NCBI GenBank assembly: GCA_013115145.1
Contig: JAAPAO010000014.1
Coordinates: forward strand, 62,001-126,000
DNA length: 64,000 nucleotides
From: Perkinsus chesapeaki ATCC PRA-425
Taxonomy: Eukaryota; Protista; Perkinsozoa
Reading direction: 5' to 3'
A program made the translations under genes and the position numbers. Every line of letters starts with the position of its first letter. Within the stretch, counting starts at the first letter, position 1. A model generated the notes under the pieces. That model ran no database searches, was not told where the DNA came from, and saw only the letters and a program-made list of their open reading frames with translations. This document shows, piece after piece, positions 1-64,000 of the stretch.

Positions 1-3000
1 CAAGCTGCTGCTCCTCCTACTGAGATCGCTCAGCCTCGGGCACCGTCATTAGGCGGTTCGACAACTTAGCGTTTTCTGCATTCTTTATTTTCTTCGCCAC
101 CTCACCAAACTCCTCGCTGTCAATCTTCATCTCGTTAATCGGGTCCAGTTCCGGCAAGCCATGAGCCTTGAAGTTGTCATGATTTAGCTGACAACAACAG
201 CAACACCTTATCCTTCCATCCTCGACCATAATGCCCTACAATGGCCTTAAGCATGTTCTTGCATTGTGTCTTGACAGCCTCAGTTCTGTTATGTGGCTCC
301 TGGACAGCCTGCGGTAGCTGTCCCCTTATCCTGCTAATCTTGTGCAATGAACGCAATGGGACGCTACGGACGACTCCTTCCTCTGAATAATAGGATACAA
401 CTACTCCTGCTATACCACAGTGCAGGTGTGCGTGGACGATCAGCAACCACAGATGGAAAATGCGGATACACTATAGGTATCATACGCACTTAAGGAACCA
501 CCAGGAAGAGCGCGAGCGAGCATCTCTAACCACGCTCCATATCGGCACGTTATTACCATCAATACAATCAACAACATAACTGTTCTCAATATCAGCAGCT
601 CCTTTATCATCAGCTAACTTATCACATTTGATAACCATAGCCCAGTCACCTATACCAACATACACCCAACATACGGAGCAATACCACCACCACCATCCTT
701 ACCATCCTTTGCCAAGCTGATTAGCCTTCCTGGGTTCATAAACGGTATTGCGTACTTCGGCAAGGTAATGATCTTCCGTCTCTCCTCCATAGCATTGTCC
801 AAATCCTGGTCGGCTTGGAATGCGTCCGTGAGAGCCTGAAGATCGACTAATACTTCTCATCCAGCCGGCTCGAAACGATACCATTTTGACGTCGAAGTTC
901 ATCTTCTTCGATGCCTCCGATGTGACCTTGTTGAGCTCCTCTGTGGCATCTTCGAGCTTGTGGCTCAACTCGGCATTCTGAGGAGGGTCATGTGCTGCCT
1001 TCCGAGACCACGGGCATCTCTGATCTCACCTTCTCCTTGGCAGCAATGCATCCCTTGTCCTTCTGAAACTGTGAAAAGCTTCTCTCTAGTAGGTAGTTAG
1101 GATCCACACCTGACTGCATAAGTAACCCTCAAAGGTCAACAAGGGTATCACCTTCCAAGCGAAGCATGTTAAGTAGCATATTGTAGCCAAGATAGAACTG
1201 ACTGTCAAGTCGACTTGCGTCACCTGAGGCCACCGCCGCCGCCATCATCACTACTACAGCAACACTCCCACTCTACCAAGGAACATCTCCTTCGCAGTGT
1301 TAGGCTCAACCTTATCGGTCAACATAATGATAACAAGACCCTTGTCATCCTTGCCTCTTCGACCTACATGGACAAACTCTACAAGGAAGTCCGGCAAATA
1401 TAGCTTACCGGCGCGGCCAGCCATCTGGATGTACTCCCCACTATTTAGCGTCCTTCGTTCGATACCGTCCCACTTCTGAACCTAAGAGGGACAGGAAGAT
1501 ACCCTTTGAGGGGCCTGAGTGGCAGCAGCAGCAGCACCTACCGAAGTAAAGACGACAGTCTTAGCAGGCATGTTGACACCCATGGCGAAGGTCTCTGTGC
1601 AGAACAGGACCTGAGGGAAATTGTCGACGGAATTTGGACCGGCGCCGGCCGAGTTGTGTATCTTGCACGCACCTTGATAAGATTCTCCTGGAATAGAATC
1701 TCCACAATCTCCTTTAAGATAGGCAGGAGGCCACCATGATGGATACCGATGCCTCTTGACAAGAAGCCGAGCATGGACTGGATCTGCTGAAGCTCTCTAT
1801 CCTCCGGACCTTGAAGAGCAAAGGTAACCCCGTCATTAAACAGTACCGCAGCTCACTTAAAGTGGCCATTGCATTCTCAAAGACATCACCAATAAGAGCC
1901 TTCTCATCCTGGGTAACAAGATCGATATTACGCAATACCAATGCATTTTGTTCACACTCCTTCTTGCTGAAGGCGAACACTATAACCTATAAATAATCCA
2001 GCAATAACGACGCAGCCGCCAATATCATCATCATCGCCCTACCGGCATATAGGCTCGGTCCGAACACATCCGAACGACCTTGAGAAGATCGCTGTTCTTA
2101 GTGTGCTGCTGTTGCTTCTTCTTATTGCTTTTCAACCCTATATAAACGTGTCACCACCCCTGTCACCACCTCCCCCTGCTTAGTATACCCTTTGTGCTCT
2201 GAGATGCTTGTTCTGTATTCTTCTCCAACACCTCAATGGCTTTGCCATAGTTATCCTCGCGGAACTTTCCCTAACAATCAAAGCTTATCAAACCCGACAA
2301 CCACCATCCCACCCGCGCACCACACTCCTACCTTTTCGTCGATTGTCAGGTAAACTCCATCTCCCATGGAAGGATAGACGTAATGCTGCAGAGGGACAGG
2401 CCTGCCCGTTGGACACAGGAAATCTTCCGGCTGCGCAAAGATATTATCCCTACTACTACCTGTAGTCGGTATAGATAAGATGGCACGGTTGATGCTTGAT
2501 GCGGCAGATCCATTCAGCAAACTCTCTAGCGTTCGGGATAGTAGCAGAGAGGAAGACGAATCGCACCGTATCCGGCAGCAAGATCCTGTATAGCGATTCC
2601 CGTGCGTGCTATTCTGACACCTCTAGCTACTACATTGTTTCCTCCCAAACCACACCACGATCCCTGTCTCGCATATAGTGCACCTCATCGAATATAACCC
2701 ATTTAACCTCTCGGCAGACATCACTGCCTCGATACAACATAGACCTACCAATCCACACTTCACATTACCCATCCCCCGAAAGATATCTACCTGAGGATCT
2801 CGGTGGTCATGATCATACAGCTGGCATTGGGGTTAATAGAAACATCACCGGTCATCAGACCGACGTCGCTACCAAACTCATCAGCTAAATCTCGATACTT
2901 CTGATTACTAACAACAACAGCCCCGCAATATACCCAGTTCAGGAGGAGCCTTACCCTACCTGAGGGCCTTGATGGGAGATGTGTAGATAACCCTCTGATT

Positions 3001-3664
3001 GTCACGCATACTCATGGCAATGGCATACTCGGCCACAGTGGTCTTACCGGCTGATGTATGTGCCGATACAAGCACCTACCACACTTCCGTCAAATCCTAT
3101 CCTACACTACCCCCTACCGATTCGCTCCGTTCCAAGCATGATACGGCCTCTGACTGGAATCGGTCTAATGTGTAGGGGTACGTTTTAGCAGGTTCCCCTT
3201 CGTATCTGTTGGAACGTACTTGGCCCGAACGTACTGGCGGCTGGAATGCGTGCTACTTTGGCAGCCTTTTGTCCTTGGCCCAATTAGCTGGTAATATACA
3301 CTCATGAAGACAGTTATCTCCCGATGGATACGATTCATGTGTCACCTACCAACCGCGCTTCAACCTAAGATACCCTTGCCCGTGTACTTCAGACGTAAGC
3401 TCCTCAGCTCGTCCAGCATCCTGTTCGTCCTGTTCTTCAGGACTCTGCCCAGATTCCTGTTTCCCCTCCTCCTCTGACCTAGCTGCCTTAGCCGGAGGTT
3501 CATCACTATCATTTGACGTGGAGCGTGGTCGAGCTACACAAGGCATGTGTTATCCCCCTCCCAGTGGTAGTACCAGCCTTGGTCTCCACTTCCATCGTTG
3601 GCTCTTCATCCTCATCGGGGACTTCCCCATCAAATACGTCGAAGAGATCGTCTTCAGTAGCCAT
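1..3664 (-). CDS. MTR4: Ski2-like DExH RNA helicase MTR4/Dob1 (multi-exon, 3' end runs off the window)
   Basis: Spliced minus-strand exons give [100 protein letters not shown] and arch-region [17 protein letters not shown]. Probable ATG at 3664 ([13 protein letters not shown]). Confidence 0.9.
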
Positions 3665-3862
3665 GTTAAATGAGCCAAGAAGAAGCTACTTGTCAGAGTG
3701 CTTGATGATTCTTTCCAATTACGCCTACCATAATTTGTCTAATTTCTTCTTAGTTCGAATATTTAGCGTGCGCCATTGTAATCGATATAGAGCGCAGTTT
3801 GTCTTCGCAGTGTATCATCCTAGCCTTTGAACCCTGTTGACTTTTAGGCCCCTTTCACTGTT

Positions 3863-6800
3863 ATGAGTGTCCCTAATTCGTCATCCATCACAGCGTCTCG
3901 TCCAGTGAAGTCATATCATACTTTCTCCTTATTAGCGAGCCCAGACATCGACCTACCTTACGGTCCAGGAAAGATATCAAACTCGGTAGGCCTAGCCCCT
4001 CTTCGTGGGGGTATTCTCCTCGGTAGGTTGGGGCCATTGCTGAACATATCCTAACTCATCAGAGGCTCACCGAAGTAAGGGGCTCCCTATCAACAGTGAA
4101 AGGGACTCGTCTTGTTGCAGATTGAAAGCGTTCTGGTACATTTGATAAGGCGGTCTGATGAGATGCAGAGGCGCATGGTGGATCTTGGTCACCGATTGGT
4201 AGAGCTCTAGAGCTCAGTAGTAGTGTTGATGGTGCTGTCAGCCTAATATGGTCGCTAAGGAGGAGCTACAGCTGGCAAATGAGGTCACTAGGAAGGCTTT
4301 CAAGGGACAAGTTGACGGGTAAGATCACAAAGCCATCTTGATCCGCTTATCCTTGATAAAACTTTAGCGATCTTTACACCCATATCGCTGCGTGGAAAAG
4401 CCTTTTTGCATTCATTCGTGGGAGAATCTACCAAACTTTTGTGAAATCAACTTGGTAGCTCTTTCGCCGCACTAACTGCACAAAAATAGCAGTCTTGGAG
4501 TAATTCTATTGAGCAGGCTCCGGGAGGACATCTCAGCTGCAAAGGTCTCCCTATCACAACAGGGGCACATCCACCGACTCTCACCGAAGCACAACTTGCC
4601 GACCACCGAAAGTAAGCAGGCAGGCTGCTGCTGCTTCACTGCGCTTGAAGCGCCGGGTTGGCAGGATACGCCACAGCTAAGGATTTCGAACTACTTGATC
4701 AAAGGGTAAGGGAACTAACACACGAAGTGAATCTAGACAATAAAGCATTTAAAGAAGGGTGAGATGCCATCATGGCTTGTAGGATCCGTAAGCGGGATGC
4801 ATTCAGGCTGAGCACCTGTAGAAGTGACATTAACAAGAGCACGGTGACAGTGGAGATGTTAGCAGATGAGAGCACTGCGATGAAGACGAGGGTGAAGGCT
4901 ATTCAGGTTGGGGAAGCTGGGTGGTTATTGGTGAAGGAACGGGGCAGGTTGAATTGGCCACGCATGGCTCAAGCAGTGGCGATGGCATCTCTCCTGTGGA
5001 GATGGGTTTGGTATCCGAAGATGAAGTTGATGGGAAGCTGGCTGATATGAGGTATAGGCTTTAGTTCATTTGGGGAGATGAAAGTGCTTGTCAGGGATTC
5101 TATTCTGGCGACTGTGGGCCGAGATTTAACAGCTAGGATGGAGGACAACAGGCAAGGGTTGAGGGAAGAGATAGAGAACTCTATGAGAGATAAGCTGCAG
5201 CAGGTGGAACTAAGTGAGCAGCATCATAGTCTTACGGTCATCGACGAATCCTGTTCATAGGTTTCTCCGAGCTCCGGACAGAGGTGATACCGTTACCGTC
5301 GGGGGAATAGCTCTTAGTGTTAGGCTGATGCTCGTTTTACCAATATCGACCAGAATGTATCTCAAATCAGCAGTAGCCTGGGAACGCCCGAAGAGGTAGG
5401 CGGTGGCTCCTCGTTGGTGAGGTGGTAGTAGGGGAAGATGGCAGGTGAAGGCCTTGCGGAAGTTAGCATCACGATCGGCCCTCGGGGTCGAGGACGACTT
5501 GAGCACCAAGAAGGTGACGTGTTCGGCACTGGGAGCATAATGGTGATTATTAGGTGCGTGAAATTGAGGAGCAGCTTGAGCGGAGCGGCGCAGCTCAGAA
5601 GGAGATGGGTAGGGGGTCCAGACGTAGCTGTTAAACCGGTCATGTGGTCAGACGCCACAGTGGGGCTGCTAAGTGAGGGATACGATGTTATTAAAAGGAA
5701 TGTTGCACAGCTTAAGAAGACCATCGGCAGGGCTCACGAGCACCTGAGGTAGTGATGGAGAGGGAGACGGCGGCAGTGTCGAATAGGTCACATGATGATG
5801 AGATAGAAGATCTCAAAGGTGCTGTCGTACTACTCCTTCGTGAACCAGTAGAGCCAACAGAGCCTGTCAAGATGGACGGTCGGTCTTTGGGGGTATATCT
5901 TGAATAGACTGTTTTTGGCAGAGACATCGCCACCCAGCCTGCAGCGGCAGGAAGTGGAACGAAGATGTGTCAATTCATGTGGGTTAGCAATGCTCCCGGC
6001 TGCTATGGCAAATGAGAGTGCCGCTCATGGATTGGGAAATGTGAGGCATAGTAAGCAACTTGGTTCACATGGGTGCTGGTTAGATGCCTATTGGTGACGT
6101 CCCAATGGATCGGGTGGCCGCCCTCACAATGAGTAAGCGCTATGGCAGGCTTTTTCCTATTCTTTCGCCCAGGGACGACAACTGCCTCGGTTGGAAGGCA
6201 GCTGTTCAACGACAGGCGGTACAAGAAGCGTCGTGGGAATGGTGGTAAGACGGTGGCAGGATGGCGTTGAAGAGAACTGTGAGCTTCAGATGCAAGTCGA
6301 ACTTGGCAGCCTGTTCCGCCAGCTACAAGCAGATTTCATGGGCATCCGGGAGGCCGTACTCTAGCGGGTCCTTGGCGTCCGGTTCGGAGGCTCAACCTCG
6401 ACTGCTACAGCACGATCCGAAGGGCTCGACGGGGGGTACTACGGCCCTCTTGCATGGATACATAATGTTCCTCGTTGTAAATGCTATAGTGTTGTGCTGT
6501 GTGGAGGGGACTTCACTCCCTGAGTGGACGAATCTCTGTAGAAAGTTCAGACACTCAAACTCGGCACCCGAAAGTGCATTCACGAGGTATTGAGCAATGG
6601 TGTTTTTCGCGCCTCCCACGGTTACCCGGAATGAGCCAGGAACTAATATAGCAACAACTATGCTGGCTATCATAGCTCAGAGCCCCAGAGTGGGTGGTGG
6701 AGGCTTGGGGAAGTCAGGGGCATCAGGAAGCAATGTGCAAGGTGAGCAGAAGGAAAGCGCGACAATTTCTGCGCGGAAAAATACTGGAACCGAGAATCGA

Positions 6801-7257
6801 ACTCGGGACCTACTGCGTGTTAGGCAGTCGTCATAACCAACTAGACCATTCCAGCTATACCTAATCGCTTTAATAATAGGGGTTTAGGAGGTATACATCC
6901 CTCGCAGGTTCCCTTCTTCGCAATCTGGCCCAGGGGCAATGCACAATACTACCAGCGCTCGAGGATCTCGCTGGTTTATTCTCCGACGATGAGGACGAGT
7001 TGTATACTAAGCCTCCGAACACGTCACGAACGAATACCCCTCCAGCTAGGGTGAGGCAAGGCGAACTATACACCTCAGGACCTACTCAGGCCACCACGGT
7101 GGATCCGTCGACGAACATTGTTGATTATTACGGGAAATCATACTGGAGGGAGAAGAGCCTATTAATGGATGCTGAACTCGATAACACAATCGAGCAACTC
7201 GACAACTTTCTGCTGTCACTTTATGGCAGAGTAGATGAAGTGCAAAGTGGTAACTGA
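3863..7257 (+). CDS. Hypothetical multi-exon protein with coiled-coil segments (may be two genes)
   Basis: Short plus-strand exons bounded by GT-AG, e.g. MVAKEELQLANEVTRKAFKGQVD, MEDNRQGLREEIENSMRDKLQQVEL, and a terminal LLMDAELDNTIEQLDNFLLSLYGRVDEVQSGN. No family recognised. Confidence 0.4.
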
Positions 7258-7282
7258 TCGACAGCTCCATCGCACTCGTTCA

Positions 7283-7774
7283 TCAGGTGCGCATTATGAA
7301 GTGTCTGACAGCAACAGTAGCGTAATCGAGGATCCTTGCCAAAGTTGGGCGATTGCATATGGAAAGGCTGGTATATCTGGGTTCAGGTCGGCCCCCTGAG
7401 GGCCAGTTCACCAAGCAGGCATTGCTCCGAAGCATACATCCGAGCCTCGTTCGTGATCTGGCGTTACCCGATGCGAGCATGGCACGCGAGCAGCGACTGA
7501 GCTCAGCGAGATTGTCGAAGGTAACCGTGTAGGCTCGATTATGCTGCATCGACATTGCTTCCTGCATGCGATGCAGGGCCTCGGACCTAGGCCTGTAGGG
7601 CACGAGCAGGGCTCCCTGGCTGATTTGCGTGCTGTACTGCAGCAAATTAAAGAGAAGGCAAGCTCCACTCTTCGACAGTCGAGTAAGGCGCCGCCTTAGG
7701 TACCGGAGAAAGAGCCGACAAGTGCGAAGCGAATACCCATTCCTCGGTAGACATCGTTTTACAGAGTCGATCAT
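7283..7774 (-). CDS. 163-aa ORF of unknown function
   Basis: Uninterrupted ORF between two convergent/tandem genes; no recognisable motif. Confidence 0.25.
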   Translation of the reverse strand: MIDSVKRCLPRNGYSLRTCRLFLRYLRRRLTRLSKSGACLLFNLLQYSTQISQGALLVPYRPRSEALHRMQEAMSMQHNRAYTVTFDNLAELSRCSRAMLASGNARSRTRLGCMLRSNACLVNWPSGGRPEPRYTSLSICNRPTLARILDYATVAVRHFIMRT

Positions 7775-8209
7775 TCCGTTCGAATTGACGTGAGTGAAGG
7801 TTAGCCTATTAACCTCAGATACGGCAGGACTAACTCGCCATTAGCCCAGCGAAAGCCAAGTAGCAAAGCGGACTGTTTGATAGAAAGTAGAGTGCTTTCA
7901 GGCTCCTCGGCGATCAGCAAGGGACTCTCAAGGAAGAAGGCAAGTGATGGACATTATATTTATCCATCGCCTATTGTGAAAGGTGCGGCCGAATCTAAAG
8001 ATCCCTCCAGCATGGAAGTGATAATATTCTATTATTCTCATGGAGACTACGTTGAAGTCTGTTCGTGTGTATTGTATTGAGTTAACTAGTAAAACACAAG
8101 GCTTATATTAAGTGCATCGAATGCTGCACCAGAGAAACCCTAGGTGTGGTTTAATACAACAGTAATGATGAGAATTGAATAGCATCAAAATAGTCGAAAT
8201 GATTAATGC

Positions 8210-10526
8210 TCAGAACGGCATGATTGCACTGGCGATCGAGAGAACTGTCGTGTTCATCATTGGTAGTGCCTCACCAACATGAGTGTTTAAGAGCTCTGGT
8301 GACTTGGCAAACACAATGGGCACCAACTGTTCGATCAGTGGATCTTTGCCGCCTCTAATAGGACATTCAACGATCGGGTCGGAATGACCGCATCCTGGCA
8401 GCACCTTAAATGTAACGTGCCTGAAGATGATGTTTAGTGTAACCTTCAATTAGAAGGTATATTACTGAACACCGCAATACTGCAGAGCCTTCTTGAACTG
8501 AACTGAAGACTCAATCGGGACGGTGACGTCAGCGTCACCTAAATAGGAGGAGTGTGCTACGCTCCGCTGTGGTGTTGTTTAAAATTACCATGGAACAAAT
8601 ATATCTCAGGAAGCCTGTGCATTGCCGCCTTACTTTTACCAGTAGATTCTGATAGAATCCTAGTGGGAGATACTCGGAACAAATCATGACCCATTATAGC
8701 CATAACAACATTGGAGTATCTAATAACCAAGATATCCCACCACAGCAACAAGCACTGGGGGTGGTTAGTACAGTCCACGGCTGTTAAGGTGAGGGACGAT
8801 GGATACCATATCGTAGGGGCCAGAAATGCCAACGAAGGCTCTGATGTCGCTCAAGGACCACATCTCGTTGAGCTCTATGTTCTTGTTGGCAGCCTGAAAT
8901 AGAGAAGACCCACAATTAGGTGGAGAAGGTACGGTAGTGCTACTGCTACCTTCTCTTCACGGATGGCCTTGTTAATAAGTAACTAAGACGGAGTTATTAA
9001 GTGGAGCAAGTGACACTACTACAGCGTACCAATGCTAGCATGTGAGCACCTGCGCTCTGGCCAATAAGGACGACATTGGAGATATCACCACCATAACGAT
9101 CAGCGTTCTCGAACACCCAACTGCAAGAAATTGCAGCGAATGTGGTGGTGCTTGTACAAGTAATGACTTACCTTATGGAGTTGTTGATATCCTCGATCAT
9201 GTCATCTATCTTACCTTGAGGGAAGTTACGATAATCAGGTGCCACGAACAAGGCTCCCCTTTCAAAGCCGAGGCGCCTTCCCATGCAAGCAGACCATGCT
9301 CGGAACCTAAATCATAGAAAGTAGAATATCGAGCGCCCCGCAATGTGATACTACCCGATAACCCAGGCGCCACCCATAACGTTAATGACTATGGGAAGCT
9401 TCTTCTGGCGACGCTTCTCTGGGGGGTCTAGATAGTAATCGGCCGGAAGGTAGATATCCAACTGGTTCCGACCATTGGGACCGTATTGTATTCCACGAAG
9501 GACCTGACCAAAGCTCATGTCGCCAAGGGTTTACCCAGAAGGACGTGTTACATTAGGACTGAGAGTCCACCAACTACCAACCTTGACCACAGCTGGCATT
9601 ATTAATATGGCAAATACCACGAGACGCATAAACATAACATACCTGAGGAGGGGGTTGAGTATTAGGGTGAGGGATGGGGTGCTGCTGCCTACGCTTCAAA
9701 GCCAGTGCCGAAAAACTTGAGTAGGATACCGGCCTCATGCATCAACCAAGGAAACTCGTTGAATATGACATGAAGGAACCTATGTGTCGAGAGAAAGGAT
9801 CTGTTATGAGGCTGCTGTCACTGGATGGTGCATACCTCGAGAACATAGAAGGGAAATACATAACCCAATCTGGTATCCAGCTTTCCTCCTCTTCCCCATC
9901 ACTTTCATCCTTACCAGAAGGATAATACCTATAAGCTTACCAACTGCCATTGTCGCCGTCACTAACTTACGGTTTCAGCCAATGAAGCTCTCTATCGAAA
10001 TTAGATCCAACCTGGTGGGTCATAGCCCTTCCAAGAATCTTCGAGCGTTCCTAACAATAAGCCCTTTAACCCCATCCAACCAGTCACATTACCCTCCGTG
10101 CCTTCTGACCTCTAACAAGCCCGCTTGCTGAAGTAACACTCCTGGTGTAGTGAGGAAGATCATCACCCAAAGTAGAGAGACCTAAGGGTAACAAAGCTAG
10201 CAAAGCTCTCCACCCCCCTCCCGTATACTACCCTTTGGCATTGGACGATTAGGATGCTTTAAAGGCTTCTTAGCTGGGGCATCAGTACCACCGGTAGCAT
10301 CGGGTACCATAAGGCTAACCCTACGAGGCTTGTCACTTTGGGCTGCGTCGCTGTTATTCTCCGGCTTTACGGTGTTGTTACCACTAACCGCTTGGTTTTC
10401 GTTTTTTCTATCAGATTTCGCCGTAACATCCTCCTGCACAAGAAGCTTCGGGCTACTCGCGGGTTGAGGCGCTGTTGCCTCTTCATCTGCGGCTACGGTG
10501 ATGTTGTTATTGCTCAGATTGGCCAT
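8210..10526 (-). CDS. ICME: Isoprenylcysteine alpha-carbonyl methylesterase-like alpha/beta hydrolase
   Basis: Exons encode YGPNGRNQLDIYLP, LPIVINVMGGAWVIG, APDYRNFPQGKIDDMIED, YGGDISNVVLIGQSAGAH (GxSxG nucleophile), LPEIYLFHG and GCGHSDPIVECPIRGGKDPL, matching the ICME family pattern. ATG at 10526. Confidence 0.85.
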
Positions 10527-10764
10527 GGTGAAAAGTGATAACGTTTGAGAAACTAGTCTGTAAATGATGGTTAGCCTTTTTACACAATGTACTAGCTTCA
10601 AGTAGACAGGATGGCACAATAACAAAGTATTTGATGGCATGATAGGGAGGAGGGAATACGAAGAGAATGGTCATGTGCGGAGGTTAAAGGAAACATGGCG
10701 ACTGGACAGGTTTGCGTTCATTACTCCACAAAATGGTAAGGGGTAAGGAAAGTGATCCGAAAAA

Positions 10765-10861
10765 TGTCAGGTGTGGGGTTCGAACCTGAGAGCCTCAGTC
10801 TGAGGCCCTCAGAGGCTCGCACTGGACTGTTGAAAAAGTCTTGCGCTCCCCTACTCCTTAC
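10765..10861 (-). pseudogene. Decayed tRNA-Leu-like relic with intact B-box/3' end and T5 terminator
   Basis: Minus strand ends GGTTCGAACCCCACACCTGACA-TTTTT, a typical tRNA-Leu 3' end. The upstream part (GTAAGGAG...GCGCAAGACT...CAA) only loosely resembles tRNA-Leu; the T-stem 5' side and the acceptor stem do not pair properly. It contains a CCTCAG-A-CTGAGG hairpin. Confidence 0.55.
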
Positions 10862-11254
10862 TTATTAAGAGAAAGCGATGACTCTAGTCGTCGGAACTCA
10901 GACTTAAATGGAAAAAATCACGTAAGAGTCAAGTCGCGACACAACACTAAGATGAAGGACGACCCTTAGCGTACATTTTTATAATAGACATCTTAACATC
11001 TGCACGCAAACACAAAAAGCAGACGACGCCTGCACATGGAGCTGCAGAGCCATTTTTAATGTTGCGGAAGGAGAGTTCACCACAAAGGGGCCAAAGCCAA
11101 CATATCAATGACCGTTGACGAAGAGTACAAAGACATGGGTGCGTAGAGCGACCTGCAAGACTTGGGCACTTATGAGCTCTGAAGCGCGTGACTTCAGACC
11201 CTGGAGGCTGCGGGTGAATTTTGTAATGACTGGTTTACGCAAGCCTTAATTATA

Positions 11255-12800
11255 CTAATTTCTGGCACTACTAGATGGTATAAATGCAGAAAGAATATTC
11301 GCCCATTGTATGGCAATCCGCCCCGTCGGGACATAACTGAAATGGGAACGAGGCATTAAGACTCGGTAGAGCACTAAAGTTAGTGTCTTACCGCCTGGGT
11401 GCAGTCTAACATACATACTCCTTTCGCACATAACGGTTGCCCGGTTGGAGTGTCTGGGCATACAGGTCGGGAAGGGACAAAATTACAGGCAGGTGCACAA
11501 ACTACCCCTTTCCCCTCACGAGCTACCTGAGATACAATAGAGATAGAAACCAAGAGAGTGAGGATCAGCTAGACGTAGGTGCTATCTTCGGAGACTAGAT
11601 CTTCGGTGAATCACGAGTGCTTGAACTTACATCTATCTTAGCGAGCATCAAACCAGGCTTGCACCGGCACCCTTGTATTCTATTTGTAAATAATTGACAA
11701 CACAATGGCCTTCGGGTTTTTGGTAGTTGCCTCCTGAGGGAACACTTACTGAAATTCACAAACATCTTTCTTTGACTACCAACACCTGGCGAGACGTGAG
11801 AGTATCTGATGAATTGTCGACAGGATACTCACTAAAGCTGTTTATAAATTACTCGCTTTCATCCGGGAAAAGAGCACTTGCCATCCAAGCTGTGAAGGTG
11901 AATAGAATGCAGACGACTTTATCCATTACTTCCGAAGGATGCGGAAAGCTAGCGAGACAGACCGCGAGTATAAGGATGATATTACAGCGAAGAACCTTAG
12001 TTTCATGGGAGACACGAGACGGGATGTTCCTCAGTGAAGAAGTGTCCCATGTCTCCATCGGCGTGCGCATGCGATTCTCGTGTAGCGATGGAGTCACAAT
12101 AAACCTGGGTGCCTATCTTGTACGTGCGGCTTCGTGTTATTCAAATTCGTATGATAGACTGAGTTATTCTAAATCGACGGCCGCCAAGGGCTTGACTTGA
12201 ACGCATCGACATGAGTTCTCCACGCCGTTGTCACACGATGATCGTATTACGATTGCAAATGTGGTGTCAGTGGCGAGCCCTTACCCAACACCGACCGACC
12301 GATGGAGAGGAACGAGCAGAAAGTATCCGAGATGTTGTTAAATATAACCGCGTTTTCATCGTTAGCATTCTAAAGAGCCGTCCAGATTAAAGACAGGAGA
12401 GACAGGTTGAGAATTTCTCACTGAGAAGTTCTTAGCTGACGACTTGAAGTCGTGCATTATCAAGAAGCATGCGTCTGATGAGCCTTCCCCTTCCTGAGAA
12501 CTCCCAGCTACGTAACGAAGAGGAAGTTAATCTGACCCATACTCACTGTCCTCCGCATCTCTGCTCGCCTAGTATGGCATGAGGCAGTTACACCTGTAGC
12601 CGTGAGCACGATTGAAGCTTTTTCGGCCATCCGCATTTCTCCCAGAGACTCCCGAGTTTGGTCACACATGGTTCCGCATATAGGGGTCGTATAGAGGTGT
12701 CGCGCTACGTGTTACAATACCAACATATTGCACGAGGTGGACCATAGTCCGTTGCTATAAGCTTCTCTCAACCTAGCCTCGAAGTTCATCCACGGCAAAA
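11255..12800 (-). CDS. Possible lineage-specific gene or pseudogene fragments
   Basis: Several short minus-strand frames with splice-like boundaries (e.g. VYCDSIATRESHAHADGDMGHFFTE; EGEGSSDACFLIMHDFKSSAKNFS). No coherent model or family found. Confidence 0.2.
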
Positions 12801-13030
12801 CTCTTCATTCCGCGCGGAAGTAAAGTGCGCTCGGCTTCGTATGTGTCGGGTGATTGAAGAGGAAGTGCGCCCCTTTGCGACTCGCAAGCTGGGGTTCAGC
12901 TGCGGAGGCGGAGATCACAAATTGCGCGACAGACTCACGGCAACACAACTGGCCGCATTAATGCGAGGTTCAGAAACGTACACATGCACCATGACCCGCA
13001 TTTCAGCAAGCAGAGGAGTGCGATATATCT

Positions 13031-14982
13031 TCACGGCGTAGCAACTAGACTGATCTCCTCCTCGATTTGAACCATTCGCTGCTCATACTCCTGTGATGAT
13101 AATATCCTGACAAAGTGAAATCCAGCGAAGAGGTACTGAGCCTCGACTGACTCCTCCGCGTCAAGATGTGGAATGTCTTTAAATGTCGGCATTATCAAGG
13201 GCCAATTGCTCGAAATTGCTTTCTCGACCCAAGGGCGGACCATTTCTGCGGGGTCCTTCCCCACCGACCGCCTCTGAGAGAAAAGTTGTCGAGCTACTCG
13301 CTCGGTGCTTACCAAAAAAGGAGTGTCAGTGAGTATGCGTCGGAGGGTAGCTCGAAATATCTTCCTCCAATGCGTTAAAGTTTCTTCATCATGTGCTGTG
13401 CACCGGAAAGAAGCGACAACAGCCCATCGGTGGGGCGCCAAAGCCCGCTTCCTGGCCTCCTCATACGGGCGGCCTGCAGTACAGCAGGTTAAAAGGGGGC
13501 TGGCTTTCATTGGCAGCTGTACCCTGTCCAAGGAACATGAGTGCATCATCATTCGCCCTCATCGGGAGTGTTAGCTGACACGCGTGACGTAGCTGTCGCC
13601 ACCTCTTTGTTCGTCTTTGCCTCATCTTTTGTAGCAGCTCTTGGACGAAGCTGGCCTCGAAGCTGGTCTTGAGACCTTCATAGTTGTAAAGGACCCTTCC
13701 AAAGGCTCCTCTATCTGGTTCGAATGATATACTGAGTTTCTTGATCACCCTTCGTCGTTCAGCGCCAAACGCAAGTTGAGAACGGCTAGTAGCTCTCCGG
13801 TACCACCATTGGAGTTGTCTCACGCAGAGCAGATAGCGCATCATACGCTGGGTGATGAAAGATAGCCTAGCGGACTCGACCAAGAAGGCTGCAACTATGC
13901 CCGACGCACGTGCTTGCATGCGGTGACGAATTCGCGATAAGTACCGCTTCAAGTATATTGCCAGACATAACTTGCTTGTTGGTGAAATGCGCTTCAAGGC
14001 AAAATAGATTCGCCAACGTCTGACGTATCGTTGCGTTCTGACTACTGCCAAGACGCAGAGCCATCGAGTTCTGCACCACATGACCCGCCTGACGAGAAGT
14101 CCAAGGGACGTGACGGCCGATAAGACAGCAAACCAGTGACCCTGGCGCTCTAGCAGTTCCTCGGCCGCGGCCTCAGCTTGAAGCTTGGCACTCTTAAGCC
14201 TGATGCGCTCTTCGCGGCCAAGGCGACTTCGTTCCCGGACCTCTGCCGCGGAAAGCACGGGGACGGTGCTCGGCGTGGTGTTGTGGGAGGGGCTTCCCTT
14301 GCTCAACCTGAGCCTCGGTGAGGCCGACCGGCTCAGACGGCCATCGGGTCCAGTCCACCTGCACACTGCAAGATCTTCAGAGGAATACAACGCGCTACCT
14401 TGGAGTGACAGGAAAAGTGATCCCCTTGCCAAAGTGACGTTCGCGTCCAATGTTTACGAACTCCATAAGGGGTTCAGGAAGTGGTATGCCTTACAAAGGC
14501 TCTCGGTTGCAAGGGTTCCAGCGGTTACCTCGTGGCGATTGATCTCGATTGAAACGAATACCGCGACCTTCGGCTGACATGGGCCTCTTCGCCGCTGCAG
14601 GCTCGCGCGTGAGCTCCTCAATGACATCATTGCCGCTCGCAACATCCCTCTTACCTGTAGAGACATACAGTATATCGACTACTCGGTTTTTGTTGCAGGC
14701 ATGACTCTCTCGTATACTCCTGGTCATAAAAGCGCTCTTCGGCCTGCGCTGCACTAAATGGTACACTGGAGAGTACGTTGCTGGGCTAGGCTTCACTGAT
14801 GGTCTTCGTAACCTCTCGTCACGCCCGGTCTGCCGTCCGAAGCTGAGCGATATCGTCCGCTTTGTAGTAGCCGACAAGAGAGCTGGAGTTCTCTCTCGCC
14901 ACCGTGATCGGAGGCCCTGTCGCTGTGATCGTGTGGTAGAGTTATCACCATGCGCTGGCCAGGTGGGTGCCGTCTTGGCCAT
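13031..14982 (-). CDS. Hypothetical protein with basic, IQ-like helical region (may be the 3' part of the RCC1 gene)
   Basis: Long minus ORFs (329 and 173 aa) with IQ-like segments LAVVRTQRYVRRWR and CVRQLQWWYRR, plus a coiled segment ERSRLGREERIRLKSAKLQAEAAAEELL. Confidence 0.45.
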
Positions 14983-15239
14983 CTAACAATCCCTCTCGTA
15001 CGGCACCGTATCATTCGCAGTACCGGGTTTTCGGAGTTGGCAATGGTTGGCCAAGAACCAACACCTGCTGTAGTTGCTGGTCTTGGGAATGCCCGCCTTG
15101 TGGTATCGGGGACCGCCCGGGACGAGGTCTTGTGTGGTCGGCTCCGCCGCTGCCCACGTTCGTTCGGCGGACCAACGGTCCGGCTGCCCCACTGAATTAT
15201 AATATACCCCACTTCACAGCGAAGTGGATTCACCTTCTC

Positions 15240-17036
15240 TTCACTGAATATTGTCCCCCGATGAGCACCAGGATGCTCGTATGCTAGAACAACTGTAAGG
15301 CTATCTCCTGCATACACTTTCAGTGCCCGATACTCTCGGGCATCCAAGTCCGGTACCTTCCAATAAATGAATGCTTTTGAAGGTATGTCGTGCTACTGGT
15401 ATTGGTTTGTTTATATCTTCTCTACTGCTAGTTCCCAGGATCCCAGCGACTGCATCGTTAGAGCCACATGCGAGGACTTCTCCATCGTCGGTTACGAACG
15501 TCTGTCGTCGAAAATGTCAGCGCAAACGGAGCTCGTTTATCGATTACCGAAAACGCTCGCCCACACGCTACGTCGATTACGGTCGACGAGTCGGGTAAAG
15601 CAACTTCCATGGGGCTATGCTTGTGATTGTTGTCTGTAAAGTAATCGCTCTGACGACCCAAGGCGTACCGTGAGAAGTGCTCACGAAAGCACATGGCCAT
15701 CGCTCAAATCCGAGCTGATTGTCCTTACTCGTCTCTTCCTCGCCTCGACCGAGAAATGAAAGACTTCGCGTTTGAGAGTATGCTGCAGCGGCCCATGACA
15801 GTACTCTAAGGGTAATCCTCACATCAGCACGCGTGCGCACAGCGGAATAGTTACTTAACCCGGGAGCTATCACATTCTACCGCACACAAGGAGAAGTATT
15901 CCCCTTGCTTATACTGTGTAATGCAAACACCGTCCTCCCCCAGGACATCCAGCTCGCGTGCCTGTCGAATTGGCAGTGCTAATTACAATTATTTCTTCTC
16001 TTTGTACAAGCTACTTCGTGTCCGTCGCCCCATTCGTAGAGGTTATCCCCGGGAGTGAAGACGCAGCCGCTCCTGTTCCCTGCAGCTGATATGAATGTTA
16101 TTTTTCGGGCACTACCGAGGGGAACGATCTGATGTAATCAGCGCGATACATGGTTGCGTCCTGGAGCTTTTACTCGAGTAACTTGGTTATGCCCTTTAAC
16201 GTCAGCGGCCGTAGGGCTTAGTTGTCCTTGCTGGTTCGAGCCGCATGAGAATAGCTCGCCAGTATTGGTTAGGAAGAGAGCGTGTTCAAGGCCAAATGCC
16301 ACACACCGCACTTGACGGGACATCCACGCTAGCCATGGCTTAGGCCTCGGGAGGAGCCCACCGAGGTTCAACACCATCATGCTTCTAATGGGCCACGAGG
16401 GTTACGCTGCATAGCAGGGCATTATGCTTACTCGTGTTTGCTGGAGTGACTGGATAATGGTGTGGACAAGGCCCACACTCCGTCGGGCCCCGAGATTATC
16501 CTTGGTTGTGGGGGAGCCTCCTGAAGTACCCGTTCGAGCAGTCTAAGAGACTGCGTTATTTACACTTGTCTCGTCGTCATCTTCCGGTGGGCATATCAAT
16601 GACTCTATATCAACTCTAGATTGTCCAGCTTCATTAAGTAGTGCGTCTAGATCGTTATATGCCGCGTCACCATCGCTAACGAGTAGCTAACACCAGTGTA
16701 TCATCTCGGGGTAGCTGAGTCACGGTCCAACCTCGGTCCAGTGGATCTCTACAGGCTGACCCTCTGCGAATTGGTGTTCTATCGGGTACCATTCGAACAG
16801 TCTAAAGTGCTTTGCTCGGATTGTCTTTGTCTGTTTTCCCCTACCTCTCATCCATGGTCACAATGGTGACCTTATCTCCAGTTACCGATGCGTCTGCAAC
16901 ACCATCGACAGGGACCCGACAACGAAGCGATCTAAAGCGGCAAATTGAGGGAATATGAGCAAACGGGTAGCTACTTTTGGTCCTGAGAAGGCCTGTGGGC
17001 GAAGCAGTAGGCCGATAACCTTGTATCAACTGTCAT
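15240..17036 (-). CDS. RCC1/BLIP-II repeat protein
   Basis: RCC1-type blades VRCVAFGLEHALFLTNTGELFSCGSNQQGQL, LGRQ...PMEVALPDSSTVIDVACGRAFS and KVPDLDAREYRALKVYAGDSLTVVLA. Probable ATG at 17036 (MTVDTRLSAY). Confidence 0.75.
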
Positions 17037-17108
17037 TGACGCATACACAACGCTTAGGCACGAATAGCTGGGAGAGCAGAGGCGCAGGTTCGAACCCCGG
17101 GAGCGGCA
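17037..17108 (+). pseudogene. Decayed tRNA-like relic (His-like 3' end) with intact B-box and T5 terminator
   Basis: GGTTCGAACCCCGGGAGCGGCA (17087-17108) is followed by TTTTT. Upstream TAGCTGGGAGAGC resembles a D-arm/A-box remnant, but the acceptor 5' strand (expected GCCGCTC) and the matching T-stem are absent. Confidence 0.5.
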
Positions 17109-17113
17109 TTTTT

Positions 17114-19642
17114 ATGTCAACAACGCGATATTGCAAAATTGTGATCGCATCCGATCCTTGCGTATCAAACCGCAGTTCATTCCCTACAATGCAACCATCC
17201 CGTCGCATATATGCCAATGGACTAACTCGTCAAGTTCGCCGGCACAATGATCTCCAGAGTCGTCTCATTACCGCCGATAAAGAAGGTAAATAGCTATTCC
17301 CAAGGATGGTGGTCCAATGATTCTCAGAATTCGAAGAGGCTTGTCAAGAGCTCCTTTCATCGACCAACGCCTGCCCATCAGAGCTGCTGTGTGCTGCCGG
17401 CCGGGCCGTGGCCTCGACCAAGCTCACAGTGTCCCCGAGGACCAAGGAGGCTTTGTGTACCGCAGCTGGACGATTATTGGAGATCAGTACTAATTTAACA
17501 GCAAGTGATGTAGTAGGGACACTCGCATCACTGGCATCTGCCGGACGGGCCTCCGGGGTGGCTGCACGCCATCTGATTGATGGTCTCAAGGGACATCTAC
17601 CCTCCATGGTCCCGAATATGAGCCCTCAAGAGCAACTCAAGGCCATTGCCGCCTTACAGAAGCTCAAGGAGCCCTTCAGCCCCACAGTCCAGCTGTTGCT
17701 CGACAACCTAGCCTCCAAAGCCGGGTTAGATACTCTCAGTGACTTTGCCTTGGCCTCTCTGTCCAGGACGGTTGCTACTTCGGGCTGGAAGGCAACTGGG
17801 TTCCCTGAATCGCTGGCGGCCTCGTGGAAGCGTCGAGTCCTGACCCATCGTGAGGTCAAAGCAAACGTGCACACCGCAGTGATATTCGCCCTTGGCAAAA
17901 TAGCGGATAAGGGTGTCGTTAGGGATGCGCTGAGAACCTCCAACAGCTCTCTCGACTTTACCAATTTCACCTTCACGGAGCTGTCGCAGATCTTATGGGT
18001 TTATGCCAATAATGGCGACGTACACCCCGCAGAGTGCCTTTGGAAATGCCTTCTTTCAACGGTCTCAGTGGACGGTATGATTGCCTGTGGTAGGCAGACC
18101 ATCGGTTATGCCTTCTGGGCCGCTGGAGTGATGTCCCAGAAGTACCAGGGGGCCGAGAGCATCTTGCCACTGCATCTCATCGAGGTCATGGCTGACAGCG
18201 TCGTACTAGGTAGCGTCAACGGTTTCCAGCCCTCCAGTGTGAGCTATATGGTTTGGGCAGCGGCCCTAGCCGGTGAGGAAGAGCGGGTCAAAAGCTTCTG
18301 TTGTCATATCCTTGGGGATAACTCGACACCCGAGGCCGTCGGAAGGTTCAAATCTCTAGAGCTAGCGAACGTCTTCTCGACTATTCGCGCTTTGGGCCTG
18401 GAAAGTGCCGTCCCAGACTTCGCAGCATCTGCCCGACAGTACTTCCTGGAAGCTGCTGAAACTGCTGCTGGTACCGCGGCCAATGGAAGGGCATTCACCC
18501 AAGTAACATGGGCCATGGTACCTGACGGTGGCCCGGAGATAGAGGCATTTATGAAGTGGTTTGTGGCCAACTCGGCGGGAGTCAGCGTGAGGTCTCTGGT
18601 CAGGATGCTATGGGCTGTCTCGAAATGTGATGGGCTGGCGGAGACCACAGCGGGTCGGTCGGCCATGGTTGTTTCCTTGGTCCAAGCCGCTGGGGAGAGG
18701 TTTATGGGCGAGAAGGGAGACAGACTGGTGCAGCAGGATGTTGGTTTGATGGCATGGTCGTTGGGTACTTTAAGATTGTCCCATTATGACTTGGAAGATA
18801 AATGTTGTTTATTTGGTATAGATATGTTATTTAATAATATAATAGATAGTCGACATTTATCAATGTTACTTTGGGGTATAACATCTAATTCACATACATC
18901 ACCAAAGGCACTACAACTTATCAAACATGTTGTATCAGCCGTTAACGCCGGCAGCATCACCTTCGACCCTGTCGACGTGGCGATGGTCCTCTGGGCTATG
19001 GCCGCCCTGGACGTCTATGATGAGTCTGCCTTCCGAACCCTCCTGTCGGTGTTGTCTGCCGGCATTGACCAGCTTCCCTCGACTGAGAGACGGTCTAGCC
19101 TGAGCAAAGCCCACCGGGCCTATCTATGGGCTGCCTCATCGCATGGATTTGTATTTTCCTCCGAAGAGGTCGTTGGCATCGCTGAGGCTTTGGAAGAGTC
19201 CCAGCGATCTAGCGGTGCAGTCTGTGCCAACGGTGCCTTCCAAACGGAGGTCTGCCAGGCCCTAGCGAGAGTGCTTCGGCGATCAGTGCTACCTGACGCC
19301 GAGATTTTATCTGAGGTCGACCTTGCTCCTGCCCTACCTGGTTTGGTGGTTGATGCTGCCATAGTCGATCCTAAGACAGGCTCGAGGGTCCTTCTCATCG
19401 AGGTGGATGGTCCCCATCACTACGTAGACGTCCTAGGCTCCACAGGGATAACAGCTCGGCAGTATAACGGTCAGAGCCGGCTAAAGCAGGACCTTATTCG
19501 CCGTGCAGGGCATAAACTCCTTTGCGTTGAAGATGCCAAGTGGCGCATCCTGAAGGATCCAGCCGCCCGGCACGAGTACCTGTCCCATGAGGTGGCCATG
19601 GCCCTCGGTTTGGGCTCAACTAAACAATTGTGTCCGACATGA
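17114..19642 (+). CDS. Helical-repeat (OPR/HPR-like) RAP-domain protein 1
   Basis: Short first exon (ATG 17114 or 17189, R-rich MQPSRRIYANGLTRQVRRH), 42-nt intron 17286-17327, then one ~2.3-kb exon. Repeats such as FTELSQILWVYA and FQPSSVSYMVWAAA; C-terminal RAP motif VVDAAIV...LLIEVDGPHHY...GQSRLKQDLIRRAG...W. Confidence 0.88.
18731..18929 (+). repeat. 199-bp AT-rich in-frame segment, copy A (shared with 21431-21629)
   Basis: Direct comparison shows 4 mismatches in 199 bp against the copy 2700 bp downstream. GC is 31/120 (26%) over 18781-18900 versus 58% and 63% in flanking 60-mers. Confidence 0.95.
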
Positions 19643-19704
19643 GTTTCCGATTCTCCTTTGCCTTCTGTTGCCTGCTCGTCAATAAGGCTCTCTGCTTCAG
19701 CTTC

Positions 19705-22315
19705 ATGTATGTCACCCGGCAGCTCAGATCGGCGCTATCGACTAAGGATGCTGGCCGCCAAGTGAAGGAGCTGCGCAAGCTTCTGGACTCCCGGGATCGA
19801 GGTCAGTTACCAGCTCTTGTGCCTAGTCTTGCTGCTTTAATAAATCGGGCTCATCTACCTCCCCGATGGAGGGAGGCTCCAGATTCCATTAGCTCCTTGG
19901 TATCTTCGAAAGTTTGCGGGTCGTCCAGCTAGGCGCTGTTGTGGGAATAACTGAGGATGGCTTAGATATTCCAACACTCCCCTCTTAGGAACCTCCACAG
20001 CGGCCTGTAAGAGGGTAGCCGACATTCTCACCAACGCCTCCGATTCTCCCATTCGTCTGGAGTTCACACTATTGGCCGCTGCCCTCGGCAAATGCTCGCA
20101 GATGCCAAGCGGTCCCCAGCAGCAGCATCGGATGCTTACGGCTATCAGCGAGGCTATGATCCAGCGCCTGGAGGAAGACAAGTCCCATGGTCTCTCCCCC
20201 AAGAGGCTCGCTGAGACCCTCAGAGTAATCGCCGTCATTGGCAGGTCAGCTCCCGAGGCTGTGGTCAAGCTTCGCGGCATGTTGCGGCCCCAGCTGCTGC
20301 CTGCTATCCCAGACATGGCCGCACTCCAACTCCGACACGTTGCGTGGGCCATTAACAGACTGTCGTTGCCGTGGCGCGATGAGGTCCGCTTAGCCGTCTC
20401 CACCCTACTAGACCGCATTGGCGTATCATCTGTCGGCTCCGAGGAGCTGGCCACCTTTGTCTGGGCTGCGAGTCGGATGGGGTGCTGCACCCCTCAGTTG
20501 GCTGCCACAGTAGCCCTTGATTGGACCGGTCGAATTAATAGCCCAGGTGTCACCCCAGAGGCCCATGCCATGGTCCTGTCCTCGCTGGGGGCTACGGCCA
20601 AGACCCGAGACGATGTCCTGCTGCTTTTCGACACTTGCTCGGCCCAACTAGACTTATCCTCCCTCAACACAAGCAGCCTAGCGTCCCTCCTATGGGCCTT
20701 CGGTCATGTCACCAATGCCCCTCTAAACGCTCGTGTCTGGAAGACCTGCTTGGCTACCTTCACTGAGGCCACCGTACGAGATTGTCCGCTATCCAGCCTC
20801 GGCAATGCCTGCTGGGCAGCCGGCACCATTTTCCAATGCACAAGCTCGGATCTGCCGCTGGTCTTCATCCGTCACATCTGCGGTCTGATCGCATCCAGCG
20901 ATCTGGGGCCGTTCCCCTCCTCGGCTATCTCGAGCATCGTTTGGGCTGCAAGCCTCGCTAATGACGGCGGCCCTTGGGTCGAGGGTGTCTTCCGTCACCT
21001 CTTGGGCAACGGTACCTTCCCACTAGAAAAGGTGCATCTCTCATCACAGTGGAAGCCCCTCGAGCTGGCCACGGTCCTCGCCTCTATAGCCGACGCCAGC
21101 CTCGATCAAGCACTCTCAGGCTTCATCGACTTGGCAAGAGCATCCGTAGTCGAGACCGTCAATTCCTGGCCGTCGACCTCCCAGAACGCTCTCGCAGTCT
21201 CGCAGCTTTCTAGGGCTCTGTGGTCCTCTGGTGAAGTGGCCATCCTTCCCATGGTCGAATGGGCCCTGGCCAATGGTCACGTGCTGACGCCTCAGAGCGA
21301 AAGCAGGATACTGTGGGCTGCTGCCAAGATGTTTGAAGCCTCTGCTCTCCGGGAGCAGCCGGCCTGCGTAGTGGCCTTCATCGAGAGACTGTACCAACGA
21401 TGCTGCGAGCGGCAGGCGCAGGAGTACTCCCAGCAAGATGTGGGTTTGATGGCATGGTCGTTGGGTACTTTAAGATTGGCCCATTATGACTTGGAAGATA
21501 AATGTTGTTTATTTGGTATAAATATGTTATTTAATAATATAATAGATAGTCGACATTTATCAATGTTACTTTGGGGTATAACATCTAATTCACATACATC
21601 ACCAAAGGCACTACAACTTATCAAACATGCTGTCCATCGAATCGAAGATGGTACCTTCCGACCGCTGCCCGCTGATGTCAGCCTTATTATTTGGTCACTC
21701 GCCGTCGCCGACCACTACAGCGACAGGGCCCTCCGACAGCTGCTGTGGGCTCTGTTCACCGATGGCGCGGTCATTAGCCCCGCAGCCCCACACACTGAGC
21801 GAGGGGCCTCTCTCATTAGACTTCATCGAGCCCTCTTGTGGGCCAGGGTCTGCCATGGCTTCGTACCAAATAACGAAGAGGAGGCCAAGCTTATGGCCAT
21901 AGCCAAGGCCCAGAGGGTTCCTGGTGGTGGGATACTCAACAGCAGCACTTTGCAGCTGGAGATACGAACCCAGCTGCAGAACATCATCTCGACTGAGACG
22001 CCGACCGCTAGTCTTCGGGATGAGTACGAGCTGCCATGTCCCTTGGAAGGCATCTTCGTCGACCTCGCCGTGATCGCTCCAGATGGCCGAGTGGAGCTTG
22101 TCGTGGAGGTCGACGGCTACTCGCATTTCTCGCAGGTGATCGGTTCGGGAACGCTGCCATCTCTGCAGTACAACGGTGCCACCGAGCTCAGCCGGCGGAT
22201 ACTGCGAAAGGCAGGGTACAGGGTCCTCAGCATCAACACTGTTGACTGGAATAACACACAACGACATGAGAGAGGGCAGTTCTTGACAAGACTCTTCCGA
22301 GAGGCAATGTCATAG
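19705..22315 (+). CDS. Helical-repeat (OPR/HPR-like) RAP-domain protein 2
   Basis: First exon from ATG 19705 (or 19639, overlapping the RAP1 stop), probable intron 19920-19965, then one long exon. Repeats LNTSSLASLLWAFG, CPLSSLGNACWAAG; RAP motif FVDLAVI...VVEVDGYSHF...GATELSRRILRKAG...DW. Confidence 0.88.
21431..21629 (+). repeat. 199-bp AT-rich in-frame segment, copy B
   Basis: 98% identical to 18731-18929; encodes QQDVGLMAWSLGTLRLAHYDLEDKCCLFGINMLFNNIIDSRHLSMLLWGITSNSHTSPKALQLIKH. Confidence 0.95.
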
Positions 22316-22394
22316 TGTTTCCGCAACCTTCAAGTTTCGCAGCTCTCTAGCTCTGAGTTGTCCTACTACCTCGCCAGGTTGGCAGTTCCACTTG

Positions 22395-24872
22395 ATGGCT
22401 TCGACCACCACAGCTGCCCTCTGGCAGCATGCACGGACATGTACCACGACAGTGGCGACTGGGCATGGGTTTGCTGCCATCTCGGACCCGTTCAAACTGC
22501 GCAAGATACTGCTGGATGCTAGCAGGCAGAAGAGGAAAAGCGGTACGTCTCCACGGCCTGGGCATCTCATTGGTTCCCTTTCAGATATATTAGCAGTCTG
22601 CCGTCGGGCTCTGGTTCTCAGTGCCACAAGTGCGAATTCACCCTCCGTGAAGTTGCAATTGTTGACCACCTCACTTCACCGATTGGTCAAGCATTTTTAT
22701 AACTCTCATGCGGAGCTTGTTGATTCCCATTGCGAGGAACTCTCGAAATCGCTGGAGCCCTCGGAGATTGCCATCAACGACATCGCTGATGTGCTGTGGT
22801 CCATCGGTATGGCCGGCGCGGCCTCTCCGTCACGCGCCGCCCTCTTGAGCATGATGAAGCCCTCGGTACTCGGCCTCCTCGCTGGGGCCTCTCCAAGTCA
22901 GCTCAGCAACGTAGTTTGTGCCATTGCTAAACTTGACCTCGACTGGTCTGAGGAAATTACCGAATCTATGGCACAGTGTCGTGACCGACTTGGTATTGAA
23001 ACCACAGCTGCTGGAGTCATCTCTAACATTTGCTGGGCAGCTGCTCGTACTGGCTGTCGTGATGATGCCTTCCTCAATGACGTGGCGGCGACTTGGCTCT
23101 CCCGCGACGCGAAATCTGTCCCGCCATCGGCGACAGCAATGGTCTTCTGGTCCCTCGGTAAGCTCGCGCCCGAAGCTTCCTACGTAGCCGACCTCTTTTC
23201 TAGAGCTCGCTCCCATGAGGGCCTGTTTTCCGGTTTCGGTCTTCGGGAATGCACATCAGCCCTCTGTGGGTATGCTTACTCCGGGAAGGTTATCCCCAGT
23301 GTTGAGCTCTTCAAGTTGGCGTTCGGGTCACTTGAAGCGGCGAGCCAGGGGCATGTCTCCACTCAGACCATCGCCAACTGTTGCTGGGCATCGGCGACGC
23401 TAGTGAAGCACCACGGGGATCAGATGATGGCACCTGCCAGCTGTCTCACCCGAGCATTAACGGAAACCATCTCTAACGCGCGAATAAGGTCCTTTAATCC
23501 ACAGGAAGCATCCAATGTCTTGTGGGCCTCAGCGCAGCTGCTCGATGCCAATCATGTGGCTTCAGTGGCAAGTGCCCTATTGCCAGCCAACCAGCAGCAC
23601 CTCGCAAGCTACACCCCCCAGGACATAGCTGTGTGTCTAGCTGCATTGACCCAGGCTGGAGTTAGAGGGGCATTCGAGACCTTCTTCGTGTTGCCAGCGA
23701 TGCAGAAGGTTCATCAGACTATTCACACTTGGCCCTCGGACAGCACTCACGTTCATGCCGTGGGGCAGCTGGCTTGGTCCATGGCCGGGCGGCAATTCCA
23801 AGCGATATCTCCACTCCTACAGTGGGCCTCGTCGAAGGCTATAAGCTCAGAAACTTTTGTGAAGCTCCTCTGGGCCACCGCTTCGACCCCAGAGGCCCAG
23901 AGGGGCTCCTTGGTTACCCCTCCAGAGCTCCTGGACCTTCTCGACAAGAGGCCTGAAGGCACCCTCAACCAACAAGAGCTGGCATTGACTCTGTGGTCCC
24001 TTGCAACCCTACGACTGTCACACCAACAGCTAGAAGAGCAGTGCGCTATTGAAGCCAGAGAAATCCTTAGCAGTAGCGGCTCATCCTCAATCACCAGTGG
24101 GCACTTGTCAATGGTCATGTGGGGACTGGCCTCCAATTCACATCGCTCTGCAGCAGCAAAAGAACTCATCCAGGAGATTGTCGAGCAAGTCGGTTCAAGG
24201 CGGTACCGGTTTACAGCGGCCGACTCGCACCATGTCGCTTGGTCCCTAGCAGCGTCTGGCGTTTTCGACCCCGCAATCCTGGAATTGCTTCTGTCCGCGG
24301 CGGCCACGGTTGATATTGACAACACTGCCCTCCAAAAGGTGAACCAGCTCGCACTGTGGGCTTCATCACACGGTTTTCGGCCTTCCCCAATGGTGGCTCA
24401 TCTCTTAGCACGAGCATCTGTGGCAGCTAACATGGAGGCAACGGTTGCCGACAGTATATTCCAAAAGCAGATCGCTGCATGTCTGAATGCGGCTGTCGGC
24501 AGCATCAACACCTACAGAGTTTCCCCGGAACTCGATCTCACTTCTTTCGGTTGCCCCGGAGTCATAGTCGACCTGGCAGTTCTACGTCCCAGTGGCGCTC
24601 CTCAAGGCGAAGTGGCATTGATAGTTGAAGCCGATGGTCCTTCGCATTACATTAACGTGGTGGCTGACAAGGCCGTCCAAGGGCAAGTTCTAGATGGCAA
24701 AACCATGATGAGACGAGCCGCTCTGAAACGGCTCGGCTTTGCCGTACAGGATATTAATATATCTCAGTGGAAGAGTCTGAGTCGGAGCGATAGGCAAGAG
24801 CTTGTCGATTGCATGGTCAAAGAGCAGTTGGATTACGGAGGAAAGCCTCCTGAATTAAGTGGCTGTTTCTGA
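22395..24872 (+). CDS. Helical-repeat (OPR/HPR-like) RAP-domain protein 3
   Basis: Single ~825-aa ORF. Repeats ASPSQLSNVVCAIAKL, FNPQEASNVLWASAQL, YTPQDIAVCLAAL; RAP motif IVDLAVL...IVEADGPSHY...DGKTMMRRAALKRLG...QW. Confidence 0.88.
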   Translation: MASTTTAALWQHARTCTTTVATGHGFAAISDPFKLRKILLDASRQKRKSGTSPRPGHLIGSLSDILAVCRRALVLSATSANSPSVKLQLLTTSLHRLVKHFYNSHAELVDSHCEELSKSLEPSEIAINDIADVLWSIGMAGAASPSRAALLSMMKPSVLGLLAGASPSQLSNVVCAIAKLDLDWSEEITESMAQCRDRLGIETTAAGVISNICWAAARTGCRDDAFLNDVAATWLSRDAKSVPPSATAMVFWSLGKLAPEASYVADLFSRARSHEGLFSGFGLRECTSALCGYAYSGKVIPSVELFKLAFGSLEAASQGHVSTQTIANCCWASATLVKHHGDQMMAPASCLTRALTETISNARIRSFNPQEASNVLWASAQLLDANHVASVASALLPANQQHLASYTPQDIAVCLAALTQAGVRGAFETFFVLPAMQKVHQTIHTWPSDSTHVHAVGQLAWSMAGRQFQAISPLLQWASSKAISSETFVKLLWATASTPEAQRGSLVTPPELLDLLDKRPEGTLNQQELALTLWSLATLRLSHQQLEEQCAIEAREILSSSGSSSITSGHLSMVMWGLASNSHRSAAAKELIQEIVEQVGSRRYRFTAADSHHVAWSLAASGVFDPAILELLLSAAATVDIDNTALQKVNQLALWASSHGFRPSPMVAHLLARASVAANMEATVADSIFQKQIAACLNAAVGSINTYRVSPELDLTSFGCPGVIVDLAVLRPSGAPQGEVALIVEADGPSHYINVVADKAVQGQVLDGKTMMRRAALKRLGFAVQDINISQWKSLSRSDRQELVDCMVKEQLDYGGKPPELSGCF

Positions 24873-24932
24873 GCTTCTTGTTTCACACAGTGACTGTATC
24901 TTTTCGTGTTTACCACTGCGGCGTATTATAAC

Positions 24933-27468
24933 ATGGTTTCTGCTAGTATCACGTCACTTCGGGCTTCGATGTATCGTCCTCTCGTGGCATCGTTGTCCAG
25001 CAAACCTGTGACGGTTTTGGCCTCGGCACCTTCGAGGTTGCTGTCAACGACTGCAGTGGCAGGTAAAGCCTCTAATCATATGGCTGTTGTGCCCCTGCAT
25101 TCCAGGTTCCCGACGTTCCCCCATGAGCTTCGTCGAGGGCTACGAGTACACCGTACAGAAAGAGCTTGTGAAGGCGCTGAAGCGAGGCACCGATGAGAGC
25201 CTCACCTCCGCTCGTGGCTTTTGCATGACCTTAACTGACGTCCTCACATTAAGGCCCGCCAATATGAAGCTTGCCAGAGAGCTGCTTCTCCTGCTCTCGG
25301 AATCGAAGCACTTTGTCGAAGGCCATCGAGATGTCGTGGATCTACTCGCTGACACCTTGAGGCCCCGGCTTACCGAGGAGACCATTTCCCGTGTTCAAGG
25401 CCGGGCACTGGGCCAAATGGCCGCATCTATCGGCAAGCTCAACCTTCCTTGGTCCGAGGAGGTTACTCTGATAGCTCGACACTGCACGGAGCGCATAGGT
25501 CTTGAAATGATGTCAGCTACAGCTGTAGTCAGTCTCGCCAGCGGCATGTCGAAGTGCGACGGTAAACTGGAAGGCTTTGCAGAAGCGTTGGCCCTTGATT
25601 GGAGCAGGCGGCTGAATGGTGACGATGGATCCTTAAAGCCGGCTCTACATGTTCTCTTCTTCCGAAGTCTTGCCCACTTATCGGCCGGTCAGCCCAGTAC
25701 TGTTGCTCTGATGCACGAGTTCAATCGGGTAGCAGATATCAGTGCATTCACACCACACCAGAAGGCTCAGCTCTTTGGGGCGCAGAAGCAGATCCTTGGC
25801 GACGGAAATGCCCGGAGCGGTGAGGTCGATCACGAGGACCCTGCCAAGCTATCGCTGCCCGAATTAATGAAGTTGTTCGCCACGTGTGCACGGCGGAAGG
25901 AGATTCCCCGAAAAACGATCGTCGTTGGCCTAGTCGAGATCCTCCAGAATCCCGGGCCACCGATCGAGCCTCATCTATTGGCAAACCTGTGTCGAAGTGT
26001 TGGGAGTCTCCTCAGTAACAGAACCACCAACTCCAAGGACCTTCATCAGCTTCTTGAGCTCCTCAATTCCACACTGGTCCACTCCCCCAGCCCCCTCCAA
26101 CTCACCGATCTTGGTAGCATCCTGTGGGCGAGCTTGTCTTCCCCTTCCCCGAAAGTGAAGCGTCTGGCCTCGGTGCTCCTAAGCAAGGTGGATGCTGATT
26201 CATTAGCCCTTGCACAGCCGCAAGTCCAAGCACCCGTCCTGTCGGGCATTGTAGGACTCGGTCTCGCCCAGGACTTTGCTGATCTTGTCGGACGCATTGC
26301 CGAGCTGCGTGGCATGAGTTCTTGGTCGTCCGACGATGTGAGGGGGGTCAGCCAGCTTGTCGGGCCGCTGTCGCGGATTCCTGGCATGCGGCCGCAGGTC
26401 TTGGCCATGGCTGCGTGGCTAGGGAACAAGCCCGAGTGTTTGACAGGCTACGTTGCCGGAAGGGCATTGAGGGCTATCGCCAACTGCAATTCTGCTCGGC
26501 AAATCCTGACTGAGTTCCCTGAAGCTGCCCACAGGTTCTGCGATATTCTCGGCAGTCACTGGGATCAGCTCGATGCATCACCAAACCTGATACTCGCCGA
26601 CGTGGCATCGATAATGTGGGCTCTGGCAACACTTCGGTTGTCCGACTACGACCTGCAGGAGAAGTGCTGTCAGTCAGCTGTTAGGCTCCTCCGACAAGCT
26701 AGTAAAACTCAACTCCTTCAAGCACCAGTACTTCTGTGGGCACTGGCTTCCAACGCTCATCGGACGCAAGGCTCCCGAGCGCTCCTTCTGGAAGTGACGC
26801 AGACCAACGCAGCTTCACAACTACCTGTTCGTGAGCTGCCGGTGATTGCATGGGCTGCGGCTGTTTTCAACGTCTACAATGAGGCCTTCCTCCGAGATAT
26901 TCTCGAGCGCTGTTCTTCTGGCACCCTGGACTCTGCCGCCCTTTTCCGACTTCACCGAGTGCTACAGTGGGCCACAGTCCAGCGTGATTTCCAGCTTCAC
27001 GGTCTGAAGGATCTGGCGGCGAGGGCTGCCTCAGAGGCAATGAGTAGTGCAATACCGTCCAGCAGCTCCTTTCAAGACGAGCTCATCAAAGAGCTTGAGC
27101 CTCTCGTTACGGAGGTGTGGCCACAGTGGGAAGTGGTCTCTGAGTACAACTTATCTCCTCACGCTGCTGGGGTAGTCTGCGACATTGCCTTGCTCGATAA
27201 AGTGTCCCGAAGTCCTCTAGTGCTGCTAGAAGCCGACGGCGCGCCGCACTTCGTCCACTGTGTTTCATCTGATGGTACACGCCGCCTTGCCTATGATGGT
27301 AAGACTGAGCTCCTGCGCAGGATCCTCACGGCGCTGGGCTACAACATTGTGTCGATAGACACTAATTCATGGAAGTCTACTGCACGGTCAAAACGGCAGA
27401 ACATGCTAAAGGAGCGCATCTATGCGGCGCTAAAGGGCAAGGTGTTTCAGGATTCCGTTTCAGCATAA
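24933..27468 (+). CDS. Helical-repeat (OPR/HPR-like) RAP-domain protein 4
   Basis: Exon 1 (24933-25062) encodes an acid-free S/R/A/L-rich presequence MVSASITSLRASMYRPLVASLSSKPVTVLASAPSRLLSTTAVA, followed by a 43-nt intron 25063-25105 and one long exon. RAP motif VCDIALL...LLEADGAPHF...DGKTELLRRILTALG...SW. Confidence 0.88.
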
Positions 27469-27586
27469 TTTCTGATAGTGTTTTGTTGTCATTATAGTGG
27501 CGAGTTCTGCGCGAACAGAGCTACAGCTGGGTATATTAAACTACCTTCTATTGGGGGTCTCACGCTACCATCAGTTTTGGAATTCG

Positions 27587-28492
27587 ATGGGCTCTGCAAC
27601 TGACGATGATCTGATAGAATTCGATACCATGGTGTCGGCATACTCGCTGCCGCTCGTTTATCAGCAACGCTTCCGGCGTATCGAGGAGCGGCTCCATCGA
27701 CTAACTGATGCCTTAAGAGAACAGCGGCGATCTACGCCGAGCTGCAGTCCAAGCGGGAGCCCACAGCGCATGGCAAGGAACAGAAGTGTGGTGAACCTCT
27801 CCCCTAATGACGCTCCTCGGACGCAGCCCAAGTCAATTTACCACAGAAGCTGCGTTCCGCCACCTCCTCTACATTCCCCTAAGACTAATGTATCATCCTA
27901 CAGTGGGAAGTATCGGTCCCCTACTCCGTCGAGGAAGCTACCGGAGTGTCATGTCGATTTGTCCCCTTATCTACGTCAAGCAGCAGCGACACCGGAGAAA
28001 AAGAGCCTTGTGGATGCCCCACATGAGCATCGCGTGTCGGTTGAAAGTGAGAGAATATTGGCCGACTTGCACGCTATGGACGAACGAATTGCCACTATCG
28101 AGCGTGAAGTGAAGGGCTCTTTGAAACGGCAAACGCCACCGTCGTCACTTGCGGAGACGCATAACACTCAAGCTGCTGCGTCGCAGGTTGAGAGGAAAGT
28201 GCCGGTGAACTATTCTGGAGCTCCGGCAAGCTTGCCTCCCAGCCGACTCCCACCAGGACGGATACAACTTAGCAGCAGTGTCAGCACGTGCGGTGAGATG
28301 CGACGGTCACCACGCCTGGCAGAGTCGAGACCACCAAGTTGGAGGGATTTGGCGGCCACTTCAGCCAAGCATTCCACACCGTCGGCCACATCAAGCCATA
28401 GCCCGTCCGAGCCGGTCCTCTTAGCGCCTCAGCTTGACAACTCCCAACGTCGTCCAGGGCGTATCGGTAAAATCGGCAAGAGTGTTCAATAG
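27587..28492 (+). CDS. Hypothetical Ser/Pro-rich, probably disordered protein with short coiled coils
   Basis: Uninterrupted ~300-aa ORF from MGSATDDD; SP-rich; helical segments RFRRIEERLHRLTDALREQRR and LHAMDERIATIEREVK. Confidence 0.55.
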   Translation: MGSATDDDLIEFDTMVSAYSLPLVYQQRFRRIEERLHRLTDALREQRRSTPSCSPSGSPQRMARNRSVVNLSPNDAPRTQPKSIYHRSCVPPPPLHSPKTNVSSYSGKYRSPTPSRKLPECHVDLSPYLRQAAATPEKKSLVDAPHEHRVSVESERILADLHAMDERIATIEREVKGSLKRQTPPSSLAETHNTQAAASQVERKVPVNYSGAPASLPPSRLPPGRIQLSSSVSTCGEMRRSPRLAESRPPSWRDLAATSAKHSTPSATSSHSPSEPVLLAPQLDNSQRRPGRIGKIGKSVQ

Positions 28493-28603
28493 CCTGTAGC
28501 ATTGCTATCAATGTCTGTTGTGTTATTAGTTCATGTTTTATAGCTGTTAACTATTTGAACTCGGTGACTAGTGCGGTACGAAACGTGAATAGTTGGTACG
28601 AGA

Positions 28604-31321
28604 TCAAAATGCACCAGGGGCCGCGGAACGTTTGCCCCGTCGCCTCGATGGAGGGTTCTGTCTCTCAATCATCGTTCGGAAATCGATTTGGGCATCAGAC
28701 CGAGGCCACGTTTTTTCCAGGGCCGATCGCAGCATCTCGACAACAGCGCGGGGAGGATCGGATGGACCACCCTGCTCACCGGCAGCGAACATCGAGTCCT
28801 CGATGCAATCCATAACCTAAAAACAAAATGCTAAAATGCCATAGCTGAAGCATACCGATCGAAGCTCCAGTAAACGATGGTTAGCTGTTGGCTGAACTGG
28901 TAAACTATCAACACCTGAGCGAGGGGACTTAATGTAGGGAGTAGCCGTGGAGCTACCTTCCCTGACGGCCCGTAATGTCCGCCGAATTTCGATCTTCATT
29001 TCTCCTGACCCAGCTCGCCGAAGCCGTGGCGGTCGGGCATCAGTTATACCGCTCGGCTAAAGGGAAATGAGACTCGTAGGAAGGTCGCCTCGGGCTCTTA
29101 CTCTATCGGGCCTCGTCACTGCTGGTACGATCTCCTCTAGCATGTCCTCTATTTTCCATGCCACTTGCCCAAGGGTCTCCCATTCATTCCACACTGGTAT
29201 GCCTCCTGAAACATGACAACAATAGGAGGCAGGCAATCCTATATGAGAGGAGAACGACCCATTGAGTCCGCAAGTAACCAAAGTCGACATCTATGAAGCT
29301 CACTTTGGGTATCAACCTGCGATGATGTCGGTATGGATTTGTCATTAGCTGATAAGCGGGCTGTTGATTGCTGAGGATCAGGGAAGACAGGCGGCGGCCT
29401 CTTTGAAGAAGAGGAGGAAGACCTGCAACATGTTTATTTCTCGTCACGAATGGGTGACGTTCCTACTGAGGCGGATGTTGCCGTTTGTCTGGCTGTTGGG
29501 CATCTTGTTGCCGTTGCTGTCCTGCCTCCTCTGCTACTCGATTGTTGGCTAGTTCCATCATGAAGTATTCTACTTCCTCGAGCTTATCCTCCTGTTGCAT
29601 CTGGAACCAGGAAGCTCTCCTCATCGACCTATCACCACTCAACCCACCTGCTGCCGTTCCCATTCCTCACAGAGTTCCCGTGCCATCCGGAGCAGCTCCG
29701 GTGGCAGGCCGGAGGGAGGCAGGGGGACTTCATCGTTCAAGAAGCTCTCGAGGACGTCAACTAGAATGTTGCACAATAGGTGACAGCATTCTGACTATAT
29801 TCTTACCCTCAAATTCGCTCAGGTCCTCACCTGCTTTCTCTCTGTTAACCAATTCCATGATGGCGCGCTGTCGCTGTCGAGCTCTTGCCTTACGCCTCCG
29901 CTTTTTGGCCGCCTGATAAACCCTTCTTAGCTTTTCCTAGATATCGAACGATACTTTGCTGAGTCTAACAGGCTCCTCCCCCTCCTGTGGTGCCTCTGAT
30001 TGTCGAGGCTCATCTAGGTGCGGTGGTTCGTGGTCTTCCTGTTCGGGTTCATCGTCGATAACTATAACCGTACTTGATGGGGAGTTGTCGTCGCCGTTTT
30101 TCAAAGGTATCGGTGCCAAATCTGCGACACTGTTCTCAGTGTCTGCCGCCAGCAGCAGCCGCTCCTCACCTTCGTGGTTCAGCTCTTCTAGCTTCTGTGA
30201 AGGCGAGCTCCTGTCGGCAACCTGGAAAAGATGGCGATGTGTTTCATACGACCCATATGATAATGATGATATGAGAATGATGTCGCCTACATCAGATGTT
30301 GAGCCGTTCTCGTTTCGACCTACTTTTGGAGCCGGAGCTGGTTGGCTTTCCGTGCGAGCAGGACGGATGTTCTGCCAGCGAACGTGATGGCGATGACAGT
30401 AGTAATCTGTACCTCTCTCGATGGGGTCTCTGTCGGCGATGGAGAGGATCGATCGTCGTCAGATACCTCAATAAGTATCCGAACTTTTTCGCTCAGTGAA
30501 GAAACCGACAAAGCATGCTCCTAGAGTGGTGAGATCATATACTGGTTTCGGCAACATGCTTACCGTTAGAATCTGGTCGAGAAAGATGAGCTCCCCGATC
30601 AGTTTGTCTTTATCGGGCTCATCACCCTGGCCTTCGCAGATGTCACCACCTTCACCGGGAGACAGTCCCACCAACTGACCCTGCAAAGACACACACGGTC
30701 CGTCTCTGGCACTATGTAGCAGACACTCACCCGTATGCCGTCCACGGCCGATATCGCACCGAGGAGGCCCTGCATTAAATTGCTGCATGCCAGACGAGAC
30801 AGCTGCTGCAGGACTGTGACGGATGCCTGATGAAAGTGGGTATCTCAGTGGGCGAGAGAGGGTAAGAGGAGCTCTACCGATGTATTGCTGGCAGGGGCTT
30901 GCCGACAGTGATCGGTCATTAAGTAATAACTTTAGGAGACTGGATAAGAGCAGCTAACACGGAACTGATGGTGAGGCACACGAAACGAGCTGCTAGTAAC
31001 AGTGGTGGTAGTAGTGTAGTGGTAGGGGGTAGTAGTAGGTACTATTTAACTATTATCAGTTATCAGCCTACACACAACAATAATGCAGGAACAAGGCATG
31101 CTGATGATAATGACGACAACCAGCAGCAGCAGTGGAAAAATAACAGACGAGTCCAGAATGATGACAAGACTGCTGCCATTTAGCGGCAAGGGGAACGGGA
31201 AGGTCGTCATTAATTGCCGTTGCGGCCGTCCCTTTGGTAAAGTGATATCTGCTTCTGATGATGATGATGCTGCTGCTTCTTGCTTAGTATTATTATAAAG
31301 GTAACAGCTGCTTTTGAACAT
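28604..31321 (-). CDS. Hypothetical multi-exon low-complexity protein, possibly nuclear (start uncertain)
   Basis: Chain of minus exons with acidic tracts (VIDDEPEQEDHEPP), a basic NLS-like AKKRRRKARARQRQR and QQEDKLEEVEYFMMELA. Confidence 0.4.
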
Positions 31322-31464
31322 TTGATTCGTTCTGGATAGCAGCCCCTGTTGGAGTCAAACAATGGTTACCTATAAAAAGCTTCTTTAAACTAAGCTATTA
31401 TCGTCGTCGATATTATTATGATATAACGAATACCTTAACAGGAACCAACAACAACCATACATCA

Positions 31465-32336
31465 TCAAGCCACTATGCACAAATGCCCTACCTGACCCTT
31501 CTCCTCCTCTGGCAGTTGGACAATCCACTTGCTGTCCCCCTCTGCTGATGCTGGTGGTGGTGGTGGTGGTGTTGTTCTGTTATGTACGACAACATTAACC
31601 CCGGCACAGTCCTGTTCGGGGATAGGGATGTGCTCCCATGGCCGAGTGTAGACGAACCGGAGCTGACACGACCCGGGGCGAAGCGCCTGAGTATGTGGCA
31701 GTCAGCTAGTGGGAACGGTGAAGCTTACTTGATAATAAAAATAATAAATGCCACCTGTGCCTACATACCCTACTGGATGAGGATTCACCTACCGAACATC
31801 CTACCGCTCCTTCCTCAAATCTAGGGCAGGTGACCTACCTTATAAACTTTAGCTAAGTACTCTAATATCTCAGAGGAACCTTCCCGTTCCTCTGGTCCCT
31901 TGCCGGATACCACTTGCCTTCCAGCGCCGCCGCCGACTAGCCTCACCGCACCAAGAGACCGCCTCTCGATGCCGCCACCGTTACTGGTGAGCCAGCGGCG
32001 GTCGGCATCCTCCCAGCTGTACCCCGTCGTCGGATTGCCTACGAGCGATATCTCAACAATATCACCTGACAGGAAAGCTGTCTCCAATAATCGCACAATA
32101 GGCCTACCGACGTTCGCCGTCAAATTGATAACAGCGGCCGGCGCGAGCTGGACTTTGAGGACGCCCTCTAGCGGCTTCGGCAAGGTGTGGCTTTTGAGCA
32201 CATCCGGCAGTGGCACACTGCCCTCCTCCACGGTAATGTTACTGGGGAGGGAAGGGGAGGCCAGGCACCCACAGTGATGGTGCCGGCCTGCGCTGAGGGC
32301 CAGTAGGAGCTCCAGTGAGTATCGAGGCAACTTCAT
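31465..32336 (-). CDS. Chagasin-family (MEROPS I42) cysteine protease inhibitor
   Basis: Exon 1 contains GDIVEISLVGNPTTGYSWE and RLVGGG; a downstream exon gives ALRPGSCQLRFVYTRPWE. These are the hallmark I42 loops (NPTTGYxW, GxGG, RPW). Confidence 0.8.
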
Positions 32337-32367
32337 ACCGAGGCAGAGGGAGCGGAAGCTGGAAGCT

Positions 32368-35300
32368 CTACAATACTTGAAGGCTTCGAGAGAAACTCAA
32401 TGAGCAGTAGTGTAGGAAATGAAGGATTAAAAAGCAATTGTGAGTTGTTGTTGTTGTTGTTGTTGTTAAGGTAGAATACAGCCAGCGATGAATCACACCT
32501 TGGGGGCTTCTACCTCTGAGAATCGAGAGCCCTGTCACGCCCACAGTAACACAACTTACCATCAACTTCCTTCTTATCCTCGGCCTTCTTCTCCGATGCC
32601 ATACCGACCTCCTCGGGCCTGACCACCACCGCGCCTCCTGGGCTGGCCTTGGCATGCTCCACTTGCAACTGGAACTTTCGTGCCTGCCCATCAACGACAT
32701 CATCGGCAAAGACAGCGGCGGCAGGCTCACCGTGGCCTCCCTCGCCTTCTCATTTTCCTCTTCAAGTTTCCTCATCCTGGCCTGCAACTCCTCAGCAGCC
32801 TTCTTCTCCTCGGGCTCCAACTCTCGACGCTCTTGACGAATCTCAGCGAATCTGGCCGTCCGAGTATCACCAGCAGGCATTAGCGTGGAGGCTACTACCG
32901 AGATCGAGCGGTCGGGGTGCCAAAGCTGGTCTTAAGATATGATGAAATCATCTTGAAGGCGTTGGAGTCGGACTTTGCCGGCGAGTACGTCTGCAGGAGC
33001 CCCCGTCAGCTGCGCATCTTCGATGGGGACCTTACCTTGATTCTGGAGGCACTCGGGTGCCAATCGTATTTCATATATTTGATCTTAGGGGTTTTATCAG
33101 CTATTTCGGCACCAATCTTCCAGTCCTCTCCGCCATACCTATTCCCACCATCTCCTCGATCTCGCGCCCACCACGCTAACCTTCGGAGATTCAGCAACAT
33201 GAGAGCGTCGGTGCCGCCAAAGTCCTTCTTATACCAGCTGAATATCTTATTCAAATGGAGCACGTTCTGATCGCCATCGTACTTCACGTTGCTCTCATCC
33301 GTTACCTAAATACAGTGAGTCTCGGAGCAACTGCAATATGTGGTCTCACAAAGCTCTTGGCAGCCTCAGCGGCCAGGGAGTCCCAACGGTCGTCGCTGAG
33401 CTTGGCGATGGACACTGCCGGTGGGCAGCTTTTAGCACCGCACGATAAGAGAAAGTGGATACGGGGGTCGGCATAGACAGGATCTGGAATAGGTAGACTA
33501 GTTATCATGAAAGCAGATTAAATGGTCGGGAATGAATTAGAGGGCTCTTCTGCACTAGTTGGGTCGAACTATCCGTTATCTGTTGCACTCTACGGAGTTC
33601 AATTGAGTTTCACAGGGTTCAGGCGAAAACCTGCTTAACGACAAGCGTCTTTCACAACACGGGTGTAACTCCACTGAAGCGCTCATGGTCATCGGTTTAC
33701 CGACATTGAATAACGGGGTAACGCTCTAGTAGAGCGGCTCCACACACACTCAAAAACGTCTATGGACTGACTTAGTAAGGCCACGGTGTAGGAAGTTCCC
33801 AGCAGAAAACTGATGTAGGAGAAATACATTGTAGCAAATGGAAAGGAAAACATTATGCACTATGATTCATGCTGGAAACCATGTATCATCAGTGATTGGT
33901 AAAGCATATGTATTTAAACCTCATATGCACAAGGCAACTAATAGTCCTTCCCAATAGGCTCTCTCAGGCTTACTTAGTGTGAACCCTCTCCTGGGGTCGT
34001 CCTTTCCCATAACTCTGAGCAGCTCCCCTGGCGGTGGATACTGATTGCCACGCAGAATGGCATGCTCGATGTCCCTCAAGGAGAGCAGGAAACCACCGAG
34101 GTCGTACGTGACGCTGGTGAAGAATCTGGAGGACATTCCAAAATGACTTCAAGGTTCCTCGATTACTCCCAACGTGTGTAAGTCGGAGCATCGGTGGCCA
34201 CAGTGCCGAGGTCGGCCATGGCGTGGTCCACCATAAGATGGTATAATGCTATCATAAACCGACGCCAGAACCTGTACCAGAAGTGTTGGAGGTATACGTA
34301 GGTGACAACCCACTCAGGGCGTTGCTGCGCCACTTTGAAGAGCATCGAGTCCGCGGAGCCCTCGGAGCTGCCGCAGATGACCTGCAGTATACAGGAGAGC
34401 TCTTGGAACCTAATGAAAGTAGAACAGTGATGTGCAATCGAGGAGCCGAGCTTCGACCTGAGATACTGCGGATCCTCAGATAGGAGTAACCAGTCTGTCA
34501 GTAGAGTGCCGGAATCGTCCAGCTTGGAGTAGAAGCCCTGAAGAGATGAAAGTGGTCATGAGGAAGGATGAAGTGTAAGAACGGCTACTGAACGCTGTTG
34601 TTGATGTTGAGATGAACAATGAGCAGCTCGATACTATAACACAACCGCTATATAAGCAGTAGAACGGAGCCTCTCGAACTAACACGTTTCTCCAAAATGA
34701 AGTCTGAGGAAAATTTTACCGATATAATAGTGTTGGGATAATTCCTGGCGAAATTTCTCAATCAGTAGTTAGACATAGGGTCGGTTCCCTAAACTACGTA
34801 TACTGTATCTCTCTGCGTGATGAACTGCGTTGACTAGCTGGAGCTTCACTTAGGTATATTAAGGGTGCGCTCACCTTCAGGCGGTTCATCCGATTGGTAA
34901 GCTTAACGATAACATCCTGCATTTGCTCCACTGCCTCATCAACAGTATCAACCTCAAAGGCCGCGCCCGAGCGGACAAATCTTACAGAGTTGAGTATCTA
35001 TTGGAGAGCATATGGTCGCCAGATCAACCTCTTTAGAATCTTACATGCGGCTTCATATGATACACCAAACTGTATTCGTATTCGGGCTCGAACATCTCAT
35101 TCTGAAGAGTTGGGAAACAGTCGTGTACCAGAGAAGTAGCATTTCCTACAAGCCATCGAGCAGGTTAATAAATAAAGAATGGAACGGACACGCGATGAGG
35201 GAAAGGGAGGCCGAATTTGGAGCAGAAAAATCTATCGGCTGCAGCAGCACCAGAATGCAGTCATGTGGGTATGTAACTATGTTAGTGAGCAACAGTGTGG

Positions 35301-35937
35301 GAATGTCGCAAACGCTCCGGCCGGTTTGTGTCCCTTTAGCCACCAAGCGTAACTACTTACTACGGCAATCTGATGGGAACAATACAGGCATGCTCTATCG
35401 ATGCAAAACACTCAAAAGACATTTTGCTGTATATTGAATATGAGCCTAGACTTACTTCGTGAACACCGTCAGTTCGCACCATAATAAGGTCCAGCTTGGC
35501 CAACTCCTCACACAGAATCGCTCCGTCCTTCTCTGACTTCAGCTGGGAAGCGTCAAAGATACAGTACTTCAGTGAGAAGCTCTACTTACACTCAGATTTC
35601 GCTTGAACGCATCAATCATGTACTGGCCCGGAAGAACTGCGTCAATCTCAGAGTCTCGCTCCAATGACGCTCCCAAAGTGCGGACAATGTTTACTATAAG
35701 GGAGGACCAACTAAGCAGAGAAAGCGGTAATAATGCCACACTAACAAGTGGACCTTACGTCCACTCCTTCTCCATGAATAACAACTTGGGTAGAGTGAGC
35801 CCGTCATCAACTGGCTGCAGGTAGACTACAGGGTGCTGCTCCTTCTTATCGGCATCTGTCTCCTGGGTAGACGGTGTCGCTGTCTGTGGCATCATAAACA
35901 AAGGGCCCTTTTGACCCGTACCAGACTTTGGTGACAT
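32368..35937 (-). CDS. DUF547 protein, probably with an N-terminal DEP-like domain
   Basis: DUF547 motifs FMIALYHLMVDHA, YDLGGFLLSLRDIEHAILRGN, DPRIHFLLSCGAKSCPP, LNKIFSWYKKDFGG and KYMKYDW. Upstream exons (LPGQYMIDAF...EKDGAILCEELAKLDLI; EMFEPEYEYSLVYHMKPHILN) fit the DEP segment seen in DEP-DUF547 proteins. Joining the two halves into one gene is inferred. Confidence 0.7.
32444..32467 (+). repeat. (GTT)8 microsatellite
   Basis: Eight perfect GTT units between the DUF547 and chagasin genes. Confidence 0.9.
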
Positions 35938-36265
35938 TATCTATTAAACACAAACTGATCTTTCAAGCTGTATACACAGACAGACAATGACTAGTCCCGA
36001 CGAGCTTTTTTAGAGTCATTGTTTCGGGTATGAAATTTGCGTGGTCGTGATGATCCTGACGCTTTTACACGGCGAAGGCTACACCCTAAATCTCTTTTCT
36101 TGGCCTTCTGTAGCAGACCTCCAATGTATGCATAGGGCAGCTCACACAACTTGGCCATTAATGAACGTTTCAAGCGATACTATATAAGTATAAAGTATAC
36201 CCAAAATGTAAAGGCGTATAATTGTACGCTGTACTGTAACACAACTCTATACAGGAGATGCCATT

Positions 36266-37703
36266 CTAACCCGGAGCGATTCGATAAGAGCTAGGTATCG
36301 ATCTAGTGACATACTCCCCACCAGGATGCCTTTTACTAATGGAGACTATTACGAGGATTGATGAACTGGGCCGATAAACACCACTAGTAGCACTGTGTAG
36401 GTTGGTAAAGTGTGGTGGTATACACAACAGGGGGGGGGCAGAGAAGGTTAAACACTCAGTGAGTTCATGAGATAAAAACAATATAAAAAGTATAAGGCAA
36501 CCAGTGAGCAAGCAGTCAGGCCTGATGAACAACAGTGAAAGGATAGTGACTACGAACGGTAGACTCACGTGTGAATTTCAATGCTTCAATTCTGGCAAAG
36601 ACGACCACGACAAGCAGAGTCGCCGTTAGCCACAATATGCTGCCCCTTATCCGAGCTGAAAGGGCAATGTGGGAAGTTATGGACGAGCATCTACCTGATA
36701 TGGTGACACCGCCGAATAAGGCCAGCGGCAAGGAGAGAGCTAGGTAGAGATTACGGATACCATAGTCGAGGACGTCCATGATGCCTTGGAGTGATCTGAT
36801 AGAATGGAAACTTGAACTGGGCAAGGGAAAAGAGCGTCACCTTCTATACCGCAAAGTCGTGCTAGTGCACCACAGATTGCCAGCGTTGAGGCCAATCGAG
36901 TAAACTGATAGGCTCATCAGCGATAAAGGCACTTCGCTACAGTCTGCAATGGCAACGAGCGCTTTACTGGCTACCAAAGAGAAGATCTGAACAGCGAAAA
37001 GTGAGCTTATACTGAACAAGTGAGCCTACCATGACCAATGCAAATGCTAGGAGCATGACAAATGAGGTCCGGCAGAGTCCTACGGTGTGATGGCTGGGGA
37101 TCCAGACAGCCAGAATAGGATACAACGGAACATCCAAGGTACAAGTGATGGCGAACCGAACCTGATGGAGAAGTACCAAAGATAGATTCACGCGGGTGAA
37201 AGCAGCGCCTACGCTTCAAGCATGCATTTACCATTTCAAATGACGATAATGTAACACTTACAATTGACGATTTACGAACGTGAAATTTTAGCATCAGCGG
37301 AGAGGATGGCTTCAATGGCTAGCCAGGAGCGTAGCAAGTCTTACCCTTCTGAACCACAGCAGCATACTGTTGTTACTATCACCATCGACTTCGTCTTGTC
37401 CCACTCTACTAGAGCAATTCACGGACCTGCTGCTAACGTTCCCAAGGCCAAGGGAAGTAGACTTTACCAGTAGCTGGACGCTGTCTCACGGATGGACAGA
37501 CCATCCCCTTCAACCCGAATGCCTTGTGCGCTGATTTTGCTCAGTACAGCACTCTTCGCCTGTTGAAAAACTCTGGCGGTTGTAATGTTCAATAACCTGC
37601 TTACGTCTTCGCTGATAGTGCGCAGGTCAACGGCAATCTCGTCGCCTAGGTCAGTCGAAACGTAAAGGACAAGTCGATGTAAGGGCCCACGGATATCTTG
37701 CAC
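36266..37703 (-). CDS. Predicted multi-pass membrane protein, family unknown
   Basis: Several hydrophobic minus-strand exons (LYLALSLPLALFGG, SILWLTATLLVVVVFA, FVMLLAFALVMVGSL). Confidence 0.45.
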
Positions 37704-37799
37704 GTAGACAATCCTATTGTAGCTAATTTTCCACCGTCCGGCGCTGACAAATGAGGAGGTTTCCGAGGAGCAATCAGCGCGTCGGTTTTACACCAGTGA

Positions 37800-39521
37800 G
37801 TGGCTTTGTTCAGCGTGGCTTATCAGTATTTCTGGGCTCGGTTGCTGGTCGCTGGCCTCGTCCTGTCGGAGTAGCTGCTGACGCTGTAGGTGATGGTGCG
37901 CCAAAGGGAGATCAGTATCGTAAACAGGAGAGCCAACTGCGGGGAAAGGATAAGGAAATGAAGGAGCGGTAGTTGTTACGTAGAAGGCTGGACGGCTGCA
38001 CATCGCGGTCCTTGTCGAAATGCAACTAGAGGAGGCAACGTCGAACATATCTGAGTTAGCCGAATTCTTACCTCAGGAGAGCCTAGCTCCAATAAGCTGT
38101 TGGCATTGCGCACATTACGCTGCTTCAATGGTGAGAACTCCAAACCATGTGTTCCAGCCTGAACTGGTGAACTGAGGATGCCGAGTCCCTTCCGGGGAGC
38201 TCCTAACCTGCATCAGCCGCCGTTTGCTTTCGACATCGTAAATGTCATATAGCCGATTACCGAGGAAAACCTGAAGGGTAAATCACACTGGAAGCGCGGT
38301 GCTATTATTCACTTTGATCTCAACAGGCCAGGTGTGAGTTTCTCTGCACAAGAGGGGCGAGCTCAACTCTAAGGAGAGATGATGGTCGTAGAGCATGTGC
38401 GCTTCCTTACCACCACGGATGGCAAATGGCTTCGGAGGGCTCCTGCAGGCGGAGATTACGCAGACGCATGCACCGATGGTGAGGAGCAGCCACCACCAGC
38501 CGGCACTGGAGTATCCTCCTCGTTGAGCTATCAGGATGATAACCTACAAAACGTGATTGCATCACCACCACCCCCGGGAAGCCGTGACGTGACGCACCAA
38601 TGCAACTGTGTAGGTTAGCACTGTTCCCGTGAAGGCAGCCGAGTTGAGCTTTGGAAGGGTGCCCTCACTAGAGAAGATACCAGCGGCAAGGACAGCAGAG
38701 AGAGTAAATATGTTACAGCCAATTACACAACCTGCATGCAGACATCAACATTGAGCCTCTCGACATGGGCCATAGCATCCTACCAAGGCCTAGAGTCGGT
38801 CGATGAAGGAGGATTGAAGATACGCTAGTGCAGAGCTCAGGGCTGACCGAGGCTGCTGACATGAGAAAAGCCCCGATAGGAGCCAACCAGCCAGAGTGAA
38901 GTCTTTTAGTGGTGGCCTGAGGATGTCTGGAGTACCTTGCCCTTGGCTGAGACGGGCTTACTCTACACGATGTTATCAGGTACTTGTCAGACACAACGCA
39001 CTGAGCTCTCATACAGTATCTGGATGAGAAGGTTGACAAGCTGGCGATTGCGAGGGAAGGGCCATTCTCACAGCAAAAGCATCCACCAAAGGCACATCCA
39101 CCAGCGTTCGCATTCACTGCCTACTTCTGTTACCATGGCGAAGGCAGGCTGATGGGAGGAGCGGTAAGCCGTGGAGCACTAAACTCAAGAGGCCTTCAAG
39201 TGAGAATATTCATATCCACAACAACAAGAGAAATGAGCGGAAATAGATGAGGTCGCAGAAGTGAGCAATAACACGGCCACGACCGCTGGGTACTTTCTAC
39301 CAAGAAGTACAACGACGAGGACACAGAAGGGCGGACATCCCTTTGAGGTGTATTATATTAGATTGAAAAGAAGGTATCATAAGAATCATCAGCTGCAGTC
39401 TTTTTTGCATGGAGCCTCGGTCAGAGCCGGAGGCAGATAGGCCGAGCCTTGAAGGACTGCGCCGAAGGTGATGACCGACGAACACGTTGACGGGGTACCA
39501 AGAGTATAGGAGACAATACAT
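37800..39521 (-). CDS. Predicted membrane protein, exon structure unresolved
   Basis: Hydrophobic spliced segments (VIILIAQRGGYSSAGWWWLLLTIGACVC; LALLFTILISLWRTITY) and VFLGNRLYDIYDVESKRRLMQ. Confidence 0.3.
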
Positions 39522-39553
39522 TGAAACTGTTATTATGTTGAATTAACGAACAC

Positions 39554-42500
39554 TTAGGACTGCCATATAGCAAACACAAGGTAGAGGACGTAGGTGGCGA
39601 TGAGGATGTAGCCGGCAGTACCTAAAGGGGACAGTGTCATTTACGAGGCCGGCAACGATAACTTTACGATCGAGGCTGAACTTCCCCTTGGCCACGAGAG
39701 CGAGCAGTACTAGTAGAGTGACGGCCATCGCAACCACGTTACCAAATATCCCTAAAGGAGGAAATGAGACAGGAAGGCCGATGGGGGGCACTTACCTTCT
39801 GAGCCAACAAAGAACGGGTGTGGTCTGGGGAGCATGGTCCTGATGGTCCACGGTAAAGCAAGAGCAATGAAAATGTTCTGAATGTTAGAGCCGAGGGCGT
39901 TGGCGATGGCCATGGAGGATCTGATAAGGTTTGTATGGCGAGGCAAAGAGGGAGCCATGTTACCTGCCGGCCTTAGCCATTATTATACTTGCATAGAAGT
40001 TGGGGAAGCTGGTGCCGACAGCGCACACTGTGACACCCATCAGGGCCGAGGAGATACCGAATGCATCGGTAATACGGTCAGAGGAGAAACACATAACGTA
40101 GGAGAATACCTGCCCCGAAAACTGCTGCTCCGAGATGCACGGCTGGGAGGGCTTACGGCCAGCCACGCCATGGAGAGGATGAATCCAGCGAGCCATCTGG
40201 ACTCTTTGCTGGGATCTCGGACATCACAGAAGCCCATTGTTAATGCTAATACGAAATGTATAGGGAAGCAAGCGATATTCATCAACTGAGGAGGACTAGA
40301 GGTAGTTACGAGGTCGCCGGTGCGATACGAGGCTACCTTCCTCAGCCACTCTCTGGTCGCAGACTTCTCCTTGTCTGTAGTGGTGAGCTGATGGCGCAGT
40401 CTGAGACAGGGGCGGTACAGCGAAGGCTACAGGGAGTACCAAGTACTTGTTAAGGCAAGGACGCCAGCCGCCCACGAACTGCCTTTCCTCCTCCTCCTTC
40501 ACAATTGTGTCGAGCTCACCAAGAAGCCTATCCTTCTCCTACAAAGCACTTAGCTACCAGTTGCTGCCCTCAACCTACTGTAGGTGACTCAGCGTCAATA
40601 ACAAAGGTAAGCAGACTGCCGTGGTTGTCCTCATCCTTCCAAGGCACATCCATCTCGACAAGTGTATCTCCTTCGCTCACGGAACGAAACTTCACAGGTG
40701 TCACCACACAGGTGCTGTCCGAGGCCTCTGATTGCCAATCCGGATGGCTCCTGAAGCCGCCATCTATTCCTTTCCCTGACGGCAACACCCACCTTAAAAA
40801 TGGTGGAGTCTGTGGCGTCAAGTGATGATAGTGCAAAGAAGAGCCATGCCCGACACTCGGTACTGTAGAGATGGGCTAACATTAACAACCCATACTGCAA
40901 CACAATCAATTGTCTCCCACCATCTGAGCGTCATTCCACTTCTCCGCTCTAGCCGGGGAGACCTCCGCAGCAGTGCTCGAAGACGTAGCAGTTGATGCTC
41001 GATGTAGGTGGAACACGACATTAGGCCCTATGACCTACACCACATTAGTCACGCGCCACAAAATAGGCCAAACCTACCTGAACATCCATAGGCAGCTCCT
41101 CTCCCTTCTCCTTGATGCCCCTAACTCGGCCATTACCATCCACCACCGCCTAAACGCGCACGATCCATCGACTACGGGCCAGGGCTTTATGGCAATAGTC
41201 CGGCAAGATAAGTTGAACTCCAACAGATTCACAAGAAATATGTATGTATCCAGGAATATATACAAGACCGTTGGAGATGGAGCGGTATAATTACATTTAT
41301 ACTAATTAATTCCGAATAGGAAGCGGAAAGGATAGAAAGTTGAGATTTCAAGTGTTATTCCCCATAAGTGTCCATTCCTCGCCACCAACACATCTACACG
41401 GCCACATACATGTATCCCAATACTCACCTTAACAGGGAAGGTTCTTCTAATAACACCATCCTCAACCTCTGAAGCATTCGAGTGGCCCGCCATACCCTCC
41501 TCTGCCTTCTCATCAAGCAAAGGCCTCTTCAACGAGTCTAAGCAACGACACTATAAAAGGGAATGAACTAGCAGCTCATACCAGCCATCCAATTCTCCAC
41601 CCAAGACGTCATCCTCCTAGTGTAGGCCACTACGAAGGCGAAGAGTGCCGCACAAGTAAGGAGGATCCATGCCTCCACTGGCGACACTTTCCCATCCCAC
41701 AGTGTGATAGTCAATAACACCTATATATACTGTCACGATATCGATCAACCGTTTCATTATTACTATAGAGAGGGCATAAAAGCTCACATCTCGAACGAAC
41801 GGTGTCTTCTGTAACCATAGCGGCAGCTTCGGTGCCACCAGTATAGAGCCACCAATGATGGCGAGAAGGTTGAATATCTCAGACCCGACTATAGTGCCTA
41901 TGAGGAAGTCCACACTTAAGGAAAACTTGCCGATCGCAAAGTTGGAAGGTTCGAACACGACTTTAAAGTAATGAAGGGCTGCAGGATTACCCCGATAACG
42001 ATTGCCAGCATTTTGCCGAGATACGATTCGGGTACCCCTCCGAAGCTAAGCCCTCACCCCCATCCAACGATAAGACAAGACACTCAACAAGCTGACCCCA
42101 GGTTAGGTATTACCTATGCCAACATCCGAATGCGTGACAAATATCGATATAAAGTTGGTGAATAGTTCAGGGCCATTGCATCCCAGAGCCATTAGTGTTG
42201 CACCAGCTACATCCTCTGGAATGTGATACCGTGCCACAACTACCTAATGAAGCACTATATACGATTGAGCGGTATAGACTGATACACGGGGTAATGCCTT
42301 AATCAACGCCAATGAAAATATATATATTGACATCACGTATATTGATATATATCTGATAAAACAGCACTCTGGAGAAGTAACGAGATGGACAAGCTAGGCG
42401 ACATACGTTGGTGAGAGAGGAAATTCCGGGAAAATTCCGGGAAAATTCCGGGGAAATTTCATAAATTTCAGTTGATCTTCATTGTTTCTAGCATTGAGTT

Positions 42501-42849
42501 GCATCCTAGAGAATGAAGGTGTTATTGAGGAAGGCGGTCAATAGCTTTGGGACACTACCTTAATGCTTTCGACAAAGTAATCATCACATATCGTCGCCTG
42601 GGCCTTGAACATATACCTAAGCTCATTTAGCGAAGCACGTCTACAGTAGCTGCCCTACGCTATTAGGAGCCACCACAACCAGGCAAACCATGGTATACCA
42701 GCACTACTAACTTCAGGGATCGCTATATGATCCTCTATCGGGGCAACACCTGCAATAAAACGACAGGTCGGATAGGAAGATGAATCTAAGGGATGCTCCA
42801 AAAGGGCTGCGAAGGACCCCTTCGGTACTATTCCAGACCATGTAGCCAT
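39554..42849 (-). CDS. CaCA-superfamily cation/Ca2+ exchanger, NCKX-like
   Basis: YMFKAQATICDDYFVESI; alpha-1 repeat IPEDVAGATLMALGCNGPELFT...GTIVGSEIFNLLAIIG; alpha-2 repeat GISSALMGVTVCAVGTSFPNFYAS...MAIANALGSNIQNIFIALALPW; C-terminal TM GYILIATYVLYLVFAIWQS. Confidence 0.88.
42419..42460 (+). repeat. Short tandem repeat of an ~11-nt unit (GGAAAATTCCG) x3-4 in an enlarged intron
   Basis: ggaaattccgggaaaattccgggaaaattccggggaaatttc lies inside the ~300-nt intron of the exchanger gene. Confidence 0.85.
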
Positions 42850-43410
42850 CGATTTCAATTTGGGGCGTCTATTTGCCAGCCGTAGCCGAACAGGTCAGTT
42901 GGACGGATAAAGAGATCAATGTTAGAAGTCATGTCATGTCATGTTAATAAGGTCGCCATGAGTGTAACAATAATGACCAGTATGATGATATTACCCCACT
43001 CATACTAAATAGCGCCTCGAGGCGCGAGACAACCTCAGACAGGCTCGTCGGGAAATGGAGAGCAATAACAACACTCAGTCATTTCCCAATCTATTTAACG
43101 ACATCATCATCTACGATCTGCGATACATTTCTGTCTCAGCTCATAACTAAGGTTTCAAGCCGCGAACTTCAAGCCCACCCGCACTGCCAGTCAAATACTA
43201 CCAGATCCCTCAGACAACACAGAAGCTTCTCCCCCTCCGATTGCCGCTAGAACCGGTAGCACGACGACCAGTAGCAGCAATGATCTCATTACTGACATTA
43301 TAAACCACAACTGAAACCCGCTGCCGATGTGATCAACTCAAATCCTCAAATAGCAAGATTAACGCGCCTTTTGAAACGGCCGCATAGGCCCTCCTGAACA
43401 GTGGTTCTGA

Positions 43411-45230
43411 TCACACTCCCGCGGCCACCACCCTATGGCCGGCCAGCAGCTCATTGATGTACTCGGTTCCTTGCTGCTCTCTGAACTCATTGAGCATATC
43501 TTCCCAAACCTTCTTAGCTTCCTCCTCTCCCCTTGGTGCACCGGCCAGATGGGGGTCTATGGCGTCATATGAACGAGTGCTGGCATTCCACAAACGGAGA
43601 GCGTTGACCTGAATAACATCAGCCTTAGGCCGGGAAACCTTTATAGCCCCAGAGCCTATACAGTAAGAAAAGGACAAACCCATAATGTACGATAATGCAT
43701 CCCATCATCCCAACCAGAACGTATCCCCGTCTAGATCACGCTATTAACTCCGATAGACAATTTACCCCCAAGTACATTCCCCCCTCCTCCAGTGCCAGCC
43801 GACACATGTCTTATCGGCTATGTAAGCCCAGGTGGCCCCCCCTTACTGGATGCGGCAAGTCGATGAGTTTCCCTGTATTCTCATCCTCCACACGATATTC
43901 ATTTATCAAGTGCTCAGGTGTCGGGAACATGTGCCTACCAAAGACCACTACACCACGCTACTCCTGCAGGCGCACTTGTCAAAAACATTAGTGACGAGCC
44001 CTAGTTGCAGTAACCGTCTGAATGCAGCCTCACAGGAGGGATGCTCCAGTTGCTCCTTCCATATCGCTGATGACAGACATACCGATAAAACAAGTTCTAT
44101 TATTAGTACCAAATTTCTTATCCCTAAACTGCAGTACAGGGTCCAAAGTAACCTGTGATTGCCTCCAGGTAAGATCATCTTTGAAGTTGTATTCCAAAAA
44201 TCTCGTGCAAGGCTCCTCAGAGTACCTATGGTTAATACACATCCTCTTCTATTAAACCCGACTAGGGCAACAATGTTCAGCTGCTCAAGAGGTATGTAAC
44301 AGCTTTGTTTCCTAAACCGTAGACCAACACCCCAAATTAAGATTAGGATTAAGATCGTCGTGATAATTAAGATGATCTTAATCCTAATCACATTGAAATT
44401 CTTAATACGCCTGCCATATATTTATTATCTAGTCTCGAACTTTATATATGCCAACGATAACGCTTTGCATCTCCCTAATACCACTCAAGTACCAGCCTAA
44501 CCCTGGTAGCATCACTAGTCTCCAAACTGATGCCTACTCTACGGCGGCATTATAACTTACATCACTTGACAAGTGCCCATAATAGGCTCCAGTGTCCCAC
44601 TGCCAGTGTTGATACAATCGTATCTGCATAACCGCAGATGGAGAGATCTCCCCCACTCGCCTTCCTTATTACTCAACAGTCTCGCCATCGCTCGTTTGGC
44701 ACGTCACGGCGATACCATCCCGCCCTTTGTCTCCCGGAGCGAACGTATTAATGTATCGCTGAAAGGATATTGGATATTAGTCGCAAAGTGATTCACCAAA
44801 TGAATCGATAACAGAGTTACAGAAGCCCTCAGCGACGCCCTTGGGAAATTGAGAAGAAGCAAGAACTGAGCACCAATATGCGCAAATGGTAGCAATGCCG
44901 TAAGGAAGATCCCTGGTATACATTACTAGAAGTGCAACTATAAAGGGAAGATGCTGCTAATGGCATAACCAACATGGGATACAATTGTGGTGAACTCAGT
45001 TCCGTGTCAAGGTTACTATATCTAGTACGAGAAAGAGCGTCGAATTTACCATTCGATACCGGATTTGACCTCGCCACCATAGGCGATTGATCCTATTATA
45101 TTACCTCGAGCCTCTCCTTATCCAAAGGGCTATCCATTAAATAGTATCCAGTTATTTTAACAGGATCACCGATATCATCAACAAGCTCAAGCTTACTAAC
45201 AGCCTCAGCTATACGCTCGCTACTACTCAT
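43411..45230 (-). CDS. Hypothetical globular protein (multi-exon), family not recognised
   Basis: Coherent spliced frames from MSSSERIAEAVSKLELVDDIGDP through NNRTCFIGMSVISDMEGATG and HMFPTPEHLINEY to EEAKKVWEDMLNEFREQQG. Confidence 0.55.
44341..44389. repeat. Perfect 16-bp inverted repeat with 17-nt spacer (hairpin) inside an ~80-nt intron
   Basis: GATTAGGATTAAGATC (44341-44356) is the exact reverse complement of GATCTTAATCCTAATC (44374-44389). Confidence 0.9.
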
Positions 45231-45457
45231 AATAAAACAACAACAACAACTTAAAGTTCTGTGATTGAAGAAGGACGGAAAGAAACCTTGAACGCTCACT
45301 ATGATCCAAGCTCTTATCTTCACCGTCTTCATAGGTGTACTTTCGTAGTAGTAATTCAATTATGCAACGAAACATGTAATGGATTAAAGGATAAGCAACA
45401 TCAGTAACAACGATGGTCATGACAGTGGTCATCACGCAAAGGGGTATCTGACTAACA

Positions 45458-47017
45458 CTAGCCCTCCCTCTTCGACGGAATCGCCCACCTGAATCGCTGC
45501 CGCGAGCGCTTTCTCCTTGAAAGTATCAACTCTAGAATCGAAGCCAGCTGTGGTGTGCAACTCATGACGAATTCCTCCTGTCTCAGCTGACAAGTAACCC
45601 TACTATTCTCCAAAGAACCGCCCTTGCCTACTAGCCCAGTCTGTCGTCCCCTATCCAAGAAGTCAAATAGGTGATGAGGACGCAACGTCCCCAATGGGAA
45701 AGCAACTTCCCCTTCATCTGGCACCCCTTCACCGTCCGTGTTTCGTGGGCTGGAAATCGGCGCTACGGTTGTGGCCACCAGCGATGACCAGTCCCGGTAC
45801 TCTTCACTAGAGCACACCACAACAGGTGTAGTAGATCTGATGGATTAATGCCACAGCAGTCGAGGCGGCCCTATGCCACTACCCGGTGACCTCTCCCTCA
45901 GCGAAGAAAGTCCTCATATCCGAGAGAGTAACAAAACCTTTGTTATCCTAAAGCGGCCGGGTCCTACATAACGCGTAAATGACCCGTACAACATCCATCT
46001 TCTTGAACGCTGTTCTAGCGGTAAAGGCAGAACCACTGAAGGTGTTCTTGGCCAACCGCAGCTCATGGCCCAAACGGACAGCTTCCTGCCCCTCTTGTTC
46101 TTCTAGTAGACCCAGACCAGACTGCAATATGGGGCAAGCCTGCTTGAATGCTCAATGTATTTAGTGTTGGATTATCTATCACATCAATGTACTCCATCTG
46201 ATGGTCTAAATCACATCCCAATCTTTCTAGCGCTGCAGCCATCAACCCTCTGGAAATGAAGGCTGTATGACACGACTACCTCGAGAGCATCACTATTACC
46301 CAACAGAGTCGTCTCCACTTTGTGAGATTTTATCTTCAACTTCAGCGGCCCACTCCCTTAAACACCGCGGTGTATCGGCCTCTGGTGACCCCAGTATGGA
46401 GAGTAGCGGTCCGGCACCAACAGCGCTACTTCTATAGAGCAGATTGATTTGTAATTCTGCTGATGTCCAAATGCTACCTCGCGACACCAGAGCCTCGACC
46501 TACGAAAGGCTTCTCATCGCCTAACTGCCGCTTCAGCATGGATATGAACTGACAAGGGTTAGGCAACTCGAAACGATATTATTCGGCCGGGTATGGTCAC
46601 CAGAACAATAAATCTTAGCGACTGTAGGGGTATGATACGATCGGTAGTACCTCCACCAAGTTTTTCTGGTGTACTAGACAATCATTAAGATATTTTATCC
46701 TCTCAGATAAGATGGACAACCTTTCCTCATCGGTGCCTACCAACCGAGATCACTAGCGCTGTCGAGAATCGGAGTAACGCACCCAGATCGACTGCATCTC
46801 CACCTGGCAGTACAGGGAGTATTAACGAGCTGCCGGACCGCGTATCGAGACAATACAGCGACCCCGGAGACGCTCTGAAGTTCAAAATGGGTCCGTAAGG
46901 TTGTGAAGATCACCTTCGACGATAGAGCCTTCGGTCTGGTACACAGAAGTCGCAGCCGAGCCGTTTAATAAAGTCTCTCGGATCTCCACCAACGTCTGTT
47001 ATATTGACATTACCCAT
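45458..47017 (-). CDS. EF-hand-containing protein with possible N-myristoylation
   Basis: Splicing joins AFKKMDV and DNKGFVTLSDMRTFF into a canonical EF loop (D-x-D-x-x-G). The predicted start is MGNVNITD (Gly2). Confidence 0.55.
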
Positions 47018-47112
47018 TGTATAACATGAAAAGATCCCTGACGCAACTTCAGCTAGTGTCGACAGACTACTTACATGAAATTCGGTTCGGAAGATAATTA
47101 AATGCATAATAA

Positions 47113-47185
47113 TGTTTCGAGCTGGAATCGAACCCGGAAGACGCGAGTGTGGCCCCTGAGGTTTAACGTGCTAAACTACGCATAT
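47113..47185 (-). pseudogene. Decayed tRNA-Val-like relic, 73 nt
   Basis: Minus strand ATATGCG-TAGTTTAG...GCCACACTCGCG...CCGGGTTCGATTCCAGCTCGAAACA. The A-box lies at tRNA position 8, the B-box is intact and the 3' end is Val-like (...GAAACA), but acceptor and T stems do not pair. Confidence 0.55.
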
Positions 47186-48189
47186 GACAATTCTCATGCT
47201 CACACTTTTTCTAAGCCGTGTTTGTGCGTGGCATATTCGACAACCTCTTACGTTGTCATGACTTACATGCCTCTCACACTCTTGCTCTTGAGAGTGCCAG
47301 AGGGCAAATGGGATACACTTTGCCGCTAGAGACGTGTTTGTTTGACTGGAGTTTATATCTCGGGATAGGCGCACTCGATGCAGAGCTTGTCTCATATCCG
47401 AATCGGATAGGAGGCAAGCTCGGATTAAATCGGATAATCCGATTTATGGGTGGCAAGTTGGCATAGCAATGTTGGCACCGCTAGCATTGCTAGTATTGGG
47501 CAGCCCAGTTTGTGCCATTGTTGCCATATTAGTTGTACGCAAACCCGCATTTTTGTTCCAGAGTATACTCGGCGCGTCCTACGCCACACGTACGCCGACC
47601 CCGCTTAAAATGATGAGCTCAGCTTGATGAAGGTTTCCACCGATATTGTCGAGTCACAGTTATATGCACTGGTGTAACACAACGCTTACGGATGTGGGGG
47701 AATAGCAGATAAGGCTGCTCTGCATCTCTAGGGAATGAATCGATCAGCTTGAGCACATGGCAACGCGTTCTGCGCACGCGTGCTCACCATGCTAGCCTAG
47801 CATGGTGTCCGATAGGCTGACCACAGTCATCCTCTGCAAGGGTTAACTCGCCGATAATCAGAGTCTGATTGAAATGGAGCTCAACTGGAACGTGTGTGAT
47901 CCCAAATCTAATCGTAAACACCGACACCAAGGCGTTCATACTTGGAGCCCCCTAGTATGAACGCCGGGATTCCCGGCCCGGGAACCAGGAGCTGAAAGTA
48001 GTACACCTACTTCAGTGCACAACCATGCCCTTAGTGTAACTCGCCGAGAAGGAAAACATCGGCAAAGATCGACTGTCTCCACAGTTTCACCAAGCTGTCT
48101 ATTGTCAGTAATAATGTGCATCGAGTAGCTTAGCAGAATTAAAAGGATCTCGTCAGAGATGGGTTTCACGCACAGGAGTAGGATCTCTT

Positions 48190-48665
48190 GAGACTAGCTG
48201 CATTCGCTTTTGGTTAACTCTACAGTGACAATAACAGTATAGGTATTAAACTCTCGCTCGGAAGCTGAACATAGAATGGATAGTCTAACTAAGCCAATTT
48301 CGACGTTGGACTATAAACTCACACACACGCACAGCGACATCCATTCGAACATAGAATGTGACAGCATTCTACTGTACAGCATTCTACTATACAAACTGTC
48401 AGACGGTACATGGTACATCGAGCAGAAAGGGTATGACTACCTCCCTAGGCTGGCATTCGATATCGCTAGTCCTAAGGCTAGTACAACGATACTCATCCCG
48501 CCTAGTCACTACACGGAAGATTGTGACGGTACTTGGTGTGCTCTTCTTCTACAACATGGTAACTCCCCCGAAACTATACTTGGTGTACGTTTTTTACAAC
48601 CTATTTTGCTTCGTTCACCAAGAAGGAGGGTGGTGATAGGACAGTCACCCTTGCCCCGTACATAA
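48190..48665 (+). pseudogene. Pepsin-like (A1) aspartic protease C-lobe fragment
   Basis: ILIPPSHYTEDCDGTWCALLLQHGNSPETILGVRFLQ matches the A1 C-terminal pattern (IPPxxY...C...ILGxxFL). No catalytic DTG motif or N-lobe was found nearby; upstream frames contain stops. Confidence 0.5.
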
Positions 48666-50399
48666 TGCACTAGGTACCTGTGCGTCAGTGAGAACTTGCG
48701 ACTTGATAGTCTTCATTTTGAGGTTATCTGTGCAAATAACACATGATAGTTGGGTGGTATTCTATTCGTCATGAATAGAGGCCGTCTCATTGACATTATT
48801 ATTGTCATTAGCAGTTAGCGAGGTAGTGTTGAGTTGGCCACGTAGTCGGGCCGACTAAGTTGGCTAGTACTGATATAGTATTATTAATGCTTATACATCG
48901 CGTTTAAAAATACACAACACACTGGCATGCGTCGAATAACGTTAGCCTATTCAGTCTGAGCAGCATGCATTGCCTACAGAGGAGCACGTAATCGCGCTTA
49001 TTTATCTGATGGGCTAGCATCCCAACCTCGTGTCTTTGTCAAACTGTCAATTTGCCCAAACAGTTGAACCCAGTCTCAAAGTGGGTGATGCTGAAATGCA
49101 GACGTGACTCGTCTTCACGGTATGCTGCGTACGGTATGCGTACCGGCGACCGGTAACTGATGCACCGGTGCACTGATGGTTGCAGCATACCGTACATAAA
49201 GGAACCAATGGCAGCTATGTCATATTCAATTTGTTCAGCTAACACTAGCCAAGAATCAGAGCGGAAGGTGAGATAAGACATGTTTCATGTCAGCTATGCT
49301 AGAATCACTTCTCTCTTATTCTCTATTGTATTTACATTGCCTCTATTTTAGGAACTAAGAGGAGCGGTTTGTGCAGCCCGTTGTGATCCTTTCTTTCATA
49401 AATGCCATGCCACCCCAGTTGGGCGTCCCGTGTGCATTAAAGGGTCATGCTTCATTGACTGCAGCCAAGCGGTAAGAGCCTTCCTTTATTGATTGTCACC
49501 ATCACTGACATATGATACAGGTCTTCTTTCTGCTCAGTTATGCCCCGATGAGGCAACGTGCTTCGATGTTGATGAGTCATCCTTGTGCTTATTCAAGTTT
49601 TAGTACAGTTTGCGGTTCATAATATCGGGGTTCATTTAAACTGGTTACGTAGACAGATACAATATAGTAGAGGTTCTTCGTGAAAGCCACACCAAAATCC
49701 CCCGTGAAGAGAGTTCAAGCCTTTCAACATCATTAGGTCTCGATGATCCCAGTCACTGAGGCGAGCCAGCCCCTGTCACTAAGTATTGACTTTTCTCATT
49801 AACTCTTTATGCTTGAGTTAGTTAATGACCATTGCGCTGCATCATCCTCCTATCACAAGTAATAGTGTTAAAGAAAGCTATCAAAAAACACAAGTGCTTG
49901 TTTTGTGAGCAGTGTGACAGGTAACCGGTCCTCTGCCCATGGGTTATTAATGAGGTTAACGAGCTAGATCATTCTTAGCATTAGGGATCGGATTCAGGCT
50001 AAGGCACTTAACACTGATCTCTCAAGCTGACGGCCTACTGATCTAGCGTTCCGGGCTGAGCCCGAGCGGGCATGCTGGGGAATAGGATGCATGTAAGGCC
50101 ACTTGGCTAAGTATTCAACTTCCATAAAGTGCCAGAAGTCGTACTAACGAGCTACAAGACACAATACTCAAGCAGCACCACGGTCGATGCTATCTAGTAT
50201 AACGCTCATCTAGGCCCAACTAACCCTAGTGTGTTGTTAGCCAAAGTGTCTAATTCATTCTTGCGCGTCATTATCACAAGTGTGCAACTGAGAGTTCTCC
50301 CGGAGAGCTCTTTGCGACGGAGAGGGTAATCACATCCACTAGGCTCAAGATCAGGATAACTCGGTTATATATTCACAACTGTTGTACTACAACACAACA

Positions 50400-53300
50400 A
50401 GGGAAGTTTGAGAAAGCCTTTCTTAGAAAGCAGAAAGTTCCATGAATGCCATGAGGGATCACATGATACGATTTATAGATCAAGGGAAAACGTTGGTCGC
50501 TCGACTTCGCCTTGCTCAGCTCTTTTCTCATATTCGAGAAATTCTGCTTCTTTAATCTGAGTTAATCTTCATAACCTAAGTAATCTGAGCCCATCTACCG
50601 TGAAGAAATTCTGAGATGCTTCCAGCTCATTCCTTAGCCGCCATGCCTTCTGCGTCTCGTTTGCATAAATCTCCCGATGCTCGGTGAGATTCCCCCGCTG
50701 ATACCACACTTCAAGTCGATGTGACATGGTAGTGTTCTGCACTAGACGCATAACACTAATGCCCGCTACGCCAAGTCTACTCTGATAATCTGGAAGTCTG
50801 CCTCGACAGATCGGTATCCTAGTCGCCGATGTACCTCTTCGACCTTGATCATTGTCTCGTTCACCTAGGATGCTGTTTGAATGACTATTCAAGGGGAGTT
50901 GTTCCCTTTACTTTCAACATTGCGCGATACTGCTTCTGACGTTCATGCTCAAGAGCTTGCTCGACCTCAGCATGGCGCGCCCTCCACTTCAAAGCCTTTC
51001 TCAACTTCTCTTCTTCATAAGTCTCAGCCTCTTCTAAGGATCGAGCAGCGCGTAGAATCTGTTCTGGCCTTCTTCAAAGAATCAAATACTTAAAGCTCCT
51101 CACCTCAATCTTCTCGTCTTCTATACCTTTCTTCACTGCTATCTTCTCATCGAGGAGATTCACCACGGTGTCGTTCAAGCTTATGACATGCGCATGAGCC
51201 TCTTCCATTTTTACGGTAGCCTATTTACTGATGGTTGCCAATGCCTACAAGCTAGAATACCCTTTCACACTCCGCGTTCGCCTCCTCTTCCATTTTCTTG
51301 ACTGTACGCAGCTGTTCTGAGTCAAGGAAAGGGATGAGAAAAGTGGCATCTCCTCCGTTGTAGGATAGTTGTTACCCAAGCATATTGTCATGTTATGCGT
51401 AGCGTTCTTGAGACGCCCATCTAGCTCGATGTACTGAGATGTCCCCATCACTGTTGTGAGAGATTCTGCGGCTGCATCAAATCTACAGCAGCACTCGCCA
51501 CCTCGAGCTTCCACACGATGCTCAACTTTTCTTCTGCTTCTGCCTGGTTCTGTGTGGCTCGCCTCGCCTCGCTTTCCGCATGCCTATAATGCGCCTCGGC
51601 CTCCCGCAAGTCGGAATCGCCAAAGTGACAAGCTTCGGAAGCTGCTCGAGCAGCCTCCGCGAGAGCTAACTGTGTAATCGAGAAAGATTACAGTCAAGGG
51701 CCCCTCACCCGAGAGCCTTTCGTGTTTTGTCCTGCTTTCCGCGGTGGCCTTTTCCATCATTAACACAGTTCGGTTGAGGCACTCTTCCCGATCCTAATCA
51801 AGAATTGATGCTGCTCACATCCGCTTGTCTCTCACTGTCATTATCTCCTCTGCCATGACGATACCGTCTAGGACGGCGTACCTCTCCAGCTCCTCACGAG
51901 CTTTCGCCAGGGCATCCGCCGCTTCTGCAAAATCCACCATTTGTTCAGTTGTTCATTCCTTCGTCTGCAACGTCTACTAGCTCACCCATTTCAACGACGG
52001 AAGCCTCGTCACTTCTGCCTTCTGCATTTGTTACAGTCAACAAAATATCTCGCAGTGTATCTTTGGCGACTTCCAGATTCTTTTCATAAGCCAATGCCTT
52101 TCTCGTCAGTTCAGACTGGCGTGAAGTTAGTGCCCTGAAGTGATGTTCACAGTAGGCCGACTTAGTCTCCCTTACTCAGAGCGTTCATGGGCATCATTCT
52201 TTCGCTTAACAACGTCTTGTAGCTCAATCTCAGATCTGTGCAGCTGTTCGCTCGAGCCATTAAATTCTATAGTTAACTCGCTGCGTCGTCGTTCAACTAC
52301 GAGCTCCTCTGAGCAGCAAATGGATGGTTTCATTGAAGAAGGGACTCAATTGCTCAGGAGTTGGATTACCTTCGAGCCCTTGCTTCGTCCGCTCTGCTGA
52401 TGATATTAACATCTTCATATTGTCTGCTAGCTTATCATTACTATCTCGCGCATTCTGTGCTGACTCGCATTCTATCTGCTCGAAAGTACATTCATTGCTG
52501 ACATTCATTGCCCGTCGATTGGCGTAGTTAGCAGATCCTACTTCAGCTTTGGAATCGTCTCCAATGCGGAACACCCATGAGAGAGCTTTCCTTATGCCCG
52601 CCGCTAAACAACTTGTCGTAAGCTGAGCTCTCGAAGTCTCGAGAGTCATTGATTCTTGCGATTCTCTCCCTCTCTCCTCAATGGATAATAGTGTTTCACG
52701 AAAAGACCTTGAAGTTCCGAGTCAATCTTCAGGAGTGGCTAAACCTCCTACTCAATCCTCTCGGTAACTTCCAACAAATCTTTTTCTATCGCTACTTTAT
52801 CTCTTTCATCGTCTCGGAACTCATTCAGCTTGGAGCGAAGTTCCTCGACAGCTCTTGCTTGCTCTTGCGTTCTTTCCGTTAACCGATCGGCCTCTATCTC
52901 GAGCTGATCGATCGTTTCTAAAACCTCTGTGAGCTCCCCTGATATGTGTCCGATCTCTTTCTCGATGCGACTCAAGCTTGAAGCCAGTTCATCGACATTT
53001 GTACTGGCTGTAGCCTTAGCAGCAACAAGCTCTTCCAGCTGCGAGTGTATGTTAGTTAAATCTAAAGTTGTACACTTCTTATTGGAGAGGAAGCCGTCGT
53101 TCTCCCCACCGAGACACTACAATGGCCTACTGAAGGTTCACCCTTACTTTCAGTGGCCCCAGTGTAAGTTTTATTAGCCTTTAGGAACGCTTCTCTTGCG
53201 GCTTGCCAAGCCGTTCCCTGGGCCTTAGCAGTTCTGACCTCCGTAGCAGCAGAACTTGCGTTCAATGATGCTAGAAGAGAATTTAAATGCGCAGCGCGAA

Positions 53301-55860
53301 AGCCCGGCACACCTTCCGTCGATTTCTCAGCTAATACATCTTGTGCTTCCCTGGCCTCTATCGCCTCCTGTTCAGCAAGGCTTCGCTTAATTCTCAGGCT
53401 ATCATGTTTCGCGCACTCCTCCGTTTGTATCGCTGCACTTGATACCGTATCGCGTGGATCCTGTGGTGCTCTGATCTAACCTATTATCTCGGACTGCCTC
53501 CTGACAGCTGCTCCTGCTCCTTTTATTTCTTCGTCTGCTGCGATAGCCACGGCCAGCGTCTCATTGAGTTTTTGAGCAGCGACTGTCTTTTTGTCTATAA
53601 GCTCTTGGATTCCGATACTTTCATTCCAAAGGGCCAACGCAGCTTCGGCCGATTCCATTTCTGATCTAGCTGACTGATATGCGGCACTTGCTGCCTTCAG
53701 ATTATTTCTGATGGTGCTAATCTCAGAGCCATTGCCTGAGCGGCTAGTTGCGTCAGATACAGGGTTCTCAACTTAGCTTACAAGCTGCATGGAAAGCTGA
53801 TAACGTGACCTCGGCGATTTGCTTAGCCTGCTGGAGCTCTTTCTCCCTATTGGGCAGTTCCTCCTCTATCAAATGGGGGAGCTGAAGTGCAATTGCTCGC
53901 AACACGGCTCCGCAACCTCACTCTTTCCTGCATAGCGTGCAGCCGGCGAGTGGTTTCAATGAGAGTGTCATTCGCCTCCCGGGTAGTTCGCACTGCAACA
54001 CTTAGCGCTTCCTCAGCGGCCGTTAGCGACTCAGATGTCTTTCTACAATGACTTGAATGCGGGCGGATCAGCTAGTTCGAAAGCCTCACGTGAAGTTGTT
54101 GACTATTGGCGGCATTGATACATTGATGATGTAATGTAAAGACTCTTCTGCTCTAGCCAAGTCAAACGTTGCAAGTCGGTTCATGTCATGGTTTATAATA
54201 GGCAGGATTCGAGCCTAGGAGGAGCTCTATTGTCAGTAGAACAACCGTGACATGCGACCTGTTGATGGGCATGAGCTCTTTCCGATGCATTCAATCTTTG
54301 CTCAGCAAGCGTGAGATTCGCCACAAAAGACGCTGTCTTATCTTCCAGCTCCCCTAGTTTTCTGAGTAGCTGCACCTTGGGCGATGGAGAGGTGTGGATT
54401 TACTTCAGCTGGGCGTTGTAGGCGTACAGGCTTTCGTTCATAACGTGCCATGCTTTGACCATCCTGAACTTGTGCTCTTCATCACAGTAGTAACTAAGGG
54501 ATCTAGGGCAGTCGACGCAGCCTTCCTCTTCCTTTCGGATTTCCTGAAAACGAATCCATAGAAGATGCACTCGGGAATAGTGGTACCTCGCACATGATCC
54601 CCTTGAAGTCCTGTTGGCAGCATCGCTCATAAGTGAAGGGCCCGTTCCAGCAACGCTCATCTCCATAGGGACCACGTGAAGGGTCACAACAGAAACTGTA
54701 TATCCATGTTAGCTGGCGGAAATAGGAACGATCAGCTCATCACTAGCAACTCATATATTCGAATTGAGAGTGTTGTGGCCAACAAGTGCGGTCCTTCATT
54801 GGTGTACATGTCTTCACCTTTGGCACTACGCTCTTTCGGCGATGAACAAGAGACGCCCCATTGTATGCCATACCTACTCTCAGACCCACTACAATGATAC
54901 ACTGATACACGGAAAAAAAGCACTTGCAAGGTCTATCTTGCCAGTTGTCTGGCTGTAGGAAAGACGGGGTTCCTCCCCTTTCTCTGGGTCTCCAGCCCAG
55001 TAGTCCGCCCTGGCAACAATGGATGAGGTTTTGCCGGAAAAACGCTTCCTACCACGCTCTGAGAGAATTCCCATTATCTTTCCAGAAAGGAAAAGCTGTA
55101 CGGTTTAGGCAGGACGTGATCTCGGGCAGCAGAAATCGTCTCATTGCATCGACATGCTACGGAAGGAAGGCCATGCATCGCCACAGACTGATACGTTTTC
55201 TAGCGCTTCTTTGCACCTGATACCAGCCTTGCAGCCTTAGCTGCTCGTTGAGCCCATCCACATCATCATATTTTCGCGGCTCAGGATCGCTCAGTTTTAT
55301 TAAGTACTGGTGAACGCACCTAAAGTAGACTAACAATCTGACGAATGAACTCGGTATGGGCAGAGCCAGCTGCCGCTCTCGAAATTCTGCTCGTACCAGA
55401 AATGCAGGAGCATATTTCCCACAGGGCAAGCCCATTTAATCATTTCTCTGTTATAATCTCTCCAGGCTTCCTGTCCAAGGTCCACTATACTCTGTGGACT
55501 GAACGCGTATCTGCCGTTCCGCATGCATTCGGGTAGGGTTTAGTAGCTGACTTCTTCCCCTCCTGATTGAATAGGAATGTGTGTATTTCATGTGGACAGG
55601 TCTGGTCCATAATCCACTGGTAGAGAGGGTGCTCTGGGTTTCCTAATCTCGCTTTGAAGCCTCCATCCTGTGGATCCCCCACGAAACTGATCAGCAACGT
55701 CCGTAACTTCCCTCTAATGGCAAATGCCAGACTAGTCGTCCCAGTTCAAGAAGGTTCAAGAGTGCAACATACGGTAATGGCGCACACCGGAGAGCTGTTC
55801 GAGGCGCTCGCGGCGACCTTAGCGCCCCTTGGGCCAGTTCGCGACCAATGAAACGAGGAA
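50400..55860 (-). CDS. Large coiled-coil protein with a globular N-terminal part (may be two genes)
   Basis: Many heptad-rich exons (SRIEKEIGHISGELTEVLETIDQLEIEADRL; IQELIDKKTVAAQKLNETLAVA). Upstream exons such as SFVGDPQDGGFKARLGNPEHPLYQW are non-coiled. Confidence 0.5.
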
Positions 55861-56249
55861 GAAGAGGCGATGTGCTTGAAACAGTTGTTAAGCATTCGGA
55901 AGCAGCTGCCAGTGTCGCGGCTCACTTGTCAAGCATTGTTATGTGATGGAACCAATAGTTATCTCTCCAATCACATTCACACATCGACCAGTCTGGTGGG
56001 GTACATCCTTCAAGTGATAGGGCCGCTATTATGACCAGAGCCCGCGTTATAATGGTATATAACGTGCGGACTGGGGAAGAGGGTTTCGTGTTATCCGGAT
56101 ACATAGGCGGTGTTACAGTCCTTGTAGGAACACTAATGCCTTTATAGCCACTCAAAACAAAACATAGAAAGGTGATAACAGCATTTATCATGATTAATAT
56201 TTTCAGTTGGTTCAAAAAGCTAAAGCCTGGCAGTGTAAGATGCACGTGC

Positions 56250-57680
56250 GACAGTTACTCAACAGTATACGAAGCCTCCATGGTAACCACCAGCGAAGGG
56301 TCTGAAATCACAGGATGGGGACAAGTTGCACAATACTGGCAGTGAAACAAGGTCGTTTCCGTCATTAGGATCACGCTGGGGATAAAAGCTTACCTTTGAT
56401 CAACCTGCGTGAAGGTGAATGGCGTTGGTGATGTGCACAGTGGGGTTCCTTGCTTCGTGCTGAAAGAGTGGTATGAGCCAATCATAGGCAACCGCCAGCT
56501 TACCACGCTGTCTCCACAGAGAGAAACGATGGCCTCCTATTGGACGTTTCTGTAGCACCTCCAAAATTGTCACCAATGGTCCGAGCCATAGGTGGCAGGC
56601 TTTTCACACGGACACTTGCGTTCTGGTCTCGTCGAGCCATGGCGACGATAGGCAGGTGATCGGTGTAGAAGCGCAGCCTAAGGTACAGCGTCGGTGAGCG
56701 TGGCGTTAAGTTGCCTACGGATTTCTCGGCTTAGATCGTTCTCTCCATGATGGATTTCGCGGTGGATCTTTCACAAACTGAGTAGCCATGGCAATGTCAT
56801 CAGACTTCAATGCTTACTCCTGCGTTGAAGTTAGGCCCCATAATATTCTCTTTTCGTATAGCCGCCTTAGTGGCTATATCGGAAAGTAAAGTAGAACGGC
56901 CGAAACCAGGAGGAGCCGCCGAAGTGGCGTCCAACGACTGAATAAAATGAGCTACTAGCGGCGGTTCGTGAAGCTAAGACGCGCCCCGACCTGTGCTGAC
57001 CATGCGTCTGCAAGGCGAACTAAACTGTTGCTCCGTCGTGGTCGCGTTGTTGACATGGTTAACAAGACTGTCCAAAACAGCGAAACGATAGTAAAGACAC
57101 TACACTGCTTTATTAGAGAGTTATCCAGAGCTTCATAGCTAAACTGTCTACGAGACGCGGGAATCGTGACGTTCGCAATTCCGCGCTGAGCGGAGCGAAG
57201 CAATTCATGTTTGAAATTTTTTGTCTGGCAAGTCTCATACAACGCTCCAAATTGCTCTATCTCATCATGTAAGCTACAGTACCCTCGAAGACAGCCAGAT
57301 GCACTCTCGAACCTTAGTCGAACTTGTACGAGCTAGCTACGCGGATCAATTCGAGTTTTGCTGGGCTTAATCCGGCTTGATGGACAACTCGGTATGATTC
57401 AAATGTGATAAGAGATACCGCCAGGAATTCATAGTGCGGCGGCATACATCATCTGAGGCCTCTCTAGTGAGCATAATTCCCCCTACGGAGCAAGGCTGTG
57501 CTCTTGCTGGTACCCGAATCAGGTTGGGAAGAGTCTTAACGCGTGGAGGCATTCGTAGGGCACGGCTGGGCCAGAAGACAACTCTATGATACCCTTCAAC
57601 AGTGTATTGCAGTCCAAGCCTTACGTAGGATACACTAGGGAAAACCAACTCACTTGTTCTTACGTATCTCCTACACACGA
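56250..57680 (-). CDS. Possible lineage-specific gene(s), unresolved
   Basis: Short minus frames with splice-like ends (STKQGTPLCTSPTPFTFTQVDQR; ELVFPSVSYVRLGLQYTVEG); no family recognised. Confidence 0.2.
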
Positions 57681-57812
57681 ACTAATTTAGTCCGTAGTGA
57701 TATGTTCTAAAATACGCTTGGTGCCTCATACTAGGTTTAAACCGTTTAATGTGCTTTGGCGTATTTGCTCCATATTGCTGTTTTATTGTTAGTAGGATAT
57801 TTGGCCTTTCAA

Positions 57813-59122
57813 ATGAGTACTCCCAGTACAGACGGAGAGCCATCATTAACTAAGATAGCATTGACGAACGCTGAGCGTAGAGAGGTTGATGCCAAAGGCA
57901 ACCTATTTAGTATCATCAAGGCTGTTGACGCAGTTGAAAAGGCGTTTGCCACTGGTAGTAACATCGGGCAGGATGGCGGGGGAAAGCATGGGAACAGCTA
58001 AGTGGATGTAAAGGGCGTCTCGGAGCCTTCTCCCGGCTAATTTTGAGCTTTTCTAGCTGATCAAAGAACTGATCGTAAACTGAGGAGATCGAAAATGAGA
58101 TTTCAGAATTTGAACGAATAGGGTTTCGGGGGCCTTTGGGTCGTATCATAAAGAATTTAGCTGAGAAAAACCACCACCGCCGTGCCGTGCGCAATTTACT
58201 ATCAGGGATCTCCGATTTAGTGAAGGTGCTATAGGAATAGTGGAACCCTTTTGCTGGAATGGGAAATTCCTGTATTGTACGCTCAAGGTTTATTGCCACT
58301 TAATGGAGAATGTTAGGCTTAGTCGGCGATGAGGCTTATGAGAAGCAGTACCAGCAGTTGCTGACGCAGTATAAGGTAGGGTTAGTGTTGGTTAAGTGGA
58401 GGGGCAAAGTATAAGGGTTAGGTTATAACAACAGCATTGACGCAGGGAGCAACGCCATTTGATGTTGAAAAGTTTATAAAGGATAATCATATGCAGGCAA
58501 TGATGATGCAATAGTGGTGTTGGTGGTTAAAATAATGGTGGGTGCAGGTCCACTATGCCAGAGTACGGTTACTAGGAACACAGCTACCGGCTACTAAGAT
58601 GTATCATAGCGGAGAGAAGGTAGGGGCTGGATTAAGATGTTATGGAATGCTCTGTCAGGGGTCGCCTGATACTGTTAATATCTTGGACGCGGGGCAACAC
58701 TTTGTCACCTTGGTGGATTGCCTTAAGATGGAAATGGTGCGTATTGTTGTTGAACAGTTTTCTACGTTATAGTTGGTACTAGGTCTCAGTGGACGATCTT
58801 CTACCTATAGTTCGAGAGCTCTGTGGGAGCCTGGCCAGCATATCATCTCTACCTGTGGATTTTGAAGCTAAGGTGGAGGGACTATGCGTGCTTCTGGTGA
58901 TGGTGAAAGATACTCTCGTTGTTGATGTTGGCAGGTAACTGTCCAGAAATGGCTCACCAAACTGAATTCAATGCGAGCATCGGATAAGCTATCGGAGGTA
59001 ACAACGACTGTCTGATTCTTCGTTCGTATCCGTTTTTGTGGTAGGATGATTCTCGGCAGTTTTCCTTGGAGCTTGATGGTGCCTATGCAGCGTTCCATAA
59101 GGCAGTGAGGAATATTCGATGA
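57813..59122 (+). CDS. VPS28: ESCRT-I subunit VPS28
   Basis: Exons give LTNAERREVDAKGNLFSIIKAVDAVEKAF, YEKQYQQLLTQYK, ILDAGQHFVTLVDCLKME, VDDLLPIVRELCGSL, VQKWLTKLNSMRASDKLSE and SRQFSLELDGAYAAFHK, matching VPS28 along its whole length. Confidence 0.9.
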
Positions 59123-59269
59123 TGCTGATTGGGGAGGGACACTCTCTGTTCTTGTACCTTTTCTGTGAACATTTAATTCACCTTTTGTAGTAGCAATACT
59201 TTAGTCGATCGTTGAGTTGTTTATACAGGGGCGAGTGTGGCTGTTGCCGGGGTGAGTACTAGTGGGTAG

Positions 59270-59480
59270 TAAGATGCTTCCGAACACTAAAGGGTATTAA
59301 GTAGCTCCTAGAGATTACAGACCTCTCATGCCAGGTTAACTCGTAATCTAAATGGAGCTTGTAGTAAAGAGGGACTTGCTCGAGACTATTACTGCCCGGC
59401 AAGCCTCACACGTTGTGGAAGTGCATTATCAATCGCGATTTCGAGCGGAGATTCTTCGAGGACAACGATGAAGAGTTGGC
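59270..59480 (+). mobile_element. Decayed non-LTR retrotransposon reverse-transcriptase remnant
   Basis: One frame with in-frame stops reads LPNTKG.VAPRDYRPL...MELVVKRDL...YQSRFRA, resembling RT subdomains 1-2 (PK..dYRPI..E.vv..rL..Q.GFR). Confidence 0.45.
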
Positions 59481-59733
59481 GACCAACCATTGAAGCCTTC
59501 AAATTTCCCTGTTGGACGTTCTTGGTTCTAGGAATTTAGTAGGGTAGGAAATTGGGACTCGGGGTGAAATCTTGTGACAAGAGTAGCAGCCAATATGGGT
59601 ACTTACTGCAGCCAATACTGACATAGTAAGCTGTATGGTAGCCTAGCATTTGCGGTATCAGTTTATTTTAAAAGGGGCATATCATCGTCCCTTGCACTGT
59701 TCTATCAGTGGAAACCACCTATTGTTTTCTGCA

Positions 59734-62700
59734 ATGGATGAGCTATACGAAGAGGACCTAGAAGAGTGAGTTATTAGCGCAACACACCGTCACAAGCGGG
59801 TCTCATCAGGTTGTCTCCGTTGCCTTTGGCTAGCGGCCAAGAGGGGTATCTATCTGGCAGTGGCGGAGGCATCATATACGATAGGCTTCAGAGAATCTTT
59901 AGGCTTTATACCACCGACTCTATGTGAGCTACTTCGAGGGAGCTGCGCTGGACTGAAGGCAAATAGGTATGCCTTTCGTATTACTACTACTGGTCAATTG
60001 GAGCATCTTTATTGGGGACCGAGTATTCCACCGGAGGATGATTTAACATTCTTATCCCTAAACTCATTGACTATGGCCAGCCCGTTCGATCCCACTGGAC
60101 AGGCCGAGCCTGTCGGCATAAGGGTGAGCGTAAAGCCATTTTCGAGGCGCGTGACGATGTGTCTGTGTAGGAGTTGACGTCGGACATGGGTAAAAAGCTC
60201 CAAGTTGAGGATCTGAGCGAGCGCTGGAAGACTTACACTAAAGAGGCTAAGAGCGGCATTGGTATTTTCGTGGCGAGTGACAGTTTGTGGATCTTATGTG
60301 AGTAGGTGAAGATGTTAGGAGAGAAAACGCCTTTTGGAGACGATGGAGGATGGCACAGCTGGGCAGAAGCGATTCTCCCAAAGTCGAGATTGGCGCTGAT
60401 CTAGATGGACAAGGAGGTAACAGTGAGAGGAACTTTACAGTTTACCATTGAAGAGCGCACCACTGACTGTAGGCTGCGTTCAGTACGTGTATGAGATCAC
60501 GACAAAAAGCGACAAAAGTTTATATGTTTTTGGAGAACAGTTCCGTGGGAACTGTACCAATATTACTGTTGTTCACTGCTGTTGAATGACCTCTTGCGCT
60601 CTCTGCCCGCTTTGTTGTTCTTTGATCGCTCTACTACACATTTCGATGACGTAGGTGAAATTAAGGCTAAGAGAGACCGCACAGTCAATCCATTGAAGCT
60701 GCGCTCAAGTAAGATACCGTAGTCTTGAACGGTGGCTGCCGCCAGATTGAATCGATTGATAGATTGCCACATTAGATACGCTTGACCTTGAGGTTTGTGA
60801 AGAGGATAAGCCACTTGGCTGTGGTAAGAGCGATGGGCGAGGTGGTGAGGCAACACGTCCATCCGAAGAATCTTTGTCTACCGAATTCTAGAAAGTTGCT
60901 TATAACCTTTCACTTCTATCTTTTAATATTTTCGGTGTGTCACTGCGATTCGGTACAAGACTGTAATGCTCCTTATCATACTACTGTACATGGAGATCAT
61001 CGGTCGTGGTTTTAGCCCCTGACGCGGCGCCTGTCGGCCGAATATCATCTCCTCTGGGGACACTGCGACATGATCGTAAAGCACAAGATGGGTCGCCGAC
61101 GAAGGCCTTGCCCAGCTGTACGGTAGCCTTTTTGGAAGTGCATTGAGATATCTCCTCTTAGGGGTGCATCAGCATGCACGACGCCAGAGGAGCTCATCAG
61201 CCGCTGTGGGTCCAATGTTAGAACGAGGGAAGTCTGTGGGTCACGGGAGACGATTCACTACGCATGCGGGGAGACCGTCTAGCCCATCTAGATCAGAGGA
61301 AGAGGTAGGTGATGTTATAGACTTAAGGGTAGTAGCTAATAAACTCCTTAGGCTGGAGCTACACATGTAACACAACAGATAATGGGTAAAAACTCCCTTA
61401 TGTTGGAGTATAGTGATTATGGTACCGGAGACTATAGGCTACCAAGCTTTAAGGTAAACAGTAACAGGAACACCCATGCAGTTGATTGGTAGGTTCGATA
61501 CAACGCAGAGTCGAGGCTTGGACACAGTGACATATCACCTTTAGAGTACAGAGATCATATCATAGTCCGAGGGAAGCCGCTCATAGTCGGGGACCCGGAT
61601 GCATCACTACCTCAAGTAGGTATGGAGGAACTTTATCGCGTTATCAATGAGGCGACCATAGACCATAGGCGTCGATTGAAATGGTCCTTAATAACGAGCA
61701 AATAGATGATACACCAACTACGTCTTCCTGCTCTATACAGACCATGGGCTCTATAGTGTTAAATGTCTGCTATTAGTAGCAGCCTAGTACGGCATTCAAT
61801 ACTCAAACATCGTATCCTTGTTCTGTGAATGATAAGTGATCGTGAGCCCGCAGTTCGTTCGCCAATTGAGATACGTATTCACAAATATTTACAACGGCAT
61901 CCTTGGACCTATGTCATTGGCCATGGTGGACCTTGGAAACTTCTAGGCAAATAGCTCAATGTGCTATGCTGACATGAAAGTGAAACGAGGTATTATTCTA
62001 CTCGCGAAGGTATCGAGGCACTCCTCAACGACTTCCTACCCCGACGTGACATTTCCAACAACACCAGAGTCGAGAATGCGAGACCATTTAACCGTTGAAT
62101 TTCTAGAACTTCCCCTTGAATTTCAACGTTGGCTAGCCCTTGGCTAGCTATTCACAGACAATGAAGCGAAGTTGGAGCGTTGGCTAGCCTATGATTCACA
62201 GACAATGAAGCGAAGTTGGAGCGTTGGCTAGCCTATGATTCACAGACAATGAAGCGAAGTTGGAGCGNNNNNNNNNNNNNNNNNNNNNNNNNNNNNNNNN
62301 NNNNNNNNNNNNNNNNNNNNNNNNNNNNNNNNNNNNNNNNNNNNNNNNNNNNNNNNNNNNNNNNNCGTTGGCTAGCCTATGATTCACAGACAATGAAGCG
62401 AAGTTGGAGAAGTAAAGCATTGTCTAGCGAAATTGTCGACTACCGAATAAACGAGCAGTTGACAAACTTCCACTACCAAAGATACTTGTTGAAGGCAATC
62501 ACCGCAGCGCTGATGTTAGTGATGCTTTGAGCAGAAATACTTATAAGTCTTGGCCGGCTGTATCCCGAACTTGAGAGCTTTTATGACAATATTTAATAGT
62601 ACGGTTGGCTAAGTCCATCTCTTACTTGTCCCTTCCATAAAAGGGCAGTGTTTGTCGTATTCTCATTCTGAGATTGACCAAATGCTCATACGGTTGCTAG

Positions 62701-64000
62701 ACAAGCAGGACACAGTTGAGGTGAACGACGAACCGCTAACTACAAGGTGAAGGCATAACAGTGATAAAATTCCCGTTGTTTGGCCATCAAGTGGAGTTTC
62801 AAGATAACCCTCCCCTGTGTTCATCCTTTATCTTGGGCGTTGAGAAGCAGTAGGGTGAATCCACTCATTGTAAAATCTGAAATTGATATCGAAGATATCG
62901 TGCCTGCCATCGACAATTCCCTCCGATTTTGATCCTACTTTAGGTGCGATGCGAGAATCAAATGGATGCGGTTACACTCGAGCTGAACTTGCAAGACAGA
63001 GTCTCTGGCTTGGTGGTCACTTTATATTACTCTGTATTCCCAGAGTGGGATGTCTTGGTCCGGCGCGCCAAGATGACCAACCCGCGATCCTCGGGAAGTG
63101 CAGTTGGCATCGATCGATTCGTCAGCGTCACATCTGACTTTGAGGCCGGTAACTACTATTTCACGCATTTCGGAGGTAGATGCCGGTAGCTGCTCCTCGC
63201 TGTAGTTTGGACATACTGTCAGGCTCGTGGGGGAGAGAGGGCCAGAGGATGAGCCAAGAACTTATGGCTGGTGCGATGTCGATCGGCTCCACTCGAGGCG
63301 TTAGTAGCCACATGCATAACCCTATGGGGATCATCAGCAAAGGAGCGTATAATGAGGATGCAGGATACCATTGGGGTTTCATTTTTATGTACCGTACATT
63401 TCTCTGCTGCTTGTGGAGGAGTGTACAAGTGATTCTGTGGTCAGGTATAGCGGCAGCTTCCTTATAGAGTGCGAGATCAACGAGACGAACCGACTCCGCG
63501 TTAATGTTGGGTAAATGCTCACAGTACTGAGTGTTGGTGGTATAACGTAGCCAGGTTCAACCCAATGACTTTTAAATGGAAGCTTTTTCCTGGGGAGTCT
63601 CTGAGTACCCCTGAAACACTTATAATTTTCAGTTCTTCTGGTGCCACTGGACTAACTCACAAGTGTCATCGAATACTGCAAGACAGAGTTATGCCTCCTA
63701 GGTGAGTACAGACCACCTTAGCGGATAGCTTGAACGGCTGAGTAGGTGGCGGTATACTAGGCCACCGGTCGTGTGCAACACGTGGGAGTCGATGTATTTT
63801 AATATTACTGATGATAGGGTGAGCGGATGATGCTCTTCCCATTACCGAGGTAGTTATGGTTGTTTGTTTAGGTTATGCAGCTGGCAAAGCATGCTGCAGC
63901 TGTTGGTGCTGAAATGGTTGTTATTGATGATGGTTGGTTTACTAATAGAAATGATGATACTGGAGGGTTGGGAGACTGGGAAGTTGATAAGGAGAAGTTG
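59734..64000 (+). CDS. Glycoside hydrolase family 36 alpha-galactosidase (multi-exon, runs off the window)
   Basis: IFRLYTTDSM-YAFRITTTGQLEHLYWG, LEYSDYGTGDYRLP, RGKP, TLELNLQD, GSWGRE, STRGVSSHMHNP, GLNP, PVVCNTWESMYF and EMVVIDDGWF...GLGDWEVD are GH36 N-domain and barrel signatures. Confidence 0.9.
61830..62840 (+). mobile_element. Decayed non-LTR RT-like remnant nested in a ~1.3-kb intron of the GH36 gene
   Basis: Frameshifted segments EIVDYRINEQLTNF...LLKAI and IRLLDKQDTVEVNDEP...SSGVSR.PSPVFILY resemble non-LTR RT motifs (YRPI; GVPQG..SP.LF). Confidence 0.4.
62141..62405 (+). repeat. 44-nt tandem repeat flanking an N gap (gap 62268-62365)
   Basis: The unit GTTGGCTAGCCTATGATTCACAGACAATGAAGCGAAGTTGGAGC occurs at 62179 and 62223 and again after the gap at 62367, with a degenerate copy from ~62141. 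Confidence 0.85.

Follow-up and report, generated by a model that had tools for sequence, protein, structure and literature searches.

In most of the eukaryotes studied, gene conversion favors G/C, and to our knowledge its effects on base composition have almost always been reported as GC-biased. Repeat-induced point mutation (RIP) of fungi works through C-to-T transitions, damages reading frames and causes the copies to diverge. Two groups of RAP-domain proteins serve below as comparisons for the genes we describe, those of the FASTK family and those of the heptatricopeptide-repeat (HPR) type. For non-allelic conversion in humans, a mean tract of 250 bp has been estimated (bioRxiv 10.1101/135152). 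The locus examined here carries an island of 193 to 199 nt in tandem copies 2.7 kb apart, which is within the range of known conversion events.

The window, the whole 64-kb stretch of Perkinsus chesapeaki DNA analyzed, contains a tandem array of four genes with hardly any introns, all on the forward strand, that encode RAP-domain proteins with helical repeats. P. chesapeaki is a clam parasite. Pc1 (FOL47_001634, 17408-19642) has a long exon with an ORF of 744 aa, and its annotated product, P0003, reaches 803 aa through an N-terminal extension beyond that ORF. Pc2 (FOL47_001635, 19706-22315) has a first exon at 19706-19803, a GT..AG intron at 19804-19989 and a long exon ending at 22315. The remaining paralogs are Pc3 (22392-24872), which is orthologous to P. 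marinus Pm3 and P. olseni Po3, and Pc4 (FOL47_001637, 25087-27468). The RAP domain (PF08373) scores 26 to 36 bits in all four genes, above the Pfam cut-off of 24.2 bits, and occupies ORF residues 678-738 of Pc2; a FAST_1 match at Pc2 residues 508-559 scores 16.6 bits, below its cut-off of 27.4 bits. A profile search returned matches to RESC6 and mitoribosomal RAP proteins, and the four proteins resemble FASTK-type and mitoribosomal RAP proteins. They probably bind mitochondrial RNA. The annotated products have an arginine-rich N-terminus, and the main text of the paper on the mitochondrial complexome of P. marinus makes no mention of the genes.

An earlier note, made from the sequence alone, had drawn attention to a segment that Pc1 and Pc2 share almost letter for letter, and its description of that segment stands. 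Copy 1, at 18731-18929 in Pc1, encodes QQDVGLMAWSLGTLRLS...LQLIKH, and copy 2, at 21431-21629 in Pc2, encodes ORF residues 454-519. Each copy is read in the frame of its host ORF. They differ at 4 of 199 bases (18736, 18742, 18779 and 18821, so that every mismatch lies at or to the left of 18821), with two amino-acid changes, Ser/Ala and Asp/Asn, and two synonymous differences. Similarity drops at both edges, as had been claimed: over 45 nt to the left and to the right, the paralogs are 20 to 40% identical. A repeat search of the 64 kb found a single family, pairing 18731-18933 with 21431-21633 (203 nt, 98% identity, spacing 2700), and no second family of this kind. Pc3 and Pc4 carry the homologous block that had been quoted for them, unconverted and with normal GC content.

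To place the block within the protein, we used an AlphaFold2 model of Pc2 (pLDDT 89, pTM 0.80), in which the block itself reaches a pLDDT of 94 to 97. It is predicted to form three helices (454-467, 472-487, 493-505) and the beginning of a fourth (511-526), or about 3.5 helices and roughly 1.75 hairpins. The block had been placed just ahead of the last repeat and the RAP domain, which does not hold, as about six further helices (533-642) separate it from the predicted RAP beta-fold at residues 647-722. A structural alignment pairs model residues 395-747 with FAST1-FAST2-RAP of human FASTKD4 (9gek) at Z 22.2, with an rmsd of 3.5 for 286 residues, although the 9gek chain is an MBP fusion and the N-terminal end of this alignment is uncertain. 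Residues 320-747 align with 9i05_Xr, a mitoribosomal RAP protein of Toxoplasma, at Z 24.5. The block lies at the N-terminal edge of a FAST_1-like region and runs into it, as part of a conserved C-terminal module and outside the variable N-terminal repeat tract.

We also considered whether the block could be an artefact of assembly or polishing, a spliced-out intron or a mobile insert, a reading whose sole support is the odd base composition described below. Logan contigs came from run X1 (2020) and from runs X2 and X5 (2022, a different study and sample). Contigs spanning 17400-18772, 18900-21472 and 21600-22400 cover all four junctions, so independent runs connect each of the unique flanks to the block. 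The core collapses into one 187-nt contig (21443-21629) with a depth of 162 against 88 to 93 for the flanks in X1, and of 122 against 62 to 70 in X2. A core at about twice the depth of its flanks, joined to four flanks, indicates two copies, with neither an artefact nor a third identical donor. Variant paths in X1 and X5 are mixed, and as Logan contigs pop variant bubbles these paths are uninformative. Among the runs listed as containing these genes there was no RNA run. The architecture recurs in the independently assembled genomes of two other species, and the block keeps the invariant residues of the family, is modeled with the pLDDT given above and is included in the annotated products. 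Homology of the block to the same residues in all 11 genes compared also speaks against an intron or mobile insert, and the probability of an artefact or insert of any sort is negligible.

At the syntenic positions in P. marinus and P. olseni, paralogs 1 and 2 likewise have this block in common. Within a species the two copies are 98.0% identical at the nucleotide level in P. chesapeaki and 97.5% in P. marinus; in P. olseni they agree at 93.9% of a fixed 198 nt, and at about 96% (7 mismatches) within the 193-nt island. Between species, the block of P. chesapeaki is 65 to 67% identical to that of P. marinus or P. olseni, and the latter two are 83 to 85% identical. In all three species the left end of the island falls on one and the same Gln-Gln codon pair, and the right ends agree to about 6 nt, with lengths of 199, 196 and 193 nt. 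Flanking protein sequence resolves the clades Pc1+Pm1+Po1, Pc2+Pm2+Po2 and Pc3+Pm3+Po3, each with 100% support, whereas a tree of the block joins Pc1 with Pc2 (100/98) and Pm1 with Pm2, next to which Po1 and Po2 stay unresolved. On the block, the orthologous clades are rejected by AU tests (p 1.6e-6 and 1.3e-5). No other such tract was found among all paralog pairs across the three species. Pooled over the three species, the mismatches showed no significant excess near the edges of the island (P 0.15), and two P. olseni assemblies, identical at this locus, contained no polymorphic tract. The trees, AU tests and identities support exchange between paralogs as the source of the Pc1/Pc2 identity, as had been proposed, and from these sequence comparisons we conclude that the ~195-bp island represents long-lived concerted evolution via interlocus gene conversion in three species.

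Sharp boundaries conserved in three species could also be expected if, without any conversion, the block were kept identical by an element that functions as DNA or RNA, for instance a target of small RNAs, an antisense transcript or an RNA with a defined structure. However, nucleotide conservation between P. chesapeaki and the other two species is only 65%, yet 94 to 98% within species, and high identity within species combined with low identity between them indicates homogenization as opposed to constraint. Synonymous differences separate the copies in all three species, folding energies are ordinary (z -1.4 and +1.1), and Rfam gave no match on either strand at E values up to 1. We therefore assign a functional element a very small probability and retain conversion as the explanation for the identity.

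The base composition of the block had been put at about 26% GC, which is true of its core only; the whole block has 32 to 33% GC, and its lowest 150-bp stretch has 27.3%. Even so, no other 150-bp stretch of the 64 kb is as poor in GC as the two blocks, leaving aside a run of N (mean 0.50, sd 0.059). GC at third codon positions (GC3), in steps of 11 codons, is 0.64, 0.36, 0.09, 0.00, 0.18 and 0.18, compared with 0.64 to 0.91 just outside. The A/T-rich core spans 18764-18929 in copy 1, where GC3 is 0.36 before dropping to 0.00-0.18, and 21464-21629 in copy 2; flanking GC3 in P. chesapeaki is about 0.6 to 0.7. The profile is graded on the left and abrupt on the right, part of which could result from tighter constraint on the amino acids toward the left. 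Block GC3 is 0.24 to 0.25 in P. chesapeaki, 0.53 to 0.56 in P. marinus and 0.59 to 0.61 in P. olseni, in the latter two equal to or slightly below their own flanks, and 0.51 to 0.63 in the homologous blocks of paralogs 3 and 4. Among the three species compared, the A/T shift is limited to P. chesapeaki.

One source for such a segment would be a third, A/T-rich donor that gave the block to one paralog, from which it was then copied into the other; a diverged pseudogene, some different locus or a foreign genome, such as that of an A/T-rich relative, could have played this part. A third donor was suggested in the earlier note, and it is consistent with a codon usage unlike the rest of the cluster, dominated by TTA, ATA, AAT, CAT and GGT, and with the position of the block as a composition outlier within the 64 kb. 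Against it stand the two-copy depth of the core in runs of two studies and the failure to find a third protein with the block in sets of 5.8 and 1.84 billion proteins, while metagenome contigs yielded only distant relatives, at 22 to 45% identity over the best aligned segments. Further, the amino-acid identity of the block to P. marinus and P. olseni (64 to 65%) matches that of the flanks (56 to 63%), as expected under vertical descent, an island of normal GC content is already present in both of those species, and A/T-richness is graded along the block as opposed to uniform up to its edges. A third donor is not supported by these data, and we consider it distinctly improbable.

[quoted passage not shown] We scored substitution polarity at sites where P. 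marinus and P. olseni agree but P. chesapeaki differs. In paralog 2 the ratio of GC-to-AT to AT-to-GC changes was 35:6 in the block and 147:142 in the flanks (Fisher p 2e-5), and in paralog 1 it was 34:5 and 181:136 (p 2e-4); the unconverted block of paralog 3 gave 13:5. First and second codon positions are also shifted (14:2 and 6:1), and 24 of 66 block residues are replaced by A/T-coded ones. The right half of the block (positions 91-198), which is the A/T-richest, has no mismatches between Pc1 and Pc2, and all four fall in the less A/T-rich left half. Two known processes were rejected as explanations. RIP does not fit, because 21 of the 46 GC-to-AT changes are transversions (25 are transitions), the ORF is undamaged, the conserved residues are in place and 98% identity persists between the copies; GC-biased conversion would enrich G/C, and block GC3 is 0.24 in P. 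chesapeaki next to flanks at ~0.6 to 0.7.

It is conceivable that conversion homogenizes the block but that local selection causes the A/T shift, through rare A/T-ending codons that slow translation or through low mRNA structure. Slowed translation would serve folding or import. That the shift affects one lineage only, though all three convert, and that the block RNA of P. chesapeaki has no significant structure (z -1.4) would agree with such selection. However, the shift at first and second positions and the replaced residues look like mutation or repair pressure, not synonymous codon choice, and no independent sign points to selection, making this account unlikely. We favor a conversion-linked A/T bias, for which the evidence comes from this one locus and from substitution patterns. 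Since conversion usually favors G/C, and since P. marinus and P. olseni convert without an A/T shift, such a bias would have to be lineage-specific.

The evidence points to the following course of events. Paralogs 1 and 2, now only about 25 to 30% identical as proteins, split before the genus diversified. The block comprises the most conserved helices of the family, where the paralogs have stayed similar enough to pair, and recurrent interlocus (non-allelic) conversion over the 2.7-kb spacing overwrites one copy with the other, so that the block evolves as one unit per species while its surroundings evolve gene by gene. The boundary is probably held by failure of heteroduplex in the ~40%-identical flanks together with purifying selection on the edge residues; the left boundary is sharper than a neutral eroding island predicts, so selection is needed as an added assumption. 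On the P. chesapeaki branch, the converting block may have fixed GC-to-AT changes preferentially, above all in the part that shows no difference between the copies today, with heteroduplex repair that favors A/T or GC-to-AT mutagenesis of single-stranded recombination intermediates as the likely cause. Such a drive would have lowered GC3 to 0-0.2 and moved roughly one residue in three toward amino acids with A/T-rich codons (Phe, Asn, Ile, Lys), leaving invariant positions untouched. Taken as a whole, a conversion-maintained block with a putative A/T drive in P. chesapeaki is the best explanation, and we give it a probability of about 0.8.

A broader proposal, possible but on balance doubtful, is that P. 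chesapeaki has non-allelic conversion that favors A/T, through repair bias or coupled GC-to-AT mutagenesis. If true, it arose once P. chesapeaki had separated from the lineage of P. marinus and P. olseni, mirrors the GC-biased conversion of most eukaryotes and drives every tract that paralogs keep exchanging to extreme A/T-richness; its trace would be sharply bounded A/T islands in GC-rich genes, with the RAP block as one instance. A lineage moving toward A/T, with two sister species as controls, would help to separate repair bias from recombination-associated mutagenesis.

The block had further been read as part of a possible segmental diversification system that would reprogram RNA specificity. 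This is not supported, as there are exactly two copies, exchange makes them alike, and homogenization of the same interval in three species points to conservation of a shared module, not diversification. Cassette exchange with several donor modules was likewise rejected, there being no other tract in the cluster and no other carrier in the protein sets. Instead, the locus is a clean natural example of conversion keeping a small functional module of two old paralogs in lock-step over the lifetime of a genus, with the remainder of both genes free to diverge. It marks ~65 residues as the part that two RAP proteins must keep alike, an obvious target for mutagenesis, and these residues probably contact a shared mitochondrial RNA or protein partner. 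In practice, trees built from the block misrepresent how the genes are related, and its copies merge into one in short-read graph assemblies.

The locus resembles described cases of interlocus conversion (review by Fawcett and Innan 2011, PMC3924837; measurements on human duplicates by Harpak et al., 10.1101/135152) in near-identity within species and divergence between them, a tract of a few hundred bases with orthologous flanks in close tandem copies, and homogenization that lasts only where similarity is kept. It differs in that a single ~195-bp tract lies inside genes otherwise ~40% identical in nucleotides, with a left edge identical in three species, and in being A/T-enriched in one species where converted tracts are usually GC-enriched. 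As in GC-biased gene conversion of X-chromosome palindromes (PMC8981503), a directional change in composition is confined to frequently converting sequence, but the direction, as read from the outcome, is reversed (35 GC-to-AT changes against 6 AT-to-GC). With RIP it shares only that duplicated DNA turns A/T-rich. The proteins share with FASTK-family and HPR RAP proteins (FASTKD4, 9gek; Toxoplasma, 9i05 and 9g6k; trypanosome RESC6, 8fn4) an N-terminal alpha-solenoid, a putative helical module behind it and a C-terminal RAP (PD-(D/E)XK-like) fold, a predicted likeness based on sequence-profile and structural matches at just 9 to 17% identity and with FAST_1 below the Pfam cut-off.

Four consecutive, co-oriented ORFs of 744 to 826 codons each lie on the forward strand: Pc1 (17408-19642, annotated FOL47_001634), Pc2 (20072-22315, annotated FOL47_001635), Pc3 (22392-24872) and Pc4 (25087-27468, annotated FOL47_001637). 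All four have a C-terminal RAP domain above the Pfam cut-off. Pc2 also has a 5′ exon (19706-19803) followed by a 186-nt GT..AG intron (19804-19989), with the remainder encoded in a single exon; the short exon codes for a basic, arginine-rich N-terminus that looks like a mitochondrial presequence. The AlphaFold2 model of Pc2 (pLDDT 89, pTM 0.80) consists of an alpha-solenoid and, starting at residue 647, a beta-fold. In structural comparison, model residues 395-747 match the FAST1-FAST2-RAP module of human FASTKD4 (Z 22.2), and a Toxoplasma mitoribosome RAP protein matches over residues 320-747 (Z 24.5); sequence profiles match trypanosome RESC6 as well as algal and apicomplexan mitoribosomal RAP proteins. 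Based on these structural alignments and profile matches, Pc1-Pc4 are presumably FASTK/HPR-type proteins, predicted to bind mitochondrial RNA. The locus is not described in the literature on both Perkinsus and the RAP domain. As to a role in the mitoribosome, PMAR007492 and PMAR007493 go unmentioned in the main text of the P. marinus complexome paper.

Several other features of the window were recorded. Directly 3′ of Pc4 is a 331-codon ORF (27497-28492, forward strand) with no Pfam match; a 291-residue gene occupies the equivalent place in P. olseni (14338-15213 of locus L005), and the ORF is probably a conserved neighbour. A 29-nt inverted match (10760-10788 and 17085-17113) carries a T-arm-like GGTTCGAACC motif, and one of its arms lies immediately 5′ of Pc1. 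A single intact tRNA-Val(AAC) sits at 6782-6855 on the reverse strand, and a 44-nt tandem repeat at 62150-62425 is broken by a run of 98 Ns, an assembly gap.

The earlier note described a near-identical coding block in two otherwise diverged paralogues, and this was confirmed. The copies in Pc1 (18731-18929) and Pc2 (21431-21629) are both in frame with their host ORFs and differ at four positions (18736, 18742, 18779 and 18821), of which two are synonymous, one exchanges Ser and Ala and one Asp and Asn; identity between Pc1 and Pc2 collapses to just 20-36% in the 45 nt flanking the block on each side. Neither the four paralogues nor the rest of the window holds a further such tract. Read-derived Logan contigs from two studies (2020 run X1; 2022 runs X2 and X5, from a separate study and sample) enter the block from all four unique flanks (17400-18772, 18900-21472 and 21600-22400), which confirms the junctions. 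The repeat core is merged into a single 187-nt contig, with a depth of 162 in X1 (flanks 88-93) and 122 in X2 (flanks 62-70). A third identical copy would be expected to give approximately three-fold depth; since the core is at about twice the flank depth in both runs, the block is present in exactly two copies and is not an artefact. An intron or mobile insert was excluded by the reading frame, homology, inclusion in the annotated products and the confidence of the Pc2 AlphaFold2 model over the block (pLDDT 94-97). A look for transcripts turned up no RNA run with these genes among those listed, and nothing came from run X6.

The P. marinus locus (L001) and P. olseni locus (L002) are syntenic and contain the same tandem paralogues, of which the first two are near-identical over the same interval in each species. 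[quoted passage not shown] Within species, nucleotide identity between the two copies is 98.0% (Pc1 and Pc2), 97.5% (Pm1 and Pm2) and 93.9% over 198 nt (Po1 and Po2, with seven mismatches in the 193-nt island). Between species, it is 65-67% for P. chesapeaki against either relative and 83-85% for P. marinus against P. olseni. Changes specific to one species, including synonymous ones, are common to both paralogues of that species. Outside the block, orthologues share 56-63% amino-acid identity across species and paralogues 23-31%. The flank tree recovers three orthologue clades, each with 100% support. The block tree pairs Pc1 with Pc2 (100/98) and Pm1 with Pm2, and constraining it to the orthologue clades is rejected in AU tests (p 1.6e-6 and 1.3e-5). 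No other paralogue pair has a comparable tract in the three species compared. We interpret the block as the concerted evolution of one small island through recurrent interlocus gene conversion, which on these comparisons predates the split of the three species and continues in each.

A polymorphic conversion tract was looked for in P. olseni, where the second assembly is identical at the locus: JABANN (L002) and JABAHT (L005) show no base difference over the blocks or in the 60 nt to either side of them. Gene models in P. olseni run paralogues 2-4 together, giving single fused products of 2488 and 2401 residues (L002 10527-18305; P0019). The underlying ORFs are separate (L002 10527-13004, 13437-15668 and 15885-18305) and the merged models are an annotation error, because of which length-filtered protein searches miss the P. 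olseni paralogues.

The block in P. chesapeaki is also strongly AT-rich, as the earlier note had observed, although at 32-33% GC overall it is above the ~26% given there; its lowest 150-bp window is 27%, and the two copies are the lowest-GC windows in the 64 kb, a run of N aside. The composition is graded, with GC3 (GC at third codon positions) in successive 11-codon bins of 0.64, 0.36, 0.09, 0.00, 0.18 and 0.18, against 0.61-0.68 in the remainder of Pc1 and Pc2. The proposal that a third, A/T-rich donor supplied the block found no support: this grading is not the uniform composition of such a donor, core read depth fits two copies, no further carrier was found among the proteins searched, a scan of metagenome contigs brought up distant RAP genes alone (22-45% identical over the best aligned segments), and amino-acid distances over the block look vertical. 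A diverged, unannotated donor may still exist, though this is unlikely.

Comparison across species places the compositional change in one lineage. In P. chesapeaki, GC3 of the block stands at 0.24-0.25, compared with 0.53-0.56 for P. marinus, 0.59-0.61 for P. olseni and 0.51-0.63 for the homologous blocks of paralogues 3 and 4. Among sites at which P. chesapeaki departs from a base shared by P. marinus and P. olseni, the paralogue 2 block has 35 GC-to-AT and 6 AT-to-GC changes, against 147 and 142 in its flanks (Fisher p 2e-5); for paralogue 1 the counts are 34 and 5 in the block against 181 and 136 in the flanks (Fisher p 2e-4). The unconverted paralogue 3 block has 13 and 5. Block GC-to-AT changes comprise 25 transitions and 21 transversions spread over all three codon positions, and 24 of the 66 residues are replaced, mainly by A/T-coded ones, with invariant positions intact. 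This pattern looks like mutation or repair pressure as opposed to codon choice; a process resembling repeat-induced point mutation is ruled out by the mix of transitions and transversions and the intact invariant positions. The A/T shift is a separate, real event that is specific to P. chesapeaki and opposite to the usual direction. Block positions 91-198 are both the most A/T-rich and perfectly identical between the copies, and all four mismatches fall in the less A/T-rich left 91 nt (hypergeometric p about 0.04, a test picked post hoc), which hints that the A/T drive may be tied to how intensely the copies convert. From this one locus, we tentatively favour A/T-favouring conversion or conversion-coupled mutagenesis behind the shift, although P. 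marinus and P. olseni convert the block with no shift at all. Should the A/T bias extend across the genome, it would count as a noteworthy form of biased gene conversion.

The suggestion that exchange forms a diversification system reprogramming RNA specificity is contradicted, as just two copies take part in the exchange and the outcome in all three species is similarity between them. Nor does the block lie in a variable repeat tract. It adjoins and partly enters a weak, below cut-off FAST_1 match (Pc2 residues 508-559), placing it in the conserved C-terminal module. A hidden RNA element was also rejected, with no Rfam match at E up to 1 across 17000-28000 and ordinary folding z-scores for the P. 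chesapeaki and P. marinus blocks.

No stretch of the family is better conserved than the island (identity to paralogue 3 is 47-48%, versus 22-31% elsewhere), and pairing plausibly persisted there for this reason. The exactness of the left edge in all three species suggests that selection on edge residues may also stop the island from eroding; mismatches are not significantly clustered at island edges when the three species are taken together (P 0.15). The mechanism behind the identity is ordinary, if unusually neat: the conversion island is as old as the genus and one of its edges is conserved. Homogenisation lasting solely where similarity persists is a known outcome (PMC3924837), and the length of the island agrees with known non-allelic gene conversion tracts, which have a mean of 250 bp in humans (bioRxiv 10.1101/135152).
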